This document shows positions 1 to 64,000 of a stretch of 64,000 nt of DNA, piece by piece (within the stretch, counting starts at the first letter, position 1; each line of letters opens with the position of its first letter). The position numbers were made by a program, and so were the translations under genes. The DNA lies in NCBI GenBank assembly GCA_046563655.1, contig CM102286.1:10912001-10976000 (forward strand), given 5' to 3'. The notes under the pieces are model-generated. The model did not search any database, was not told the DNA's origin, and saw nothing but the letters and a program-made list of their open reading frames with translations. Source of the stretch: Yuukianura sp. NJ FZ-2021. Its lineage: Eukaryota.

Positions 1-226
1 TTGAAAACTTTAAGTCTTGAAACTGTCTGCTTTTCTTACGCACAAACAAAATTATTGGGTGCAGTCACTTCAATGTGAGTGCCTTCCCCAACTTGATCTG
101 CTGCTACTCCTAGAGCAGCGTCCGTTGATGGCCCGACGAATTCCGTTTTCTGTCCATCATGAATTCAAAATCTTGCTTTTGAATTAGAATGTCAACGACG
201 GTTGGGTTGTCAACTACTAACCTAAC

Positions 227-739
227 CTAACCTGTTTTCGGTTGACGATGAAACACATCATAGCTTTCTTCGGTATTTAAACCTTTCAATAAGTATTTGA
301 TGCGTTTTCCGTTTTTCATAACGGTTCCCTGACTCTTGTCTAGTTGATCGCACACACGCATGATGTTACTACAATACTCGTCGATACGGACGTTCTTTCT
401 ACGCCGCATCTGAGCAAGTCGATGCTCAACGGCGTTTTCAGTAAGACGATACTTAAAGTCTAGTTTGAAAGCTGCCTCAAACTTAGGCCATGACAAAGGC
501 AATAATTCGCCATCGTCATCTATGTTGGCCGGATCCCTTTTCCAGTCCGTGCAGTAATTCAACCACCAAGTTTTGGCATACTTGGTGAGGTAGAGCGGAA
601 AGTGGGTGACTTTGGCAGCGTCATCCCAGTGCTGCGTAGCAGCGACCGCCTTAAATGTTTGCATAAAAATCGTAGCTTGGGTTCCCCGTTTCCCTTCAAA
701 CATGGGGTCACCAGAAGGGTTCCACAGGAAAACAAACAC
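227..739 (-). mobile_element. Ty3/gypsy-type LTR retrotransposon gag (capsid-like) relic
   Basis: The ORF has the Retrotrans_gag pattern: PMFEG, F..VAATQHWDD..K..HFPLYL..YAKTWW, SWPKFEAAF, L....RR.N..IDEY, C.QLD, YLLKGL. It ends at a short (CTAAC)n run and the upstream frame is broken. Confidence 0.7.
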
Positions 740-2599
740 ATTTTCCGCTCACTTTGGTGCTATTAATGGCACTGGGTCAGGGCCATTTTCTCCCGAACCC
801 CTGCACCAGTATTATCTGGGTCGCTTGGCACTTTGTATAGTTGAAAATAAGTCCCTCCGGAGACGATTTCTCTTCCTTAAATTCCGGCGTGGAGTTTTGA
901 TTCTTGATGACTTACTCATTTCCACAAGCTTCATCTGAGTATGCGGATGCATGTTCCTATAGTGAAGAAAGTGCGCTATGGCATCCTGTTCTTCGGCCCT
1001 CCAGTAGCTCGGAGTTGCGCGGTATCCCCTGTTGTTCCATGCCGCTCTGAGGCCGTCAAATGTAGAGTAGGCATCACGAATTACCAGTTCTATATCACCA
1101 GTTCTCTCCGGTCGTCTGGTTTTCGTAAATGACCTACTGGAGGCAGACGCAGCCGTCCCAGTCGTCATGTTCACAAGGCCTTGATAGAACTGATCACATT
1201 TCTATTTGTTTCTTTGTAACTTTGAGACTGTGAAGTGAAAAGTGATCTAATACAAAACGTCGAAAGCTACACACTTTGAATACTGGAGACGACGATGTTG
1301 TGTATGCTGAATAGAGATTTATTCAAGTCCCTGAGTGGCAAGTACACATGAGAAACTGAAAACCAGAATGAGAGTGAGAGTGTGGCTTTCATACTAAGTA
1401 GGACAAGGATGAGAAAAAGGAAAAGAAGCACAAGGTGAATTGGTTTGTGAAGGTCTTTACAACAAAGAAACAAGTTTTGAAGGTGAACAGTAATTATTTC
1501 CTAATACATTACAGACGAGGCAAAAAAATGCATCTTAAACCTTGAAGCAGAAAAACTGGCTGATAGCCACACATTTATTGAAAACTTCTTTTTTTTTACA
1601 AATTTTCGGGGTCAACTTTCGAAACAATACTCTCCATCGTCTTCACGAAAGCGTCAATGTCAGCTCTGTAAAACGTTAACTTTGGGCCCAAAATAGCCAT
1701 TACATTTTGAGTTGTCACTGGGGAAGTCTAGGTAAAAAAAAAATATCGGTCCCTGCGGACGTTGATAAATCGTATCCGAAACTGCATCGTTTCACTGTAC
1801 CAACCATCCTCATGCGTCCAAAACGAAAGCTCCTTTGGTTCAATTAATGTTCCCACCTCGTACTAGAACTTCGGAGTGCCAGCTTTCACTGACTCATCAA
1901 TCTCTGCCACGATTGATTTGAATTGGTCGAGGATGAGTGGTCAAACATATCAATGGTAAAATAGTTTCCCCTTCCCATCATCCGATGGCTCCGTCTTCCT
2001 CCCTGGTGATCACGGCTACTTCAGAAATGAGCGTCATGCGCCGCAAAAAGAAAAATGTTAAAATTTATGGAGACATTGCTTGCTCCTTTTCTTCTTGTTG
2101 TGTGTAAACTCAAGTTTATTCAGTTGTTAAATGGATTGTGATGTTGAGATGGTTTTACATTGGTCTTTTTATACTAACGAAAGTGAAAAGGAGAGAAGGA
2201 GGAAATTGCATGATTATGCAATGTTGCTTAACCTAACAATGGTTGGGTGTGAGTGACCCTATTTCTTGACACCATTACGTAAGGGTGCATGAGAATGCGT
2301 ACCTTGGTTAAGTATGTCAGATCAAACGAGTTTGTTTGCATCTGAGAGATTATGTAATACATTACACTTCTTCTTCTGGAAATTTGCCTGTTGGAATAAA
2401 TACTCCTCCTTCAATTCTTGAAGGCATAGAATCTACTTGGCTCTATATCCCTGACACCCCTCAAATCTCCTGCAGTAGATTCAGTTCTCTCGCAGTCCAT
2501 ACTCTCAGAGGTATTCACAATAATGCTCCCTTCCATGAGCATGGAGTTTTCATACCAGAACGTCTGACGCCATGTCATCCTCCATTCCGGTCGACTCCT

Positions 2600-3051
2600 G
2601 GGGAATCTCCTCATTAACGAAGGGCAAACAGACTAGCTGGGTCGTCTAAATCGGTCCCCAGGCTCGAACGGAGACGAATCTCTGCAGAGCGCAAGGGTCT
2701 CTCATGACCAATCTGGACTCACACTACGAACAAACTCCGTCCTCACAGATCCCACCCCACTGACGGCCGACTATGACACTAGCAGAGAACGGCTGAGAAG
2801 AGACAAGGCAACCCTGGTTGGTTGAGACAGATCGGTTTATTGGTCACTGAATAGCCTACTCCAGTAACAAGGACGTAGTGGCCTAGAGAACGAAAGCTGC
2901 AGAGCTGAAGCTCCTTCGCAGTCGACCTCCAGAACCCAACTCCCCCTCACTCTCTTCCGCGTTGTGCTAGATAAAGAGTGAGTCTGGGCTGGAGATGCCC
3001 ATGGCTATCTCCAGCCCGTGTGAGTACTATTGCCCGGTAATAGTGCTCACA
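2600..3051 (-). mobile_element. Candidate LTR-like structured segment
   Basis: This block is GC-richer than its flanks, begins TG on the minus strand at 3051, has a minus-strand AATAAA at ~2836-2841 and several hairpins. No second LTR copy is in the window, and the left boundary is uncertain. Confidence 0.3.
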
Positions 3052-3695
3052 TATTCAACCCCATCACGGCGAAATTCCTGGTATTTGAACAATTCTGAGT
3101 GATAATTGATAACTTACTCGTTTTCGATCATTTTGAACGTTTGTGTTGAGTTTTTTTGCCTTAAATCTAGTATCCTAAGATTCATTCTGACTTGCAAATA
3201 TGTAATAGTGAGTAAATCGTAACCTAATCAATTCCAAATGGTGAACTGAATTATTCCTAGTGAACTTAACTTAAAAGTGACAAGTGTACGACAATCAAAT
3301 AATATTGATACTAAATTGCAGGTGGTTAAATTGAAGGAAATTATGTGGTGAACGAAAAGAGAAAAAAAATCGATTACAAACACAAAGAAAATTGTTCGTT
3401 AGTAACATAGAATTAAAACTTGTTTGTTTGAATGTTGTTGCACTTCTTGTTCCTTTCCTTCCTGTTTAATTATTACCTGTTGCTTCATTTTTTTTTTCAA
3501 TTATTTGTGCTGAAATTTTTCTACGACGTTTGCATCGAATACTATTGTGGTAGTTTTTTTCGCGCGCGGTCTTTTTTCCAAAACAAAATACACAAAACAT
3601 ATGTGAGCTTATAATAACTCAAACTTTAATTCTACTTTAACCGTGTTTTACCGTATTTTACCGTACTTTTAAATTACTAAATTCAAAATCTCAAT

Positions 3696-4025
3696 TCATA
3701 TTAAACTGTATTTTGATAGGGCAATTGCCAATGTCAAATAAACTAATTGAATTGAAATATGTGAGCTTATAAATCTGTGAGTATAAGAAGCTGTAAGGTA
3801 TTCGTTCCCAGCATTCCAAGGTGTCTTCATAAAAACTGGACAATTTGAATCGCAACAAAATTTCGGTGAGACGAGAAATTCTTCAAACCGAATCCAGCTT
3901 TCCTTATTCGGTTTGTTGCAAGAATTACAAACTAAACCGAAGTCTTTCATACGTTCCACTTTTTGTGGGTTTCGTTCCAATTGAGTTTGGCAAAAGGCAC
4001 ATTAAGTAAATTGTGTACTACTCAT
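3696..4025 (-). pseudogene. Small Cys-rich (CxxC...CxxC...CCxxxC) ORF with one premature stop
   Basis: The ATG at 4025 is in frame with the listed 3696..3980 ORF and reads MSSTQFT*CAFCQTQLERNPQKVERMKDFGLVCNSCNKP...KFCCDSNC. A minus-strand TATAAAG lies at ~4092-4098. Confidence 0.4.
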
Positions 4026-5791
4026 TGTTGTTTCTAATTTCCATTAAAAGGTGGAGGTTTAACTAACACTTGAAAACTGAGTTGAGTTCTCTTTATACGT
4101 GTTCCTCTTAGTTTAGAAGTTGTCAATGTTCGGTTCACTTGTCGATGAGAGAGTATAAAAGAAGTTGTAAGAGTTTTCTTTAATTCATAAAAATATACAC
4201 CACCAGAAATTATTTTTGGTTTTTTATAAATCTTTCTAGTAAATATTAATGCTACATGTTACCGTGGCCTCTATGACCTATCTAATGACCTTATGGAAGC
4301 CTTAAGGGCTGTATGGAAGGGTCTCAGTAGAACCTCCATTTAAACGGGGTAATCCTTCTAAACCAGTAAACCTATGCTCAAGAACTACTAGTTGTCCTCT
4401 GAAAACAACTAACTGGTCGAGGCCTCCTGCCTCCGTGGGTTTAACACCCACCCACCCCTCGTGACCTAGGGCTTCGACCCGGGCGCTTAAGGGTACCTTC
4501 CACCTAACCATTCGACCTGCTCGTGAGTTGGACTTTTCCAACACACCTATTCCACTACTGTGTGTGTGTGCTGGGGCTTTGGTTGGGCCTGGATCCACCA
4601 ACAACGTAACTACCCATGTCTTTGTATGAAATATTAAAATATATGAGAGTATTGTGCTCACCATATGGCTTCTGTAGATATGGTACGGAGTGATGGAATG
4701 CTGATAGATTGATGGCGTGTTGAATAGACGTCGTTTGGTTTGGTGTAGTTAGTTTATTTGTCCCAATAGTAGTTTTCCCACTAACTGAACGTTCTTAAAA
4801 TCTAACAACACCAATAGGTAAAGGCTAACTTTAAGAAGAGAAGCGAATTCAAGAAAGACTTTTTCGAGAAAGTTTAAGACGGAAACTAATTTAAGAGTGA
4901 CTTTAGCAAGTTCCTAACTAGAAAGCAAATTTAAGAATAACATAACTTCTACAAAGTTTCCACTAGTATTTATAACCTACATTTTGACCCATGATGGTTG
5001 AATCCGACTGTATCTTAATTTGAAAGAAAATGAGCAATTAAAGTCTAGTGTAAGTAAGAAATGGATTGAAAGAACCCAGTTGACACTGCAGAAACGAAGC
5101 GACGACCGTGTGTGCTATTCCGAACTGCATGACCAATAATTCCAAGTTGACCTCCAATTCTTCTGCTTAATTAACTTTATTTACTGTTCGAAAGAGTCGA
5201 CTCTATTGCAAGCTCGACGGACAATTGAAAAGAAGAAGTTAGCAGAGAGACTTCTACAAAAGGACTCTAGTACAAGACTGCATGATGAAATCGAAAGTGT
5301 GCTGGACACAGTCTGATTTGCACACGATTTAGGTTAGGTTAGGCTGCAGAAAATGGCATTCAACTGAGCATGCCATGACTAAAGTTACAAATCTGATTAA
5401 ACAAAAACTTGATAAAGGAAAGATATGTTCTATGGTGAGCATTGATTTAAGAAATGCTTTTCCAAGTGTACATAGAGGTTAGGTTTTTATTACATATTAC
5501 ATATTTTTACATTTAAAAAAATATTTCTTGAAAAAAACAAAAAATATTTAACAAAATATTCTCAGAATTAAAAGTTACCCTTTTCGCGCATTAGTTTAAT
5601 GAGCGAATTTCTTTGAATTGAAGTAAATTATTTCAGAAAAATTTTGAACGCGCGAAAACGCGTATGCATTCAGTAAATTGATTGTACGTGCAGGAAACAG
5701 TACTCTTAAACAAATGTAACGCTTAAACCCAATTCCAGAAAAAAAAAACTAGGTATAATCGTACAGATGGATCAGTGTCAGTGTACGCAGG

Positions 5792-5792
<1 letters not shown>

Positions 5793-5870
<78 letters not shown>
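5793..5870. repeat. (TA)39 microsatellite
   Basis: Uninterrupted TA dinucleotide run. Confidence 0.97.
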
Positions 5871-5873
<3 letters not shown>

Positions 5874-6184
5874 GCGCATGTATGCCTAGAATCCTTTTAA
5901 AAGCGTTTCTAATTGGGATAGGTGTTCTGTAAAACTCGTATTCATGGTATAGTTGAGTAGTAATTATAAGGAAATAGCTAAATATATCGTGAAATAAAAA
6001 ATATTTTAGTAAATATTTCACTAATTTTTAGTACATATTTACATACATATTTCACTAGTTTTAACAACATATGTTTTGCGGCTCTGGTTATAAAAGAAAA
6101 GTTCATGGAAATTGGAAATTTTACAGGACTGATTCAAGGGGAATGAGTGTTTTGGGACCCTTGGTTTTTAACCTACTTCATAAA

Positions 6185-6690
6185 GAGAGCCCCAAAAAAT
6201 ATTTCTTACCAATATTTTAAATATTTTAAATATTAATTTTTTATAAATATTTTTGAAAATAAGAAATATTTACTAAATATTTTGGGGTTTTTGAAAAATA
6301 TTTGTGTTTCAAGTCAAATTTCGTGCAAAAACCGATATTTTTCGGTATGAAGGGTCAATGGAGAAGATGACCATATGCCGTACGTAACAAACAGCACTTC
6401 GGAAAATATTTTTTGCATAGGAACCGCCGAAATTCCTTCAAGGGATTCACTAAAACGGTATAAATTTTTAACAGCAATGACTTTTGAGTAAATCAACAGC
6501 ACAAATTAATAGTTCGAATAATTTTTACAGTGCTAAAAACAAATATTTTGTGTTTTTGGGCGCCTGAATGCTTTAATTTACAGAAATATTGTTGTTTTTA
6601 GTAAATACTTAAGCATATATTTTGCCAGTTTTCAGGAAATATTTAAATAAATATTTCGGTAGTTTATAGAAAATACTTATTGGGGCTCTG
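6185..6690. mobile_element. hAT-type MITE inserted in the LINE RT
   Basis: Termini are GAGAGCCCCAA and TTGGGGCTCTG (TIR consensus CAGAGCCCCAA). An 8-bp direct repeat TTCATAAA sits at 6177-6184 and 6691-6698, and the interior is AT-rich and non-coding. Confidence 0.85.
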
Positions 6691-7639
6691 TTCATAAATG
6701 ATCTTGAAGCAGAAATTAAGCATGCGAAAGTGGAAATGTTTGTGGATGATATAAATTTACGGTTAAGGAAAAGACGAACTAATTGGAATTGTAAATGAAG
6801 AAATGGGGAATTTCACAGTTTGGATCGATGACAATTATCTAATAATCAATGAAGAGAAAACAAAGTTAATAATTTTTTAAATAATGTTAATCTACAAGTT
6901 TAAAGACTTTTTACCTTATCTGCAAAAAAAATTATCGTTGAAGGGTTGAAGCCACCGTAAAGTCACCCTTAAAGTATATGGTAGGGATATGGGGGAGACC
7001 ACTACTAAAAACATTAAAAATGTTGAGAAACTAATGAAATGGCAAGACTTGTCTTTGGTTAAAACAAAAGTATGAACCGATTTCAAATGATATGACTAAA
7101 ATTACAGTGGTTGTACCCGAAAGTCATGTCTCAGCATATGATTTTGTCAATGGTGTTTCTAATTTCCAATAATAATTTAGTGCAAGCGTTTGAAAATTTG
7201 TAAACCAGTCAAAGAATCGCATAGTTATTGGACTAGGCTATCTAATGATGGAAATAAATTATAGAAATAAATATGATATAATTGCATTGTATTATAAATC
7301 GATGCTTCTATGGAATAGGTTAGACAAGAGCTGAAGTAGTTATAGAAAATTATAACAAATTTCAAAGTGAACTTAAAAAAGTACTGTTAAAAAACAACTA
7401 AAAATTAATGAAGAGAAAAGACTGGAAACATAAATAGATTAAAAACTGCTTGATTGGAGTATGGACACATTTGTTGTTTCTAGTTAAGATTTAGCATAAA
7501 AAAAAGTATAAACAATAAATAAATTTCAAAAAATAAAACCATTCCGCCTGGAAGGACGACAGGGAAATACTGCAGGGGCGTTGGTCAGACCGAATCCGAC
7601 AAATAAATACTCCTTGCCTCTGTGTGTGTTACGAAGCTA

Positions 7640-7755
7640 CCGCATAGTAGTTTGCTAACACGAAAAACTTTTTACCTGACCTTTTTTTCTCATTGAAGTA
7701 AAGGAGAAAAAAGAGTCAAGGGAAAAGTTTTTTGTGTTAGCAAACTATTATACGG
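7640..7755. mobile_element. Small fold-back MITE (Tc1/mariner-pogo type, TA-flanked)
   Basis: Imperfect inverted arms of ~50 bp (CCGCATAGTAGTTTGCTAACAC... / ...GTGTTAGCAAACTATTATACGG) with TA on both sides. Confidence 0.7.
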
Positions 7756-9571
7756 TAGTCCCTCTACATCGTCGGGATGAATAGGTAATGGGAAATAAAC
7801 TGACATCAAGTCTATAACACATCGTGAATTTACATGAACCGATTCTAATTTTAACAATAATCGTGCATACCGAGTACAATCAAAAGCCTTTGCGGAAAAA
7901 AGTCAGTCAAAGGTGAACGATTTTTCACTTAGGTTCGACTTTGCCATTTTCAAATAGAGAAAGCTACTTTACAATTCGATTCATGTTTGCATGTCTGTTT
8001 TGGTCAAAATGTTAGAACGATTATATTATGCAATATCCTATGCGGTGTCGATGATATCCACTTTGTCGACTTTTCATTCGCGGCTTGATAACCAGTGAAG
8101 GAGTTAATTGAACGAAATGGATCAATCCAGAGCGGTGGGCTCCACCCGCTGGATTTGAGTAATTTGCAAGAAAAATACTGAAAAAAATAACATAAAAGAA
8201 GAAAAACTAATATAAAGCACAAAAACAAAGGCAACCTCGTTTTCAAGCAATTCGTTAAGCTAAACGCAAGTAAACGTTATAGTTTGTAATTTTCCAATTT
8301 CTATTGTTTTTCAATTTTCGCGCTAAGTTTCAAATTTCTTCCTTTCTTCTACATTTCTACCAGTGCACAACCAGCGGAAGAAATGAGTCTCCTCTCCACG
8401 GAGCGAACCTTTTGTAATTAACTATAGACGAGATTAATCGTAAACGCGAAATTCGCAAATACATTTACCTCTAACCATTTCACTTTTCGTCAAATTAGCA
8501 TGGAATTTAAAGAACTGGAGTCGGTATTTGGTTTTTTTTTTCAAAGATCTTTTTTCTCTCATCTCTGCGATAATCGTTTTTCACTATTCAAGAGGTTGTT
8601 CCATTTTTTGCCGATGTTGGCAGCATGGACTAACCGCACACGCCCGGTTATCGCGGTTACTAAACGACTTGACTGTTGGTAAAATTTACGACGGTTGTTC
8701 ATTGGATGCATACTGTATAGCAGTTGTCTTTAACCGGAAGTTTAAGGGGGGATGGGAGCCAGCGTTTGTTTACGATTTGGTGTCAGCCATTGCCATTAGT
8801 AACAAAGCAAAATCACTGCTCAAACTTGCAAAAGTCGGCACTGTTTCCAACGGTTGACTAATCAAAGTTTTTCGCAGTATAGCAATTCAAACAACTTGGG
8901 ACTCAACAATCAACTTGTATCCATGGAGACGGCTTATTTCAGTGCCGACATTTGCGAATTGCTAAATAATGTCAGAATTACATCTATTTTCTCTTATAAG
9001 TGTCTTACCATAATACCTAAAAATGCGTTTGAGGTGTCTAAAAATCCGGAAGACCATGGCGGACAATGATCAGGGACCAATTTCCCAAATTTTGGTGTCA
9101 TACAATACTTAGACAAAATTGGACTTTGTATCGTATTTTTAGCATCGTTTAGCAGCAAAATATCAAATTCTGACCCCTGATAATTCTTCCTCATGTATCA
9201 ACGAATTTTTGGAGGTATTGTACAAATTGCTACGTCATTCCTGTGAGGACTTATAAGGCCTGGAAGTTAACCAATTTGAGCTGAAACGAGACCCCCCGTT
9301 GGTAAGGGATATGGGTCCTTAATTTAGTGTCGCAAAAAATTTGTACCGTTCGAAAATACCATGTAAGCAATGCACATATACCTAAAGAACTTGGACCCGA
9401 AGTCGTTCTGTAACGCTCTGGTATTGTGAGCTGAGACTTGTAATAGCAAAATTTTACAATAATATTGATAAATAAATTGAAATGGATGAACCAATGGTTA
9501 AAAAAAAGAAAACGGCGGGGAAAAAGTTTGAGTTTTTGAAACGAGTTTTCGTTGAAACGGTCGTTTTATTT

Positions 9572-10524
9572 TCACCAAATAAAATTTTTGACGCACTTTC
9601 CAGACGGTGAACGTGAAGTTCCGCGTTTACAGCTGCCCCGACTGAGAGATCCAAAAGCGTAATCCGCCACGTCATCGTCAGAAGCGCATTGCGGAAGAGA
9701 GATCCCAGCAAGAAACTGAACCGTTTGGTCCATCGAACATTCGGGAGCCGGCGATCCCAAAAGAACGCATCGCTTATTAAAAAGAACAAACTGGCTGTCT
9801 TTGATGTTACGAACGTCGGTAGTGGCAATCAAGAGACAGGGATTCATTTCGCATTGAAACTGTTCCGAATCTTCATTCATAGCTAACCATTCATCCGCAC
9901 TACAAGGTCCCTTGAAAATAATTTGAAAAATTTCAACCAATTTTTAGAAAATGTTGGGAAAAAAATTAATAATAGAATATGTACTTGATTGAAAAGCGGA
10001 AAGCATTTCCCACTTATTACGTCCTGGACAAAAGTCATCTGGTTCTTTTTGTTTCCAGTTTGTTGACAGTGACACTGACCTGTGACCTCTTCCGTAGAAT
10101 CTACCGTAAGGTCAAACACCATATTGTATGGGCAAGGGCCAGGTGAACCAGCCGCGTAGAATCGCTTCGTTGTTTCGTCGAAATAAAATTTAGTCGGACG
10201 AAGAGATCCCTCTTCCGTGATCCTTGGGTCGTTCTTCTCCCTTTAAAAAATTGTTTTTTTTTAAGAAACATCTTTCCTAAAAAAATAAAAACCAATTTAA
10301 TTTACTTACCTTGTCGAAAATTGAGCTGGAGTTGAAGATTCATCTTCGTCGCCAAAAATAATTTGAGGCTTAAATCTCGATGGTTGGGTGCTGCGTTGAT
10401 GTCTCTGACGCCTGAAGTAGCTGGACGTAGAACTTTCCGAACGAACATCCACTGGAGCTGGTATCAAGGTAATCAAAATTCCAAAGTAAATACCACATTT
10501 CACAAAATTGTTTTGAGTTACCAT
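9572..10524 (-). CDS. Secreted Cys-rich arthropod protein, DUF4789-like (3 exons)
   Basis: Exons are ~10524-10310, ~10242-9985 and ~9911-9572 with GT-AG junctions. The product has a hydrophobic N-terminus and a CFPLFNQGPCSADEWL...CEMNPC...C...C motif typical of this family. Confidence 0.65.
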
Positions 10525-11704
10525 TTTAAAATTAATAAATACGCAATAGAAACGATAAAACTTTAGGACAAATTGTCATTGAATACTGCCGTCAAGTCAC
10601 TTTTTTGTTGGATTTGCATTACGTTCCGTAAAAAAAAATTCCTCACCACGCCAAAAAACAAACCCAGTTCGTAATAAATTATTTTAACAGAGTCAACAGA
10701 GATAATCATCAGCGGAACTTGGTTTTCGCCCTAAGAATAATATTAATTCTGCCGTTCCCTCTTCTTTATTTTTTCTCAGAAAACTTGAATTTTTATAGTT
10801 TAGGCAACCAGTTCCGCCGAGGTCACAAGTCTTGATATGCGCAATTTAAAATAGTACTGCCTTGTATGCTTCAATGATACTAAATTTGCTTTGTTTTCGC
10901 AGGGAAACTTAATGCAATTGTGTTGTTTGTTTTAGGTATAGATGAGTTTAATCACATTACTGCACTTAAAGATTTAGTGCACCTCAAAATTAATCAATTT
11001 TATGAGCCGAAACTAAGGAGTACAACGATTTGAATTTGAAAATTCGAATCAGTAAGGTGTTCAAATGAATTTCATTTCATTTTACGTCAAGTCATTCTAT
11101 TTTGTGTTGATGCAGATACGCCACATAACTTTGTTTTCCAATATCAATGAAAAAATATTTTCTCTCACAAGAAGAGGAATTAAAATTAAAAAGGAACATT
11201 TGCTTACAAAAAAACGCACGACACCATAACGAAGCAACCATATGTATTAGGGAAAAATTGCAATTTAGCATCGTTTCATACCCAATGACAATCGCTTAAA
11301 TTAAAAAAAAAACAAATATCCTCCCAACACTTTTTTTTTACTGCTGAATACCACTGTGACGTAATGACATAAGCAAGCATGGAATAATGCCAATGAAATT
11401 AAGGATTGAAAAACTACACTTTAGTCACGGATTACTCATTTATGAGTAAACGTCGTACATAACCTTTAGCAGCGCACATGGCAAAGCCAAAAACGTTCAA
11501 GAATTTGATTTTTAAATACTTTCTGAAGTCACCATTATTGTATATTTCAAGGAGTACGCAAGCAGAAGACGGTTTCGTTTTCCGGTTATATTTTAATAAG
11601 CAAAAGTCCAAAGGTATCAATTGCTTTGTTCTTCGACTCATATCATTTTAAAAGAAAAAGTAACGAATACTATTTTACATAACATTCTTTTGCCTAATTT
11701 CACC

Positions 11705-13296
11705 TTAATTCTCATGTTTCTTTTTGTTCAAATTGTTCCGTCTAAAGGAGCAATAAATTCTAACGAAGAGAGCAAAGAAGACAAGTGCGACACCCAAAAT
11801 CGCGAAATTTGGAATGGAGTGATGAAAGAAAATGCAAGAAAGGAGAATTGCGACAACCTGTTTTCAAAAAAAAAACTTGCTTAAAGTGGTGGTACGTTTT
11901 CAAAACTAACGATATGATCAGAGTTTATGACCTGTCTAACGGTCATCATTATTGTGAACACCACTGGCCCAAACTGTTCAATTGCTTTGTAAATAAAAAG
12001 TTGTCCAAGGGCTGAACAAATCGAGAGAGCCAAACAGTCAATCCCAAAATCTCGGTGCTAATTGTAAAACAATCCAAAAACCAGAACACTCGATTAAATA
12101 ATCCAATTGTTCGATTTTTCCTTGAAGACATATGATATTCACTTGCCTGAACCATAAATTCCACGCTTCTGAAAATTGTGCCTTGTCGAAATACTGACGC
12201 CGCCATTAGAATCAGTGAACACAAGTTGACTCCCATCATCATTTGAAAAGGTGATGTCCTGTACGCCTGAAACAACTGACCCTGCCAGTTGGATGTGAAA
12301 GAGTCAAAGGTCATGTACAATGTCAACGTGACCAATCCAGCCACACCCAGGGATGATTCCGAAAACTCGACCTTTGCTTTGGAAGAAGTTAAAAACAAGG
12401 TCATTCCTCCAGATATCAAAAGTGCCGTGTAGTACTCGTAAGGTTTGAAAGTCTTCCGGGAAATGAGTTTCCCCATAAGCATCACCGGAATAATTTTTGA
12501 CGATTTTGCGAGAACCTAAAGAATAATAATATTTGTGTTTCGTAATTCAATCAGAAAAGTGTACTTTCACTTTGCTGTCAATATGATTGAATTAGTTACT
12601 TGAGTAGGAAATGAGACGAATTTGAGAGCTTCATACTGCAACCACGAAGACAGGATGTTGGAAAGTGCGCAAAATGAGCACTTGAACAATGGCGGTTGCG
12701 CACCTTGTCTATCGTAAACACAATTATAAACCAACGCAACGCCCAATCCAAAAAGCCGATTTGCGAAAACCAAAAACTGAGAGTCGCTGAACTTGACACC
12801 GTTGTAGTCTTGCGTCATAATTTTTTCTTGAAGTAAACCCCACGTCAAATAACTTCCTTGCAGCCCGAAAAAGCAGAAGACGAGCATAAATACTGAATTG
12901 ATGCAAGGAAGCCTGTGAGCTTCAATCTTTAGTTCAGAAGTGTCCCGTAATTTCCGAGGACAGCGTCCGTAGACACAAAAGCGGATCAGAGGCCACAAAA
13001 ACCCTTTTTCTAGAAAAATATTAACAAAGCTTTAAATAATTTTAAAAAGTAGTTAATTTAAAAAGTAGTTGATGGGAACATTTGTGAAATTAGTTGACCT
13101 CTCTTTCTTTCATAGTCTACGGTGTGTATGTATTGAACAAATAAGAATCCCTGCACGATTACGATGGAGTAAAAGGCGGAGTTGCGTAGAAGTCCCAGAA
13201 GCCAACTAGAACCGTCTGTGCCTTTGTCCAAATTATCCAGAAAGTCCGATGTATTTGTAAAATACAGGAACCCAGTGAAAATCAAAAGGAAAATGC
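11705..13296 (-). CDS. SLC35B2: PAPS transporter 1 (slalom/PAPST1), multi-exon; true start probably further upstream
   Basis: Motifs [62 protein letters not shown] and [25 protein letters not shown]. The last exon ends KKKHEN* at 11705. Confidence 0.93.
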
Positions 13297-15119
13297 TTAG
13301 AAAAAAAATGAAATTAATAACATAGTTAGTAAAATATTATAGAAAATTAATTCCCCGAAAAACTGCTGACAGCAAAGCCAACGCTGGAATGTACCTTATA
13401 ACAAATATGCATATCTAAAAAGTAGATATTTTTACTTTACCAAATTGCAATGTCGTGTAACACTACGTATAAGCCCATTGTAAAAATCTGCCCAATTTAT
13501 AATGCCAGATAGAAGTTAAGCTCACAATTAGCAGGGTATCGTCGTGTTTTTATTATTTTTCTGCCTTTCACCGTTGTTTCTCAACAGTTAATGCAGAATT
13601 GTGAAGGGTAAAGGCAAGCAAACATTGTATCAACATACGGTGGAGCATAAGCATCTGACCAACTGGCAATTAGAATAAAACTAACTAAAGCTAAGTCATG
13701 TGTGCTTTAATATAGCCTAATTTAGCAAATCCAATTAGCAGCTCGTAGGTCCTTCTGACGAGTAAAAATGAGTAAAAGTTGAAAAAGTTTACTAAAGTTT
13801 ATGGCTGTATATTGTGTTTTAGCTGAAATTTTTTTGATTGAAGCTTTAAAAAATTCAGTTTCTAGACGTTGGTATAGAACAAATTCAGCGAATTATTTAG
13901 GATCCGAGGGCGCATGTACGAATTTTTTATGAGAAAGTTGTTGACGCAAACTTTGAAGTAGAGAGAGGCTTTCTCCTCTTAGCAAAATTAGTCTGCGAGA
14001 AAGTTAAGTCGGTGCTAGAAGCAACACGATTCGTGCTACTCCACCTCACCCATAAATCCGGCTTTGGGCAAGTGGATTTTGGACGACGAAAAAGTGAGGT
14101 CAGAGGTCAACACTACCTTACCTAACGTACCCAACAAGCAGCGTCAGTGGAAAGTAAACCCAGCAAAGCCTCTTTGTCACCTTAATTGGACGACGAAAGT
14201 TACCTTCATTCTGGTGGAAGACAAATTTACTTTCTCCTCTTCATAAATCCCTTCTTTTGTACGGACATTTTCTCTTTTTTGTTTCTGCTCAAACTTTTGC
14301 AACGGAAATCCTTGAAAGGAAATGAAAAACTAAGTTCTTTGTTTTGTGTCGTAGTTTTAAAACTTTGAAATTTGTGATTTTAATTTGTGTATCTTCTGAG
14401 AATAAGCATCCCACTCAACGAGTGACATAGGTAGATGAGGGACAGTTTACTGGAACCCTGTTGGCAAAAACATGGAGCAGTGAAGGTTGCCATTAGGGTG
14501 TTTCTGGGGAGCCCGTGGCGCGTGACTTTTCAAAAATGCATTAAAAGTTCTAACCCCAGATTTTGATTAGATGTGATAAGAACAGAACAGAAGCAAAAAT
14601 AGATTTTGACGAGCGTCTGGATGTGGATCATCTTCCACTTTTTTATGAGTCACTAAAAGGCCATCATCCAAAGAAAACTAATTTCAGAGATTTCAAAAAA
14701 AAGCTAATAGAATTTTAGTGGAGGTTAAGTTTCCCTTTTCCACAAAAACAACACGAAAGTGAACTTTTAAAAATAGTCAAATTTCAATTTCAGAACGAAA
14801 CAACGTACAAAAGCAAGAATCCTAAACCTGGCCCAACTTATTCTAAATCCAAGCTAATATCCTATCCTAAACATTCTAAAGCTATCTTCATTCTAACTCA
14901 TTCATTAGACTCATTTTCTTTTGAAATTTTGTTGAGAAAGACTTTGAAATTTTTGTGAACATTTCTTTGAACAGTGCTTCCCGTTTCCAGCGTACTCAGG
15001 GCTTAAGTTGTGTTGATTAATCAAGGAAATTTGATTAGTTCGTCGTTTGCAACCTGTGGAATTCTTGTGAAGTGAATTTGATTCAAGTGAAGGCGGAAAA
15101 TCTCAAACTTTGTGCAAAA

Positions 15120-18100
15120 ATGCCCGACCTGACAGTCGTTGGTGGCAAAGCTTCTTCTTGTGCAAAGTCTCAACGCGGCGGAAGTGGTTGTCAAGCCTTT
15201 CATCTGACAGAGGAAAACGTTCGCTTCGTGCTTCTGGCTCTACTCCTCTACATTTACTTGTGCCTCGGAGCTTTTATTTTCCAAGCAGTTGAAGAAGAGG
15301 CAGAGGCGGAAATGAGAGAAAGTTTTCATTCCATTTATACAGAATTCAAGAAGAATTTGACATTGCTCAATGCTGAGGCCCAGGTCATCGCAGACACGTA
15401 CGAAGACAGTCACGATTTTGATGAAGCGGAGAATGGAGTAACAGTGAGTGTGACTGAAGAGGACCTGCTGCGTCTCCTATATGCTTACGGAAATGCGACA
15501 AAGGCCGGTGTTTTCCTCAGACAAAGATGGGATTGGATTGGCAGTTTCCATTTTGCTTGGACGGTTGTCTCCACTATTGGTAAACAAAATAAGAAAAACG
15601 AACTGGTGTTATTTTTGTTCGTATGATTTTTTTTGTCGGTGTTTTTGTTTTTCGCTGAAGTTACTTGCGTCAAGGTTGCAGATAGCGATGACGGGGAGGA
15701 ATGCCGTGAAACGAAAACAATAAGAGGCATTCCATTATTTAGTCTTGTATTGTTGTCCCAAGGCGACGCGGAAGAGCTCATCCGTCTAGGAACTTTCCTT
15801 TGAAAACGGAAAGGGAAAGTTCGCCTTCTCGTGTTATCTTTACGACCTATGAATTAGGCAGTCTCTTTCAATTTCTGTAACGCGCGCTTTTTCAAACACT
15901 TTCAAAACGACATTCCATCTTTCCATTTCAAATTCCATTCCATCTTGTGAAGCTTTTCAAGCATTCACCTCCTCCACATTTCCACTTTGAGTATTAAAAT
16001 CTTCTTTTACTTTCATCAGTCTTGGTTTTCGAAAAAAAAAAAAAAAACTCTTACTTTTTCTTCTCGATGTTTTTTGGTGTTGCGTTCCGCAGGTTCAGCT
16101 AGAGTTAGGTTTTTTTTTTTGGTTTTATTTAATTTTTTTTTCTGAAAAAACCGGAGATAACTGTATTAAATTTTGCAAAAAGTTTCTTTTTCGAAATTAC
16201 TTTAAATCTGTAACTTTTTCTGAGTTAGACTTTATGCGGTTGTCTAAATTTGTAAAATTAAAAAGTTGTTAGTATGTCGACACGAGCCACACTCTTTGAA
16301 CCACAAAGTTTTTTTTTTCGGAGAATCAATCTAAAGTTTAAATGTGTTTTTTTAAGAAAAAACTAGAAACCGGAGGTGACAGAATTTTAATGGTGACAAG
16401 CAGAATTTGGGAGGTAGCGAGGAAAAGGGAATTTTTTGAAGAAAAAAAACAGAACTGTTTGAGAGGATTTGAAATTGAAAAAGAAATTGAATACATAATA
16501 AGGGCTTTTGAGAGCAGTGTTATTTAACCGAAACAATTTTCACAACATTACCTTAACTTAAATATTTTAGGTTAACAGTGACCTCGTTATAAAAAAAAAT
16601 ACAAGTTGAAAACTTGTTAAATACACAATTCGAGTAAATTCAAATCCTGTCTGGGAGTTCCAAAGACATTCAGATTTTCGTTAAAAAAAGATTTCATTAA
16701 ATTAAGTTTCATAAATAAACTGCCAATATCGAACTTCCTGTCAGCATAGACAAATTTTGAACGCGGACAATTTTGACAATTTTGTTTGTATATGAGAATC
16801 AATTGAGCGGTTTCTTTCTGACATACAAAGAAAGGAAAGTGAAAAAGTGAAAGCAAAAGCGACAAAAACAATTTGAGGGAACAACACAAAGCAATTTCAG
16901 AAGTAATCAACCGAGAAGCAAATACAGGTATGACAAGTAGCGACATGTGTGGTTACCTACCGCAAAAACCACACACACACACAATAGTTGCGTATTGATT
17001 TCGATCTGACACTGTGTTTATTCATTTCCACACAATAGTTGATCCATTTCTGAAATAGGAACCGTTTGCCTTTGAATAATTAACGCACCACGCTACATCA
17101 GTTCTAATTCCAGAGAGTGAGTCTTTTAGAGTCAAACGACTTTAAAATATAGTTTGGTTTTGAGTTTGGTCAATAAACCAACATGCAATATTTGGTAAGT
17201 ATAAAAATGCTTCCAAGAGAAAGCTAGCTTGTTGAATAACTTAGAGTCGTGGAAGCATCGAACCTTTTGACCTTGGAGGTTTTTAATACAGTTTTGCATA
17301 AGGCAAGAAGGCAACATTTAGGTTGTCCAAAGGTTACTTAAATGTTACAACAGCGAGTCATGAACAATGTCGACATGACATGAAGAGACAAGTCAAGTAC
17401 CGGTACACTGAATGTTTAGTTCAAATGGGTTGCACACACGTCTTTCTTCTATTCAAAACTCCCGACTTTTAGAGAAAGTTGAAATGGGTTAACTCCATTA
17501 AATTGTTCATGTGTATTCGTTTAAGGCACGCGCTAAAAAAATTAAGCCAAAATGTTTTTAGAAGAGTAGTCAAACTGTCAACAAAATCAAACAGAGAAAT
17601 AATTCTTGTCATTCAATAAGATTCTGCGTATCGAGTTTCTTATAAATCCAATTTTAGATTCCATCCGGTTACTTTGAATTTTCAAAAAAGGTGTTTAATT
17701 CCGTTTTCAAAAGTTGGCAAAGCTTCAAACTTTTCCAAATTGCAGTAAAGGCACTTTCTCAAATTGAAGCAAACTGAAAACCAAGACTTTGAAAAAAAAA
17801 GACCGAGAATGTGACAGTTTTTCTTAAATAAAACCGAAAATGTCAAATGCATTGATGACTGCTTTATTATCATTCATCGTTTAGTACTTATTTAGTGCTT
17901 GCTTACTTTTTGTTTTATTAATTCTTCTATACCTTTTTTTCAACTGACCTATTTTTCCTAAAATTCTAGGTTACGGTGCGACAACGCCAACAACAGTACC
18001 CGGCCAATTGCTAATAATTCCATACGGCTTTTTTGGTTGCGCGGGAGGTTTGCTGTTCTTCAATCTCTTTCTCGAACGAATCATCACCTTCCTAACAACT

Positions 18101-19384
18101 TGTATGAGATGCTACCGTGCCTTTCGCAGGAATCGAAACCCCGACACTCTTCAGCCCATCCAAGACTTTAGCCAATTACCAGGAACCGGAGATGGATCCA
18201 ATGGAAACCGACCTACGGATGGCCCAAATAGTTCCCAATCAATTGCATCTCCCTCGAGTGTGAATGAAGAAAAACCGAGTGTGACCTGGGTCATGCTCTC
18301 CCTGTTTCTCATGTCGACGTTAATCATTGGCCTTTCCGCTGGGCTCTACCACTCTGTTGAAGGGTGGACATACGTTGAATCTCTCTACTTTGCGTTTGTG
18401 TCCTACGCGACGATTGGCTTCGGGGATTTTGTTACCTGTCAACAAATTTCATACGGAAGCCTCGAGATACTTTATAGAATTGCAGCATTTGCAGTGATGG
18501 TGATTGGATGTTGTTGCATCTACTCCCTCCTCAACGTTACTTCAATTGTTATCAAGAGATTTCTGAACTGGATTATCAACAGACTAGAGTGTCCATGCTG
18601 CTTCTGTTGCGCATGTCTCAATACTCACATGCGCAGAGGTTTGTCAACGAGAAGACGACTGGCAAGAATACATAAACAAGTGGGTAGACGGCGCTTGACG
18701 GAAACATTTTATAGCTTATGCTCACAAAATTCAAACTTCATAAATCTTGAAATAGAAATCCACAAACTTTTTTTTTGAACAAAATCGTAAAACAAACATA
18801 AATGGTTTTGTAATCAGTCTTTAAATTTGTACTTATGAAAACAACGTTTAAATTTTTAAAATTTAATATCTTTTTCCGCCTAGCAACTTTGCTCTACCAA
18901 GGTTTATCTTCACTTTCACAAGGTGTTATCACACAAAGTTAGTCACGCAAGACAAACAAGCGACTTCATAAAATTCTGAAAGATAAACTTTTATTTGCAA
19001 GGCGTTGAAAATCTTTTGGCAAAATTTGCGCGCGTAGACCAGAGCGCCCTCTACCGACTTGTTTAATTTCAGCAGTATGCAAATTCGTCAGGGCGGTCAC
19101 CACGTCAAGGGGCACTTGGCGACGTCAAAACTGGAAACGAATCTCACCCGCATCATAGTAGCATTGACATGGAAGACAGCGAGCGACGATGTTCCGGAGA
19201 AAATCTTGTGGTTCTCCGTCGAGAACTGAGCAACAAAGTTACGATGGCCGTAATGCAAAAGAGGCTTTTCGAAACTTCGCGTCACAACAGAACGCATACC
19301 TTGGACTCTGAAAATGAATTCTCAGTGAGGAATGTTGGACCGCTAGCAATTGTGTCTGAAAAATTCGGTGACAACGCAATGTGA
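15120..19384 (+). CDS. Two-pore domain potassium channel, THIK (KCNK12/13)-like; exons ~15120-15579, 17970-18679, ~19073-19384
   Basis: The N-terminus EENVRFVLLALL..YLCLGA..F..VE is THIK-like. Pore 1 VSTIG|YG is split by a GT-AG intron and pore 2 reads YATIGFGDFV. Confidence 0.9.
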
Positions 19385-19618
19385 AAAGTGTCAACTTCAA
19401 ACTCATTTGAAATCTTCAGTAGTTCTCGTGAGTTTTTACCAATTAGTTTCAAAATTAAATTCAACAATATTGAGTGAAAATACTTTCAAACCTGAACAAA
19501 AACTACTAAAAATTCTATTGCACAAACAACTTTAATAGCTAAAAATAGATTAATCTAAGCAATGAAGTTTCATCAAGTCAATTCATCTTTATTAAAATTA
19601 AAATCATTAAATTAAATA

Positions 19619-22600
19619 TTATACAATTCTGTCGTTTTGAGGCATATCCATCATATCCCAGAATGAACGCGGGAATCCAAACCCGAAAAACAAAAGATTG
19701 AAGCGAAGCAATAATTCTCGTTTTGCTATTTCGCTCACCTCGAATGCCGAAATTCTTTCGAAAACCCAGCCAAGTCCACCCAAGGTCAAACCAATGACAA
19801 GAATCACCAGAATTGACAAAATATTTTTCCTTGTCAATGCTTTTGGTCCATCGTGGCCCAGTTCATCTAGAAGGGATCCCACCACAGCCTTCGTTGATGA
19901 CTCGACTTCATTCTCCAGCCAATGCATTCCCTCGCTCTTTTTCTTCGCCCAATCATCTTGGATCCATCTATCAAAATGACCACCAGCAAGCAATTGAAGC
20001 TTGATTCTGTCGTAAGTGGCTGTTAGTGGAGAGCCCTTGGCAAAGATCCACATGATCATCCACCGAATGTCAATGTCTTCTGAACGAATAAAAATTTTTA
20101 TGTTGCCAGTACGGCGGAGAGTTGTGTTGACGGCTATTGTGTAGAGGAGACTGGGGGCAGTTGTAACACATTTCGTATTTACGAATTTTAAAATTACTTC
20201 CGCATTATAATTTAACCTTTAGTTTTCGGTAATAATGAGTTCAGGGTGTTTTCTGGTAGATCCAAAAGTACGGAAATTTTTTAATGACAATTTCATATTT
20301 TTTAACCGATTTTTCAAAAACACTACCCTTGTTACAATTGACCCCAGGCCCGGGGTCATTTGTAACACGACTGGGGTCAAATGTAACAGCCCCCTAAACC
20401 CACAGCAATTCGTCATAATAACTATAAGATGACCATTATAAATACATCTAAGTATGTTTATGGTAAGCACATTACAAAAACTTAAGTTAATCGTTAAATA
20501 GTTAAGTTTTTCTCGCATTCTTGAACCTGCAGACGGGTGTGGAGTTCACCTGGCCAGTTTTAGTTTTAGTTTTTAACCTCCTGCAAGTTTCACTCCTTTT
20601 CTCGTAACGATCTTGACTGTCGTGCGCGATAGTGACTCCTGTTTCGTCCATATTGTAAATTGCGTGTGGTTCGAACTTGAATTTGTTCATAAGTCCTTCT
20701 AATTGAGCAAAAAAGTTGTTCACATTTGGCTTATTGAAGCTGACAGCTCTAGCAATGCTCGTTGTAACCTTCCAGTTGATAGGCCAGCATCCTAACTTCA
20801 GCTTGTGTCAACCCAATGAACATGTCAGCAGCCGTCTTCAGGTAAGTTTCCAAATGATCCTCTTGACTTCCCGTGAAAACACGATTTGAGTGGCCGTAGC
20901 CATTTCCCGTTTGAGATTTAGCATTTGAATCCTTCAGTTTTTTCATAAATCGGGCAAACGTAACATGGCAAATTGAATATTCACAGGATACACTTCGAAT
21001 ACTTCTGCCTTCCGATACTTTCTGACTCGCCTCCATTAATGTAGACACCTCAACTTGTCCTCTGTTCGTTTTTCGAATAAGTTTTCTGGGCATGTCTAAG
21101 AACCAAATCATGACCAAAGTTGTTACATTTGACCCCATGAAATATGTTACAATTGACCCCAGTATGGAATTTTTCGAAAAAAATTATGCCAAAAAAATAC
21201 AATGGCCTAAAGTTAAAAAGTAAATTGCTTACCCTACTTCTCGATGTATTCACGAAATTGTCAACTGTTGAAATCGTCACGAAAAACGGAAGTTGGCAAA
21301 ATATTTGACTTTGCATGGAAACAAAATAATTTTACTTTCCACCTTTTTTCGGTTGTGTTTTGGGAAAAAAATTTTAGTACGAAGAAGTTAGTTAAATTCT
21401 AAATTATTTGAATTGCCGCGACAGCTGATCAGCTGTGACTAACTAGTTGTTGGTACAATAGATTTTTCATTCAATTAGAAGTAGGTAAGAATGGCGCTGT
21501 TACAATTGACCCCGTGTTACAACTGCCCCCAACCTCCTCTACTCTCCGTTAAGAATAAAATCCATGCATGCTGATTCGTCGACTGTGAGTGCCGCCATGA
21601 AACATTCGTGAGAATGTTCTGGGAAAATGGCACGAGCCATAAAGCGCATGTGCATTGGGTTTTCGGACATTCTTGTTTCCAAGTGCACAATTCCTTTGTA
21701 CGTTCTAAAATACAATTTGTAGGTAGACAGGCTCAGGTCTAAGTGTGTCCTTGGAACTTCTTCGCGATCTGTAAATGTTAAGAAATTGAAGAGTTTTGCT
21801 TTGTAGCCGATACTCACTACTAAGCAAACGGCAGTCCACAACAAAATTATTATTCGAATTCGTCCTCCTTGCCAAATTTTTGTAAAAGTAGCTTGCTCAA
21901 GTACAATGCACCTAAAATAAATCATAACTCACTAAATGAATTTGACCTTTGACCATTTAAATTTAGTAAGGTTAAATATTAGTACAATTTAACGTACCAT
22001 ATAGTATCCAAAGTCCTGAAAAGAAGAAATGGCTGAAAGTACGCTCCACGATGAATGTGCCCAGATTCATTTAAAGCAGCGAAATACATTGCTGGCAAAA
22101 TCAGAAGCAACATAGCACCCGCGGTCGTAAGCCATGTCTGGTGGGTCAGAGGGCGATAGGTTGTGAGCCATGACAAACGGTGCGGTGGTGTACGAATGTA
22201 AAATACACGTTCGTTCCACATATGTGTAACACTAAAATCGATGAATCGAAGTCGTTCTCGAGTAATTCCGGTGGCAATTGACATGTTCACGTCTCCGTCA
22301 AACACATCGCCCACAGTTCCTTTCCAAACGCCCCCATTGTTGAGTCGCATTCCTGCCGAACCGTTGAACGAAGACAGTCGAATGAATGTCGACGAATTGT
22401 AGCGTCGATCAATCTCGTCGAAAGCGGATCGGAGAGTTCCCTGGGCCGGTCCTGCATTTGATGCTGGACGAAACAATGCCGGCGTATTGGACGAAGCTAT
22501 GCGAATGTTCTGTCCCTGGATTAGGCCCGGACAGACATGACTGAAGGGAATGTGTGTTTCACCACAATGTCCGACGAGGGTGTGTCCGCTCGAGTCGGCT

Positions 22601-23160
22601 ATTACGGAGTACTTGTATCGTAAATCCATAAACTGCTTCATGTCGACATCGTGCTCTACATAGAAGAAAAAGAAATCCTTGTGCGGCCGAGCAAAGCGAC
22701 GACTTATAAAGATGTCAACAATGTCACGCATTTCCACATTGCCCTTTCCTATAAGTAGCACAGTGGCACTGTTGGCGGAAAATTTCAAAGTGCCAAATAT
22801 TGTTGGATTAATGACATGCTTCTCTGTAAGTTCTTTCCTAAAGGAAAGTATGTCAAATTGCATGTTGGACTGAAGTAACTGCGGAGACAACATCAGAACT
22901 GGACTTGGATGTCGGATTGGCGGCAGTGACGAATCAGTCAACTGTAGGAGTGTTCCCGTGACGCTACTGATCTTACCGGAATCAATCCCTGCTAATGCAA
23001 AAAGTCGTTGGAAAGATGGAACTCTGTTAGGAAAATTCTGCGAATTCACTGGAAGCAGCATTAAGCAGAACAGTAGAAGGGAATGTACGGTGAAATATTT
23101 CAATCTTTGCTCCGGATTCAATTTATTGAAAAGCCGAACACTTAGTAATTTCAGTTTCAT
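19619..23160 (-). pseudogene. Divergent ionotropic receptor (IR / variant iGluR), interrupted by a transposon
   Basis: IR ligand-binding and membrane motifs are present: WKGTVGDVFDG, TRERLRFIDFS, YRPLTHQTW, RIIILLW...YKAKLFNFLT, FAKGSPL...D...QLLAGGHFDRW and a final TM helix. The frame is broken at 21539 by the insertion. Confidence 0.8.
20144..21539 (-). mobile_element. pogo/Tigger-like (Tc1/mariner) DNA transposon, internally deleted
   Basis: 26-bp TIRs (GAGGAGACTGGGGGCAGTTGTAACAC / GTGTTACAACTGCCCCCAACCTCCTC) with a TA duplication. The transposase remnant has an HTH N-terminus (MPRKLIRKTNR...SIRSVS) and IYNMDETG; the rest of the catalytic domain is missing. Confidence 0.92.
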
Positions 23161-25097
23161 AATTTCACACCTACCGAATTTTAAAGTTCTTTTTAAATCA
23201 GGTACAAAAATTTTAGAATTTGAGTAGCTGAGTTAATTGTTTAAAACTTATCTTCGTATACGAATCAATTCTGGCACTCAACTTGACCCGGAAAAGGCGG
23301 AAACAAATTGAAAATTTACTGAAGCCTGTAATGCAGTACCACCCGAAGTTAGTTCAAAGTTTTATTTTTACTTTTAAATTGGGGTAATTTGGACTATTCC
23401 TATCTGCGATGCCTCCAATATCGTAGTGAAGCGGAAAAGGAGTGATCATTGATCAAGTATGGTTGGGGTCTTAATAAGAGTGCATACTGTCAACCACAAA
23501 TTGTTTGCTTTAGACGTTTGTCGCGCCTGTCAGAAAACTTGACATCTCATTAACGTCAATTCCAACAGGTGCCCTTTTCAGTGTTAGCTTAACGTTTTCG
23601 TCGCTTTCAATTTAAAAGTAAATTCTACGATTTGCCAAAGACCTCTGACACTCAAGGCAATTTAAGTCATAAAATTAATTCTTTTTTTTTTGTAACCGAA
23701 ATGCCATAAAAATCAAAACCATGCATGAAAGAAAATAAGCCCTTCAATTGTATGGAAGGTAATCTTCATGTTAACATGTTACCCAAATGTGTCTAAAAAG
23801 TGATTCATAAAGATTGATGATTGAATTTAGCTACTCTTTGTTTTTGATTAGTGAACGTGAGAGACCTTTGTTGATTGATAACTTCGCTCACTAAAAGGCA
23901 GAAAACGCACAAGATTAAAACAACAATAACCGTGTATTAATACTAGATCGTGTTTAATTATAGAAGGCACTTCAAAAGGTAACCATTCAAATTCCAAGGA
24001 CAAAAGACATTGTCCGCAAACAATTCCCATGTGCCCATACTTCCAGCATTAGGTTCTGGCTCTAGACAAACTGCACAAAAACTCGTCAAATTATTCCAGA
24101 GCATAAATAAATGGAGGGAGGTAAAAGTTAAATGCTCGAATTTTAAATCGTGACAAAGGTCAGTCAGTGCCTGAGAAAAAGAAAACAAACAATAATACCA
24201 AGAAGTTGACTCAAATTTCTAAAAAAAAATTCACATTTTTTTAATTAAAGTTGAGATACTATTTAGTATAGTACAGCCAATTTAATTAAGGGTTTCCGTA
24301 TCCTTATTCATAATTTAACCTCAATTCGCAAACTAATTATTTAATTATAAATTAATTATAATTCGCAAATAAATATTTAACTCATCTAATGCTAGATGAT
24401 TACTAATAATTTCCAGAAAAATTGCTTTAGTTGTCGTTAACTACACATATGCAGGTTACTAAATAGGTACCAGGTAAAAAACCATTAACGGAGTAGATTA
24501 AGCTGACTTACGCTAGGATTCGTATGATTAGTTTATTATCATCATATTAGGTTTAGTATTCTTGACCTTGACATAAGTTATATTCCTTGGCCTTTGGCAA
24601 AATTTTGACCACCAATCTTTATGAGTGTTTTACTTTACGTTAACGTTCCTGAAATAATGCCAAGCAACATATTCACACAATGTGCATTTGTTTTTCTTTT
24701 TTGAATACTTCACATATTTTTTTAAATCGCTCTATAATGCAGCATCCAATCTTTTGAAGAAACGTTATAGTCTCTGAAATACTGATGCTAATGTTAGTAT
24801 TGCTGTAAGATACTAAAGATAGTAAATATAGTAAATATATGTTACCTTGTTAGCGTCGCTTCCTATAAATCGCACAGGAGAAACGTGGGCGCTAAACAAA
24901 CCGAATCGAAATTCAAAAAAATAATTTTACTTTCGCTCTTCTGTTTTGTGTTTTGGTTAAATACGACATACAGTGGAGAATTTAAGTTTTACTTGTTGAT
25001 CAGTTTTATTATCGGTTGTTTTTGTGGCTGGCTGTGGTAGGAATTTAATTATAGGAGTTGAATTAAATTAAGAAGTAAAAATAATTAGTAGTCCATA

Positions 25098-25271
25098 ATG
25101 AGAATTTCAAAAAGAGTGACCATGGGACTAATTCTTTTGACGACTGCATTCGCTATTGGTTTCTTTACCGGCTATAAAGCAAAAGAATGGAGAATCAAAT
25201 ATCTACGCAAGAGAAGAGATCAATTAGTGTCAAAACTAGCTGCTACACAACAACAAATTGAACTCGCCTAA
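25098..25271 (+). CDS. MTLN: Mitoregulin-like mitochondrial micropeptide, 57 aa
   Basis: The ORF reads MRISKRVTMGLILLTTAFAIGFFTGYKAKEWRIKYLRKRRDQLVSKLAATQQQIELA*. It has one TM helix, a basic stretch and a KLAATQ..I.LA C-terminus matching vertebrate mitoregulin as I recall it. Confidence 0.82.
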   Translation: MRISKRVTMGLILLTTAFAIGFFTGYKAKEWRIKYLRKRRDQLVSKLAATQQQIELA

Positions 25272-25974
25272 CCTGTGAAATTAAATAACAAGTCAAGGTG
25301 AGAGACGCCTAAAGAAAATACGTCTTACCTAGAAACGAGCTAAAATAAGGCCCAAACGGTATCATCGAAGCAGAAATGCTACTAATTATCGATGTGGTAC
25401 GTACTACATGCCAAGTCGAATTTCGTAGTTAGTTTTGACTACACTTTTATTCTTTAATCATCAACATTAGAGCTTAATAAATACACTGAAAACATTAATA
25501 ATTATTCTAACTGTAAGATTCAATTCATTATAGTGCAACATTATAACTCTGTATTTGCAGAACAAGCGAAGCAGTTTATCTTTATACAGAAGGAGCAGTT
25601 GAAATGTCAGGAGACCATGACCAGGGTCATTCAAATCAGTTACACTTATTCTGGAGGGAAAGGAAGGACTGAATAACACACTCAACGTGTGAACCATAAC
25701 CGTATCCTAAAAACTATAGATGCTTCGATAATTTTAACAGTACATATAGAATCAGAATCGTAACGTTTTAGTATTAGTGTCATGTAGTACTAGCAGAGAA
25801 TTAACGTAAGTATATCTACATTAATAACTGTTTGCTCAAAAGTAAAGCGTTGAACAGTGCTATTAAACCTAGAGTAATTGTTTCATAACAGATGCTACAA
25901 AGTAAACTCTGACAATTAATTTGTGGATTTGTCCAAGACATTTAGAGTAATCCGATAATACTGTCTAGCATAAC

Positions 25975-28900
25975 TCATTTTCTGCCGTAACTTCCATAGG
26001 TTTGACCTCCGTAGCCCTGCCATGTGCCAGCGCCGCCCCCGCCGTTGCTGCTGCCACGGGAGCTCGCCCCCCAACTTTGTCCGTAACCCTGATCCGGAAC
26101 CTGCTGAACCCAAGGGTCTGCGTGTTGTTGCTGCTGAGGATGGTAACCTAAACAAAACAAAATTCATTAGAAAAGTATTTGATTTGGCTTCCTTAATCCT
26201 TCTTCAGTTAACTATACGATTTGCATTACCTCCTCGTGCCGGTGTGTGTCCCCACCCGCCGCCGCCTGGCTGACCGGTTGTCCAGATTGACTGTAATGAG
26301 GAGAGAAAGTGATAATTTGAGGTTATGTTATGTTGTATTTGAGCAAAAACAATAATTAAATTCCAAAGGTTTTCATGAATAGCTAAGCTACTCTTTGTTG
26401 AACGAATATTCGATTGACCTAACCTACACCTACGGTAAGGTAATTCAAAGAAAATGTTAATACCTGTTGTGGACGAAGGTTGGCTGGTGGAGCTGCTGCA
26501 TGATTCGGCCCTCTCATGCCGTGACCCGGATACTGCTGGCGAGGAGAGTAGTTCTGGTACGGTCGTGGTGCTGGTGGTCCGCCTCCTCGGCCATTCATTG
26601 GAGGAACACCGCGAATCCAAGCACTTCTTGGCGCTTCAGCTCTTCTGGGAATGAGCGGCATTGGTGGCGGTCCACCTCTTCCACCACGCGATGAGCCGTA
26701 ACCGCGATGAGTAAAATCTCTGGGAACTCGGGCTGGCCCTGGACTGTACCGTGGCGGACGGCTATCCCCTCGCATAAATCGGAAGGGCGGCGGCCCTCCG
26801 CGGAATCCACGACGAGGTCCTCTGAAGCCACCGCCTCCACCTAGAATATTCGACAAATTCTTAACAGCTCAAGAATATTTGCTCAAAATTAAGTACTTTC
26901 ATAAAATATTCCGCTTACGAAACCCTCTGGAACCTCGAAATCCGTCATGTCCATGCCATCCTCCGCCTCGTCCGCGAGTTGGTTTGTGTCCATGATACCC
27001 GGCATCAGTCCCTTCCTTGTTGTACTTCTTTAGCAATTCCTCACACTCCTCTTTACTTAATTCTGGAAATTCCACTTCAGTAAAGATGTCCCCAACCTCT
27101 GGCAGGTGAAACGTAGCTGTTATTCAAATACAAGTTTCATTAGATCACTACACTAACCTAACCATATATTTTTGTATCAAAAATCAAAACCCGATTATAA
27201 ATCGACATGTTCAAGTGAAAATCAAAATATAGTCTAAAACTAGGAACGAAAAACCTCTTAAATCAACTACGGTTGAAATTTTGGTAACTTGAATTAGGAT
27301 AAATTTTGTAGTTATAAACATTGATTTTATGTTTTCGGAACCTTTCATATCTAGGAGTGTGGATTTGGGAACACTTTTTCCCTGCTCTTGTTCTCTAGCC
27401 TGGATACGTTTTTGATACTCCTCATCATTTGGTAAGATCACTACAGCCCGACGTCGCTTGAAACCCTCAAATCCAGCAGCCTTTCGACGTTGTACAAAGG
27501 TCACTACATTGCTCTAAATTGAAAAATCAGAATAGATACAGAGATTCCAATCTCTTCAATTTCATTCTTTTTAAGTACATTTTAAGTACTTTTTTGTTTT
27601 AGAAGAAATTAATGTCTAAATCTATTAGATTGGCGTTAATAGAGTTCGAGGGAGCTACAGAGTTACTTACTACTACTCTGTAAGAAATTATCAACATAAA
27701 TACATTTTAAATGGAGTCAAACGCTAGGAGTTAAACTCGGGGAAGGTATTAAAGAATATCAGACATGCGCACGCATGTTTAAAGTTTAAAACTTTGCTTT
27801 AGAATTGCAATTGCCTTTAGCAATCCATTCGTAGAGGGAACTGCAGCAGGATAAACTGCAATAATGTTTAGGTTTTAGTACAGTGTGCTCTCTTTTAACT
27901 TGTCGTAATGCCTGTTTGCATTGCGTCTCATTGAATGTTCAAATCACTTTCACTTGGGTTTGGGCTTGTTCGTTTTACTTGGTCGTTTAAACCAGTATTT
28001 CCCATTTGAAACTAATTCCAAAACAGGATGTTCAATTTCCATCGTATCCATAGTCACTTTGTTCCACATTTATATAGGCTGAGGCTTTGTGTTTGGTCAG
28101 ATCATCTGAGATGATTCATCTCCATTGAATCATTAATTGAGCTGTTAATTTCACTTTTGGATGAGAGGAGGGTTTACCTTGACTTGAAATAGCTGGCTAC
28201 GAAGAAGTGTTCCAAAATTCATGAATGAAAGGATTTTGTATATGTTTGTACGGGAATCAATGGCGGGATGATCATTTAAACTGAGAAAATCACAGTTTTC
28301 AATTATGTCTTGGACATAAACACTTGGGGATGAACTCCAATTTCCAATTGGGCAAATTGCGTTCTATTGAACTGTCATTTTTAGGAGATCACATAGCACG
28401 ACGATTTTCTGAATAAAATTATGGGGCGGCGTGCGGGTTAGGGATTGGGGCTAAGTTTTTTTTTCTTTGCACTGAAATTCTTTTGGTCGATTTAAACGTT
28501 TTAACTCTAATCTAATATGGGAGAGGATACAATGCTAAAATTCCCCTCCAAAAGGATTCTAAAATCCTTCAAAATGTTTTACCTGATCTAGAATGTAATT
28601 CCTTCGTCGGGTGGGTGCTATATCCAACAATTTATCAACGAAGCGTCCGGCCTTCATGTGAAAAGATTCATAAATTCTTGGAATAGTATTTCCAGTGAGT
28701 GTCGTCTTCTTAACAGCTCGGTCTACCACAGAAGACGTGCCAATAATGTTAAAGTGCTTGTCCAGGTTGGCATCTTTCTCCTTTTTCGCCCACGTTGTTT
28801 TACCGGAGCAAGGCAACCCGCACAGCATTACAAACTGAAGTGAAAGAATTCATAAACTATCAGTGCTTACTCAATCTGACATAGATTATCAGTCGGCTAA

Positions 28901-31109
28901 CTTGTACAAAAACATGTGCTAACGTTTAGATTATATGATTTGAATAACTCACCTCGCATTCGCTTTTATTCTCGGGACGAACAGGTCCACGGATTCTAGT
29001 GGGCGTTGTTGTTTCAACCTTTGCGACAAAGTTAAAATTCTCCAATAGTGGGTGAGCGGGTTCGGATTCCCCGAAATTTACTTCGAAGCTAACATTCCTT
29101 GTCAGAACGTGCGGAAAAAGTGTCTTCCCTTCGATGTCTGCCTTCGGAACCTGAATTGATTTCGGCAATTCCTTTCCATTTTTCGTGAATTTTATTTCAA
29201 CAGGGTCGCTGTCCAAATCCTGTGTACCAACAAAAGTCATATTCATATAGTTGTGTTAAGGACAATTAGGTAAGGGGGCAATCAGTAAGTACTTGGGAAA
29301 ATGCTAAGAAAAACACAACTTATAGTTAGTGTCACCAGTAAAAACATAAGTGACAGAGCTGTCTGCCTCCATACGGAGCAAGTTTCTACGACTTAAGTAT
29401 TTTAAAATAAAAATTACGAGGATGTATTGTATTCCAGGCTGGACGTTTTCGAATCTGGGTACAACTTTCTTTCTACTGGCGGGTCAAAAAGCACATAAAA
29501 AATGACTGGTTAGATTTTTATCTTACCAAAAAAGTTGAAATTATGTCCCCATTTTCGAACGTTGCGTCCTCCAAGTCTTGAATAGTACCAGCAATGTAGA
29601 ACTTTCCATCGCTACCGTATCCATACGAGACACTATGTTCACCTTTTCCAACAGAACAAAAAAAAAGTAAAACTAGTAATTTCATTTCTGACATCAATAA
29701 TGAGTCGATCTTTGCGGGCGTTACCCAGTTGTAGATCGGAGTGCAGATCAGACCACCCAACTCGAAGTACGTGTTTTGCTTCCAAGTCTCCAAAATCAAT
29801 GTTAACGTCGAGATTTTGCAGCCATTTAACTTCAAACGCCAGTTTGCCACCAGTGAAGCCATAAGTAGCCTTTACTCCAGCATATGCCCAAGGAAACTCG
29901 TCGTAAAGAAGCGGAGTAGCTTTCAGGAAGTCTGGCTTTGAAATTCCAATGTTTAGATCCGAATTGTCTAAAATGAAATGAAAATCAATGAACGTTTGAA
30001 CGTTTTGTAACAAAACCAAATAACCAGAGAAAACTTTGCTTACACCAATCCAGAAGGATTTTCTGCTCATCGAAGTCCGGTTCATCTTCCGGTAAAACAC
30101 GAACCGTGCTGTACTGATCCAGGCGTACCTTTTTTGATAGTTGATTAACCTGCTCATTCCCTGCAACCCCAACGTCGTTACTCCCATCTTCACGTTTACG
30201 TTTCAAGTCATCGTTATCAGTACTTCCGGTTTCCATTGATGATTCATTCGGATGGTCGTTCTTATGGTCACTGTTATCCTCATCATGAGTTGTCTTGCAT
30301 TCCCCACCTCCATGTTCGTCTTCCCCTTTACCGGAATCTTGCAAATACTTTGCGGAGCTTGAGTCAGTCACACTTTTTGCGGAGTCGTCCACTTCCATAG
30401 ATGTCTCAATTTCGGAAGAACAATTGTCTTTAGACTCATCAATCGATTCCTTCCCGTTCCCATGAATAGGTACTTCCGAAATTGACTTCTCTGATTCTAC
30501 GTTCGTGGGTACAATAGTCTCAGACGTAAGACATTTGGAAGCAGGGTCATCAACTGAAGCTTCATCGGCGGCGGGATTTACTGATGCCTTAGCCGGAGAA
30601 TTCTTCTCGGAAGCAACTCTTTGGTCGGAAACACCCATATTTTCATTAGCGTTATTAGCATCAGCAACATTCTCTACATCCGCGGCGAGTACTTTCTGAG
30701 GAGACGGTTTGGGAGAAGCTTGTTGTGTGGGTACCGTTGTCTCGGGCGACACAGCGACGGGAACTTGCACAACTGGTGACATAGCGGCAATGTTCTTCAC
30801 TGGTGAAGATGATCGTCCCCTAGTGGTCCGCGACGGACTACTATCCTTCACTGGTTCGGGATCGGTTTCTGATGTTACTTCGTCCTCAGCTTCCTCACTG
30901 CTATTAAATCCAGCTGCAGTACTAGATTCTACTGGGATTCTTGCTTTCACCAAGGTTCCATTGCCCAAATCTCCACCTTCCTTCACAATTGCGTCGAGAA
31001 GCCTATCTACCAGAATTGCCTTTACTCCTTTAGTATCTAATCCCCTTGATTGCAGCTCCTGTTTTAACTCGGCCACCTTCAACTTCTGGACCTCATCAAC
31101 CGATTTCAT
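25975..31109 (-). CDS. HNRNPUL1: hnRNP U / hnRNP U-like protein (SAP, SPRY, P-loop, RGG), multi-exon
   Basis: SAP domain KLKVAELKQELQSRGLDTKGVKAILVDRL, SPRY exons (WAYAGVKATYG, LRVGWS, FPHVLTRNVSFEVNFG), P-loop GLPCSGKTTWA, RRRNYILDQ and a Gly/Arg/Pro-rich C-terminus. Assignment to UL1 rather than U is tentative. Confidence 0.88.
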
Positions 31110-32872
31110 TCTATTATAAAAAAGTACAATAGTAACTTCCGTTCGGCGATATATACTCGTTAAACGTAAACCTAAACGTGTCAAACGAATTCTGTTTCTG
31201 ACAGAGTATGATTTCTTACCTGATCGTAATTGAGTGCTTTCGTATCAATTTAGGGGTGTCCTATTTTCTGATTTCCAGGATGTCCACGTCACCCAATTGA
31301 AGTGGTAAAATTCTAAGACAAGAAAAATCAACTATTAAAAATTAGAAGATACGATCATCCGGATTTTCATGCATTTAGTACTCGGCATGGGCTGGCAGAG
31401 TGCTTTGATTTACTAACACTACACGGAACAGAAGATAAAGCATTCATTTTCATAATTCAGAATATATGAACGTCGAATGGAAAATGAACAGTTGATATCT
31501 ACACGTTAGTTTGATACTTTTTTTTAAGTGTTATGGTGAATTCTTCGACATACGTACCACACAACCGGACAATCGATGACCCGACGCCCCTATAATCCTA
31601 GCGTTACTGTACAACAAATGCAAAGGTGCGTGAACAATCGGAGTAGCGGTGGTTATTTTACATGTATTATTTGGCAGTATCTTATCGTACTTGAAACGTT
31701 GCTTCGCTGTGTACCAGATAGTACAGTGATGGAACGAAACACAATCGATGCAACTTGACTCCAGTGAAGAAATCAACCAAGAACGAAAATGACTAATTAT
31801 ACAAGGTGTGAATTCTATAAATGCCGTCGGTCTCCTGAAATCGTTTCTTTCGATTCAATTTGATATTGAAGATTGTGAACTTGTGATTTTAAAATGCTTC
31901 GTATTTCAAAATCGATCGCACAGAGCCGACAAGCGTATTCTATTCACTACAGACCAGAGCAGATACAGATTAGAAAGAGATGAGAGGGAATCGCGGAGGA
32001 GTCGGCGACGAATGCGTTCAAAATGCTAGAGCGTTTTAGACTAACTTGCTATACCTTTCTATATATAGCATAACAAAGCAACAGTGGGTGAGGAAGTGCA
32101 TAGAGGGTACAGGTACAGGGTACAAGGGATAATAATAGTGAGATATACGGATCCACAGTTCATTTGAGTAAGGAATAACTAAACTTAATGTATCCTGCGA
32201 AAGACAATGTGGTCGCAGTTTTCATTCCAGTATTACTACAGCGACGCCAACCCCCTACCCCGCTTACAATTTGCAAAAAAAAAAAAAAACTAACTTGAGA
32301 ACGTTTCCATTACCTGCCTATCGCTTTCCATTTGTCGTATGTCGCTGAATTTAGACCAGCCAATAATCGCGGCATGAAAAAAAACGACTAATACTCAGAA
32401 TTGTGATAAGCCCCGGTTACAGGACAGCCTGGCAAAAAAAATGACCTGGCAAAAAAAATTTCATTTTGCCTAGCCAAACACACGCTGGCAAAACGGTGTG
32501 CAAAACCGAAAATGCTAGCCCATTTTGCCAGGGTCTTTGCTACCCAGTTTAGGTTAAAACCAACCTTAAAAACCCAAACCTGGGCTTCTGTCTATGCAAA
32601 CTCAGGCAAGTATTTGCCGCAGTCTACCGCGCCATTTGTTTAATTACTAAAAAGCTTTGAAGTCTCGTATATTTTAAGATAATTTAATAATATGTTAGCA
32701 TATACGAATTGCATAACAAGATTTCGTCACATTACCGGGAAACATATCATTGGACGAAAACGAGTATATTAAATTAGGCTGAGTGAGACTCGCTTCTCCG
32801 TCAAATTCAATTAAATTACCTCTAATCAGCTAAGTCCGTTGCATTTCCGACTAAAACTAAATTTAAAGCGTA

Positions 32873-35800
32873 TCAAGGGTCAAATGTTTTCCACCATTTC
32901 TTGACTGGGAAATCCACTCGCTGTTGAGCGTCTCGTGCCTTGTGAGAAGGAAACAGTCCCATCTGCAAATAAATGATTAGACAATCCTTACATAATAATC
33001 CAACCCAAGACAGTATGAATATAATTTAAGGTGTACTATAATAGATACAAAACCGTACCCGATTTGTACGCCGATTCGTACCCTTGGACAAACCATTCCA
33101 ATGATTTCCAGCAAGGTGTATCATATCACCGGCCTTCAGATCTATTTCTTGGTCATTCCTTGCAGCGTGACCTTTGACAGCTACTTGTACTACCCCAACT
33201 CCTCCACCATAGTAGTAAACGTCGTCTAGTGAGATAAATCTCTGAGATGCATCCGGATGTCGCGTTTGCATGATTTCATAGGCCAGTCTGCATACCTATT
33301 AGTAACACAAAAACCGAAGAGAATTCTATAATGAAACTTAGAACTACATAATGGCTTTGACACGGCTGCGCATAGTTATCAAACAATTTGCGAATGGTTG
33401 TAAAACATAAGGTTACAGGTTGTGCACAAAACGTGAAGCATCTTTCTAAAAATCTGTCATTTCTTGACAGTTGGTAAGACCGACAAGGTAAAATCATAAG
33501 CTTGGTTTCACAAAAAAAAAAATAAAAACGGTGGGAAGGTTGGATTTGTTGAAGCCACCCTGCGCATTAACAGTAAAGCCCGAATCACATTGCAAGCCTT
33601 GCGTCGTGCATCAACTTTAACGCTGACGCTCAGAATTAAAGCGCGTTGATTTTGACGCAGACCCGAAGGCTATCACACTGCGAGCTCTGGCGTTAAAAAA
33701 AAAGCAGCTTCAAAAAAAACGCACAGATTTTACCTACACCTACTATGACTGATCCTAGGCTATGACTTATATCCTATGAGGAACCTGCAGAAAGGTATTG
33801 GATATGGCTGAACAGCTGAGAAGCTGAAGTTAAATGTAATTCTTGGTCAATTTCGGTGCTTGACTTTCCGTTTCTTGACTTTCCCATTAAAGTCAAGGTT
33901 CTTCATCCATTTTTCTATAAACACATAACCTTTTTAGATAATTAAATAATTAAATTAAAATAACAAGTCCGGCGCCGGAAGTTTTAATAATATTTTGTTT
34001 CAGTAATGCAAAATGGACATTACCTGACTTGAAACTGAAGTTAAACCGTGTCATTTTTGGTTAAAGTTCACATTACAGATGATAAACAATTAAAAGAAAG
34101 AGGCGATTCGATTCACGGCTGTCTCTACAGTTCGGAGCTTATGGACCCAACTTGAGATTGGTATCTGGTGGAGGCTTTTGTGTATTATCAGTTGCCCCTT
34201 CTTTGCGAAGAGAGGGAGGCACTGTTTTGTTAAAGGCGCAGTGCCTCCCTCTCTTCGCAGAGAAGGGGCAACTGATGATACACAAAAGCCTCCACCAGAT
34301 ACCCATCTCAAGTTGGGTCCATAAGCTCCGAACTGTAGAGACAGCCGTGATTCGATTTTGACGCGAAGAAAAGTTGAACCAAGTTCAACTTCTCATCGCG
34401 TCAACTTTTCTTGACGCGACGTCAGTTTTGAATCGGAAGGAGGCAGTGTGATAGCTCCCCGATTTTGAGGTCGCGTTGAGTTTGAAGCTGAGAAAAAACG
34501 CGCGTCAACTCAACGCAGCCTCAAATCCAATGTGATAGCCTTTTTCTCGCGTTGGATTCAAATCCAACGCAAAAAGTTGAGGTGCGTCGGCAATGTGATA
34601 CGGGCTTAACACACAAAGTTAACTTAATCTAAAAGTACACTTAGTAATATTAATTGCAATTCAAACCTGGGACGAGAAGGTACAAATGACGATATCACAT
34701 TCTGAGAGGAGAAACACATCTTTTATGATTCCGTGAAGTGCGTAATACCTTTGCGAAAGTGAGGCTGATTGAGCAACGCTTTTATCCCCTAAGATTTCCC
34801 ATCCAGCAGAGGAATACCTACACAAAAAGTTAATGTTGGTAACCATGCTAGTACGTTTTGGAAAAAAAAAAGTAAAGGCGACTCACAAATTTGTTGCCTC
34901 TGTGATAACACTCGGGTCATCCGATGCAATAAACGCTTTTCGTTTAGCCGGTGCACCATTGAAATTCTCGAGAATACTGAAGTATTCTTCAGCGTGTTCC
35001 ATATATTCAGGTAAAGCATGAAAAGAGGCTTCTGTCCCTATCTTGTCCGTCCGTCGTATATGAATGCTGAAAATATAAAAGGAGTTCAAGACTTTTCCAC
35101 TTAAGCAATAACACATACTGTCTTAGACGCTACTTGACATGATCAATCATTATTACCCGACAATCGGCGACTCAATGCCTAATTTCCGTTTACTCTCCTC
35201 GATCGTAGAGTTAGTTTCAGGTTGAAGTCTGAGCAAATACTTCATAAACTGGCCAATCCAGAAAATATGCGGTTCACCGTGAACAAGTTCTAGCGTTGGT
35301 GCCAAGTCCGACGGAATCGCTACTGGTAGGTAAGGAGGGCGTGGTTTTAGGAAATCAACAATTGGCAAATTTAAAACTTGGGCATCATGCTTCCCAGCTA
35401 AAAGAAAAAAGAAAAATGCTGTTTCTCACGTTCGTTGCTTAAGTTTCGAAATGTTAAAAGCGACAGAACTACTTACCGGCCCAATCACCTCTCGACATGC
35501 CTAATGTATTTGTACATGTATCGCTTAAAGGTAGGAATACTTTTTCCCATCCCTGTCGGTTGTATCTCCACCCTTTAGATTCTAGGATTAACGTTCTAGA
35601 TGTTGCGTATGCAACAATTAGACAATAACCGACATGGTGTAGTTGACATCCAAATCCACAGCCTAGATAAGGAATAAAAGAAAAAAAAATTGTACTGCAC
35701 AAACCAACTACATAAGCAGAAAAAACGTGTTGTTGGTTCTTGGGTATACAGTTAATGTAGTGTTAATTTATTAGCTCCAATCATTCTTACCTTTGTTTAA

Positions 35801-36472
35801 CGTACAAACTAGTTTTCTCGCCGTAGCACAATCACGTGGATTTTGCAAGTCGTAGATTCTTTTCTGAATTAAGTTTGTTATGTCATCCATTTGGCGTTGT
35901 CTGCTTCCTTCATACCCATCTGAAGCTCGGAGTCTCATTAAATAGCCTCGTAATTGACTAATTAAAGTTAAAAAAACGTTGCTAATTAGGTCAACGCCAT
36001 AAAATAGCCAACTCTTTGCAATGATCTGATTTTCGTAGAAAACGACTTACCTGTACACCTCGTGCATTTGAGCCATGTCTTTATCACCGATATTTCCGGC
36101 TTTTGCGCGAATATTAAACCACAGTTCCTTCAGATCAGTTTCCAGCAACCTGCGGGCTTTCTCATATTCGGGTGGTATTAGTGCACTTCCATTTATTGAA
36201 TCTTGCCCACTTGGAACATTTGGTGAGCCACCAAGCAAAATTTTTTTCATGTCGTCGTAGGTTCTCCGTAAATCATTCACCTCCTTCAGCACGATATCAA
36301 TGCGGTTGACTAGTTGAACAGTATCTCCGTTCCTCTGTAGAACTCCTGTATATACATCTTCGCCATTGCTCGACCGATTAGAGCTCGGGATGAATGACAT
36401 CATCATTAGTAAGAGGAACCAAAAGGCAATTAAAATAAAAACGCATTTGATGATATAGTTGACAGAAGTCAT
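32873..36472 (-). CDS. FUT8: Alpha-(1,6)-fucosyltransferase, multi-exon
   Basis: Type II signal anchor, [37 protein letters not shown]-like motif, [10 protein letters not shown] and an SH3 domain ([16 protein letters not shown]). The last exon ends WKTFDP* at 32873. Confidence 0.95.
33577..34606. mobile_element. PIF/Harbinger-type MITE in a FUT8 intron
   Basis: 17-bp TIRs AGCCCGAATCACATTGC / GCAATGTGATACGGGCT (1 mismatch), flanked by TAA at 33574-33576 and 34607-34609. Confidence 0.75.
34114..34349. mobile_element. 236-bp fold-back element nested in the Harbinger-type MITE
   Basis: Near-perfect inverted arms of ~110 bp around a ~14-bp spacer, with an 8-bp direct repeat ATTCGATT at 34106-34113 and 34350-34357. 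Confidence 0.9.
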
Positions 36473-38395
36473 TGTACTTCTGCAATTCACCGTATTAATC
36501 AATGCAATAGACTGTTTCCCACCGGTTTCTTAAAATCATCCCTCAAACGTCAAATCTAAAACCAAAATAAGAACACAAGTCAGTTAATTATGATGAATTA
36601 GCGTATTTCTATTTAGGTTGAAATCGTAAACGAGTTTACAATTATGTTGGAAGCAATTTACCAGATTTTTCTGAGACGACAAACTTCCAACAGAAATGGT
36701 TGTGTGATTCTCCGGAAATCCATCTATTCCGTCACATATATGCGACTGATACCGCGTGTGACAACTGATAACTGGACTTATAGAACACGGGATTCCTTGA
36801 TTTTCATCTTGAACACTAAAAACAAAAACAAATCATCAGTATTTTGAAGCACAAACGTTATTTCAAAACATGTTCTTAAAATACCGAATCTACTATTTAA
36901 AAAAAATCAAACCACTACACGAGGAAGAGGATATGAGCAATATTAGGAGAGGAGTGTGCACGCAAGTTACAAGCTTTTTAGAAGTTGGTTAGGTTGGAGA
37001 TGTGACTTGCAAAATCATGACATACTTTAATGAAGTAATATAATGACTGAAATGACCAATTAAAGGAGAACCAGGAAGTTAAAACCGAACAGTAAGAGTA
37101 GTTAAACAAGTTAGTTGGTTTTACAACATTTATGATATCTAAAGGCAAACCATTATAATAGTAAATAGGATGTTCAACGTGGAAATAACCATCGCACCTA
37201 GATTATTCACTGGAGTGAGCGACGAGTGAGTGACCTGACCAGACCAGGGATAGGGAAGGATGGTTCGATGATTGTGGCTTTATCTTCCAGATCTGAAACA
37301 AACATAAAAAGAATAGAGCAGTTGAGTTGATCCAGGCTCAGCCTCTGTTCTCATTAAACACAATTTGAATAAATTTTTAGTAGGATATGACAAGGATCTC
37401 CTTGATTCGTCAAAGTCAATAAAATAACGAAGGATTACCACAAACGATGCCAAAGCTTGCTCTTGTCCGTCGTGAGTAAAGTTGAATAGAACTTTTTAAT
37501 CAAATTAGGTAGACGTACGAGTTATAGCAAAGGTTGAGACGACCATAAATTAATAATTATTTACCGGAAACTTATTTTAAAAATACATAAAAGAAATTAC
37601 AAAAACAACACAGTTTGAAAGCGGTCTTTATTTCAATGAAAAATGAATACCGTACCGGGGGAGTGGACTTTAATGAAAGAGTTGTGTAGTTGGGTTATGT
37701 GATCTCTGTGGTTGTGCAGGACAAATGAACATCACGCTTGTACCCGTCGCTTAAAACGGATCTTTTGTCTTTTGTGCTTACAAGAACAAAAACAATAGTT
37801 AACGTCTGATCCAGAAGAATGGTCACTTGCGACCACATGATGTGCACAAAAGTTGCTCTCGATGGATGACAGGAACAACCTCTGTGTAGGCCATTTTTCA
37901 TGCTAGCAAGGATGAAGCCGATCTACCTTCACCTTTGACCCAGGAGGAGTTGACTTACCGACGATAAGAAACCATTCCCGGGTCTCCAGTGGGCCTACAT
38001 TACAAGCGGGATCCCGTAAATGTTGAGCCTTTTTCGAGAAAATTGGTAGTACAGGACAGCGTGCAGACAGAAAGACAAATTGAAAGTATAATGACGCTTT
38101 CGATACTTTTTTTGTAAATATATTTATATTTGGCCATATTAAGACCATATTATAATCCGAAATACATTGGGAATGGGAATAGAAGAAAAAGACTGGAAAA
38201 TAAGGCACAATTATAAGTTTCGCATCACTACAGAAAGGTCATCCTTGAAACAAATTTTACAACTTGTTTTTCAGTGTATAAATGAACGAACCGATCCAGT
38301 GAAATTTAATTTTACTGGGACAATAAACTTGTTTTTTAAAGAATTCCGATCCCGGGTGAAGCAATAATTTAAATTTTTAAACCCTACCGCCACAA

Positions 38396-40078
38396 CTAAA
38401 CAGGATGTAGTACCCAAGTGCATGCGTCTACATCCTCTTTGTACGACGGACCTTTCGTAAGTTTTGGAGTCGGAAAATACTTCCATCCCCAACCTGCCCG
38501 TGCCCATGCGTATGACCAATCACGACATACGACTTTACTAGCCTCTCTCGACGTGTCAAACGGACGAAATTTGAATCCGATGCCGCTTTCCCCAATCCCT
38601 TTGGCAGTCCTTATCGGCTGAACTTGCCAATTCAAATTCAGATTCCGTCCTTCCTCTGACGTCAGAAACACTTTGTCGCCACGGCTACCAAGCGTCCAAG
38701 TTCTTTGTGTATCGTCGAACTTTCGGTGGAACCTAAACACCACCGGGTCATTGCACGTTGCAGACACCACTTGAATTTCCCACCTAAAATATTGGAACGA
38801 ATTCGCCCGTTTTAAAATGTATTGTCCAGTTGGTCGAAAACTTAAAACAAAATCCGACGTTACCCGCATTCCGCTGAGGTGACTGTGAAGCCGTTGCCGG
38901 AATTTTTCAGCTCAAGGATTAATTCGTTAGTGTTTTCTAATTTTTCAATGGATACCGGGTACTCCTTCTCACGGATATACATATCGTAGTGAAAATTTCG
39001 GATACATACTGCTTCATTTGAATATAAATTTTGAATTTGGCGCGGAAATTTTTCCATCAGGTTAGACACATTTTGAACTACAGCGTGATGAACCGTGTTT
39101 GCAACCTGGAGCGTATACGTGGACGCCAAGAGCTGTGTTATTTTAAGCTCTTTTAAAACTGCCCTCGTTAACTTGTCAGCCAATGCCGGCTCACGCGTCG
39201 CTAAATTCCACACCGCACACCTGAGATGCAACATATTTTCGTCCCGTTTATGACGCAACATTTCGTATATCACTTCTTCCAAGAAAATTTCCCGCTCGGA
39301 GGTAACCATATTTTCCAAATCAGTTTTGAATTCTTGAAACTTCTGGGTTGACAACTTTTCGATTAGTCCCATCACCCGTTCACGTCTCTGGCGACTCTGT
39401 ATTTTAAATATAATAAAGTAATTTATTAATAAAACGTTGAACTGCAGATTGCAGAATTTCTTTTGACGCATACTGTGATAAGTGTGGAGTTACCTTAATA
39501 TTGGCTTCCAGAGTCACAATTCGTAGCGCAACCTGATCATATTCAAGTTGGAAATCAGCTCCACATGTTTTAGGATTTTGTAAATTGTTTTCCGTTCTTA
39601 AGAACGCCATTCGAGACTTCAGTTTCCCTAGACGCGAGAATTCTTCGTCAAAGTTAGTCAGAAGCTGGGTTCGGAAATTTTGTTGCATTTTATCCAATTC
39701 CAATCCCAATTTATGGATTAGCGCCTGAAGACCAGCCTCAATTTCACCACACTCCTCGGTTGTAGAAAATATTGAAATATCTGTTAGCAGTCGCTCCGTA
39801 ATAGACCCAGTCCAGTTTTTAAAAGTTGCCTCCAAAACTTGCTGTAGTTCATTTTGCCAAAGGGTCAACCGCGGGTGAATGCCCTTAGTATTTTCCGTTC
39901 GGTTTCCTGAAATTTGTTTTTACTTTGCTGAACCACAGTTTACAAAAAAAAACAATATACCTGTTTTTACAACGTTTTATAACCAAGACGGTCTTGACTC
40001 ACCTGATGTGTTACGATTTTCCTGGCAAGTAACCACTACACTTATGAAGATGATGAAAATTTGAAATACGGATGCCAT
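38396..40078 (-). CDS. Secreted helical + putative beta-trefoil protein, paralog A (4 exons)
   Basis: Signal-peptide exon MASVFQIFIIFISVVVTCQ. Shared family motifs FPRQIQNLY...CIRN, ECG|WEI..V....DPVVFRF.RKFDD, NWQVQPI and CTWVL. Confidence 0.8.
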
Positions 40079-40390
40079 TGTTTCTATTGATTCTGTTTGT
40101 CACATTGAGTAGCTTCATACAACTCCAAGTTAATGCAAGTGAATGTGCAAATACTAGAGGTCGCGAGAGGTCAAGCTTGTTATCATTACGACCTTCGTCA
40201 TAATTTATTCTTGGAAAGTATATATGTAATCAAGTTCCAAGAAGTTTCACTACGACGACATTAGAATTCTCAGCAGTCGATAAGACCTATAGCTGGATGT
40301 GCGATTGTACGTATAATAAGTTTTCTTTAGTGATTAATTTTATTTCGAATATAGAATGTAAATTATTTCAGTAAAACAGGATGTTCAAAT

Positions 40391-42611
40391 TTATGGGCGG
40401 ACATTTTTACAGGGTGTTAGAGTCCATGTACATGCGTTTGCGTTTTCTGAACTAGCATACTCAGGCCCACGTGAGAGCAGTAGAGGAGCTTCATAACTGT
40501 AGCGACTAGAATGTGGAGGACCGTGACAAATAAACTTTGAAAAGGTATTCGATGCAGGTGATGGATAAAATTTAAACGCTATTCTGTATCCATATTGAGG
40601 AGAATAAGTTTTAACGACTGAAACTTCCCAATCCAAATTTATATTATAGGTTCCATCTGAGGCCAACATGACTCGATCTGCTTGGCTGGCGAGAGCCCAG
40701 TTCCTTTCGGGGTCATTCACCGTTCGGTGAAACCGAAAAACTACCGGGTCATTGTAATTGCTGCCTCGCACAGATTGAGGAGCCCATCTAAAGTGATATT
40801 TTCAAAATCATAGAAATTTTTTCAGGAACTCATGATTTTTTGAGTTAAAATAAGTTTGGCTAACCCGCATTCATCCTCGGTTACGTTTAATCCATCTGTG
40901 TATTTTCGATCTCGTTTCATTTTAATTTCAATATCTACAGTCCTAATTGCAGATCTTTGGTACCGTGGTGTGCCGGCATATTTCTGCAAGGACGGGTAAT
41001 TTGGCAACATTGCATTTGCATTTTGATGCCATTGTGTGATACTTCTTGCTGTTGTGCTGGGATATCGATTGGAAGGTGTAATGCCTTGAGGTGTTGAGCT
41101 GAAATTTTGATACGGTTGCGTATTTCGCAATGGCGTTTTGAGACTTTGTTGAGATTGTGTAAAATTTGGCGCTGGAGTGCTAGGACTTCTGTATGAATCT
41201 CGTGATTGCGTGCTAGGATTGTCGAACGATGGAGTAAAGGTTTGTGACGACGTCTTCGGACTTTGAAACGTATGTGTAACATCTTGTGACGATGTGCTGC
41301 GATTTTCATATGAATTTGTATATTTGTAACCTTGTGGTGTACTGAGACTTCGAGACGGAGGTGCGAAAGTAGTAGTTGGAAAAACGTCAATGGCTGAAGT
41401 TGAGGTGTATTCTGTAAATGCGGGTTTTATGAGCGGTTCTGACTCGTGGATAAATGCTGAGGAGCCAAAATTTTTAATGCACAACACATCTTTTGAAAAT
41501 AAATTTTGAATTTGGATAGGAAATTCTCTGAGGCGATTTGACGTATGGTGAACCGTGTGCGCCAGCTTAAGCGTGTAAGTTGATTCGAGATAGTGTAATT
41601 CTTCAAGTTTCTTCAAAACTGCGTTGGTAAGAAGCACAGCGTGTTCTGGCGAGTGCTTAGCCAAATTCCATACGGTCCACCGAATATCCTCAAAATTACC
41701 CTGCATGTAGTACGGTTGCGTCCTTAACAATTTGTCTGCTACCTGTTCTAGCAAAACTGTGTTGTCGTCTGTGCTCTGTATCAACGTTGCCGTCACTTCA
41801 GCCAACTTTCGATTTTTCATGTTTCGAATTAATGAGTCGACTACTCTGTCTCTGAATCGACGCTAAAAGGAATTAATACAAAAATATATAATGAATACGA
41901 ATGATTTTGTATGTAAATATTCGAAAAACGAAAACTTGGAATTAGGGATATAGGAAAGGGAGTGTTTAAAAAAAAAATTACAAACGTGGCTGCGAATCTC
42001 GATTTCTAATTTCATTTTTACCGCAAATTCTTCCTCTTTTGTAACAATTCGGGGCGTAAATTGATTATGATAGAATCTGAACCGGTCAAGGCATTTGGAA
42101 GAACCTTCTGAACCACTTTCGGATTTTAGAAATTCGAATCTTGATTTGAGCCGTTGAAATTTGGAGAATTGATTGTCGAGATTCAAATGTTGATTTCCGT
42201 GGAGTTGTTCAAAATCTTTTTTGAGTTTGTCTAGAAGTGTCTCAAGGCCTAATGTCGATTCAGAACAGTCAGAATTTGTAGCGTCATGCTCAAACTTTGA
42301 AATTTGTTCTAACAACTGCTGCGTGATTCGTGTCGTCCAAGCTTTGAAATTTGATTTCAGTAAGTCCTGTTGCTCTTGCTGCCAAATTGTCAACTGCTGC
42401 ACAGTCATGTCAGCCTGTGCTTGGTATCCTAGAGATGAGCAATGTTTTTTAAAACTTTCTTGAAAATAAATTATCCAAATAACTTCTAATATTGAGTTAA
42501 ATCGACTACGCAGGGTAAACCTGCTTCGGTTTTTAAAACAATGTTTACAATACTTTTACCTCGTGTGAACTTGAGCCACAACGTAAACCAAAGGAAATAC
42601 AGAGTTTTCAT
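40391..42611 (-). CDS. Secreted helical + putative beta-trefoil protein, paralog B (with S/T/P/Q-rich insert)
   Basis: Signal exon MKTLYFLWFTLWLKFTRG, the same exon layout as paralog A, and motifs FPIQIQNLF..VLCIKN, DPVVFRFHR..NDPERNWAL and CTWTL. Confidence 0.8.
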
Positions 42612-43208
42612 TTTTATTGTTGGTATGAAACTTGTTTAGCCTGGACTTTTTGTGGAATTAAGTTTAAGACTCAATTTTAGTAATATAACTCAGAAAACTA
42701 AAGTTATTATTGTAACACTTAGAAAATCATCGAGGAGTATGATTGCCACTTGTTCTGCAGAAAAACTTTCAGATAACAGTTTTCCTGGAACTGTTTTTAA
42801 GTTACGGAAGAAAAGGTCATGGGTCAAGAGGGAGATTACTATTTCTCAGTAATAGCCATTGCTCGAACCAAGGTAATCGCTGCATTATTTTTCGAAACCA
42901 AATGCGAGAAATTTTGTTATTACATCAAAATGCTTTAGAAATTGAGACAAGCGTAAATAAACTGAACGAGTGAACTCTTTCTTTCGCGTTATTATTTGTT
43001 AAATTAATTTACATGAAAAATAGTAAAAAAAAAAACATGCCATCTTTATTAATTCGTGTCTTTTAATATTGTAAAACATATACTCTCAACAATAAAACAG
43101 AATAAAGTTTTTTTTTTCTGTTAGGTTCTGTTAGAATCTTAAACAAAGTTAGGTGTTGTTTAAGATCCTTAGATTATTTTTGGTGATATGATTTGTGAAC
43201 GAATTTAA

Positions 43209-44821
43209 TTAAATACTCTCTAACGTCCAATGGCAGTTGACGTCACTCTGTGGGCCAAGACGCAACGATGTCTCCAAAACAGTTGTTTCAGTTTCGTATG
43301 AGTTCATCCCCGACTTTTTAGGTTTTTGACAAAGTGATTTAGTAACTCCAGTAGAAGCGGTTTCAATTTTGAATGCTAGGTCATTTCCGCTTTTTCTAAC
43401 CGGAACAAGTCTCCAATTGAAATTTTCACTTTGAGGCTCAGAACTAATGACGACGCTGTTCCTGTCGCTTCTGCTCAAGCTCCATGTACGTTCGGGGTCA
43501 TCTATCTTTCGCACAATCTTAAAAAGCGTGGTTGAATTGAAGTTTCCGCCAATGGGTTTGATATCCCACCTAAAATTGAAGCATTTGAATTTCTTGCTTT
43601 TGGATTGGATTTTTACTGCGACGAAACTTAATGGATTGTCAAAAAGTTTACATTTGACGTACCCACAGTTTTCAGCTATAATCAAGCCTTCTTCTTTCAC
43701 GGTTGCGACTTCTTGGTCTGCGTCATTGTCCACCGGCCATAGGAACTCCCTTTCTCGAAGGTAAAACTCGCTTTCCTGGTTGCGGATGCATATACCCGTA
43801 GTTCCCCAGAACAAATTTTGAATTTGGTTTGGGAAAGCATTTCGCGTTGCCTGAGATGCTTGACTGACGCGAGAGGCGTAGGCGAGTTGAATCGTACGCG
43901 CAGATGCCAATCCACCAAAGCTTTTTAGTTTGTCTAAAACAAGCTCAGTGAGCAAATCTGTTTGATGCGGCGTCTGAGATCCTAGATGACTTAGGATCCA
44001 GTAGATATGACCAAAATTGGAGTCCATAGCTGCTGAATTTGGAAACAGTTTTTCAATTACTTCGACCAGAAGAAGGTCAAGGTCACTGGGATCTCTTCCA
44101 GTGAGGTCAATGATTGGATCCACATTGTGATTCTGTATGCTTCGTACCAAAAAGTCTATTTCGTTGGGTCTGCTATTTGCCTGACGAAAACGAAGTCAAT
44201 AATGAGAAGTTTTCAAAATTGTTAGAAAAGAATCGTGGAATATGCATTTTTGAGCAGATATTGTTCACAGAATTCTAATTCACCGCGAGTATTATAATAT
44301 TTTACCTTAAGTTGTTCTTCGACATGATAAATTTTCTGCACTACCTTCCCATGGTTGGTCCGAAATTCTCGAATGCAGTTGCTGGCCGCTTCATTTCGTC
44401 CTTCTTCTCCCAAAAACTTTGACCTTGCTTTGAATTTTTCAATTGACCTTAAAAGGTCACCCAGTTCAACGTTACCGCTACCTCCGTTCAAATTTTGTTT
44501 TTCGAAATGAGCGACGTCCTTGTCTAACTTGTTCAAAACTTCTCTCAATCCTACCGTTGTTTCCGCACATTTAATTCCATCTTGAATGTTCAAAATGGAG
44601 GAACTCCAGGTTTTGAAAATATCTTCCTGCCATTGTTTTATAAGAGTTTCGAAATGACCATGTTGATTTTTCTGCCAGTCAGTTGGTTCTACTGCAAACC
44701 CTTCAATTAAAAAAGCGTGTTAAAGCGGCGTTGAAGTAACTTATAAAATTTTAAAAGACAAATATGTTTTACCTGTTTGATGAGTTATTGCAAACAAGAA
44801 AATTCCAAATACAACGATCAT
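43209..44821 (-). CDS. Secreted helical + putative beta-trefoil protein, paralog C
   Basis: Signal exon MIVVFGIFLFAITHQTG and motifs FPNQIQNLFWG...CIRN, WDIKPI...LFKIVRKIDDPERTWSL, WRLVPVRKSGNDLAFKI and CHWTL. Confidence 0.8.
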
Positions 44822-45459
44822 TGTTAGCCGATGTGAAAAACGAGTAAAGCACAAACTGCGCTGCAACTAGTACTAGAGACTGCCTGTTAAGGCTGTGCAA
44901 AATAAAAAAACAGGTCACCGAAGGTCAACTTTTTGTCATTATGTCCTCATCCCCAGCCGTCACGAATTCTGTGATACAGATAAAAACTTTTTCTTAGAAA
45001 CAAATCTGCGCGCTCTCTTCCTGATCGACGCTTGAAAAAAACGTCGAAAAGCATAAGGGATTTGATGAACACATATACAATAAATATGCATCTTAAATAC
45101 AATAAACTTCAACAGGTCTTTCAGTGACTTCTAATATATAGCTTAAACAATCTGACTCTCGTTGTTTTCTACTTGACCTCATTTGACCTTACTCTGGCTC
45201 CACTGGCATAATCTGGAGTACGGCGTTTTTATGCGCCGTAGCCCGAACAAATGTAAAGATTTTGAAATTAAATTTTTGTTTATTTTCGAACTGAAAAGGA
45301 CGCATAGCATTATTTTTTTAACTAAACTTTTGACTAGTTGTGTTTTCGACGTTACATGCAAAAAAAGCCCAAAATTTCAGCTGAAATTTCGGAAGATTTT
45401 AAAGTTTCGATGCTATGCCTTCAATGGTACAACAGATTTGAGGGACAAAACCTAAAACC

Positions 45460-47056
45460 TTACGTCAGACTTCGGACAGGAAATAGTTTAAACTTCATTC
45501 TCTGTTCAGCAACACTTCCAAACCACAAGTGATTCCTCTCTGAAATGTCTGCCACTTCTGCATCGAATTTAGTGACAAACTGTTTTACTAATATTTTTAA
45601 AATGTTTGTTGAAACATTTCTGCCTGGACATGCATGTACGCCGGCACCCCACAACCACAGTAGCTTAGGATCCATCTTTTCTGGATTATCGTCACGCATG
45701 AACCGCTCCGGGTTGTAATGCTGCGCATGTTCAAAAATGTCATTTCCCGGTTCCATTTCAAAAAGAAGCGCCCCAGGGACTGCTACCACGTCCACGTCTC
45801 CTACATAGTATGGACCAACTACCGAGTTTGCATGAGGACTACGAACACTGACGATTCCATTGCCATTTAAACGCATGCCTTCTATCACGCAGGCATGTAG
45901 AAGCTTGTTTCGTAGAGTTTCATCTATACTTGCTCCGCCCAACTCTTCTCGTAGTTGACGCCACAGATCCGAACGACTAGTTAATTCTTTTAAAATTTGA
46001 GAAGCTGATGACAGTGGTGAGGAAAGGACTTGGAAGTGCGTGGTGAGCAAGATTTCGCAAACTTCTTGTGCGGATAACTTCTGAGGGCCTTTTGCAGTCT
46101 CGCGAGGAGTATCGATCGTTGCCCGAATCAATCTGGATTCTTGCATACTCACATTATCTATATACGTTTGCACGAATGGCAACATGGCTTCCACGTACCG
46201 CTTCCTAAAGTAAACAGTAATGCGATGGAAAGTGTACTCAACAAACGTTGCTGGTAGAATGTTGCTCGCGAAGGCTGTTAGTATCATCCAATAGTAGAAG
46301 GAATCGTAGGACTGTGAAATGTCTGGCGTCATTGGAAAGGCAAACATTGCTTTAAAAATGGCTCTCACGTACGTTCGGCGCATGATGTCTTTGATGTTCA
46401 CTGCAAAGGAGTTCTTGTCTTTTAGTACATTTTGTTTAAGCTCTTCAATCGTTGCGTCCATTTCGTCGTTAACAACTTCTAAGAATTCCGACATGTGCGA
46501 GACAAAGACCTTCTTGATCAGTAACTTCATATGCTCCGCAGCATTGTACAGCTCATCTGAAAAAGCTCGACTAATGCCAGCATTGTCAACGTACTTGTAA
46601 AAGGAAAGTTGTTTTTCAGCGGAGCTGAAGTACTTATTAATCAGCTCTCGGTTACACAATACGGTCATTTTTGTTGGGCCAAGTTTTATGGTAAATATTT
46701 CTCCATAGCGCTTGTAGCAGGAGAAAAGGAAGCCTTTAGGATCAGAGGTCATGCTAATTAAGTGGCCAATTAACGGGATCCAGGAAAATACTGTAGGGAC
46801 GATTTTCAGTTTGGATTGTGTAAAACTATCGCTGTTTCGCTGTCGCTGAAATTTTCTTGCTTGATGAACCACAAGTGCGAAAATTACTACCAGAAATGAG
46901 GCTTCCAAGTACCTAAAAATAACAATTAGGTTAAATGGAAGCTAATGCTGAAAGAGTCGACTGAAATTAAATAAACTAATAAAACGAAATAAAAATTAGC
47001 TGCCGAAATTAGCGCTTTGGGGGTAATTTGTTTCTTCAAAAATTGTGAACTTACAT
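45460..47056 (-). CDS. Cytochrome P450 with CYP51/CYP7-like features; essentially single coding exon
   Basis: N-terminal membrane anchor, WIPLIGH...DPKGFL...YKRYGEIFTIKLG, EGMR (ExxR), YNPERF and the heme motif WGAGVHACPG. The open frame spans 45460-46912. Confidence 0.93.
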
Positions 47057-47749
47057 TTTCTATTAGCTCAACCTAACTTCGCACAAGCGTCCTCTTTGCC
47101 TGCCCGTGGGTTTATTCACGTTTAATTTGCTTTAGCAATTATCTTTCCCAAAAATATAATTGTGAGCTCTTGGTATCTGGTAATCCTTATATAAAGCATT
47201 TTAAAAGGTTTTAAGCATGTACTATGCATTTGAATATTTTGCGGTCTCTCTGCTTCATGTTTCCATGTTTTCAATAAAATTGACCACATTTAGCATGAGG
47301 AAAACTCGTAAAAATAGTGTATCCAAGGTTTAAAGTATTAAAATTAAAAAAAAGTCATAAATGCAGATTTTGAATTGAACCAAATGTAATTTAAAATTTA
47401 TTTAATTATGCTTCCCATCTTAATTTATGAGTACCTAACCAAAAAATTATTATATTAATTTGGCGGTTAAATTATCAAATTGATATATACTTGAATACCT
47501 ATTGTGTTAACTATCACCGTTGTAAAAAAAAAAAAAAAACTACCAATTATTATTAGAAAACTTCCTTGCGTTTTATAGTTCCGATTTATCGTTTTATTAG
47601 AATTGACACTAAATTCAATTGCTGAATTGAAGCTGCTAGCGCATATGTAATATGTTCCATTGGCCATCTTTATCATCAGTAATATTCAATGAGAAGTGTA
47701 TGTAGATGAAATATTAAATTAAAACGACCTGCAGAAACGACATTGAAAG

Positions 47750-48670
47750 CAAAATAAACCGTTGTAAACGCCGTACGTAAGTAGCGAAAGGAAGCTAGTG
47801 ACAACCCGGAAATTGTCGACTTCCGGTCAAACCGGAGCCGTATTAATCACCCCCAGGCTATGATAAACTGATTTGCAAGCCAGATTGCAAATCGGTCCAA
47901 TGGTGTCGAGGGTATAGTTAGTTCTAGTGCAGACAGACAGACAGGCAGACAGACAGACAGACTCGGTGGAAAACACAAAGTAGGTCATACTTTCCTGAGT
48001 AGGACGAGGGGCGCCATTTCGAAACTTAAATTGTCAGTATCTCTGGAACCGTAGGTCAAAGGTCAAGGTCACCTATACAAAAGTTGTTCGTCTCGATGAG
48101 ATGAACAACTTTTGTAAGGGTCATTTTCCCGATTTCCGTCAAAAATGTATTTGACCTTGACCTTTGACCCGGACCTGGACAACTTCCGGTCAAGCTGGAC
48201 ACCGATTACACACCCCTGGAACATGTGAAGCGCAACTGTGAAGGCAGACTGAAAATCGGTCCAGTGGTTCTGGAGTTATAGACGCGAATATCATGAACTA
48301 CGCCATTATACAACTTCTAAGGTCTATATCTTCAGAACCCCAGATCAAAGGTCAAGGTCACCTATACAAAAGTTGCTCGTCTCGATGAGATGAACAACTT
48401 TTGTATGAGTCATTTTCCCGATTTCCGTCAAAAAAGTATTTGACCTTGACCTTTGACCCTTAGGGGGTCGACTTCCGGTCAAACCGGGCACCGATTGTTT
48501 ACCCCCAGACCATGTCAAGTTCATCTGTGAAGACAGATTGGAAATCGGTCCAGCGGTTCCAGAGGTAGCTTGACCAGCAGACGGACGGACAGACGGACGG
48601 ACGGACGGACAGACAGACAGACAGACTCGGGGAAAAACATAAAGTAGCTCATACTTTCGCTACTTAATAA
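47750..48670. mobile_element. Helentron-associated (DINE-1/HINE-like) non-autonomous element with internal duplications
   Basis: 13-bp subterminal inverted repeat TAAGTAGCGAAAG (47778-47790) / CTTTCGCTACTTA (48654-48666), (GACA/GACG)n tracts at ~47930-47962 and ~48578-48626, and a ~115-bp block repeated at ~48055-48170 and ~48345-48460 containing a palindrome. Confidence 0.7.
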
Positions 48671-48784
48671 TCTTAGTAAGATCTCTTTAAGTTGAAACCA
48701 TTTTAGCGTGCCTTTAAATTTGAAATATTGTGGTAACGATAAAGTTAAAACTTATTATGCATTATGTCTTGACGGGGTTAAAAA

Positions 48785-50445
48785 TCAGAGAATCCGTTCT
48801 AAAATCCAGTTGCAAGCATTGTGGCCTTCCGACGGAATCTGGAGGCTGACAGGAAAGCGAGATTGTCCAGACGCAGTACTGTTGCCCGCTGAGTGCTGGC
48901 AGAGAGACCTTTGTGAAGGCTCTCCAAAATTGAAAGTGAAACTGATATCTGCGGTGTTGTATGCGTTTTCGCGAACTGGCGTCTGTGTAATGGAGAAAAC
49001 GGGATTAACGGTCCAAGCTATTTTTTCATCAGATGACCTGGAACTGAGAACAACGGAAGATCCACCCTTTGTAGCTAACCCAAAGTGTTTCTCTGGGTCA
49101 TCCACCTTTCGTTCCAGTCGGAACTTGAGGTCATGTCCACTCTCCAACGGTAGTAAAATCCAACTTTACAAAACGAAACAAGTAAAATAAAGTTGATAAA
49201 GCATTCTCAATAAATGTTTTACTCACCCGCATAATTCCTCCATTCGGTTAAGTGATTCTCCACGAAGTACCACGACTTCCAGTGGTACGTCCAAATTGTC
49301 ATTGTTGTTTCTGGTGGAGCCTGGGTAAAATACTTCCCGCAAATACATACCATTTCTAAAATTCTTTATGCAAAGCACTCTTCCCCAGATTAGGTTTTGA
49401 ATTTGAAGTGGGAACTTTTGCTTGATTTCTTGTGAAACGTCGAATCGGCGAGCCAATGACGCAAGTCTAATAGTGAATTGTGATGTGATGAGATTGAAAG
49501 ACGACAATTTGGCTAGTGTGCTGTTCACCACACTGTCTGTAAGACGGCGATCGTGACCTCCGAACTCGGTTAAAAACCAAACGATTTTTGGAAAGCCTCT
49601 CGTGAATGCTCCGGCAGTAGAAGAAATGTCGTTCAAAACGGATTCGATCAAAAAAACCAGTTCGTCCGTATCGTCAACGTCACGAATCACTGCACGCGTT
49701 ATATCCGAATCTCCGAGTCCGATGCCCTGTACAAGCAGCTCCAAGTGCTCTTTTCGAGCAGAGTCCTAAAAAAATTACTAATTTTACTAAAAATTACAGG
49801 ACTCCAATCACTCCTAGTCAAAAGCATTTTTATCATAAAAAAGAGAATCGAACCAGCGACTACGTTCACGTTCACGTACCTTAACCCCTCCTTCAAATTG
49901 TCTAATCTTGTTTTGAAGACTAGCATAACTTGTGTTAAACGCATCTCGACATCTACTTGGACCTTCCGTGACCCACTCTTCTCGTAAAAAATTTGCACGG
50001 GTTTTGATGGCTTCCAGTTGACTTAACGTGGAGGTGGGATTCGCACCAGTGCTTCTTCCCCGGCTGATCACTTCGACTGCTTCGGCATCAATCTTGCGAA
50101 GTAGTGCATTAATTCCTACAGTACTCTTGGGGCATGCGTTGGCTTCTGGATTCTGCGCAATGAGAGTCAGAATGTCCCTGAGTCCCGGTTGAGCCTCAAC
50201 TCGGCTCGTCCATTCTCTAAACAGTGAGTCCAACTTGGAGCGCTGTTCGGTTTCATTAAGAGGTGCAGATCCTGTGTTCAAAAAATTGAGATTTACAAAC
50301 AGAAAGTCTTTCGCACATGATTTTTAATTACAATTAATTACCAAACGATAGTTTTACAAATTACTAAAGTTTTACACTCACCTGAATTTCCTCTTACTTG
50401 TTTCAACACTTGCAAAATCAATATGATTGATACTAAATTTCTCAT
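48785..50445 (-). CDS. Secreted helical + putative beta-trefoil protein, paralog D
   Basis: Signal exon MRNLVSIILILQVLKQVRG and motifs C..STVGINALLRKID, FPLQIQNLIWGRVLCIKN, LCG|W, RKVDDPEK, AWTVNPV, SLCQ and CNWIL. Confidence 0.8.
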
Positions 50446-51348
50446 TTTGAACTGTCTGAAACCTGATTTGAAGCTGCAATTGCAAATATTTCTTAACAGA
50501 AATCCTAACTAATGTTTTATTTCAGTTTGTCGTTTGTTTCAAAATTCAAAATTCTCCAGAAATGTCCAACCAAAACAACAAACTTGTGGAAGCGTCATAT
50601 GAATATCAAATGTGAACTAGGAACGAGGGTTCTAAGAATTGAAGGTCAACATTGATTATTCGACTTCTTACGAACAGTTGGTAGTTTCTAAGAAAGCTTT
50701 TGAAAAAAAAGAACATCTTTAGGTCAAAGGTCAAGGGTCAGGTTCATTCCTACTCAAGTTACCTAGAAATTCTCTATAATTTCGACATAAGCATAAAATA
50801 TCGCAATTCCTGTAAAAAAAAAATTTTTTATCTCAGAAAGACGTCTTGTGCAGCACATCGAGAACTCAAATGTTGAGCAAACTATTCTGCGACTTAACAG
50901 GTCAAATAGAAGATAACATTATGTTTTGCAGCAGCCAATTCTTTGAAAATGTGACGTTAGCTGAAAATGGCATTAAAGATAATAGGTCAAACAGGTTCTT
51001 GGAATTGGTCAAGTTTTTACAGTAAATCTAAAATAAGCAACTCGAGATTACGGGATTCTAAGAAATCACATCATATAATTTTTTTTTGGTTTAGCAAAGT
51101 CTAACTTTACTGAACTTTGAGATTAACTTTACGTTTTCCAAACTAAACTCAACTTTCAGTTTTAATTTGTCATTGAGTTTAGAAGTGCTTTTCATCCAAA
51201 CAGAAAAAAGTCAAACCCTTCAAGGTGTCGTCGACACTTTCGAGTCCAACAAATATTAAATTGTAACAAGCATTTAACTCTATATTCTACTAATATATTA
51301 AAAAAATTATTTAATCGTAGTAACCCACAATTTTTTTTATTTTTATAG

Positions 51349-54300
51349 ATGGGATACGCTGCTGTTCGTAGAGTGCTTATATTTTTGGCCGTGTGGCTTT
51401 CCGCTTCGGCTTATGCAGCAGATATTGGTTTGGTAAGCAATCCATTCTTGTGCCAATTCTTTAATTGATAAGTCAAAGCACTGAAAATCATGCGCAGTTT
51501 CTAACTTCCTTTTTTAAAGATTGGCGGATCAGACGCAGAATCGGAGAGCTATATTGTTATTGCTCCTAAGAATATTTTGCCAGCATCCAACTATACGATT
51601 TTCGTGAGCGCCAACCCGCTTCAACCCGCAGACGCTGTTTGCCACCTTTACGTAGAAGTCCAGTGTCACTTGATTCGCGCCGGCGCAGACGCAAACGCAA
51701 GGCTCTTTACGCAGTCGCTAGGCAACTTCACCCTGAGATCGACCGATTCTCAAAGAGCTACTGGATTTATCCCTCGATTCATCGTTTCTGAAAACTACAA
51801 CCATTGTTTCCTTATCTTGAAAAACAAAGAAAATGGAGAAGAATTTGAGCGACGTGACCTTGTACTGTCTTCTACACAAAACAACATTGCAGGGTCAAAG
51901 GTTCTTATTCAGCTGAACAAACCGGCATACAAACCACTGGATATCGTACGCATCCGAATTATTGTGCTCAACAAATACAATCTTCCTGACATGGATCCTC
52001 AAAATATCAAAGTAAAAAGGAAAATTTCAATACATAAAGTAATATTCCAAGTTATTAGGTTGATTAATTCACTGACATGTCGTTGGAATTATTAAGGTGA
52101 CATTTAGTGACCCCAATGGCGTCAACATGAAACGGTGGCCCAACAACCGTGACAACATTACCATGGATCAGAACGGACTCATAAATCTCGACCTCCCATT
52201 AGCCGACGAGCTTGTCTACGGTAAAAAAGAATTTTTTTTTAAGAAAATTTTTAAATTTTCAAATCATCACAAAACTAATGTGATGATTTCGATGCTTTAA
52301 AACAGGAACGTGGAAAATAGACGTTAGTGCCAACGGTCAGAATGTAACCAAGGATTTTTTGATTGAACGCTACGTCCTACCCAAATTCTTCCTGAAATTT
52401 GTTGTTGGTCCAAAGCCGTACATTACCAAAGACACGACAACAATTACCGTTGATGTCCACGCCATGTACACGTACAAGAGGGCATTGAATGGACGTGTAA
52501 AACTAACGCTCCTGAATCCGAAAAGTCCAAATACAAACACTACAAGAACCGTTGAACTAAATAATGGACAAGGCGCTTTTACGTTTCATCCGGTCAACGA
52601 CCTCGGGAGAAACCTGGTAACAGAGGGGGTTGAATTGCAACTCCACGCTAACGTGTCGGAAGCCCGAACTGGTCGATCCCAAACGACAATTCATCCAATC
52701 CCGGTATTTGCTGGTGATCCATTCAGAATTACTTGGCTCAACCCAGCTAGATTTTACAAACCGGGGATTCCAGTTGACATTCAAGTCGCAATTTCCAACT
52801 ACGACAACATGCCCGTCGTTGACTCTGCGGCAGACGCCATCAAACTGATTTCCAAGGTCACTGCAGGCACAACTCTACAAAGAACAAGTTTGCCAATTTT
52901 GTTAAATGGAATCGTAACGTTTCGACTCCGGTTGCCTCCTGCAGGTCAAACTTTCGAGTCCATCAAAGTCCATTACAAAAATATAATACTGAATATTCCT
53001 CCTCCGCAACAAGTGCTATCAGATCAACCAACGGATATTTACCTACATCCGACCCTGGAGGCGAAACCGGAGGAATTGCAAAGAGGAAGCAGCATTCGTG
53101 TCAAAATTGAATCTACGAAAAAAATTTCAAATCCAAAGGTCAACTACATTCTGTGGAGCGGGCGTGAAATTGTGGGATTCCGTACTGGACTGGCACTAGA
53201 GAATGGTGGAATCAGCGTATATCTTCCAAGTGACGAGACTTATGCACAACTGAAACTCATCGTATATGTTCATTTGGACACTGGAAAGGATTCCGAAAAG
53301 TAAGTTTCAATTCATACGTTAGAACTTGGAACGATTCGTTTGCATTTTGAAAAAAGAAATATTTTGTTAGAATGCGAAGTTAATTGTGTAAATTGATTTC
53401 AGAATTATTTCTGGCACCCTTCGAATTCCCACCAATAATTACTTGAAAATGCGTCTTGGAGCTACCACGGTAGAACCCGGTACGAATCAATCAATTACTT
53501 TCGAGACACATCCTGAGTCCACAATCGCCATTCGTGGAGTGGACCAGTCTCTTCAACTTTTGTCCCGTGACAAGGGTGTCAATGATATCTCTCCAGCGGA
53601 TGTACCTTTCAATCCGTTTTACCACACTTACCGTGAAGACGGTTCTTCCAGAACCACCGCTGATTCGTACTCTGATTTTGAAGAATCAGACCTTCTCCTT
53701 CTCACGAACTCAAATCAAACGCAAGGAAGATCCAGAAGACACGTTTCGTTCCAGCGGGCATCAAGATCACTTCCCATAGCTGCTGGATATCGACCTACTT
53801 TGTCCGACTACACTCACTACGATGGACCGATACGAACAAGATCACATTTTCCTGAGGCGTGGCTATGGGAACAAATGTTGGCATCGGACTTTACAACGGA
53901 ACACTCCAAGAGAATTCCAGTAGTTCCGGACACAATAACATCTTGGTATGTTACTGCCCTGTCACTCAACGCCAGAAGTGGATTGGCAGTGACTCAGGCA
54001 CCGTCACTGCTCACCGTCTTTAGACCATTCTTCATCACCCTGAACTTGCCATATTCCGTTCCCCAGGGAGAGCAATTCGAACTCCAAGTTCTGATTCACA
54101 ATTATCTTGAGAACCCAGTTCTAACTCGTGTCACCTTCTTCAACGATCAGAGCAACATTCGGTTTATTGATTCCAGGTGAGTTAAACTGTTCCTATTTCC
54201 CTGTAAAAAATATAAGTTGTATTCAGAAATGCATTTATTCTAATGTATTTGATATATTTTACTAGGGAGAGGGCCATGGAAAATGTATCGAGGCTCGTTA

Positions 54301-56695
54301 CTGTCGAGAGGGCGACCGTCGGAACCGTGAGGTAAATGTTGCTTTTTGAGTGTCTTTCACAAGGTTGGTAAACAAAAAAAAACTTTTTCTACACCAGGTG
54401 GTACAATAACTGATGAAAGTTTTAAAATTTGTCTGAAACAAAAATCTGTATTTCTATCGTAATTTTTGCATTTAATGTGAATGGGATTTGTGCACAGTAA
54501 GATTTTTGGAAACCCTGAGGTATTGGACAACCTGTTGTAGGAAATACAATTTGTTGTATTTCGGTTGTCAAGGAACCTTGGTCTTTCATTTCCACGCCTT
54601 CGGGAAATGATATCCTTATCACCTTATCCTAATATAGACTGCTCGTGTAAAGTTATGCAATAAATTCAAATTTACAAATTCTATTATATTTGCAGCTTTG
54701 TCATAATGCCAATTGTCGCTGGTGACATTCCACTTCATCTGGAAGCAGTAGCGGACGTTGCAGGGGACGCCATTATTCAAACCATGCGTGTCGAAATTCC
54801 TGGAGTTAGAAATTGGAACCTGGTCAAGACACAGCTCTATGACGGCCTTACAACAACGCACACAGAGAAGTACACCATTCAGCGAAAACGAACCAAACGA
54901 GGCATCCAACACAAGTTGACGTTATCTGGAAATCCTGTGGCAGACAGCACGGCAATCCTTGATGGCCAGCACAACGTGTCCGGTATGGTCATTCTTCCAA
55001 CCGGTTGTGGAGAGCAGAATATGCGAGGATTTGCTCGGAACATAATGGCACTCGAGTGGTTACGAGCTAACCACATAGATGATCCAGTACTGGAAAGCAA
55101 AGCAAAGAGGCATTTGGAAACGGGCTATCAGAAGCAAATAACTTTCCGTCAAGTGAATGACGGGTCGTTCCGCTACTATCCAAGCGCCAACCAAGACGCA
55201 ACTTGGCTCACAGCCTACGTTCTACGATGTCTCACTGCAGCAAGAAAGTACATCACCATTGACGACAATGTCATACTCAACGGTCTTCAGTTTCTTCTTA
55301 AACAGCAGAATGCCGTTACAGGTCAATTCGCCGGCACAGGCGCACCAACGCAGTACGGAGCACAGCTACAAGGCATGCGCAGTTCAACATCAATAAGCTA
55401 TGGGCTCACAGCCTACGTAACACTCGCAATCATCGAAATTACGGCCGAGATGTCTAGTCAGTTGAGTCGGACAGACAAGATTCGGTATGATGCTGCGAAA
55501 AATAAGGGCCTCACGTACATTTCCTCTGAAAGCAGTCTTATGGATACGGATCTCTACAACCTCATACTCGTGACGACTACGTTAGCAGCAGCCAATCACC
55601 CCAGTCGCAAAACGTTTTTTGACAAAATGGTACGAGCAGGGAAAACTAAGCCAGACAAAAACGTCAAATGGTGGGAAATGGCTCCAGAACAGACTCCGAG
55701 TGCTCTTACGATAGAAATGACTGCGTATGCTCTCTTAGCTCATTTATGGATGAACCAAGAAACGGCCAGTGACAGTACACCGATCGTCCTTTGGCTTCTG
55801 GAACAGAAAAAGGAGAATGGAGGATTTCTTACGACGCAGGATACCGTGGTGGCTTTTAACGCACTTTCTAAATATGCCCAAAGAACAGTTTCTGGAAGCT
55901 ATCAGAGTGATGCAGTAACCATCGACGTGTTGAACAAAGACGATCTTCTAAAAAGAGTCGTTCTCAATAGAACAACGCGAGATGCTCCACTAGAATTTGT
56001 ACTTCCAGCATTTTTAGAAGACAACGAATTCACCATTAACGTAACAGGAAAGGGCAAGGCTTATATTCAGTACGCCGAATTGTTCCACAACGAAAGGATT
56101 GCCAACACAACAAACTTCTACGACATAACTGGCATGGTACAGTTTTTAAATATATTAACATTAATCAGTTTAACTTACTAATTGATTATACAGAATTCCA
56201 GAAATGACACGAAATGTAAATTTACATAAAATATTTTGTGTTTTCCAGTTGACAAAGGTCAACGACTCTAACAAAGACGACGTCTTTGATTTTGAGCTCT
56301 GTCTGCAACTACGCAATCGCTCATTCGATGCAAGCCAACAAGTCATTGCAGAAATTAAGCTACCGACTGGATTTCAATTCGAGCGGGAAATTCTCGACCT
56401 CGTAACTCCCATCAAGTACAGAAAAAATAACACCGTTGAGAAAATTGAACTCCAGGGCAAGGGAACGAAAGCAGTTATTTACTATACACATTTGAATTTT
56501 CCGAAACAATGTCTCCAATTGCCAGTCCATATCTACATTAAGTCAACAACTCGCTACACTGGAACAGTTCGTGTAACAGATTACTACAATCCTCAAGTCA
56601 CGGACACATCTACAATATTTCCAGACAGAACAATGACAGTGTGCGATATCTGTCTCGTTAGTGGAGGATGCGATGTCATTTCAGGGTGTATTTAA
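51349..56695 (+). CDS. Thioester-containing protein (TEP / CD109 / alpha-2-macroglobulin family), multi-exon
   Basis: Signal peptide MGYAAVRRVLIFLAVWLSASAYA, IQLNKPAYKP, RYVLPKF, VDQSL, RSHFPEAWLW, VPDTITSW, FRPFFITLNLPYSV, thioester GCGEQ (55003-55017), WLTAYV, IEMTAYALL, GGFLTTQDTVVA and a receptor-binding domain with DYYNP. Confidence 0.95.
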
Positions 56696-56807
56696 ACTTT
56701 ACAATGACAATTAAATATTTCTCTTCAAGCATTTAGTCTATCGCTTATAAATAAATACATAGCACATACTATTATGCTCAAGGTTTCTTAAATTTGATTA
56801 TTTTTAA

Positions 56808-56968
56808 CAGGTTGGGTAATACCTCAATGTTTTTACAAGAAAAAGTGTCTTTTCATTTCAGAGCATCGTAGTCATAACGACAAAGTCGAATCTTATACGT
56901 TTTGCATACGAATTGGTACTAACTTTTTTCATTTTTTTTTGTCAACAAGCGAGGTAGTACTCAACCTG
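56808..56968. mobile_element. 161-bp TTAA-flanked MITE
   Basis: TIRs CAGGTTGGGTAATACCTC / GAGGTAGTACTCAACCTG (16/18 match) with TTAA on both sides. Superfamily uncertain. Confidence 0.7.
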
Positions 56969-57012
56969 TTAAAGAAAATCAACTCTTCGTTGTCAAGGAA
57001 GCTTGCTTATGC

Positions 57013-58927
57013 TTATGAGTCGTCAGCTGCCTTCTTTTTCGGAGCTATGCGACCTTTGCCTCCGTGCATTTTCGACATCATGTGTTGATTTAGGTAGTCC
57101 TTGAGCTTGAATACTTTCCCGCATAAAGCACACTCGTGACATTCTTTGGCGTAGAACCCTGTGGTAGGCCTCACTCCATGCTTAGCAGCCAAATGTCGTC
57201 GTAGTGACATGGCTTCGAAGAAACTGTCGCCGCAGTAGTTACACAGTTCGGATTTTACACCAGAATGTTTTAGAACGTGACTCCGTAGACTTTTCCTACT
57301 CATGAACATCTTGTTGCAAACATTACACTCAAAACTTTTCTGTCTAGTCTTATCGTGCGTCGTTATATGCTTCTTTAATTCACTCTTGCTTGCGAATGCT
57401 TTACCACAAATTTCACAAATGACGTCCCGGATGCCCTCGTGTACTGTTTTAATATGAACTTGCAATGTCCTCTTGTCACATAACCACTTCCCGCAAAACT
57501 CACAAGGACAACGCTCATCTTCGCTCGCATGACGCTTTTGGCGATGAATGTCGAGGTAATTCTTGGTTGGAAACCTTCTCCCGCAACCCTCCACTTCACA
57601 TTGAAACGGTTTCTCTGTACCGTGAACTGTAACTTGATGCAATCTGAGACGGCTTTTCGTTTCAAAAGTTTTGTCGCAAACAGAACAACAACGACCTACC
57701 AGGTCTTTAGCGGTTAACCCCTGACCATGCTTGTATTTCAAATGCCACCGATACCTCGCGCGTCGGGGATAAATTTTTCCACACACTTCGCATTTAAAAG
57801 TTGGTTTTTCATCGTGAACAGATATCATGTGTCGCCTGAATTTCTCTTCTGAAGTAAACGAAGTTTCACACTTGTGTGGGCAAACCAACGGTTCTGCTGT
57901 CATGTTTGGTTGATGAGAATTTTGTGCAGATTCCTCAGACGGGTCCTCGATAGTTAAAGAACAGGCACTTGGAGATTGGCAAACGGTGCTATCCTGAACG
58001 TTCCTCTCCGTTGTTTCGTCAATAAAGTTTGTAATGGCTGATGTTGAATCGGTTGAGATTCGAATAGAAGTAGGCGCCTTCTTAATTTTCCGAACATTAT
58101 TTTGTTTCATACCTGAATAAAGTGATTCAGATTGTTTTAGATTCACTAGTTTAACGCTTCCCTTGTATGATTGAAGATAAAGTATAAGTATAACCTTTTA
58201 ATTTGATTATTCTCGTTTTTCGTGTTGCACGACGCAGTAGTACTTCGCCTCCGGGTAATAATGGGTCTGATAGAGGATCAAGTTCAATGGAGAAAGGCGC
58301 ATCTTCTTCTTTAATTATAGGAAAGTTGACTTCAACCTCAGCAGACTCCAACTTCACGTGTACTGGAGGTAAGTCTTGGAAAGGATCATCTGAATGCGTT
58401 ACAAAGGACGACCAGAGAATGGAAGTCTCCAGAAGCGTCTGGACATAAGACCCCTCAACGGTTAGAGTCATAAATTTTTTGTAAGCCGTATTCAATGTGG
58501 TTAGCGCCGACAAGCATTGGAAACACATCAGCAATCGACAATCGGGTGGCACCAGCTTCTAAAAAAATACAAAACCGCTTTTAACAAAATGAAAAATCCA
58601 TTTGTTTCATTTGTGAAATCGCTGAAAACTGAAGCTTACTTTATGTAACTTGAGACTTGCTTCAAATACTGTTGAAATTGCATCCGAAATCGAAACATCT
58701 TGGATACTTTCCTGTTGTCCGGCGCATGCCTCTTCACTTTCGGAGTTACGAACCAAAAATATACTGCAATGGTCGCCGCCACTGATGTTCCCATTTTCAT
58801 TAGGCAGTGCAGTCAAGACCCTTCTGCAGTTAGCACAAGGCATTGCGTTGGTAGAATTTATTTCCTGGTTACGAGTGCGATCCAGGAGTGTCGTAGTACT
58901 GTTATTGTTCGCATCTGTGATCAGCAC
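57013..58927 (-). CDS. C2H2 zinc-finger protein with N-terminal ZAD-like C4 domain (copy 1)
   Basis: About 9 C2H2 fingers in the last exon. CANC and CFQC pairs lie in the two preceding exons. The 5' end is uncertain. Confidence 0.88.
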
Positions 58928-59603
58928 GACAGTTCATTTCCTCTATCTAAACAAACTAAGAGAAGTTTAGAAAAATCATTCTCGCACTAAACATTTGAGT
59001 TTCATTTGACCCAAGTGAATCAATACCTGCCCAGGTCCACCAACACCAAAGTAAATTGTCAGCAGCTATAATTACGAGATGTACAGGAGAATAGAGATTT
59101 TGAAAAATCGATAACTTCAGCGTTCACCCTTTTGCCTTATTATGTAAATTAGGTAATTACAGAAAGCTGGTGAGTTTCACCAACAATAGAAAAATAAATT
59201 ATTTTACCGCCCTAAAATTGGTGAACGAGAGACGGAATTGGAGTTATTGTAACCACGAAGTGTAACTGCCGATGTCCTAATTGTAACCACATTGTGCATT
59301 CTTTAGGTGGCTGTAATAAAATAAAGCTAGATCAAATTAAATATCGACAAAGTGTGACCAATGATTGTATTGGAAGGGTGGCAAATGGTGGCAAACAACA
59401 TTTGCGATGCTACGCGCTTCTGTAACTCCAGAGAAGAATGGACTAATTTTCGTTTTATATCTTCGCAGATAACCTTGGCATGGTCTGGTTTGACCGAGAG
59501 TGCACTACTTCGGGTGAAGGATCGAAGGTCAAGTACTATTTTAACGAAAATTGAAAAAATGACCTCCGCAAAAGTTAGATTTGGGTAGGTGCCCTTTGTG
59601 TAT

Positions 59604-59631
59604 ATTTCGCTACTTACTTACGGCGTTTATT
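59604..59631 (-). repeat. Isolated terminus of the same Helentron-like family
   Basis: TTTCGCTACTTACTTACGGCGTTTA is the near reverse complement of TAAACGCCGTACGTAAGTAGCGAAA at 47765-47789. Confidence 0.55.
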
Positions 59632-60258
59632 ACTACTTCACTCCACTGAACGAGTGGATACAAAATTGATGCTACGTGGATGACGCGGTGGTTACAACAA
59701 ATGCAATTTAGGTTTACTCAAGCCTCATACCACTTTTCCAAATGAAGTCTCACTATTTCCCTGAAAACTCGGATGGCGAATTTACAAACTCCAGAATGTC
59801 GTCGGGCATCAACATTTTCGTGTCGGCGACAGATAATAAAATCCAAGACTGAATCAAACCGTTCTCACTTGTCATGCCGCATGTATGGCGAATATCCGGA
59901 ACGCTAGAATCCAACAGTAATCCTACTAAGCTCGTGGAAAAACAAATGCCTTGTGATTTTCAAAAATATGTCTACAGATTCAGTTGAAGTTTCACTTTTC
60001 AGTTGGTATGACCAGTGCATGTTTTAAAATGGTAAAAATTTTGACTTTCAGGACCATTTTTTTTTATTGCCTAACCTGTTGAAGGAAAACTATTTCGGTG
60101 CTATAGGAACCTTGGTTTCATTCATCGAGTTTTCCAAATTAGGTTCTCAAAATATCCAAAAATGAATTTGTAGCAGCAGTAGCTTTATTCAAAGCGGAAA
60201 GTGGGGATTATGTTTGTTAAATTAGAGTCAAACATTTTTGAAAGCGACATGTACAGAA

Positions 60259-61125
60259 CTACTGGGCAGGTGGACCGGCGGGTCCAGGTCGGCCGGGAAT
60301 CCCCGTTAGGCCGATTTCGCCCTTTTGGCCTTTCTGCCCGGCAAATCCGGGAATACCCGCATTACCTCTGTCACCTTTCGGACCGAACATACCCGGCAGA
60401 CCGGGATCACCCTTCAAAAGTTCCCGTGCGTCTAGGATTGCTCCTTTGTGTAAAATTGGAAACTCCGGATAAGTTTTGGGAGCTCGAAGTGCAATTCTCA
60501 TGTCTTGACTCGGATGAGCCAAGGTCTGGAGCACGTTGAACTTCAAAACAAAACAACCTTTTTGAAAAAAAAATTATCCAAAAAGAAGTATTTGTCGTAT
60601 TTTGTACCCATTGCGTAACTGCTTCTAACGACTTGCTAAGTTCAGTCATCTAAAATACGTTTGAATCAAGTTTTTTCACTTTTTTTTTTAAATTTGAAAT
60701 ATGGAATGTATTTTTAAAATTTGAATCTCACATTTTTCACAAATGAATCGTACGCAGCTTTGTTGAAGTCAACCTAACGAAGTGAAGTTTGAAAATTTTT
60801 ATTATTCAATTGCATATTTTTTTTTTTACTTTTTTTTTTAAATTTTTCACCATAGTTTTTTTTACCTGTCCTTCAAGTTGCTCAAAAAGTGATTTGAGAA
60901 GAGTCAAGTCAAGCTTTGTTCCATCCACTTTTGTCACTTCCCCACGCAACCTTTTTAAATTTATCAAAACCTGTTTCTTTTCTTTTAATGTTACAATTTC
61001 TTCAATTTTTTTTTTTTTTGAAATTCAAAATACTCTTACTCATGAGTAGAATACGCCGCAGTAGAGCTCACTGGATTCATTTGAGCTGACAGTACCAATA
61101 CCACTACCGCGGAGAACAATCGCAT
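60259..61125 (-). CDS. Small secreted protein with C-terminal collagen triple-helix (16 Gly-X-Y)
   Basis: Signal exon [15 protein letters not shown], several small helical exons (boundaries uncertain) and a last exon ending [50 protein letters not shown]. Confidence 0.65.
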
Positions 61126-61773
61126 TTCTGTGTTAAAATTTTTGGTTTTCAACTTTTCAAAATTTCAGTTTTTTATTAATGCCACTTCGACCAAGGGTGC
61201 TTGAGTGTGAACTGAACTGTTCAATTCTGAATTGGTTAGCATTTATATGTGTTAATGCTATCAATGAAGTTCAGAATTAACCTCAAGTTGACATTGATCC
61301 GAGTCAAAATTTCTTAGGAAACGGGATGTTTTCCAACAAAAACTAAAAGTAACTTTGAAGAAGTGTTTTTTAAAGATTACTTTTGATTTTTGAAAACTTA
61401 TGAGTCACAGGATGGATACGTTTCCGTTTGATAACGAATTATGTCTTTGGTAAAAATTAAATTCTAATTAAAAATTAGAAATAATAAAAATTATTAATTA
61501 AAAATTAGATTCTCTGTTGAATTTTCAAAAGAACTTTGAAAAGAATTATTCAAGGTTTCAAAAGTTACATTTTTGTTGTTAAAAAAACAAGCTTTTGTCA
61601 ATTGTCATTCCGTATCCGAACTCCGCTTCTCATTGTCAATATATACTAGTCTTATTACGTGCAGGATTACGTTTCATCGTTTCATTTCCAGTCATTATAA
61701 CAATAGGTGTTAATAACAAACTACGAAATCGGTAGTTAACAGTTGATGGAAAGATTCTAGCGACATTGACAGC

Positions 61774-63755
61774 TCAAGCAACAGATTCCCTCCTTTTCTG
61801 TGCAGTGTGCCCTTTACCTCCATGCGTCTTCGACCTTTGGTGTTGTCTGAGGTATTCCTTCAACTTGAACACTTTCCCACATTGCGAACATTCGTGACAT
61901 TCGTTTGCGTCAGGACCAGTCGCAGGCCTGACTCCATGCTTAGCAACCAAGTGCCGTCGGAGGGATACCGTCTGCAGGAAAGTATCGCCGCAGTAGTTGC
62001 ACTGCTTTACACCAGAATGTTGTTGCAAACGATGACCTCGCAAACTCCTCGCACTGATGAACAGCTTGTTGCACACCGTACATTGAAAACATTTTTGTCG
62101 AGACTTGTCATGCGATTCCATGTGTACCACTAGCTCACTTCTGGTTGTGAATGCCTTACCACAAATCTCACAAATAACGTCACGAATCCCGTCATGTACT
62201 GCCTTCACATGCATTCGTAGTTTGTTCTTGTCACGTAACAATTTACCGCATATCTCACAAGGACAACGGTCATTTGCCTTCGTATGCTGGTATAGGCGAT
62301 GAATGTCGAGGTAATTTTTCGTTGGAAACTTTCTTGCGCAACCCTCCACTTCACACTCAAACGGTTTCTCTGTACTGTGAACCGAAATTTGATGCGTTTT
62401 GAGTTGACTCTTAGTTCCAAAAACTTTAGGACAGTCAGGACAACTACGACCTTCAAGGTCATCAGAGGTTAATCCATGACCGTGCTTGTACTTCAAATGT
62501 CTCCGGTATTCCGTGCCTCGTTGATAACTTTTACCGCACTCTTCGCAAGTGAAACTCGGGGTTTCACCGTGTACGGACTTCAAATGTTCCGTGAATCTCG
62601 CTTCTGAAGGAAACGAGGTTTCGCAGTTGTGAGGACAAAGTAATGGCTCTTTCAGTTTGGTTGGTTCTGAGGAATTCTGTGCGGATTCGGCAGAGTGGTG
62701 CTTGACAGTTAAAGAATTGGCACTCGCAGATTCATGGTCCGCACAGTTCTCTTCCAAGTTTAGAGAACGTTTGATATCTTCCTTTGTCCGTCTACGTTCC
62801 AACTCTTTCTTAGCAACATTTTTCTTGACTGATCTTCTGTTATCTTTAGGCGGGATTTGTCTGGAAGTGGTGACATTCTTCCTCAGGTTAACCTTATTTC
62901 GTACCGCACCTGAACAAAGTTATTATATAAATGTTTGGTAAGTGTATTTGGCTTAAGCTTTTTCTAATTGTTAATTCTTCAAGTTTTGTCTTATAATATC
63001 ACCTTTCAATTTGTTTGTTCGCATTTTTCGCCTTGAAAGCCGGAGATGAGCTTCGTCTTCCGACGAGGTATATGATATATGGAGCTGATCCATCACAAAA
63101 GATGAATCCTCTTCCTTAATTACCGGAAAATCGGTGTCATGTTCATCCGTTTCCACCTTCACATTTACTACTGCCGAGTCGTCGTTCAGTAAAGGATCAG
63201 ATTCAAAATCCCGAGTTGCTGCAAATGACGACCATAGAATGGAACTTCTCAACAGCTTCTGGATGTATGAGCCGCCGACAGTCAGCTTCATAAACTTGAT
63301 GTAGGTTGCATTCAAACTAGTTAGCGCGGAGAGGCATTGAAAACACATCAGCAATCGACAATTGGATGGCACTTGCTTCTAAGAAAAAATTGATAAAAAG
63401 AAAAACTATTATTTTGAACAAAAATAAAATTAACTCAGTCGATTAGTGATTCCAGACTTCTTACACTTACTTTATGTAACTTGAGATTTGCCTCAAATAC
63501 GGTTGATATCATGACGGAAATCGGAATATCTCGGATAGGTTCCTCTTGTCCGACGCAGGGCTCATTTTCCGCATTACGTAACAAAAATATACTGCAATCG
63601 TCTCCGCCATTGATGTTTCCATCTTCATTAGGCAGTGCAGTCAAGACCCTTCTGCAATTGGCGCAAGGCATCGCTGTTGTCTGTAATTGATTTTGCCAGA
63701 TTACTGCCCGTGCCCTGCGTATCGCTCAATCCTGGTAAACTGCAATTCGCTTCCC
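61774..63755 (-). CDS. C2H2 zinc-finger protein with N-terminal ZAD-like C4 domain (copy 2)
   Basis: Clear paralog of 57013-58927 with the same exon layout (MPCANCRRVLTALPNE, CRLLMCFQCLSALT, FPTKNYLDIHR, RDVICEICGKAF). The 5' end is uncertain. Confidence 0.88.
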
Positions 63756-64000
63756 CTATAAATTACAGAACAAAAACACATAATAAATGGAAAAATCACT
63801 TTCAAATTAAATAGTTTCATTTTCGTTGATCTGTAACGGACTCCCCTTCAATCCTACACAAGCATAAAACATAAATGACAAGCAAATAGCAATAACATAT
63901 AACTTTCATAAGCAACGATTATCGATTAACTTTACTTTCTAATTATTAGCTTACCGATTTCGCTATATAACTGCGACGCCTAAGTCGTTGTAACGCTTCC

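Follow-up and report, generated by a model that had tools for sequence, protein, structure and literature searches.

Four tandem paralogous genes for a putatively secreted, three-module protein family with a layout resembling lepidopteran 30K proteins

Background

The 30K proteins are regarded as a family specific to Lepidoptera, with uses in storage, anti-fungal recognition, suppression of apoptosis and cell penetration. The relevant matches in the literature on Lipoprotein_11 (PF03260) all concerned Lepidoptera, and the structures considered here (Bmlp3, 4iy8/4iy9; Bmlp6, 4pc4; Bmlp7, 3pub/4efr) consist of a helical domain followed by a trefoil. A silkworm study (PMC4535582) describes long Lipoprotein_11 forms of about 420-436 aa in which the Lipoprotein_11 domain occupies about residues 205-435, S/T-rich forms as well, and proteins that bind ENF peptides (ENF-BPs), which are haemocyte proteins without a signal peptide; an N-terminal extension is not new in itself. 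A second point of reference is given by the ricin-B-type (QxW)3 lectins (PF14200), in which three successive units each close with a conserved Trp and then lead into a W-x-[IVL]-x-P-[IV] strand.

The genes described here lie in a 64-kb window (the whole stretch of DNA that was analysed) and form a family of four paralogs, A to D (Table 1), with no detectable sequence similarity to the 30K/microvitellogenin proteins or to the ENF-BPs (7wns). Compared with the 30K proteins, the genes have four exons and encode an additional module of 130-137 aa at the N-terminus, the predicted helical domain comprises eight helices in about 125 aa instead of six in about 90 aa, and the trefoil known from the 30K structures is a putative feature of the C-terminus. 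A signal-peptide-like start sets the family apart from the ENF-BPs as characterized in PMC4535582.

Table 1. Coordinates of the four gene models, their exons and the gene B insert (positions within the window)
Feature	Position	Strand	Description
Gene A model	40078-38396	-	469 aa; 4 exons; internal stops 0
Gene A exon 1	40003..40078	-	ATG at 40078; hydrophobic signal-peptide-like N-terminus, best 12-aa hydropathy 3.10
Gene A exon 2	39494..39906	-	predicted helical module at the N-terminus (two conserved Cys): long helix + three-helix bundle
Gene A exon 3	38864..39396	-	VHS/CID-like helical domain (fold inferred from the model of paralog C), FPxQIQNL...CIxN junction, first W-unit; end = ECG
Gene A exon 4	38396..38783	-	beta-rich C-terminus: W-units 2 + 3, closing C-x-W-x-L, stop 38396-38398
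Gene B model	42611-40391	-	617 aa; 4 exons; internal stops 0
Gene B exon 1	42560..42611	-	ATG at 42611
Gene B exon 2	42022..42428	-	N-terminal helical module
Gene B exon 3	40865..41862	-	helical domain + junction; 154-aa S/T/P-rich insert
Gene B mucin-like S/T/P-rich insert	40960..41421	-	within first W-unit; coordinates from residues 301-454 of model B
Gene B exon 4	40391..40787	-	beta-rich C-terminus
Gene C model	44821-43209	-	440 aa; 4 exons; internal stops 0
Gene C exon 1	44773..44821	-	ATG at 44821
Gene C exon 2	44306..44700	-	N-terminal helical module
Gene C exon 3	43663..44180	-	helical domain + junction; AF2-modelled
Gene C exon 4	43209..43569	-	beta-rich C-terminus
Gene D model	50445-48785	-	457 aa; 4 exons; internal stops 0
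Gene D exon 1	50382..50445	-	ATG at 50445
Gene D exon 2	49880..50271	-	N-terminal helical module
Gene D exon 3	49227..49765	-	helical domain + junction
Gene D exon 4	48785..49163	-	beta-rich C-terminus

Results

The initial annotation had proposed four diverged paralogs sharing one exon plan, and models built from coordinates agree with it: four exons were found in each gene, the introns (63-159 nt) have GT-AG borders in 12 of 12 cases, and the intron phases are 1/0/2 in all four paralogs. The ends given for the span (38396-50445) were likewise exact, the first being the final base of the gene A stop codon and the second the A of the gene D ATG. In gene C, intron 3 (93 nt; 43570-43662) keeps the frame and contains no stop, leaving a 328-aa read-through ORF at 43209-44195. 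A six-frame search of the window with profiles built from the four copies themselves recovered exactly these four, with the next ORF at an E-value of at least 0.13.

Full-length pairwise identities range from 24.1 to 38.1% (426-444 aligned residues), and 50 alignment columns are invariant across the paralogs, among them six Cys that fall into three pairs, one per module. It is very improbable that these are decaying pseudogenes or chance ORFs instead of functional genes, as 4 of 4 copies maintain open frames of 440-617 codons over four exons despite their divergence, and their splice sites are canonical and their phases the same; frames, splice sites and invariant residues in copies this diverged would not survive without selection. 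A point in favour of decay comes from a comparison of the window with public contigs: of the 20 listed coding differences with the best support, 13 change a residue and 7 do not, the sample being small and selected (the listing covered 40 of ~1955 differences). Each of the four genes is also covered in part, at about 90-96% nucleotide identity, by contigs of a second study and sample (X4).

A signal peptide had been claimed for each protein, and a hydrophobic N-terminus consistent with one was predicted from hydropathy in 4 of 4 models, where the best 12-aa window starting within residues 1-20 scored 1.32-3.12 in a crude hydropathy test (not SignalP). The same type of analysis gave no TM-like segment beyond the N-terminus in any of the four models. 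For the module encoded by exon 2, the two conserved Cys of the initial annotation were found, whereas its length of ~110 aa was too short. The FPxQIQNL...CIxN motif is present in exon 3 as described, and so are the three spaced Trp, which are invariant (numbered as in gene A: W342, W393, W464) and each followed by W-x-[IVL]. The insert in the first W-unit of gene B consists to 45% of Ser, Thr and Pro, vs 19% in the remainder of the protein. Haplotypes lacking this insert may exist, as one contig joint skips 444 nt; another joint, 42508>44561, was set aside, its short side being 28 letters.

Structure prediction supported both helical regions. The exon-2 product of gene A was modelled by AF2 as four helices (mean pLDDT 73.5), in line with the extra N-terminal helical module that had been suggested; its structural matches were generic three-helix bundles, 7wns was absent among the best 50 rows, and its ESM Atlas look-alikes were all heterogeneous, with scores ≤ 0.82. 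The exon-3 domain of gene C was modelled with pLDDT 81-95 at residues 1-120 and 59 at residues 121-130. As expected from the first account of the locus, a helical domain is predicted directly before the beta-rich C-terminus; it appears VHS/CID-like, and the superposed model spans almost all of the 30K N-terminal domain with an rmsd of 2.6-3.0 Å as well as the matching stretch of the ENF-BP 7wns. When the whole model was compared by Foldseek with 350,542 chains, ranks 2, 4, 6, 7, 9 and 11 went to six 30K chains (E 0.18-0.78), and GAIN/HormR proteins, which also have a helical-then-beta layout, ranked alongside them.

Could the four genes be extremely diverged true members of Lipoprotein_11 by descent, comparable to the long ENF-BP forms with their N-terminal extension? 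The order of domains (helical, then beta), the near-complete helical superposition and the clustering of 30K chains at the top of the Foldseek list would all fit. The long and S/T-rich silkworm forms in PMC4535582 have their counterparts in the protein lengths of 440-617 aa and in gene B's S/T/P-rich insert, and identity between typical 30K paralogs is itself as low as 24-26%, according to PMC7911669. The sequence searches did not bear out the proposed membership. PF03260 was absent from hmmscan of Pfam, with no row for the exon-level translations (E ≤ 1), for the four exon-4 products (E ≤ 10) or for P0002, the relative introduced below (E ≤ 10). A likeness to 30K by sequence fared no better, since no 30K chain was returned at E ≤ 10 when 177,635 distinct PDB sequences were searched three times with profiles and once with P0002 as a single sequence. 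We consider descent from the 30K family unlikely; if true, Lipoprotein_11 would predate, or occur beyond, Lepidoptera.

Among 1.84 billion representative proteins, the sole relative was P0002, an unnamed protein of 220 aa from an ENA assembly (profile E 1.1e-4; BLASTP against gene C 4e-7). Like the family, it has the last helices, FPxxIQN, CIKN, three W-units and a signal-peptide-like start; unlike the family, it is without the N-terminal module, and most of the helical domain is missing as well. P0002 has no Pfam family, and its own search returned itself alone. No homologue was found at E ≤ 0.01 for the gene C ORF (1542 candidates scored), none when the exon-2 alignment was compared with longer proteins (8000 candidates scored), and none was confirmed among the pattern matches from metagenomes (188 in one scan, 109 in another) or from a viral scan (24). 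A Bacteroidales repeat protein, P0001, was rejected as a chance match through the motif 'ILQIQNL' alone. One of the four exon-4 products gave a marginal match to DUF3750 (E 2.1e-4, 22.4 bits), under the 25-bit cut-off.

The beta-rich C-terminus is most likely a trefoil, as suggested by three units with an invariant Trp and by weak leads from a language model. The units share one hydrophobic pattern, differ in length (about 56-61, 49-52 and 62-71 aa) and are followed by a terminal C-x-W-x-L strand. In hhalign, unit 2 matched unit 3 with E 0.022 over 18 columns and unit 1 matched the others with E 0.78-0.79, so that a three-fold internal repetition, as read from the sequence, is not statistically supported. 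In the ESM Atlas, the trefoil families RicinB_lectin_2, CDtoxinA and Inhibitor_I66 appeared at 0.79-0.80, i.e. below 0.9, and a third of shuffled control proteins likewise yielded ten same-clan matches. The resemblance to (QxW)3 lectins lies in the three successive units closed by Trp and the strand after each; the family differs in the lack of a Pfam match (hmmscan gave no row for a trefoil family with any exon) and of Gln at the QxW position, in the unequal units, and in a profile-profile E-value of 0.26 (Prob 0.2%) for the C-terminal alignment vs 21 bacterial RicinB_lectin_2 segments, compared to 0.43 for a helical control. Neither of two structure predictors gave a confident beta domain, and in AF2 the pLDDT was < 50 across residues 127-323 of gene C. 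Complex prediction of the gene A exon-3 and exon-4 products reached ipSAE values of 0.22, 0.39 and 0.21, with the mark at 0.34.

These predictions would also suit an unrelated orphan secreted family with a non-trefoil beta domain, in which the 30K likeness is merely that of a helical repeat followed by beta strands. The similarity scores to 30K and trefoil families, all in the noise range, the GAIN/HormR proteins beside 30K in the Foldseek list and the match of one paralog to a different family, DUF3750, point in the same direction. However, the three invariant Trp close units of ~50-70 aa with a like hydrophobic pattern ahead of the final strand, P0002 has three such units too, and every ESM Atlas look-alike bearing a family belongs to a trefoil family. 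On balance, we regard the orphan explanation as doubtful.

Between genes C and D lies a single-ORF P450 (45460-46941) that is unrelated to the family and was absent from the initial annotation. It is CYP51-like and, together with the short introns, makes a source outside Lepidoptera likely as far as sequence features can indicate. The P450 stretch had next to no cover in run X4, and a part without cover is no evidence. The family adjoins a thioester-protein gene in head-to-head orientation. No kappaB-like site was found upstream of any of the four genes (regions of 312-638 nt; 0.01-0.44 expected) and GATA and TATA counts there were close to expectation; therefore the promoter gives no support to immune induction. 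Rfam gave no match within the window.

Discussion

With about even confidence, we favour an interpretation of the locus as tandemly duplicated, fast-diverging genes for a lineage-restricted family of secreted binding proteins with three modules and a 30K-like layout. Following the signal peptide, the first module would consist of a long helix and a three-helix bundle, the second of a right-handed alpha-superhelix of VHS/CID type (about 125 aa), and the third of a beta-rich domain (about 175 aa), with the invariant FPxQIQNL...CIxN presumably joining the latter two. The beta-rich domain, with three units and an invariant Trp at the end of each, is most likely a beta-trefoil that begins inside exon 3, and the conserved Cys pair in each module probably forms a disulfide. 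The proteins may act as extracellular binding proteins, lectin-like or pattern-recognition-like; ligands would then be bound by the beta domain, with the superhelix as its rigid support and the N-terminal bundle serving for self-association or partner binding. Judging from the models, the core of two domains is laid out as in lepidopteran 30K proteins, and either descent or convergence could account for this.

A broader proposal, which we hold to be improbable, is that the superhelix-plus-trefoil design known from 30K proteins did not originate with Lepidoptera, and that the family and P0002 are the first representatives of a secreted superfamily from another animal lineage, ancient and evolving very fast, extended here by a disulfide-bearing three-helix-bundle module. 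The head-to-head thioester-protein gene would, on this proposal, fit a role in humoral recognition.

Under the favoured interpretation of a lineage-restricted family with a 30K-like layout, as under its alternatives, the present practical value lies in a clean annotation for four genes that had none. If the core is not 30K-like, they would represent a well-defined orphan secreted family, almost without relatives in the representative proteins searched, and a good test case for the origin and divergence of lineage-specific extracellular proteins. If it is truly 30K-like, the origin of the 30K family would shift outside Lepidoptera, and the conserved junction motif would mark the structural essentials.

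Gene models and duplication

Between 38396 and 50445, the stop-to-stop open reading frames of the minus strand comprised four sets of three similar blocks; the DNA was inspected and the exons were spliced by coordinates into four paralogous gene models, A to D (see table). All 12 introns (63–159 nt) are GT-AG and occupy homologous positions (phases 1, 0, and 2), and none of the models contains an internal stop. Pairwise identities are 24.1–38.1% (426–444 aligned residues) with 50 invariant columns, and a six-frame profile search detected no fifth copy in the window. The clean models, their paralogy, the invariant columns, and the lack of a fifth copy therefore confirm what the initial annotation had observed, a four-gene family with a shared exon plan, exact to both end coordinates; that the blocks are not genes at all is very improbable. 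The span holds the four family genes, but also a non-family cytochrome P450 gene between C and D, and the exon-2 module, put at ~110 aa, is in fact encoded as 130–137 aa. Intron 3 of gene C (93 nt) is in frame and stop-free, so the 328-aa ORF of this gene includes 31 intron-encoded residues.

Features of the window and their coordinates
Feature	Position	Strand	Description
Gene A	40078-40003, 39906-39494, 39396-38864, 38783-38396	minus	469 aa, four exons
Gene B	42611-42560, 42428-42022, 41862-40865, 40787-40391	minus	617 aa, four exons
Gene C	44821-44773, 44700-44306, 44180-43663, 43569-43209	minus	440 aa, four exons
Gene D	50445-50382, 50271-49880, 49765-49227, 49163-48785	minus	457 aa, four exons
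DUF3750 match, gene B exon 4	40391-40801	minus	sub-threshold
Cytochrome P450	45460-46941	minus	intronless single ORF, 493 aa; Pfam p450 E 8e-28
Tandem element	47750-48680		two to three copies, ~290 nt
Thioester-containing alpha-2-macroglobulin-type gene	51505-56695	plus	MG3, MG4, A2M, TED, receptor-binding domains
C2H2 zinc-finger gene	57013-58197	minus	single ORF, 394 aa
C2H2 zinc-finger gene	61774-62919	minus	single ORF, 381 aa; similar to the preceding
Ty3-type gag fragment	227-748	minus	

All four models start with a hydrophobic stretch, and none shows a membrane-like segment further on. Exons 2, 3, and 4 each carry two conserved cysteines (those of exon 3 lie in CIxN and the terminal ECG), six in all, a pattern compatible with three putative intradomain disulfides in a secreted protein. 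In exon 3, gene B carries an insert of 154 aa that separates the CIxN strand from the ECG at the end of the exon (a loop of unit 1 of the beta-rich part) and contains 45% Ser, Thr, and Pro vs. 19% elsewhere in the protein; it looks like a mucin-type linker sitting in a loop. In the public DNA runs X1 and X2, which come from the same sample, one contig per run links 40944 to 41389 and omits 444 nt (148 codons, in frame), nearly exactly this insert, possibly representing a length-variable or insert-free haplotype, or another paralog elsewhere.

Genomic neighbourhood and lineage

The window (GC ~39%) is part of an intron-bearing animal genome and also contains an ionotropic glutamate receptor fragment, a two-pore K channel, and a FUT8-like piece. 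The thioester gene lies head-to-head with gene D, with ~1 kb between the starts, and the TED block of the thioester gene most resembles human A2M and CD109 (E 1e-38) and Anopheles TEP1 (E 6e-34). This adjacency hints at a humoral-defence neighbourhood and at nothing more; the upstream regions of A–D contained no kappaB-like sites. The tandem element (267-nt copies 82% alike) is flanked by CAGA/GACG microsatellites and contains a 47-nt inverted repeat; public contigs cover it at 100–200 times the depth of its flanks, with many joints, which marks it as a high-copy repeat in this genome.

The nearest solved relatives of the P450 are, weakly, CYP51 sterol 14-alpha-demethylases (best E 4.5e-19, 71.5 bits), and it is a divergent CYP51-clan-like gene in otherwise intron-bearing surroundings. 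Insects are known to have P450s of the CYP2, CYP3, CYP4, and mitochondrial clans only, and a sterol 14-alpha-demethylase-like P450 would therefore be unexpected in an insect. Lepidopteran genes are also unlike the A–D region, where 12 of 12 introns are < 160 nt and there is about one gene per 2–3 kb. Given the short introns, the gene density, and the CYP51-like P450, the family likely lies outside Lepidoptera.

The region is covered by DNA contigs from two studies. Pieces from the second (run X4) overlap parts of each of the four genes and differ there by about 4–10%; the cluster is therefore present in a second sample too. Over 38000-51000, X1 contigs are spread about evenly by likeness (343, 441, 532, and 457 at > 99, 95–99, 90–95, and < 90%), which suggests that one sample contains several diverged haplotypes, strains, or closely related species. 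Among the 20 best-supported coding differences between window and contigs, a small and selected sample, 7 are silent and 13 replace the residue, which fits fast protein evolution and proves nothing.

Relatives by sequence

No exon translation of A–D matched Lipoprotein_11, trefoil, or lectin families in Pfam at E ≤ 1, nor did the four exon-4 products at E ≤ 10. The sole Pfam row for the latter was DUF3750, in one of four paralogs (E 2.1e-4, 22.4 bits against a cut-off of 25; residues 27–93 on profile positions 49–110 of 128). No relatives emerged from 5.8 billion proteins in a word-based search. An exon-3 plus exon-4 profile, run exhaustively with HMMER against 1.84 billion representatives, gave two proteins at E ≤ 1e-3. 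A Bacteroidales repeat protein, matching via a chance ILQIQNL motif, was rejected. P0002, a singleton of 220 aa from an ENA assembly, starts with a signal-peptide-like segment, continues with two or three helices, FPKSIQNM, CIKN, and three Trp-led units, and shares 12 invariant positions around the junction with the four paralogs; it has no Pfam family, relatives, or PDB sequence match. Metagenome and viral scans contained no further copies, and a search with the exon-2 module found no relatives. As the searches yield only P0002, the family has hardly any relatives in public protein data. PDB sequences gave no 30K chain at E ≤ 10, either with family profiles or with P0002 as a single sequence. 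The proposed membership in Lipoprotein_11, the family of the lepidopteran 30K lipoproteins, thereby failed both sequence-based tests (Pfam model and solved 30K chains).

N-terminal module

Gene A exon 2 was modelled with AlphaFold2 from a four-row alignment, giving four helices (residues 15–49, 51–80, 85–109, and 116–136; mean pLDDT 73.5, pTM 0.53). For residues 51–137 the matches are three-helix bundles drawn from many unrelated families (spectrin and plakin repeats, GAT domains, Group 5/21 mite allergens); every one falls below the mark of ~13 for helical bundles, and Foldseek returned no match under E 1.6; the predicted fold is generic. The extra module is real and helical, but the suggested lipid binding or effector activity was indicated by no test. 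Silkworm has long Lipoprotein_11 forms, the ENF-BPs, with ~200 extra N-terminal residues and no signal peptide, as well as S/T-rich forms, according to the available text of PMC4535582; the ENF-BP structure 7wns did not appear among the matches listed for the module.

Helical domain and beta-rich part

The gene C read-through ORF was modelled on an alignment of paralog exons (AlphaFold2), which gave a confident helical domain of eight helices (pLDDT 81–95 over residues 1–120, 59 over 121–130) and failed from residue 127 on (pLDDT 24–43). The helical domain aligns to three 30K N-terminal domains among the best 1000 Foldseek chains, covering almost the whole 30K domain with the lowest rmsd among the matches listed. 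In the accessible portions of PMC3628942 and PMC4224370, that domain (residues 1–87 or 1–91) is described as a right-handed superhelix of six helices, of the VHS type, with a ricin-type trefoil after it; the match is therefore of the right kind and in the right position. With the whole model, six 30K chains ranked 2, 4, 6, 7, 9, and 11 of 350,542 (E 0.18–0.78, TM-scores ≤ 0.24), and Latrophilin GAIN/HormR, also helical-then-beta, ranked alongside; we take this ranking to support the architecture only.

The conserved beta pattern begins ahead of the exon-4 boundary, at FPxQIQNL within exon 3. Unit 1 comprises QIQNL, CIxNF, Y-x-RE, a hydrophobic strand, and ECG; unit 2, W-x-I, F-x-F, W-x-L, and V-x-L; unit 3, W-x-V-x-P-[VI], F-x-F, a Cys strand, a hydrophobic strand, and a second Cys, followed by a closing W-x-L strand. 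The three units recur in P0002 and look as one would expect of a (QxW)3-type trefoil. Units 2 and 3 have four strands each in the low-confidence part of the AlphaFold2 model, and the family-bearing ESM Atlas look-alikes all belong to trefoil families (scores 0.79–0.80, leads only by the tool's own grading). In hhalign, unit 2 vs. unit 3 gave E 0.022 over 18 columns, unit 1 vs. units 2 and 3 E 0.78–0.79, and the spliced C-terminal alignment vs. bacterial RicinB_lectin_2 (21 of 24 listed matches, three partial ones left out) E 0.26, with 0.43 for the helical-domain control. Because hhalign gave no statistical support, between units or against RicinB_lectin_2, we infer a trefoil rather than report one; the reading is reasonable and somewhat favoured.

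The core of A–D appears to resemble 30K proteins in layout, and its helical domain in structural type; no sequence match links it to the Lipoprotein_11 Pfam model or the solved 30K chains. True remote homology to 30K proteins appears unlikely, and an unrelated combination of folds is a little less so, though still rather doubtful. Among the 25 listed papers naming Lipoprotein_11 or PF03260, the relevant ones all concern Lepidoptera. Functions of 30K proteins, such as the beta-1,3-glucan binding of BmLP1 (available text of PMC7911669), are a guide for experiments, not evidence on A–D. The four genes are a real, previously unannotated family with almost no relatives, coding for secreted proteins of three modules, and we give about even chances that they are secreted binding proteins with a VHS-like and probable trefoil core, a reading that neither claims nor denies 30K kinship.

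Follow-up and report, generated by a model that had tools for sequence, protein, structure and literature searches.

Gene structure and genomic context

The minus strand of the window (the whole 64,000-nt stretch of DNA analysed) contains, at 45460-46941, a stop-to-stop open frame of 493 codons that encodes a cytochrome P450. A preliminary description of this DNA had placed a P450 at 45460..46912, and this interval is indeed a single open exon of 483 codons plus stop, located on the minus strand, whose product is a complete P450 and matches the Pfam p450 family (PF00067) with an E value of 8e-28 (97.8 bits, cut-off 22.8), well outside chance expectation. The match covers residues 49-465 and spans profile positions 1-438 of 462. 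The locus is composed of the following features:

43209..44719, minus strand: copy C of an orphan tandem array, next to the P450 on its downstream side and made up of two open frames (assigned by paralogy)
45279..45284, minus strand: AATAAA, candidate polyadenylation signal, 178 nt past the first base of the stop codon (motif position)
45460..46912, minus strand: P450 exon 2: third base of the ATG (G), then 483 codons and a TAA stop at 45460-45462
46913..47054, minus strand: predicted phase-2 intron of 142 nt, GTAAGT ... TTGTTATTTTTAG, GC 0.30 (sequence-inferred)
47055..47056, minus strand: last two bases of exon 1, AT, the first two bases of the predicted start codon (sequence-inferred)
49223..50323, minus strand: copy D of this array, on the upstream side of the P450 (assigned by paralogy)

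No in-frame ATG precedes residue 64 of the open frame, so that a split ATG is the only sensible start. With slashes at the putative splice sites, it reads AT/GTAAGT ... TTTTTAG/G around a predicted GT-AG intron, position 46912 being the first base past the TTTTTAG acceptor. The context of exon 1, TAG AAA AT/GTAAGT, has an in-frame TAG two codons upstream of the start. The membrane anchors of related proteins align with the N-terminus predicted in this way, and the product of the gene model would have 484 amino acids. We read the locus, as far as sequence can tell, as an intact gene integrated in the chromosome, whose product is a heme-thiolate cytochrome P450 with 484 residues and a membrane anchor.

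The gene had been described as more than 480 codons without an intron, amid neighbors with introns every few hundred bases. The first part holds for the body of the coding sequence, but the predicted 142-nt intron splits the start codon. The second part is overstated: among the 29 open frames of at least 150 aa listed for the window, five others are 381-505 aa long, and a 1.45-kb coding exon is therefore unexceptional here.

The P450 lies inside the tandem array, as previously noted, between copies C and D and 740 nt from copy C, all on the same strand. Copy C has paralogs in copies A, B, and D (E 1e-7 to 1e-25). Copies C and D match no Pfam family, and the ESM Atlas returned at most sub-threshold hints for copy C (best score 0.83). 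Neighboring genes encode a TEP/alpha-2-macroglobulin, C2H2 zinc fingers, a K2P channel, a UAA transporter, and a SAP-domain protein; no viral genes flank the P450 in the window. The GC content of the P450 (0.43) and its GC3 (0.44) fall within the ranges of its neighbors (0.42-0.46 and 0.37-0.46, respectively), whereas its viral homologs, described below, have a GC of 0.30-0.34 and a GC3 of 0.18-0.28.

These data bear on the possibility that a viral or microbial gene was joined to animal DNA by contamination or misassembly, or that the locus is a decaying pseudogene. This explanation would fit with the viral nature of the nearest named relatives and with the frame break in a relative on L001. 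Nevertheless, it is opposed by the array copies on both sides, by the base composition, equal to that of the neighbors and different from that of the viral genes, by the prediction of a consensus spliceosomal intron, and by 483 open codons with all motifs of the catalytic core. We regard it as extremely improbable.

Domain architecture and catalytic motifs

The AlphaFold2 model of the protein has a mean pLDDT of 93.7 and a pTM of 0.91, and residues 2-30 form a helix in it. The top Foldseek matches of the model are all P450s, nearly all of them CYP51 chains, with TM-scores (query) of 0.65-0.77. The following elements were assigned:

46864..46911, minus strand: N-terminal hydrophobic membrane anchor, model residues 2-17 (predicted; aligns with giant-virus-type anchors)
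46762-46782, minus strand: PLIGH motif, after the anchor and a basic stretch (sequence)
46006..46050, minus strand: I-helix core LLTTHFQVLSSPLSS, residues 289-303 (family alignment)
45871..45882, minus strand: K-helix ExxR, E345-G-M-R348 (E and R invariant in the family alignments)
45700..45711, minus strand: PERF motif, residues 402-405 (alignment)
45616..45657, minus strand: heme-binding loop WLWGAGVHACPGRN, residues 420-433 (alignment)

The two strings quoted in the preliminary description, TTHFQVLSSPLSS for the I-helix and WGAGVHACPG for the heme loop, are found on the minus strand within 46006-46050 and 45616-45657, respectively. In the heme loop, Cys429 is the predicted thiolate ligand, Trp422 occupies the position usually held by Phe, and His427 is at Cys-2. 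The Trp, the His, and the C-P-G are invariant in alignment A1. A heme loop starting with Trp had been singled out as unusual; the residue is present but it is not peculiar to this gene, being a hallmark of the whole giant-virus-type family. The protein extends for about 55 residues past the Cys loop.

In the alignment columns of the I-helix, Ser298-Ser299-Pro300 replace the E-N-T of the giant-virus family and the canonical D/E-T-T. The acid and the family E-N-T are lost, in line with the earlier remark that the acid-alcohol motif is lacking, but this is true only of the acid: Ser299 occupies the position of the canonical Thr, so a hydroxyl is kept.

The closest relatives form a small clade

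A HMMER search over the whole library of 1.84 billion cluster representatives yielded 477 proteins at E<=1e-3. The top matches are P0004 (34% identity, E 6e-89) and the fragments P0005 (45%) and P0008 (40%). The window gene and four sequences, with 34-45% identity, constitute a clade of their own; these four are the other members found in the entire library. All members share the odd I-helix, in which the triplet is T-T-P, A-T-P, and S-I-P in three clade-mates and S-S-P in the window protein. Judged from the aligned sequences, the loss of E-N-T is specific to this clade, and the lineage appears small and fast-evolving. Its stem in the careful tree (see below) is long, with 0.89 changes per column.

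The word-index search gave two matches for P0001 and 11 for alignment A1. Scanning IMG/VR with alignment A2 of the clade, alignment A1, or the individual proteins P0021 and P0066 turned up no relative. The frame-broken relative on L001 has 39% protein identity, a distance at which synonymous sites are saturated, and the relative on L002 possibly contains a further intron.

Similarity to P450s of giant viruses

The next block of matches has 23-29% identity and E values of 1e-45 to 1e-30. Among the 90 proteins listed, the named viral members are seven: Acanthamoeba polyphaga mimivirus, two moumouviruses, Cotonvirus, Harvfovirus, Hyperionvirus, and Fadolivirus. The named animal members are the springtail Folsomia candida, where the gene is on a 10.8-Mb contig, and the mite Dinothrombium tinctorium. 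Klosneuviruses are among the viruses represented in this family, whose mimivirus-type P450 we take to be CYP5253 / L808. Giant viruses had been suggested for inclusion in the comparison, and their P450s proved to be the nearest relatives outside the gene's own clade: those of mimivirus (P0203), Cotonvirus, moumouvirus, Harvfovirus, Hyperionvirus, and Fadolivirus (159 bits in HMMER) are the best matches there by sequence and profile. In hhalign, the profile of the window clade reaches a score of 494 with the viral family (E 3e-65) and of 321 with CYP51 (E 3e-43).

The giant-virus P450s and the window protein share an N-terminal membrane anchor followed by PLIGH, as well as the heme-loop Trp in place of Phe, the His at Cys-2, and the C-P-G. 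From the family heme loop, T-W-G-x-G-x-H-x-C-P-G-K, the window protein keeps W, G, H, and C-P-G, but it has Leu for Thr, Arg for the Lys after C-P-G, and an extra Trp two residues upstream (WLW). In the I-helix, the near-invariant SSENT of the viral proteins becomes LSSP; the crown of the viral family has an L-L-Y-V-S-S-E-N-T type of helix, with E-N-T in 20 of 24 rows and E-N-S in two more, against S-S-P in the window protein. Furthermore, the window gene differs from those of the viruses in its host-like GC and predicted intron. P450 families are delimited at about 40% identity or more, and the 23-29% shared with the giant-virus family is far under this threshold.

Members of the viral family are often fused to an AlkB-like 2OG oxygenase. 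Fifteen of the 24 scanned matches exceed 630 aa. Ten of them match PF13532 at E<=1e-3, although only P0033 (32.8 bits) lies above the curated cut-off of 31.2 bits, the rest being below it. The 2OG domain is not universal, since P0010 of Fadolivirus has 479 aa and the basal rows of the crown 440-470 aa. The window protein likewise has no C-terminal 2OG-Fe(II)/AlkB-like domain, and a tblastn search of the window with 80 C-terminal domains found no remnant at E<0.01, the sole exception being a second P450 domain.

The proteins of F. candida (P0176, 730 aa) and of the mite (P0211) are giant-virus-type P450s recorded in assemblies of soil microarthropods; in tblastn against the window they reach 162 and 138 bits, respectively. 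Both fall within the viral crown and retain SSENT as well as the 2OG domain, whereas the window gene represents a separate, unfused, and much more diverged lineage.

Comparison with CYP51 and the animal P450 clans

The solved structures nearest to the window protein in both sequence and fold are CYP51s (6q2c, 3l4d, and human 6q2t/3ld6), with a TM-score against the target of up to 0.83 for the AlphaFold2 model. The obtusifoliol 14-alpha-demethylase chain 6q2c aligns to residues 41-464 with an E value of 4.5e-19, so that the CYP51 likeness of the N-terminus, pointed out earlier, is real. It runs through PLIGH..DP..F....Y.KYG.IFT, and the two also share the His at Cys-2.

CYP51s are defined by Y..F/L..P.FG..V.YD in the B'-helix and B'/C-loop and by (A/G)GQHTS in the I-helix, both visible in the three CYP51-signature rows of our alignment. 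The FG..V.YD element is absent from the window protein and from the whole Trp-type family, giant-virus P450s included, and all of them have a deletion of 4-5 residues. The I-helix reads FQVLSSP in the window protein against FAGQHTS in CYP51, and the heme loop of CYP51 and the outgroups has Phe where the window protein and the viral family have Trp.

The gene had also been called CYP7-like. For CYP8B1 and prostacyclin synthase, the match is confined to 70-90 residues at the C-terminus (E 2.7e-6 and 3.5e-6), and clan 7 (CYP7/CYP8/CYP39 and prostacyclin synthase) is not represented among the 50 best fold matches. On the other hand, the cluster of prostacyclin synthase (CYP8A1), an enzyme with a heme-loop Trp and no canonical acid-alcohol pair, is among the three nearest in the ESM Atlas (score 0.98).

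Taken as a true but diverged CYP51, or as an enzyme of the CYP7/CYP8 type, the gene would agree with these structural matches, with the Atlas cluster, and with the automatic annotation of its viral relatives as 'putative lanosterol 14-alpha demethylase'. The first of these identities is opposed by an identity of 14-22%, by the absence of the B'-helix motif and of AGQHTS, and by the topology test below (p 0.0011), and the second by a likeness limited to a weak C-terminal match (E about 3e-6). This explanation is largely refuted, and we consider it very improbable; neither the CYP51 nor the CYP7-like label can be maintained.

The standard arthropod P450 clans are 2, 3, 4, mitochondrial, 16, and 20. 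Among the 36 matches at E<=1e-30, no protein of a standard animal clan and no canonical F..G.R.C.G is recognizable. In the PDB, the highest-scoring named metazoan chains are those of human CYP51 at 46 bits, CYP8B1 at 29 bits, and CYP24A1 at 28 bits, and the vertebrate PDB members of clans 2, 3, and mitochondrial have E values of at least 9e-6, versus 4.5e-19 for CYP51. These comparisons suggest that the gene is alien to the standard animal clans, as had been described, with CYP51s as its nearest solved relatives.

Phylogenetic position

The careful tree comprises 58 rows and was rooted on CYP4V2 and plant P450s; the CYP4V2 rows group with the outgroup. A 28-row clade is made up of the window clade as sister to the 24-row giant-virus crown, with the window clade outside the crown. 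Support is 100/100 for the window clade, 100/99 for its union with the crown, and 100/96 for the crown alone. Fungal P450s are the next outgroups, and the named proteins between the window clade and CYP51 are all viral, fungal, or from soil microarthropods. The whole assemblage of window lineage and giant-virus family appears, from its sequences, to sit in a CYP51-like part of the superfamily. The CYP51 rows stand apart from the window clade in this tree, and an AU test on it rejects the grouping with CYP51 (delta lnL 79.5, p 0.0011), while on an earlier, quick tree of 85 rows without distant outgroups the same grouping was not rejected (delta lnL 8.6, p 0.42).

The presence of a fused gene on a 10.8-Mb contig of Folsomia raises the possibility that the window gene is a derived copy of such a gene (P0176), which lost its 2OG domain and evolved so fast that a long-branch artefact pulls it to the base. 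The long stem of the clade is compatible with this, and joining the window clade, P0176, and P0024 into one group is not clearly rejected (AU p 0.064). The free tree is nonetheless better by 53 log-likelihood units, and the window retains no trace of the 2OG domain. Moreover, neither the basal crown lineages (P0021, P0042, and P0043) nor the basal Trp-type group (P0066 and others) carries the fusion; the proteins have 440-470 aa, which makes an origin before the fusion simpler. A derived fused copy is, in our judgment, decidedly improbable.

As the sister group of the named viral proteins, the window clade lies outside them, and the tree therefore does not give a direction of transfer. This position outside the crown would also fit a vertical relict, an old eukaryotic CYP51-clan paralog kept here and lost in other animals, of which the viruses captured a cousin from another host. 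The host-like base composition, the predicted 5' intron with possibly another in the relative on L002, and the fungal P450s as next outgroups fit such a history, as does the origin of giant-virus P450s, which passages of PMC11814380 treat as not settled. It requires, however, loss in nearly all other animals, and it has to face the finding of just four other clade sequences among 1.84 billion cluster representatives and the viral, fungal, or soil-microarthropod identity of every named protein between the clade and CYP51. We hold vertical descent to be unlikely, though it is the strongest of the competing explanations.

Origin and possible mode of action

The preliminary description had proposed a horizontal origin, and with giant-virus P450s as the nearest relatives beyond its own clade, we take this as the best reading. 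It is probable, although far from certain, that the gene is an old foreign gene from a sister lineage of the giant-virus type, kept and remodeled by an arthropod. The host-like GC, flanks, and intron point to an old transfer or to a shared, unknown donor; by themselves, composition and predicted intron would fit a native gene equally well. Passages of PMC11814380 describe the P450 genes of giant viruses as untraceable to any known host, and therefore the viruses may themselves be recipients.

According to this scenario of horizontal acquisition, an arthropod ancestor would have taken up the gene from a giant virus or from the viruses' own unknown donor, before, or without, the fusion to a C-terminal AlkB-like 2OG oxygenase. 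The acquired gene would then have assumed the base composition of the host and gained its 5' intron. Its I-helix would have changed from E-N-T to S-S-P, with every heme-binding element retained. The N-terminal helix may anchor the enzyme in the ER, where host P450 reductase would supply electrons for the oxidation of a lipophilic, possibly sterol-like, substrate. Because the I-helix acid is missing, protons may be delivered to the bound oxygen via Ser299 and water, or via the substrate. What the data show are the integrity of the gene, its family placement, the states of its motifs, and its host context; how it is spliced, when and in which direction it was transferred, its redox partner, and the class of its substrate are our proposals.

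A more specific proposal, which we regard as speculative and on balance rather unlikely, is that an enzyme of a mimivirus-like giant virus, or of its donor, passed to a springtail ancestor and there became a new P450 family that gained an intron, lost the oxygen-activation motif of the viral family, and acts on sterols of the (fungal) diet or on related lipids in a host unable to make sterols. If true, this would count among the rare instances in which a working metabolic gene passed from a giant virus to an animal, and it would provide a tractable animal handle on viral P450 chemistry.

A literature search, outside which Lamb et al. 2019 (PNAS) and Dermauw et al. 2020 lie, found no published description of this P450 lineage. 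The literature searched contains no occurrence of the name CYP5253 and no paper joining mimivirus, P450, and 'lanosterol 14'. No P450 of this kind appears in the main texts of the genome papers on Folsomia, Orchesella, and trombidid mites, and three supplements of PMC5490193 have no match for lanosterol, P450, or virus. Passages of the same work report 809 foreign genes in Folsomia candida (PMC5490193).

To the arthropod P450s, the window gene appears to add a lineage outside the usual clans, within a group noted for extensive horizontal uptake of genes. It suggests that exchange between the giant-virus gene pool and soil microarthropods goes further than the fused copies annotated in Folsomia and the mite. 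A diverged sister lineage in an animal genome offers an outgroup to date and root the giant-virus P450 family. The exchange of the family's E-N-T for S-S-P in the I-helix, with the heme site kept, constitutes a natural experiment.

Two loci of the giant-virus family are located on giant-virus contigs in IMG/VR, and a scan of that collection with alignment A5 returned the same two viral contigs as its sole matches. At one of these two viral loci, a gene for an ERG4/ERG24 sterol reductase is found 336 nt away from the fused P450, which provides a lead toward sterols.

Gene model and genomic setting of the P450

The predicted cytochrome P450 lies on the minus strand in an open frame of 493 codons from stop to stop (45460-46941), residues 49-465 of which match the Pfam p450 family (E 8e-28). 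Both the I-helix string TTHFQVLSSPLSS and the heme loop WGAGVHACPG read in the preliminary description are found in its translation. No in-frame ATG precedes residue 64 of the open frame. Upstream of exon 2 we observe the donor-like sequence TAG AAA AT/GTAAGT and, 142 nt on, the acceptor-like sequence TTGTTATTTTTAG/G TAC TTG (slashes mark the putative junctions). Together, these features suggest that a phase-2 intron interrupts the start codon and that the product has 484 residues. The end coordinate initially assigned to the gene, 46912, is exactly the first base of exon 2. The claimed lack of internal introns holds for the single 45460-46912 exon, but probably not for the start ATG, which the putative 142-nt intron would divide. 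Introns every few hundred bases in the neighbouring genes were an overstatement, as five other frames reach 381-505 aa (the window has 29 frames that are 150 aa or longer). The predicted N-terminus consists of a hydrophobic anchor, a basic stretch and PLIGH, a layout shared with the relatives.

Features of the window
47054-46913, minus: putative phase-2 intron of 142 nt, predicted from sequence alone
178 nt past the P450 stop, minus: AATAAA motif
38396-44719 and 49223-50323, minus: orphan multi-exon gene in four tandem paralogues, copies A-D
48345-48659 (minus) and 48696-49190 (plus): two low-complexity open frames between the P450 and copy D, no Pfam family
51505-56695, plus: thioester-containing/alpha-2-macroglobulin-type gene, at least five large exons (MG3, MG4 and TED matches)
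57013-58197 and 61774-62919, minus: pair of C2H2 zinc-finger paralogues, each a single exon of about 390 aa, their fingers laid out almost identically
227-748, minus: open frame resembling a retroelement gag protein, judged by eye only

Copies C (43.2-44.7 kb) and D (49.2-50.3 kb) of the tandem array flank the P450, all on the same strand. No Pfam family matches the array copies, and the motif Q-I-Q-N-L...C-I-(R/K)-N is conserved among them. On the last exon of copy C, the ESM Atlas returned only sub-threshold hints (0.79-0.83) of beta-trefoil families (ricin-type lectin, CDT-A/C, inhibitor I66). The two low-complexity frames may be mobile-element remains, which could bear on the arrival of the P450 inside the array. 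Farther out are ordinary animal genes of the thioester-containing/alpha-2-macroglobulin (with the GCGEQNM thioester motif), C2H2 zinc-finger, two-pore potassium channel, UAA transporter and SAP-domain types. The composition of the P450 (GC 0.43, GC3 0.44) equals that of eight neighbouring coding stretches (GC 0.42-0.46, GC3 0.37-0.46); the values for two viral homologues are 0.30-0.34 (GC) and 0.18-0.28 (GC3). The gene is intact and host-integrated, and its P450 heme-site motifs are kept.

Relatives of the P450

A protein search covering all 1.84 billion cluster representatives returned 477 proteins at E<=1e-3, of which 36 reach E<=1e-30. The best match is P0004 (453 aa, 34% identity, E 6e-89), followed by the fragments P0005 (45%), P0008 (40%) and P0064 (44% identity), and then by a large block of matches at 23-29% identity. 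Among 24 matches scanned, 15 exceed 630 aa, and 10 of these 15 match the AlkB-like 2OG-Fe(II) oxygenase domain (PF13532) at E<=1e-3; only P0033 (32.8 bits) passes the curated cut-off, 31.2 bits.

The fused member P0006, used in a word-index search, listed 90 proteins. The organisms named for these proteins comprise seven giant viruses (Acanthamoeba polyphaga mimivirus, Moumouvirus goulette, Borely moumouvirus, Cotonvirus japonicus, Harvfovirus, Hyperionvirus and Fadolivirus) and two arthropods, Folsomia candida and the mite Dinothrombium tinctorium; two further entries come from protist transcriptomes. Both arthropod proteins are annotated as full-length fused giant-virus-type P450-2OG proteins: P0176 from Folsomia (730 aa) lies on a 10.8-Mb contig, and P0211 from the mite on one of 6.4 kb, for which viral contamination is possible.

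Two IMG/VR giant-virus contigs, of 1.02 Mb and 113 kb, each encode the fused form at one locus, and two short metagenome contigs carry clade-mates of the window gene.

Loci of homologues
L003 (1.02 Mb), 3932-6115, plus: fused P450-2OG; 6452-7789, minus: ERG4/ERG24-family sterol reductase (E 1.5e-83)
L001 (4.3 kb), 1-1449: P0008 gene, member of the window clade
L002 (1.5 kb), 1047-1475: clade-mate, only the portion starting near residue 237, preceded by an acceptor-like TTGCAG

On L003 the convergent P450 and sterol reductase are separated by 336 nt. This neighbour occurs at one of the two viral loci; at the other, FNIP-repeat genes lie by the fused P450 instead. The P0008 gene has no intron and one frame break near residue 243 (near 720-730), either an assembly error or a pseudogene; the remaining 2.8 kb of its contig, without a long open frame, resembles eukaryotic DNA. 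On L002, P450 similarity is absent from the 1 kb preceding the acceptor-like site, and the sequence hints at an internal intron in this clade-mate. Its opposite strand holds a GMC-oxidoreductase-like frame, judged by eye.

Phylogenetic position

Among solved structures, CYP51s come closest in sequence (best E 4.5e-19, with some 22% identity across residues 41-464). Matches to CYP8B1 and prostacyclin synthase cover the C-terminal part alone (E ~3e-6), and CYP24A1, CYP17A1, CYP1A2 and CYP2A6 reach E 9e-6 or weaker.

In a quick tree of 85 rows, the window gene groups with P0004, P0005 and P0008 (SH-aLRT 100) inside a 57-row clade (98) that holds all Trp-type heme loops and all named viral proteins. 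An AU test on this set did not reject a grouping of the four with 11 CYP51-group rows (delta lnL 8.6, p 0.42). A more careful tree of 58 rows, with two CYP4V2 and three plant P450s as distant outgroups (LG+C20+F+G4 by PMSF, ultrafast bootstrap and SH-aLRT), supports the window clade at 100/100 and its union with a 24-row crown at 100/99. The crown itself (100/96) includes every named viral row and all those of Folsomia, Dinothrombium and eukprot, P0176 and P0211 nesting within it. Next outward is a six-row Trp-type group (97/87), followed by fungal-type rows (96/89) and one more group; the CYP51-signature and bacterial CYP51-like rows lie beyond these.

On the 58-row set, joining the window clade to the CYP51 rows was rejected (delta lnL 79.5, p 0.0011), and joining it to P0176 and P0024 was not clearly rejected (delta lnL 53.4, p 0.064). 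The profile-profile score of the window clade is 494 (E 3e-65) against the viral family versus 321 (E 3e-43) against CYP51. The window gene is therefore sister to the giant-virus family and not nested inside it. At least five sequences make up its separate, diverged lineage, which belongs with the giant-virus-type P450s. The description as alien-looking fits in that the gene is not recognisably of any standard animal clan, and CYP51s are indeed nearest among solved proteins, but the gene is neither CYP51 nor clan 7.

Unfused proteins of 440-480 aa make up both the basal Trp-type group and the first branches of the crown, and no 2OG-domain remnant is found within the window; the simplest reading is that the window lineage split off before the 2OG fusion arose.

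Heme loop and I-helix

The window heme loop reads W-L-W-G-A-G-V-H-A-C-P-G-R-N. The pattern (T/N)-W-G/S-x-G-x-H-x-C-P-G-K/R occurs in 27 of the 30 crown and basal rows, the basal group without exception, and Phe takes the Trp position in three crown rows, CYP51 and all outgroups. The Trp singled out in the preliminary description is thus a hallmark of the family. ExxR and PERF are intact. In place of the CYP51 B'-helix and B'/C-loop motif, the entire Trp-type family, window gene included, has a shorter segment.

The I-helix carries S-S-E-N-T or a near variant with E-N-T in 20 of 24 crown rows and E-N-S in two more. The window gene has S298-S299-P300, compared with the canonical D/E-T-T and the H-T-S of CYP51; T-T-P, A-T-P and S-I-P occupy these positions in its clade-mates. 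None of the four clade rows retains the acid, and a hydroxyl residue at the canonical Thr position is kept in three. Non-canonical, as first described, is apt for the missing acid, but Ser299 still occupies the Thr position. Specific to the clade are a Pro fixed one residue after that position and a His five residues earlier.

Origin of the gene

A horizontal origin is suggested by the narrow distribution (of 1.84 billion representatives, only four others fall in the clade), by the named sister-family members, all viral or soil-arthropod, and by the high foreign-gene load known in springtails, with 809 genes (2.8%) from bacteria, fungi and protists in Folsomia candida (PMC5490193). Given the intron and the host-like composition, any transfer would have to be an old one. 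According to PMC11814380, the P450 genes of giant viruses have themselves resisted tracing to a host.

Public records already contain the fused viral family and, for Folsomia, its automatic annotation as "lanosterol demethylase". The literature searched gave no account of an animal-chromosome lineage that is unfused, carries an intron and has an altered I-helix. The gene is of interest for P450 evolution and virus-animal gene flow.

Predicted structure and possible function

An AlphaFold2 model from a 59-row alignment (mean pLDDT 93.7, pTM 0.91) shows a continuous I-helix at residues 281-311, in the numbering of the folded 483-residue sequence. The best 50 Foldseek matches in the PDB are CYP51 chains almost throughout (query TM-score 0.65-0.77, 14-18% identity), with CYP3A5 at rank 49.

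The protein would probably be anchored in the ER, partnered by a host reductase and act on a lipophilic substrate. A working monooxygenase has about an even chance; a peroxide- or shunt-type enzyme is improbable, and a non-catalytic protein very unlikely. The missing I-helix acid points to a change in proton delivery. CYP8A and CYP74 use a peroxide-rearranging, oxygen-independent mechanism. The Asn relevant to it is absent from the window clade, and such a mechanism is possible but unsupported here. The CYP51-like fold and the sterol reductase beside one viral homologue tentatively point to a sterol-like substrate, which, if true, would be notable for an animal that is auxotrophic for sterols (PMC8984297).
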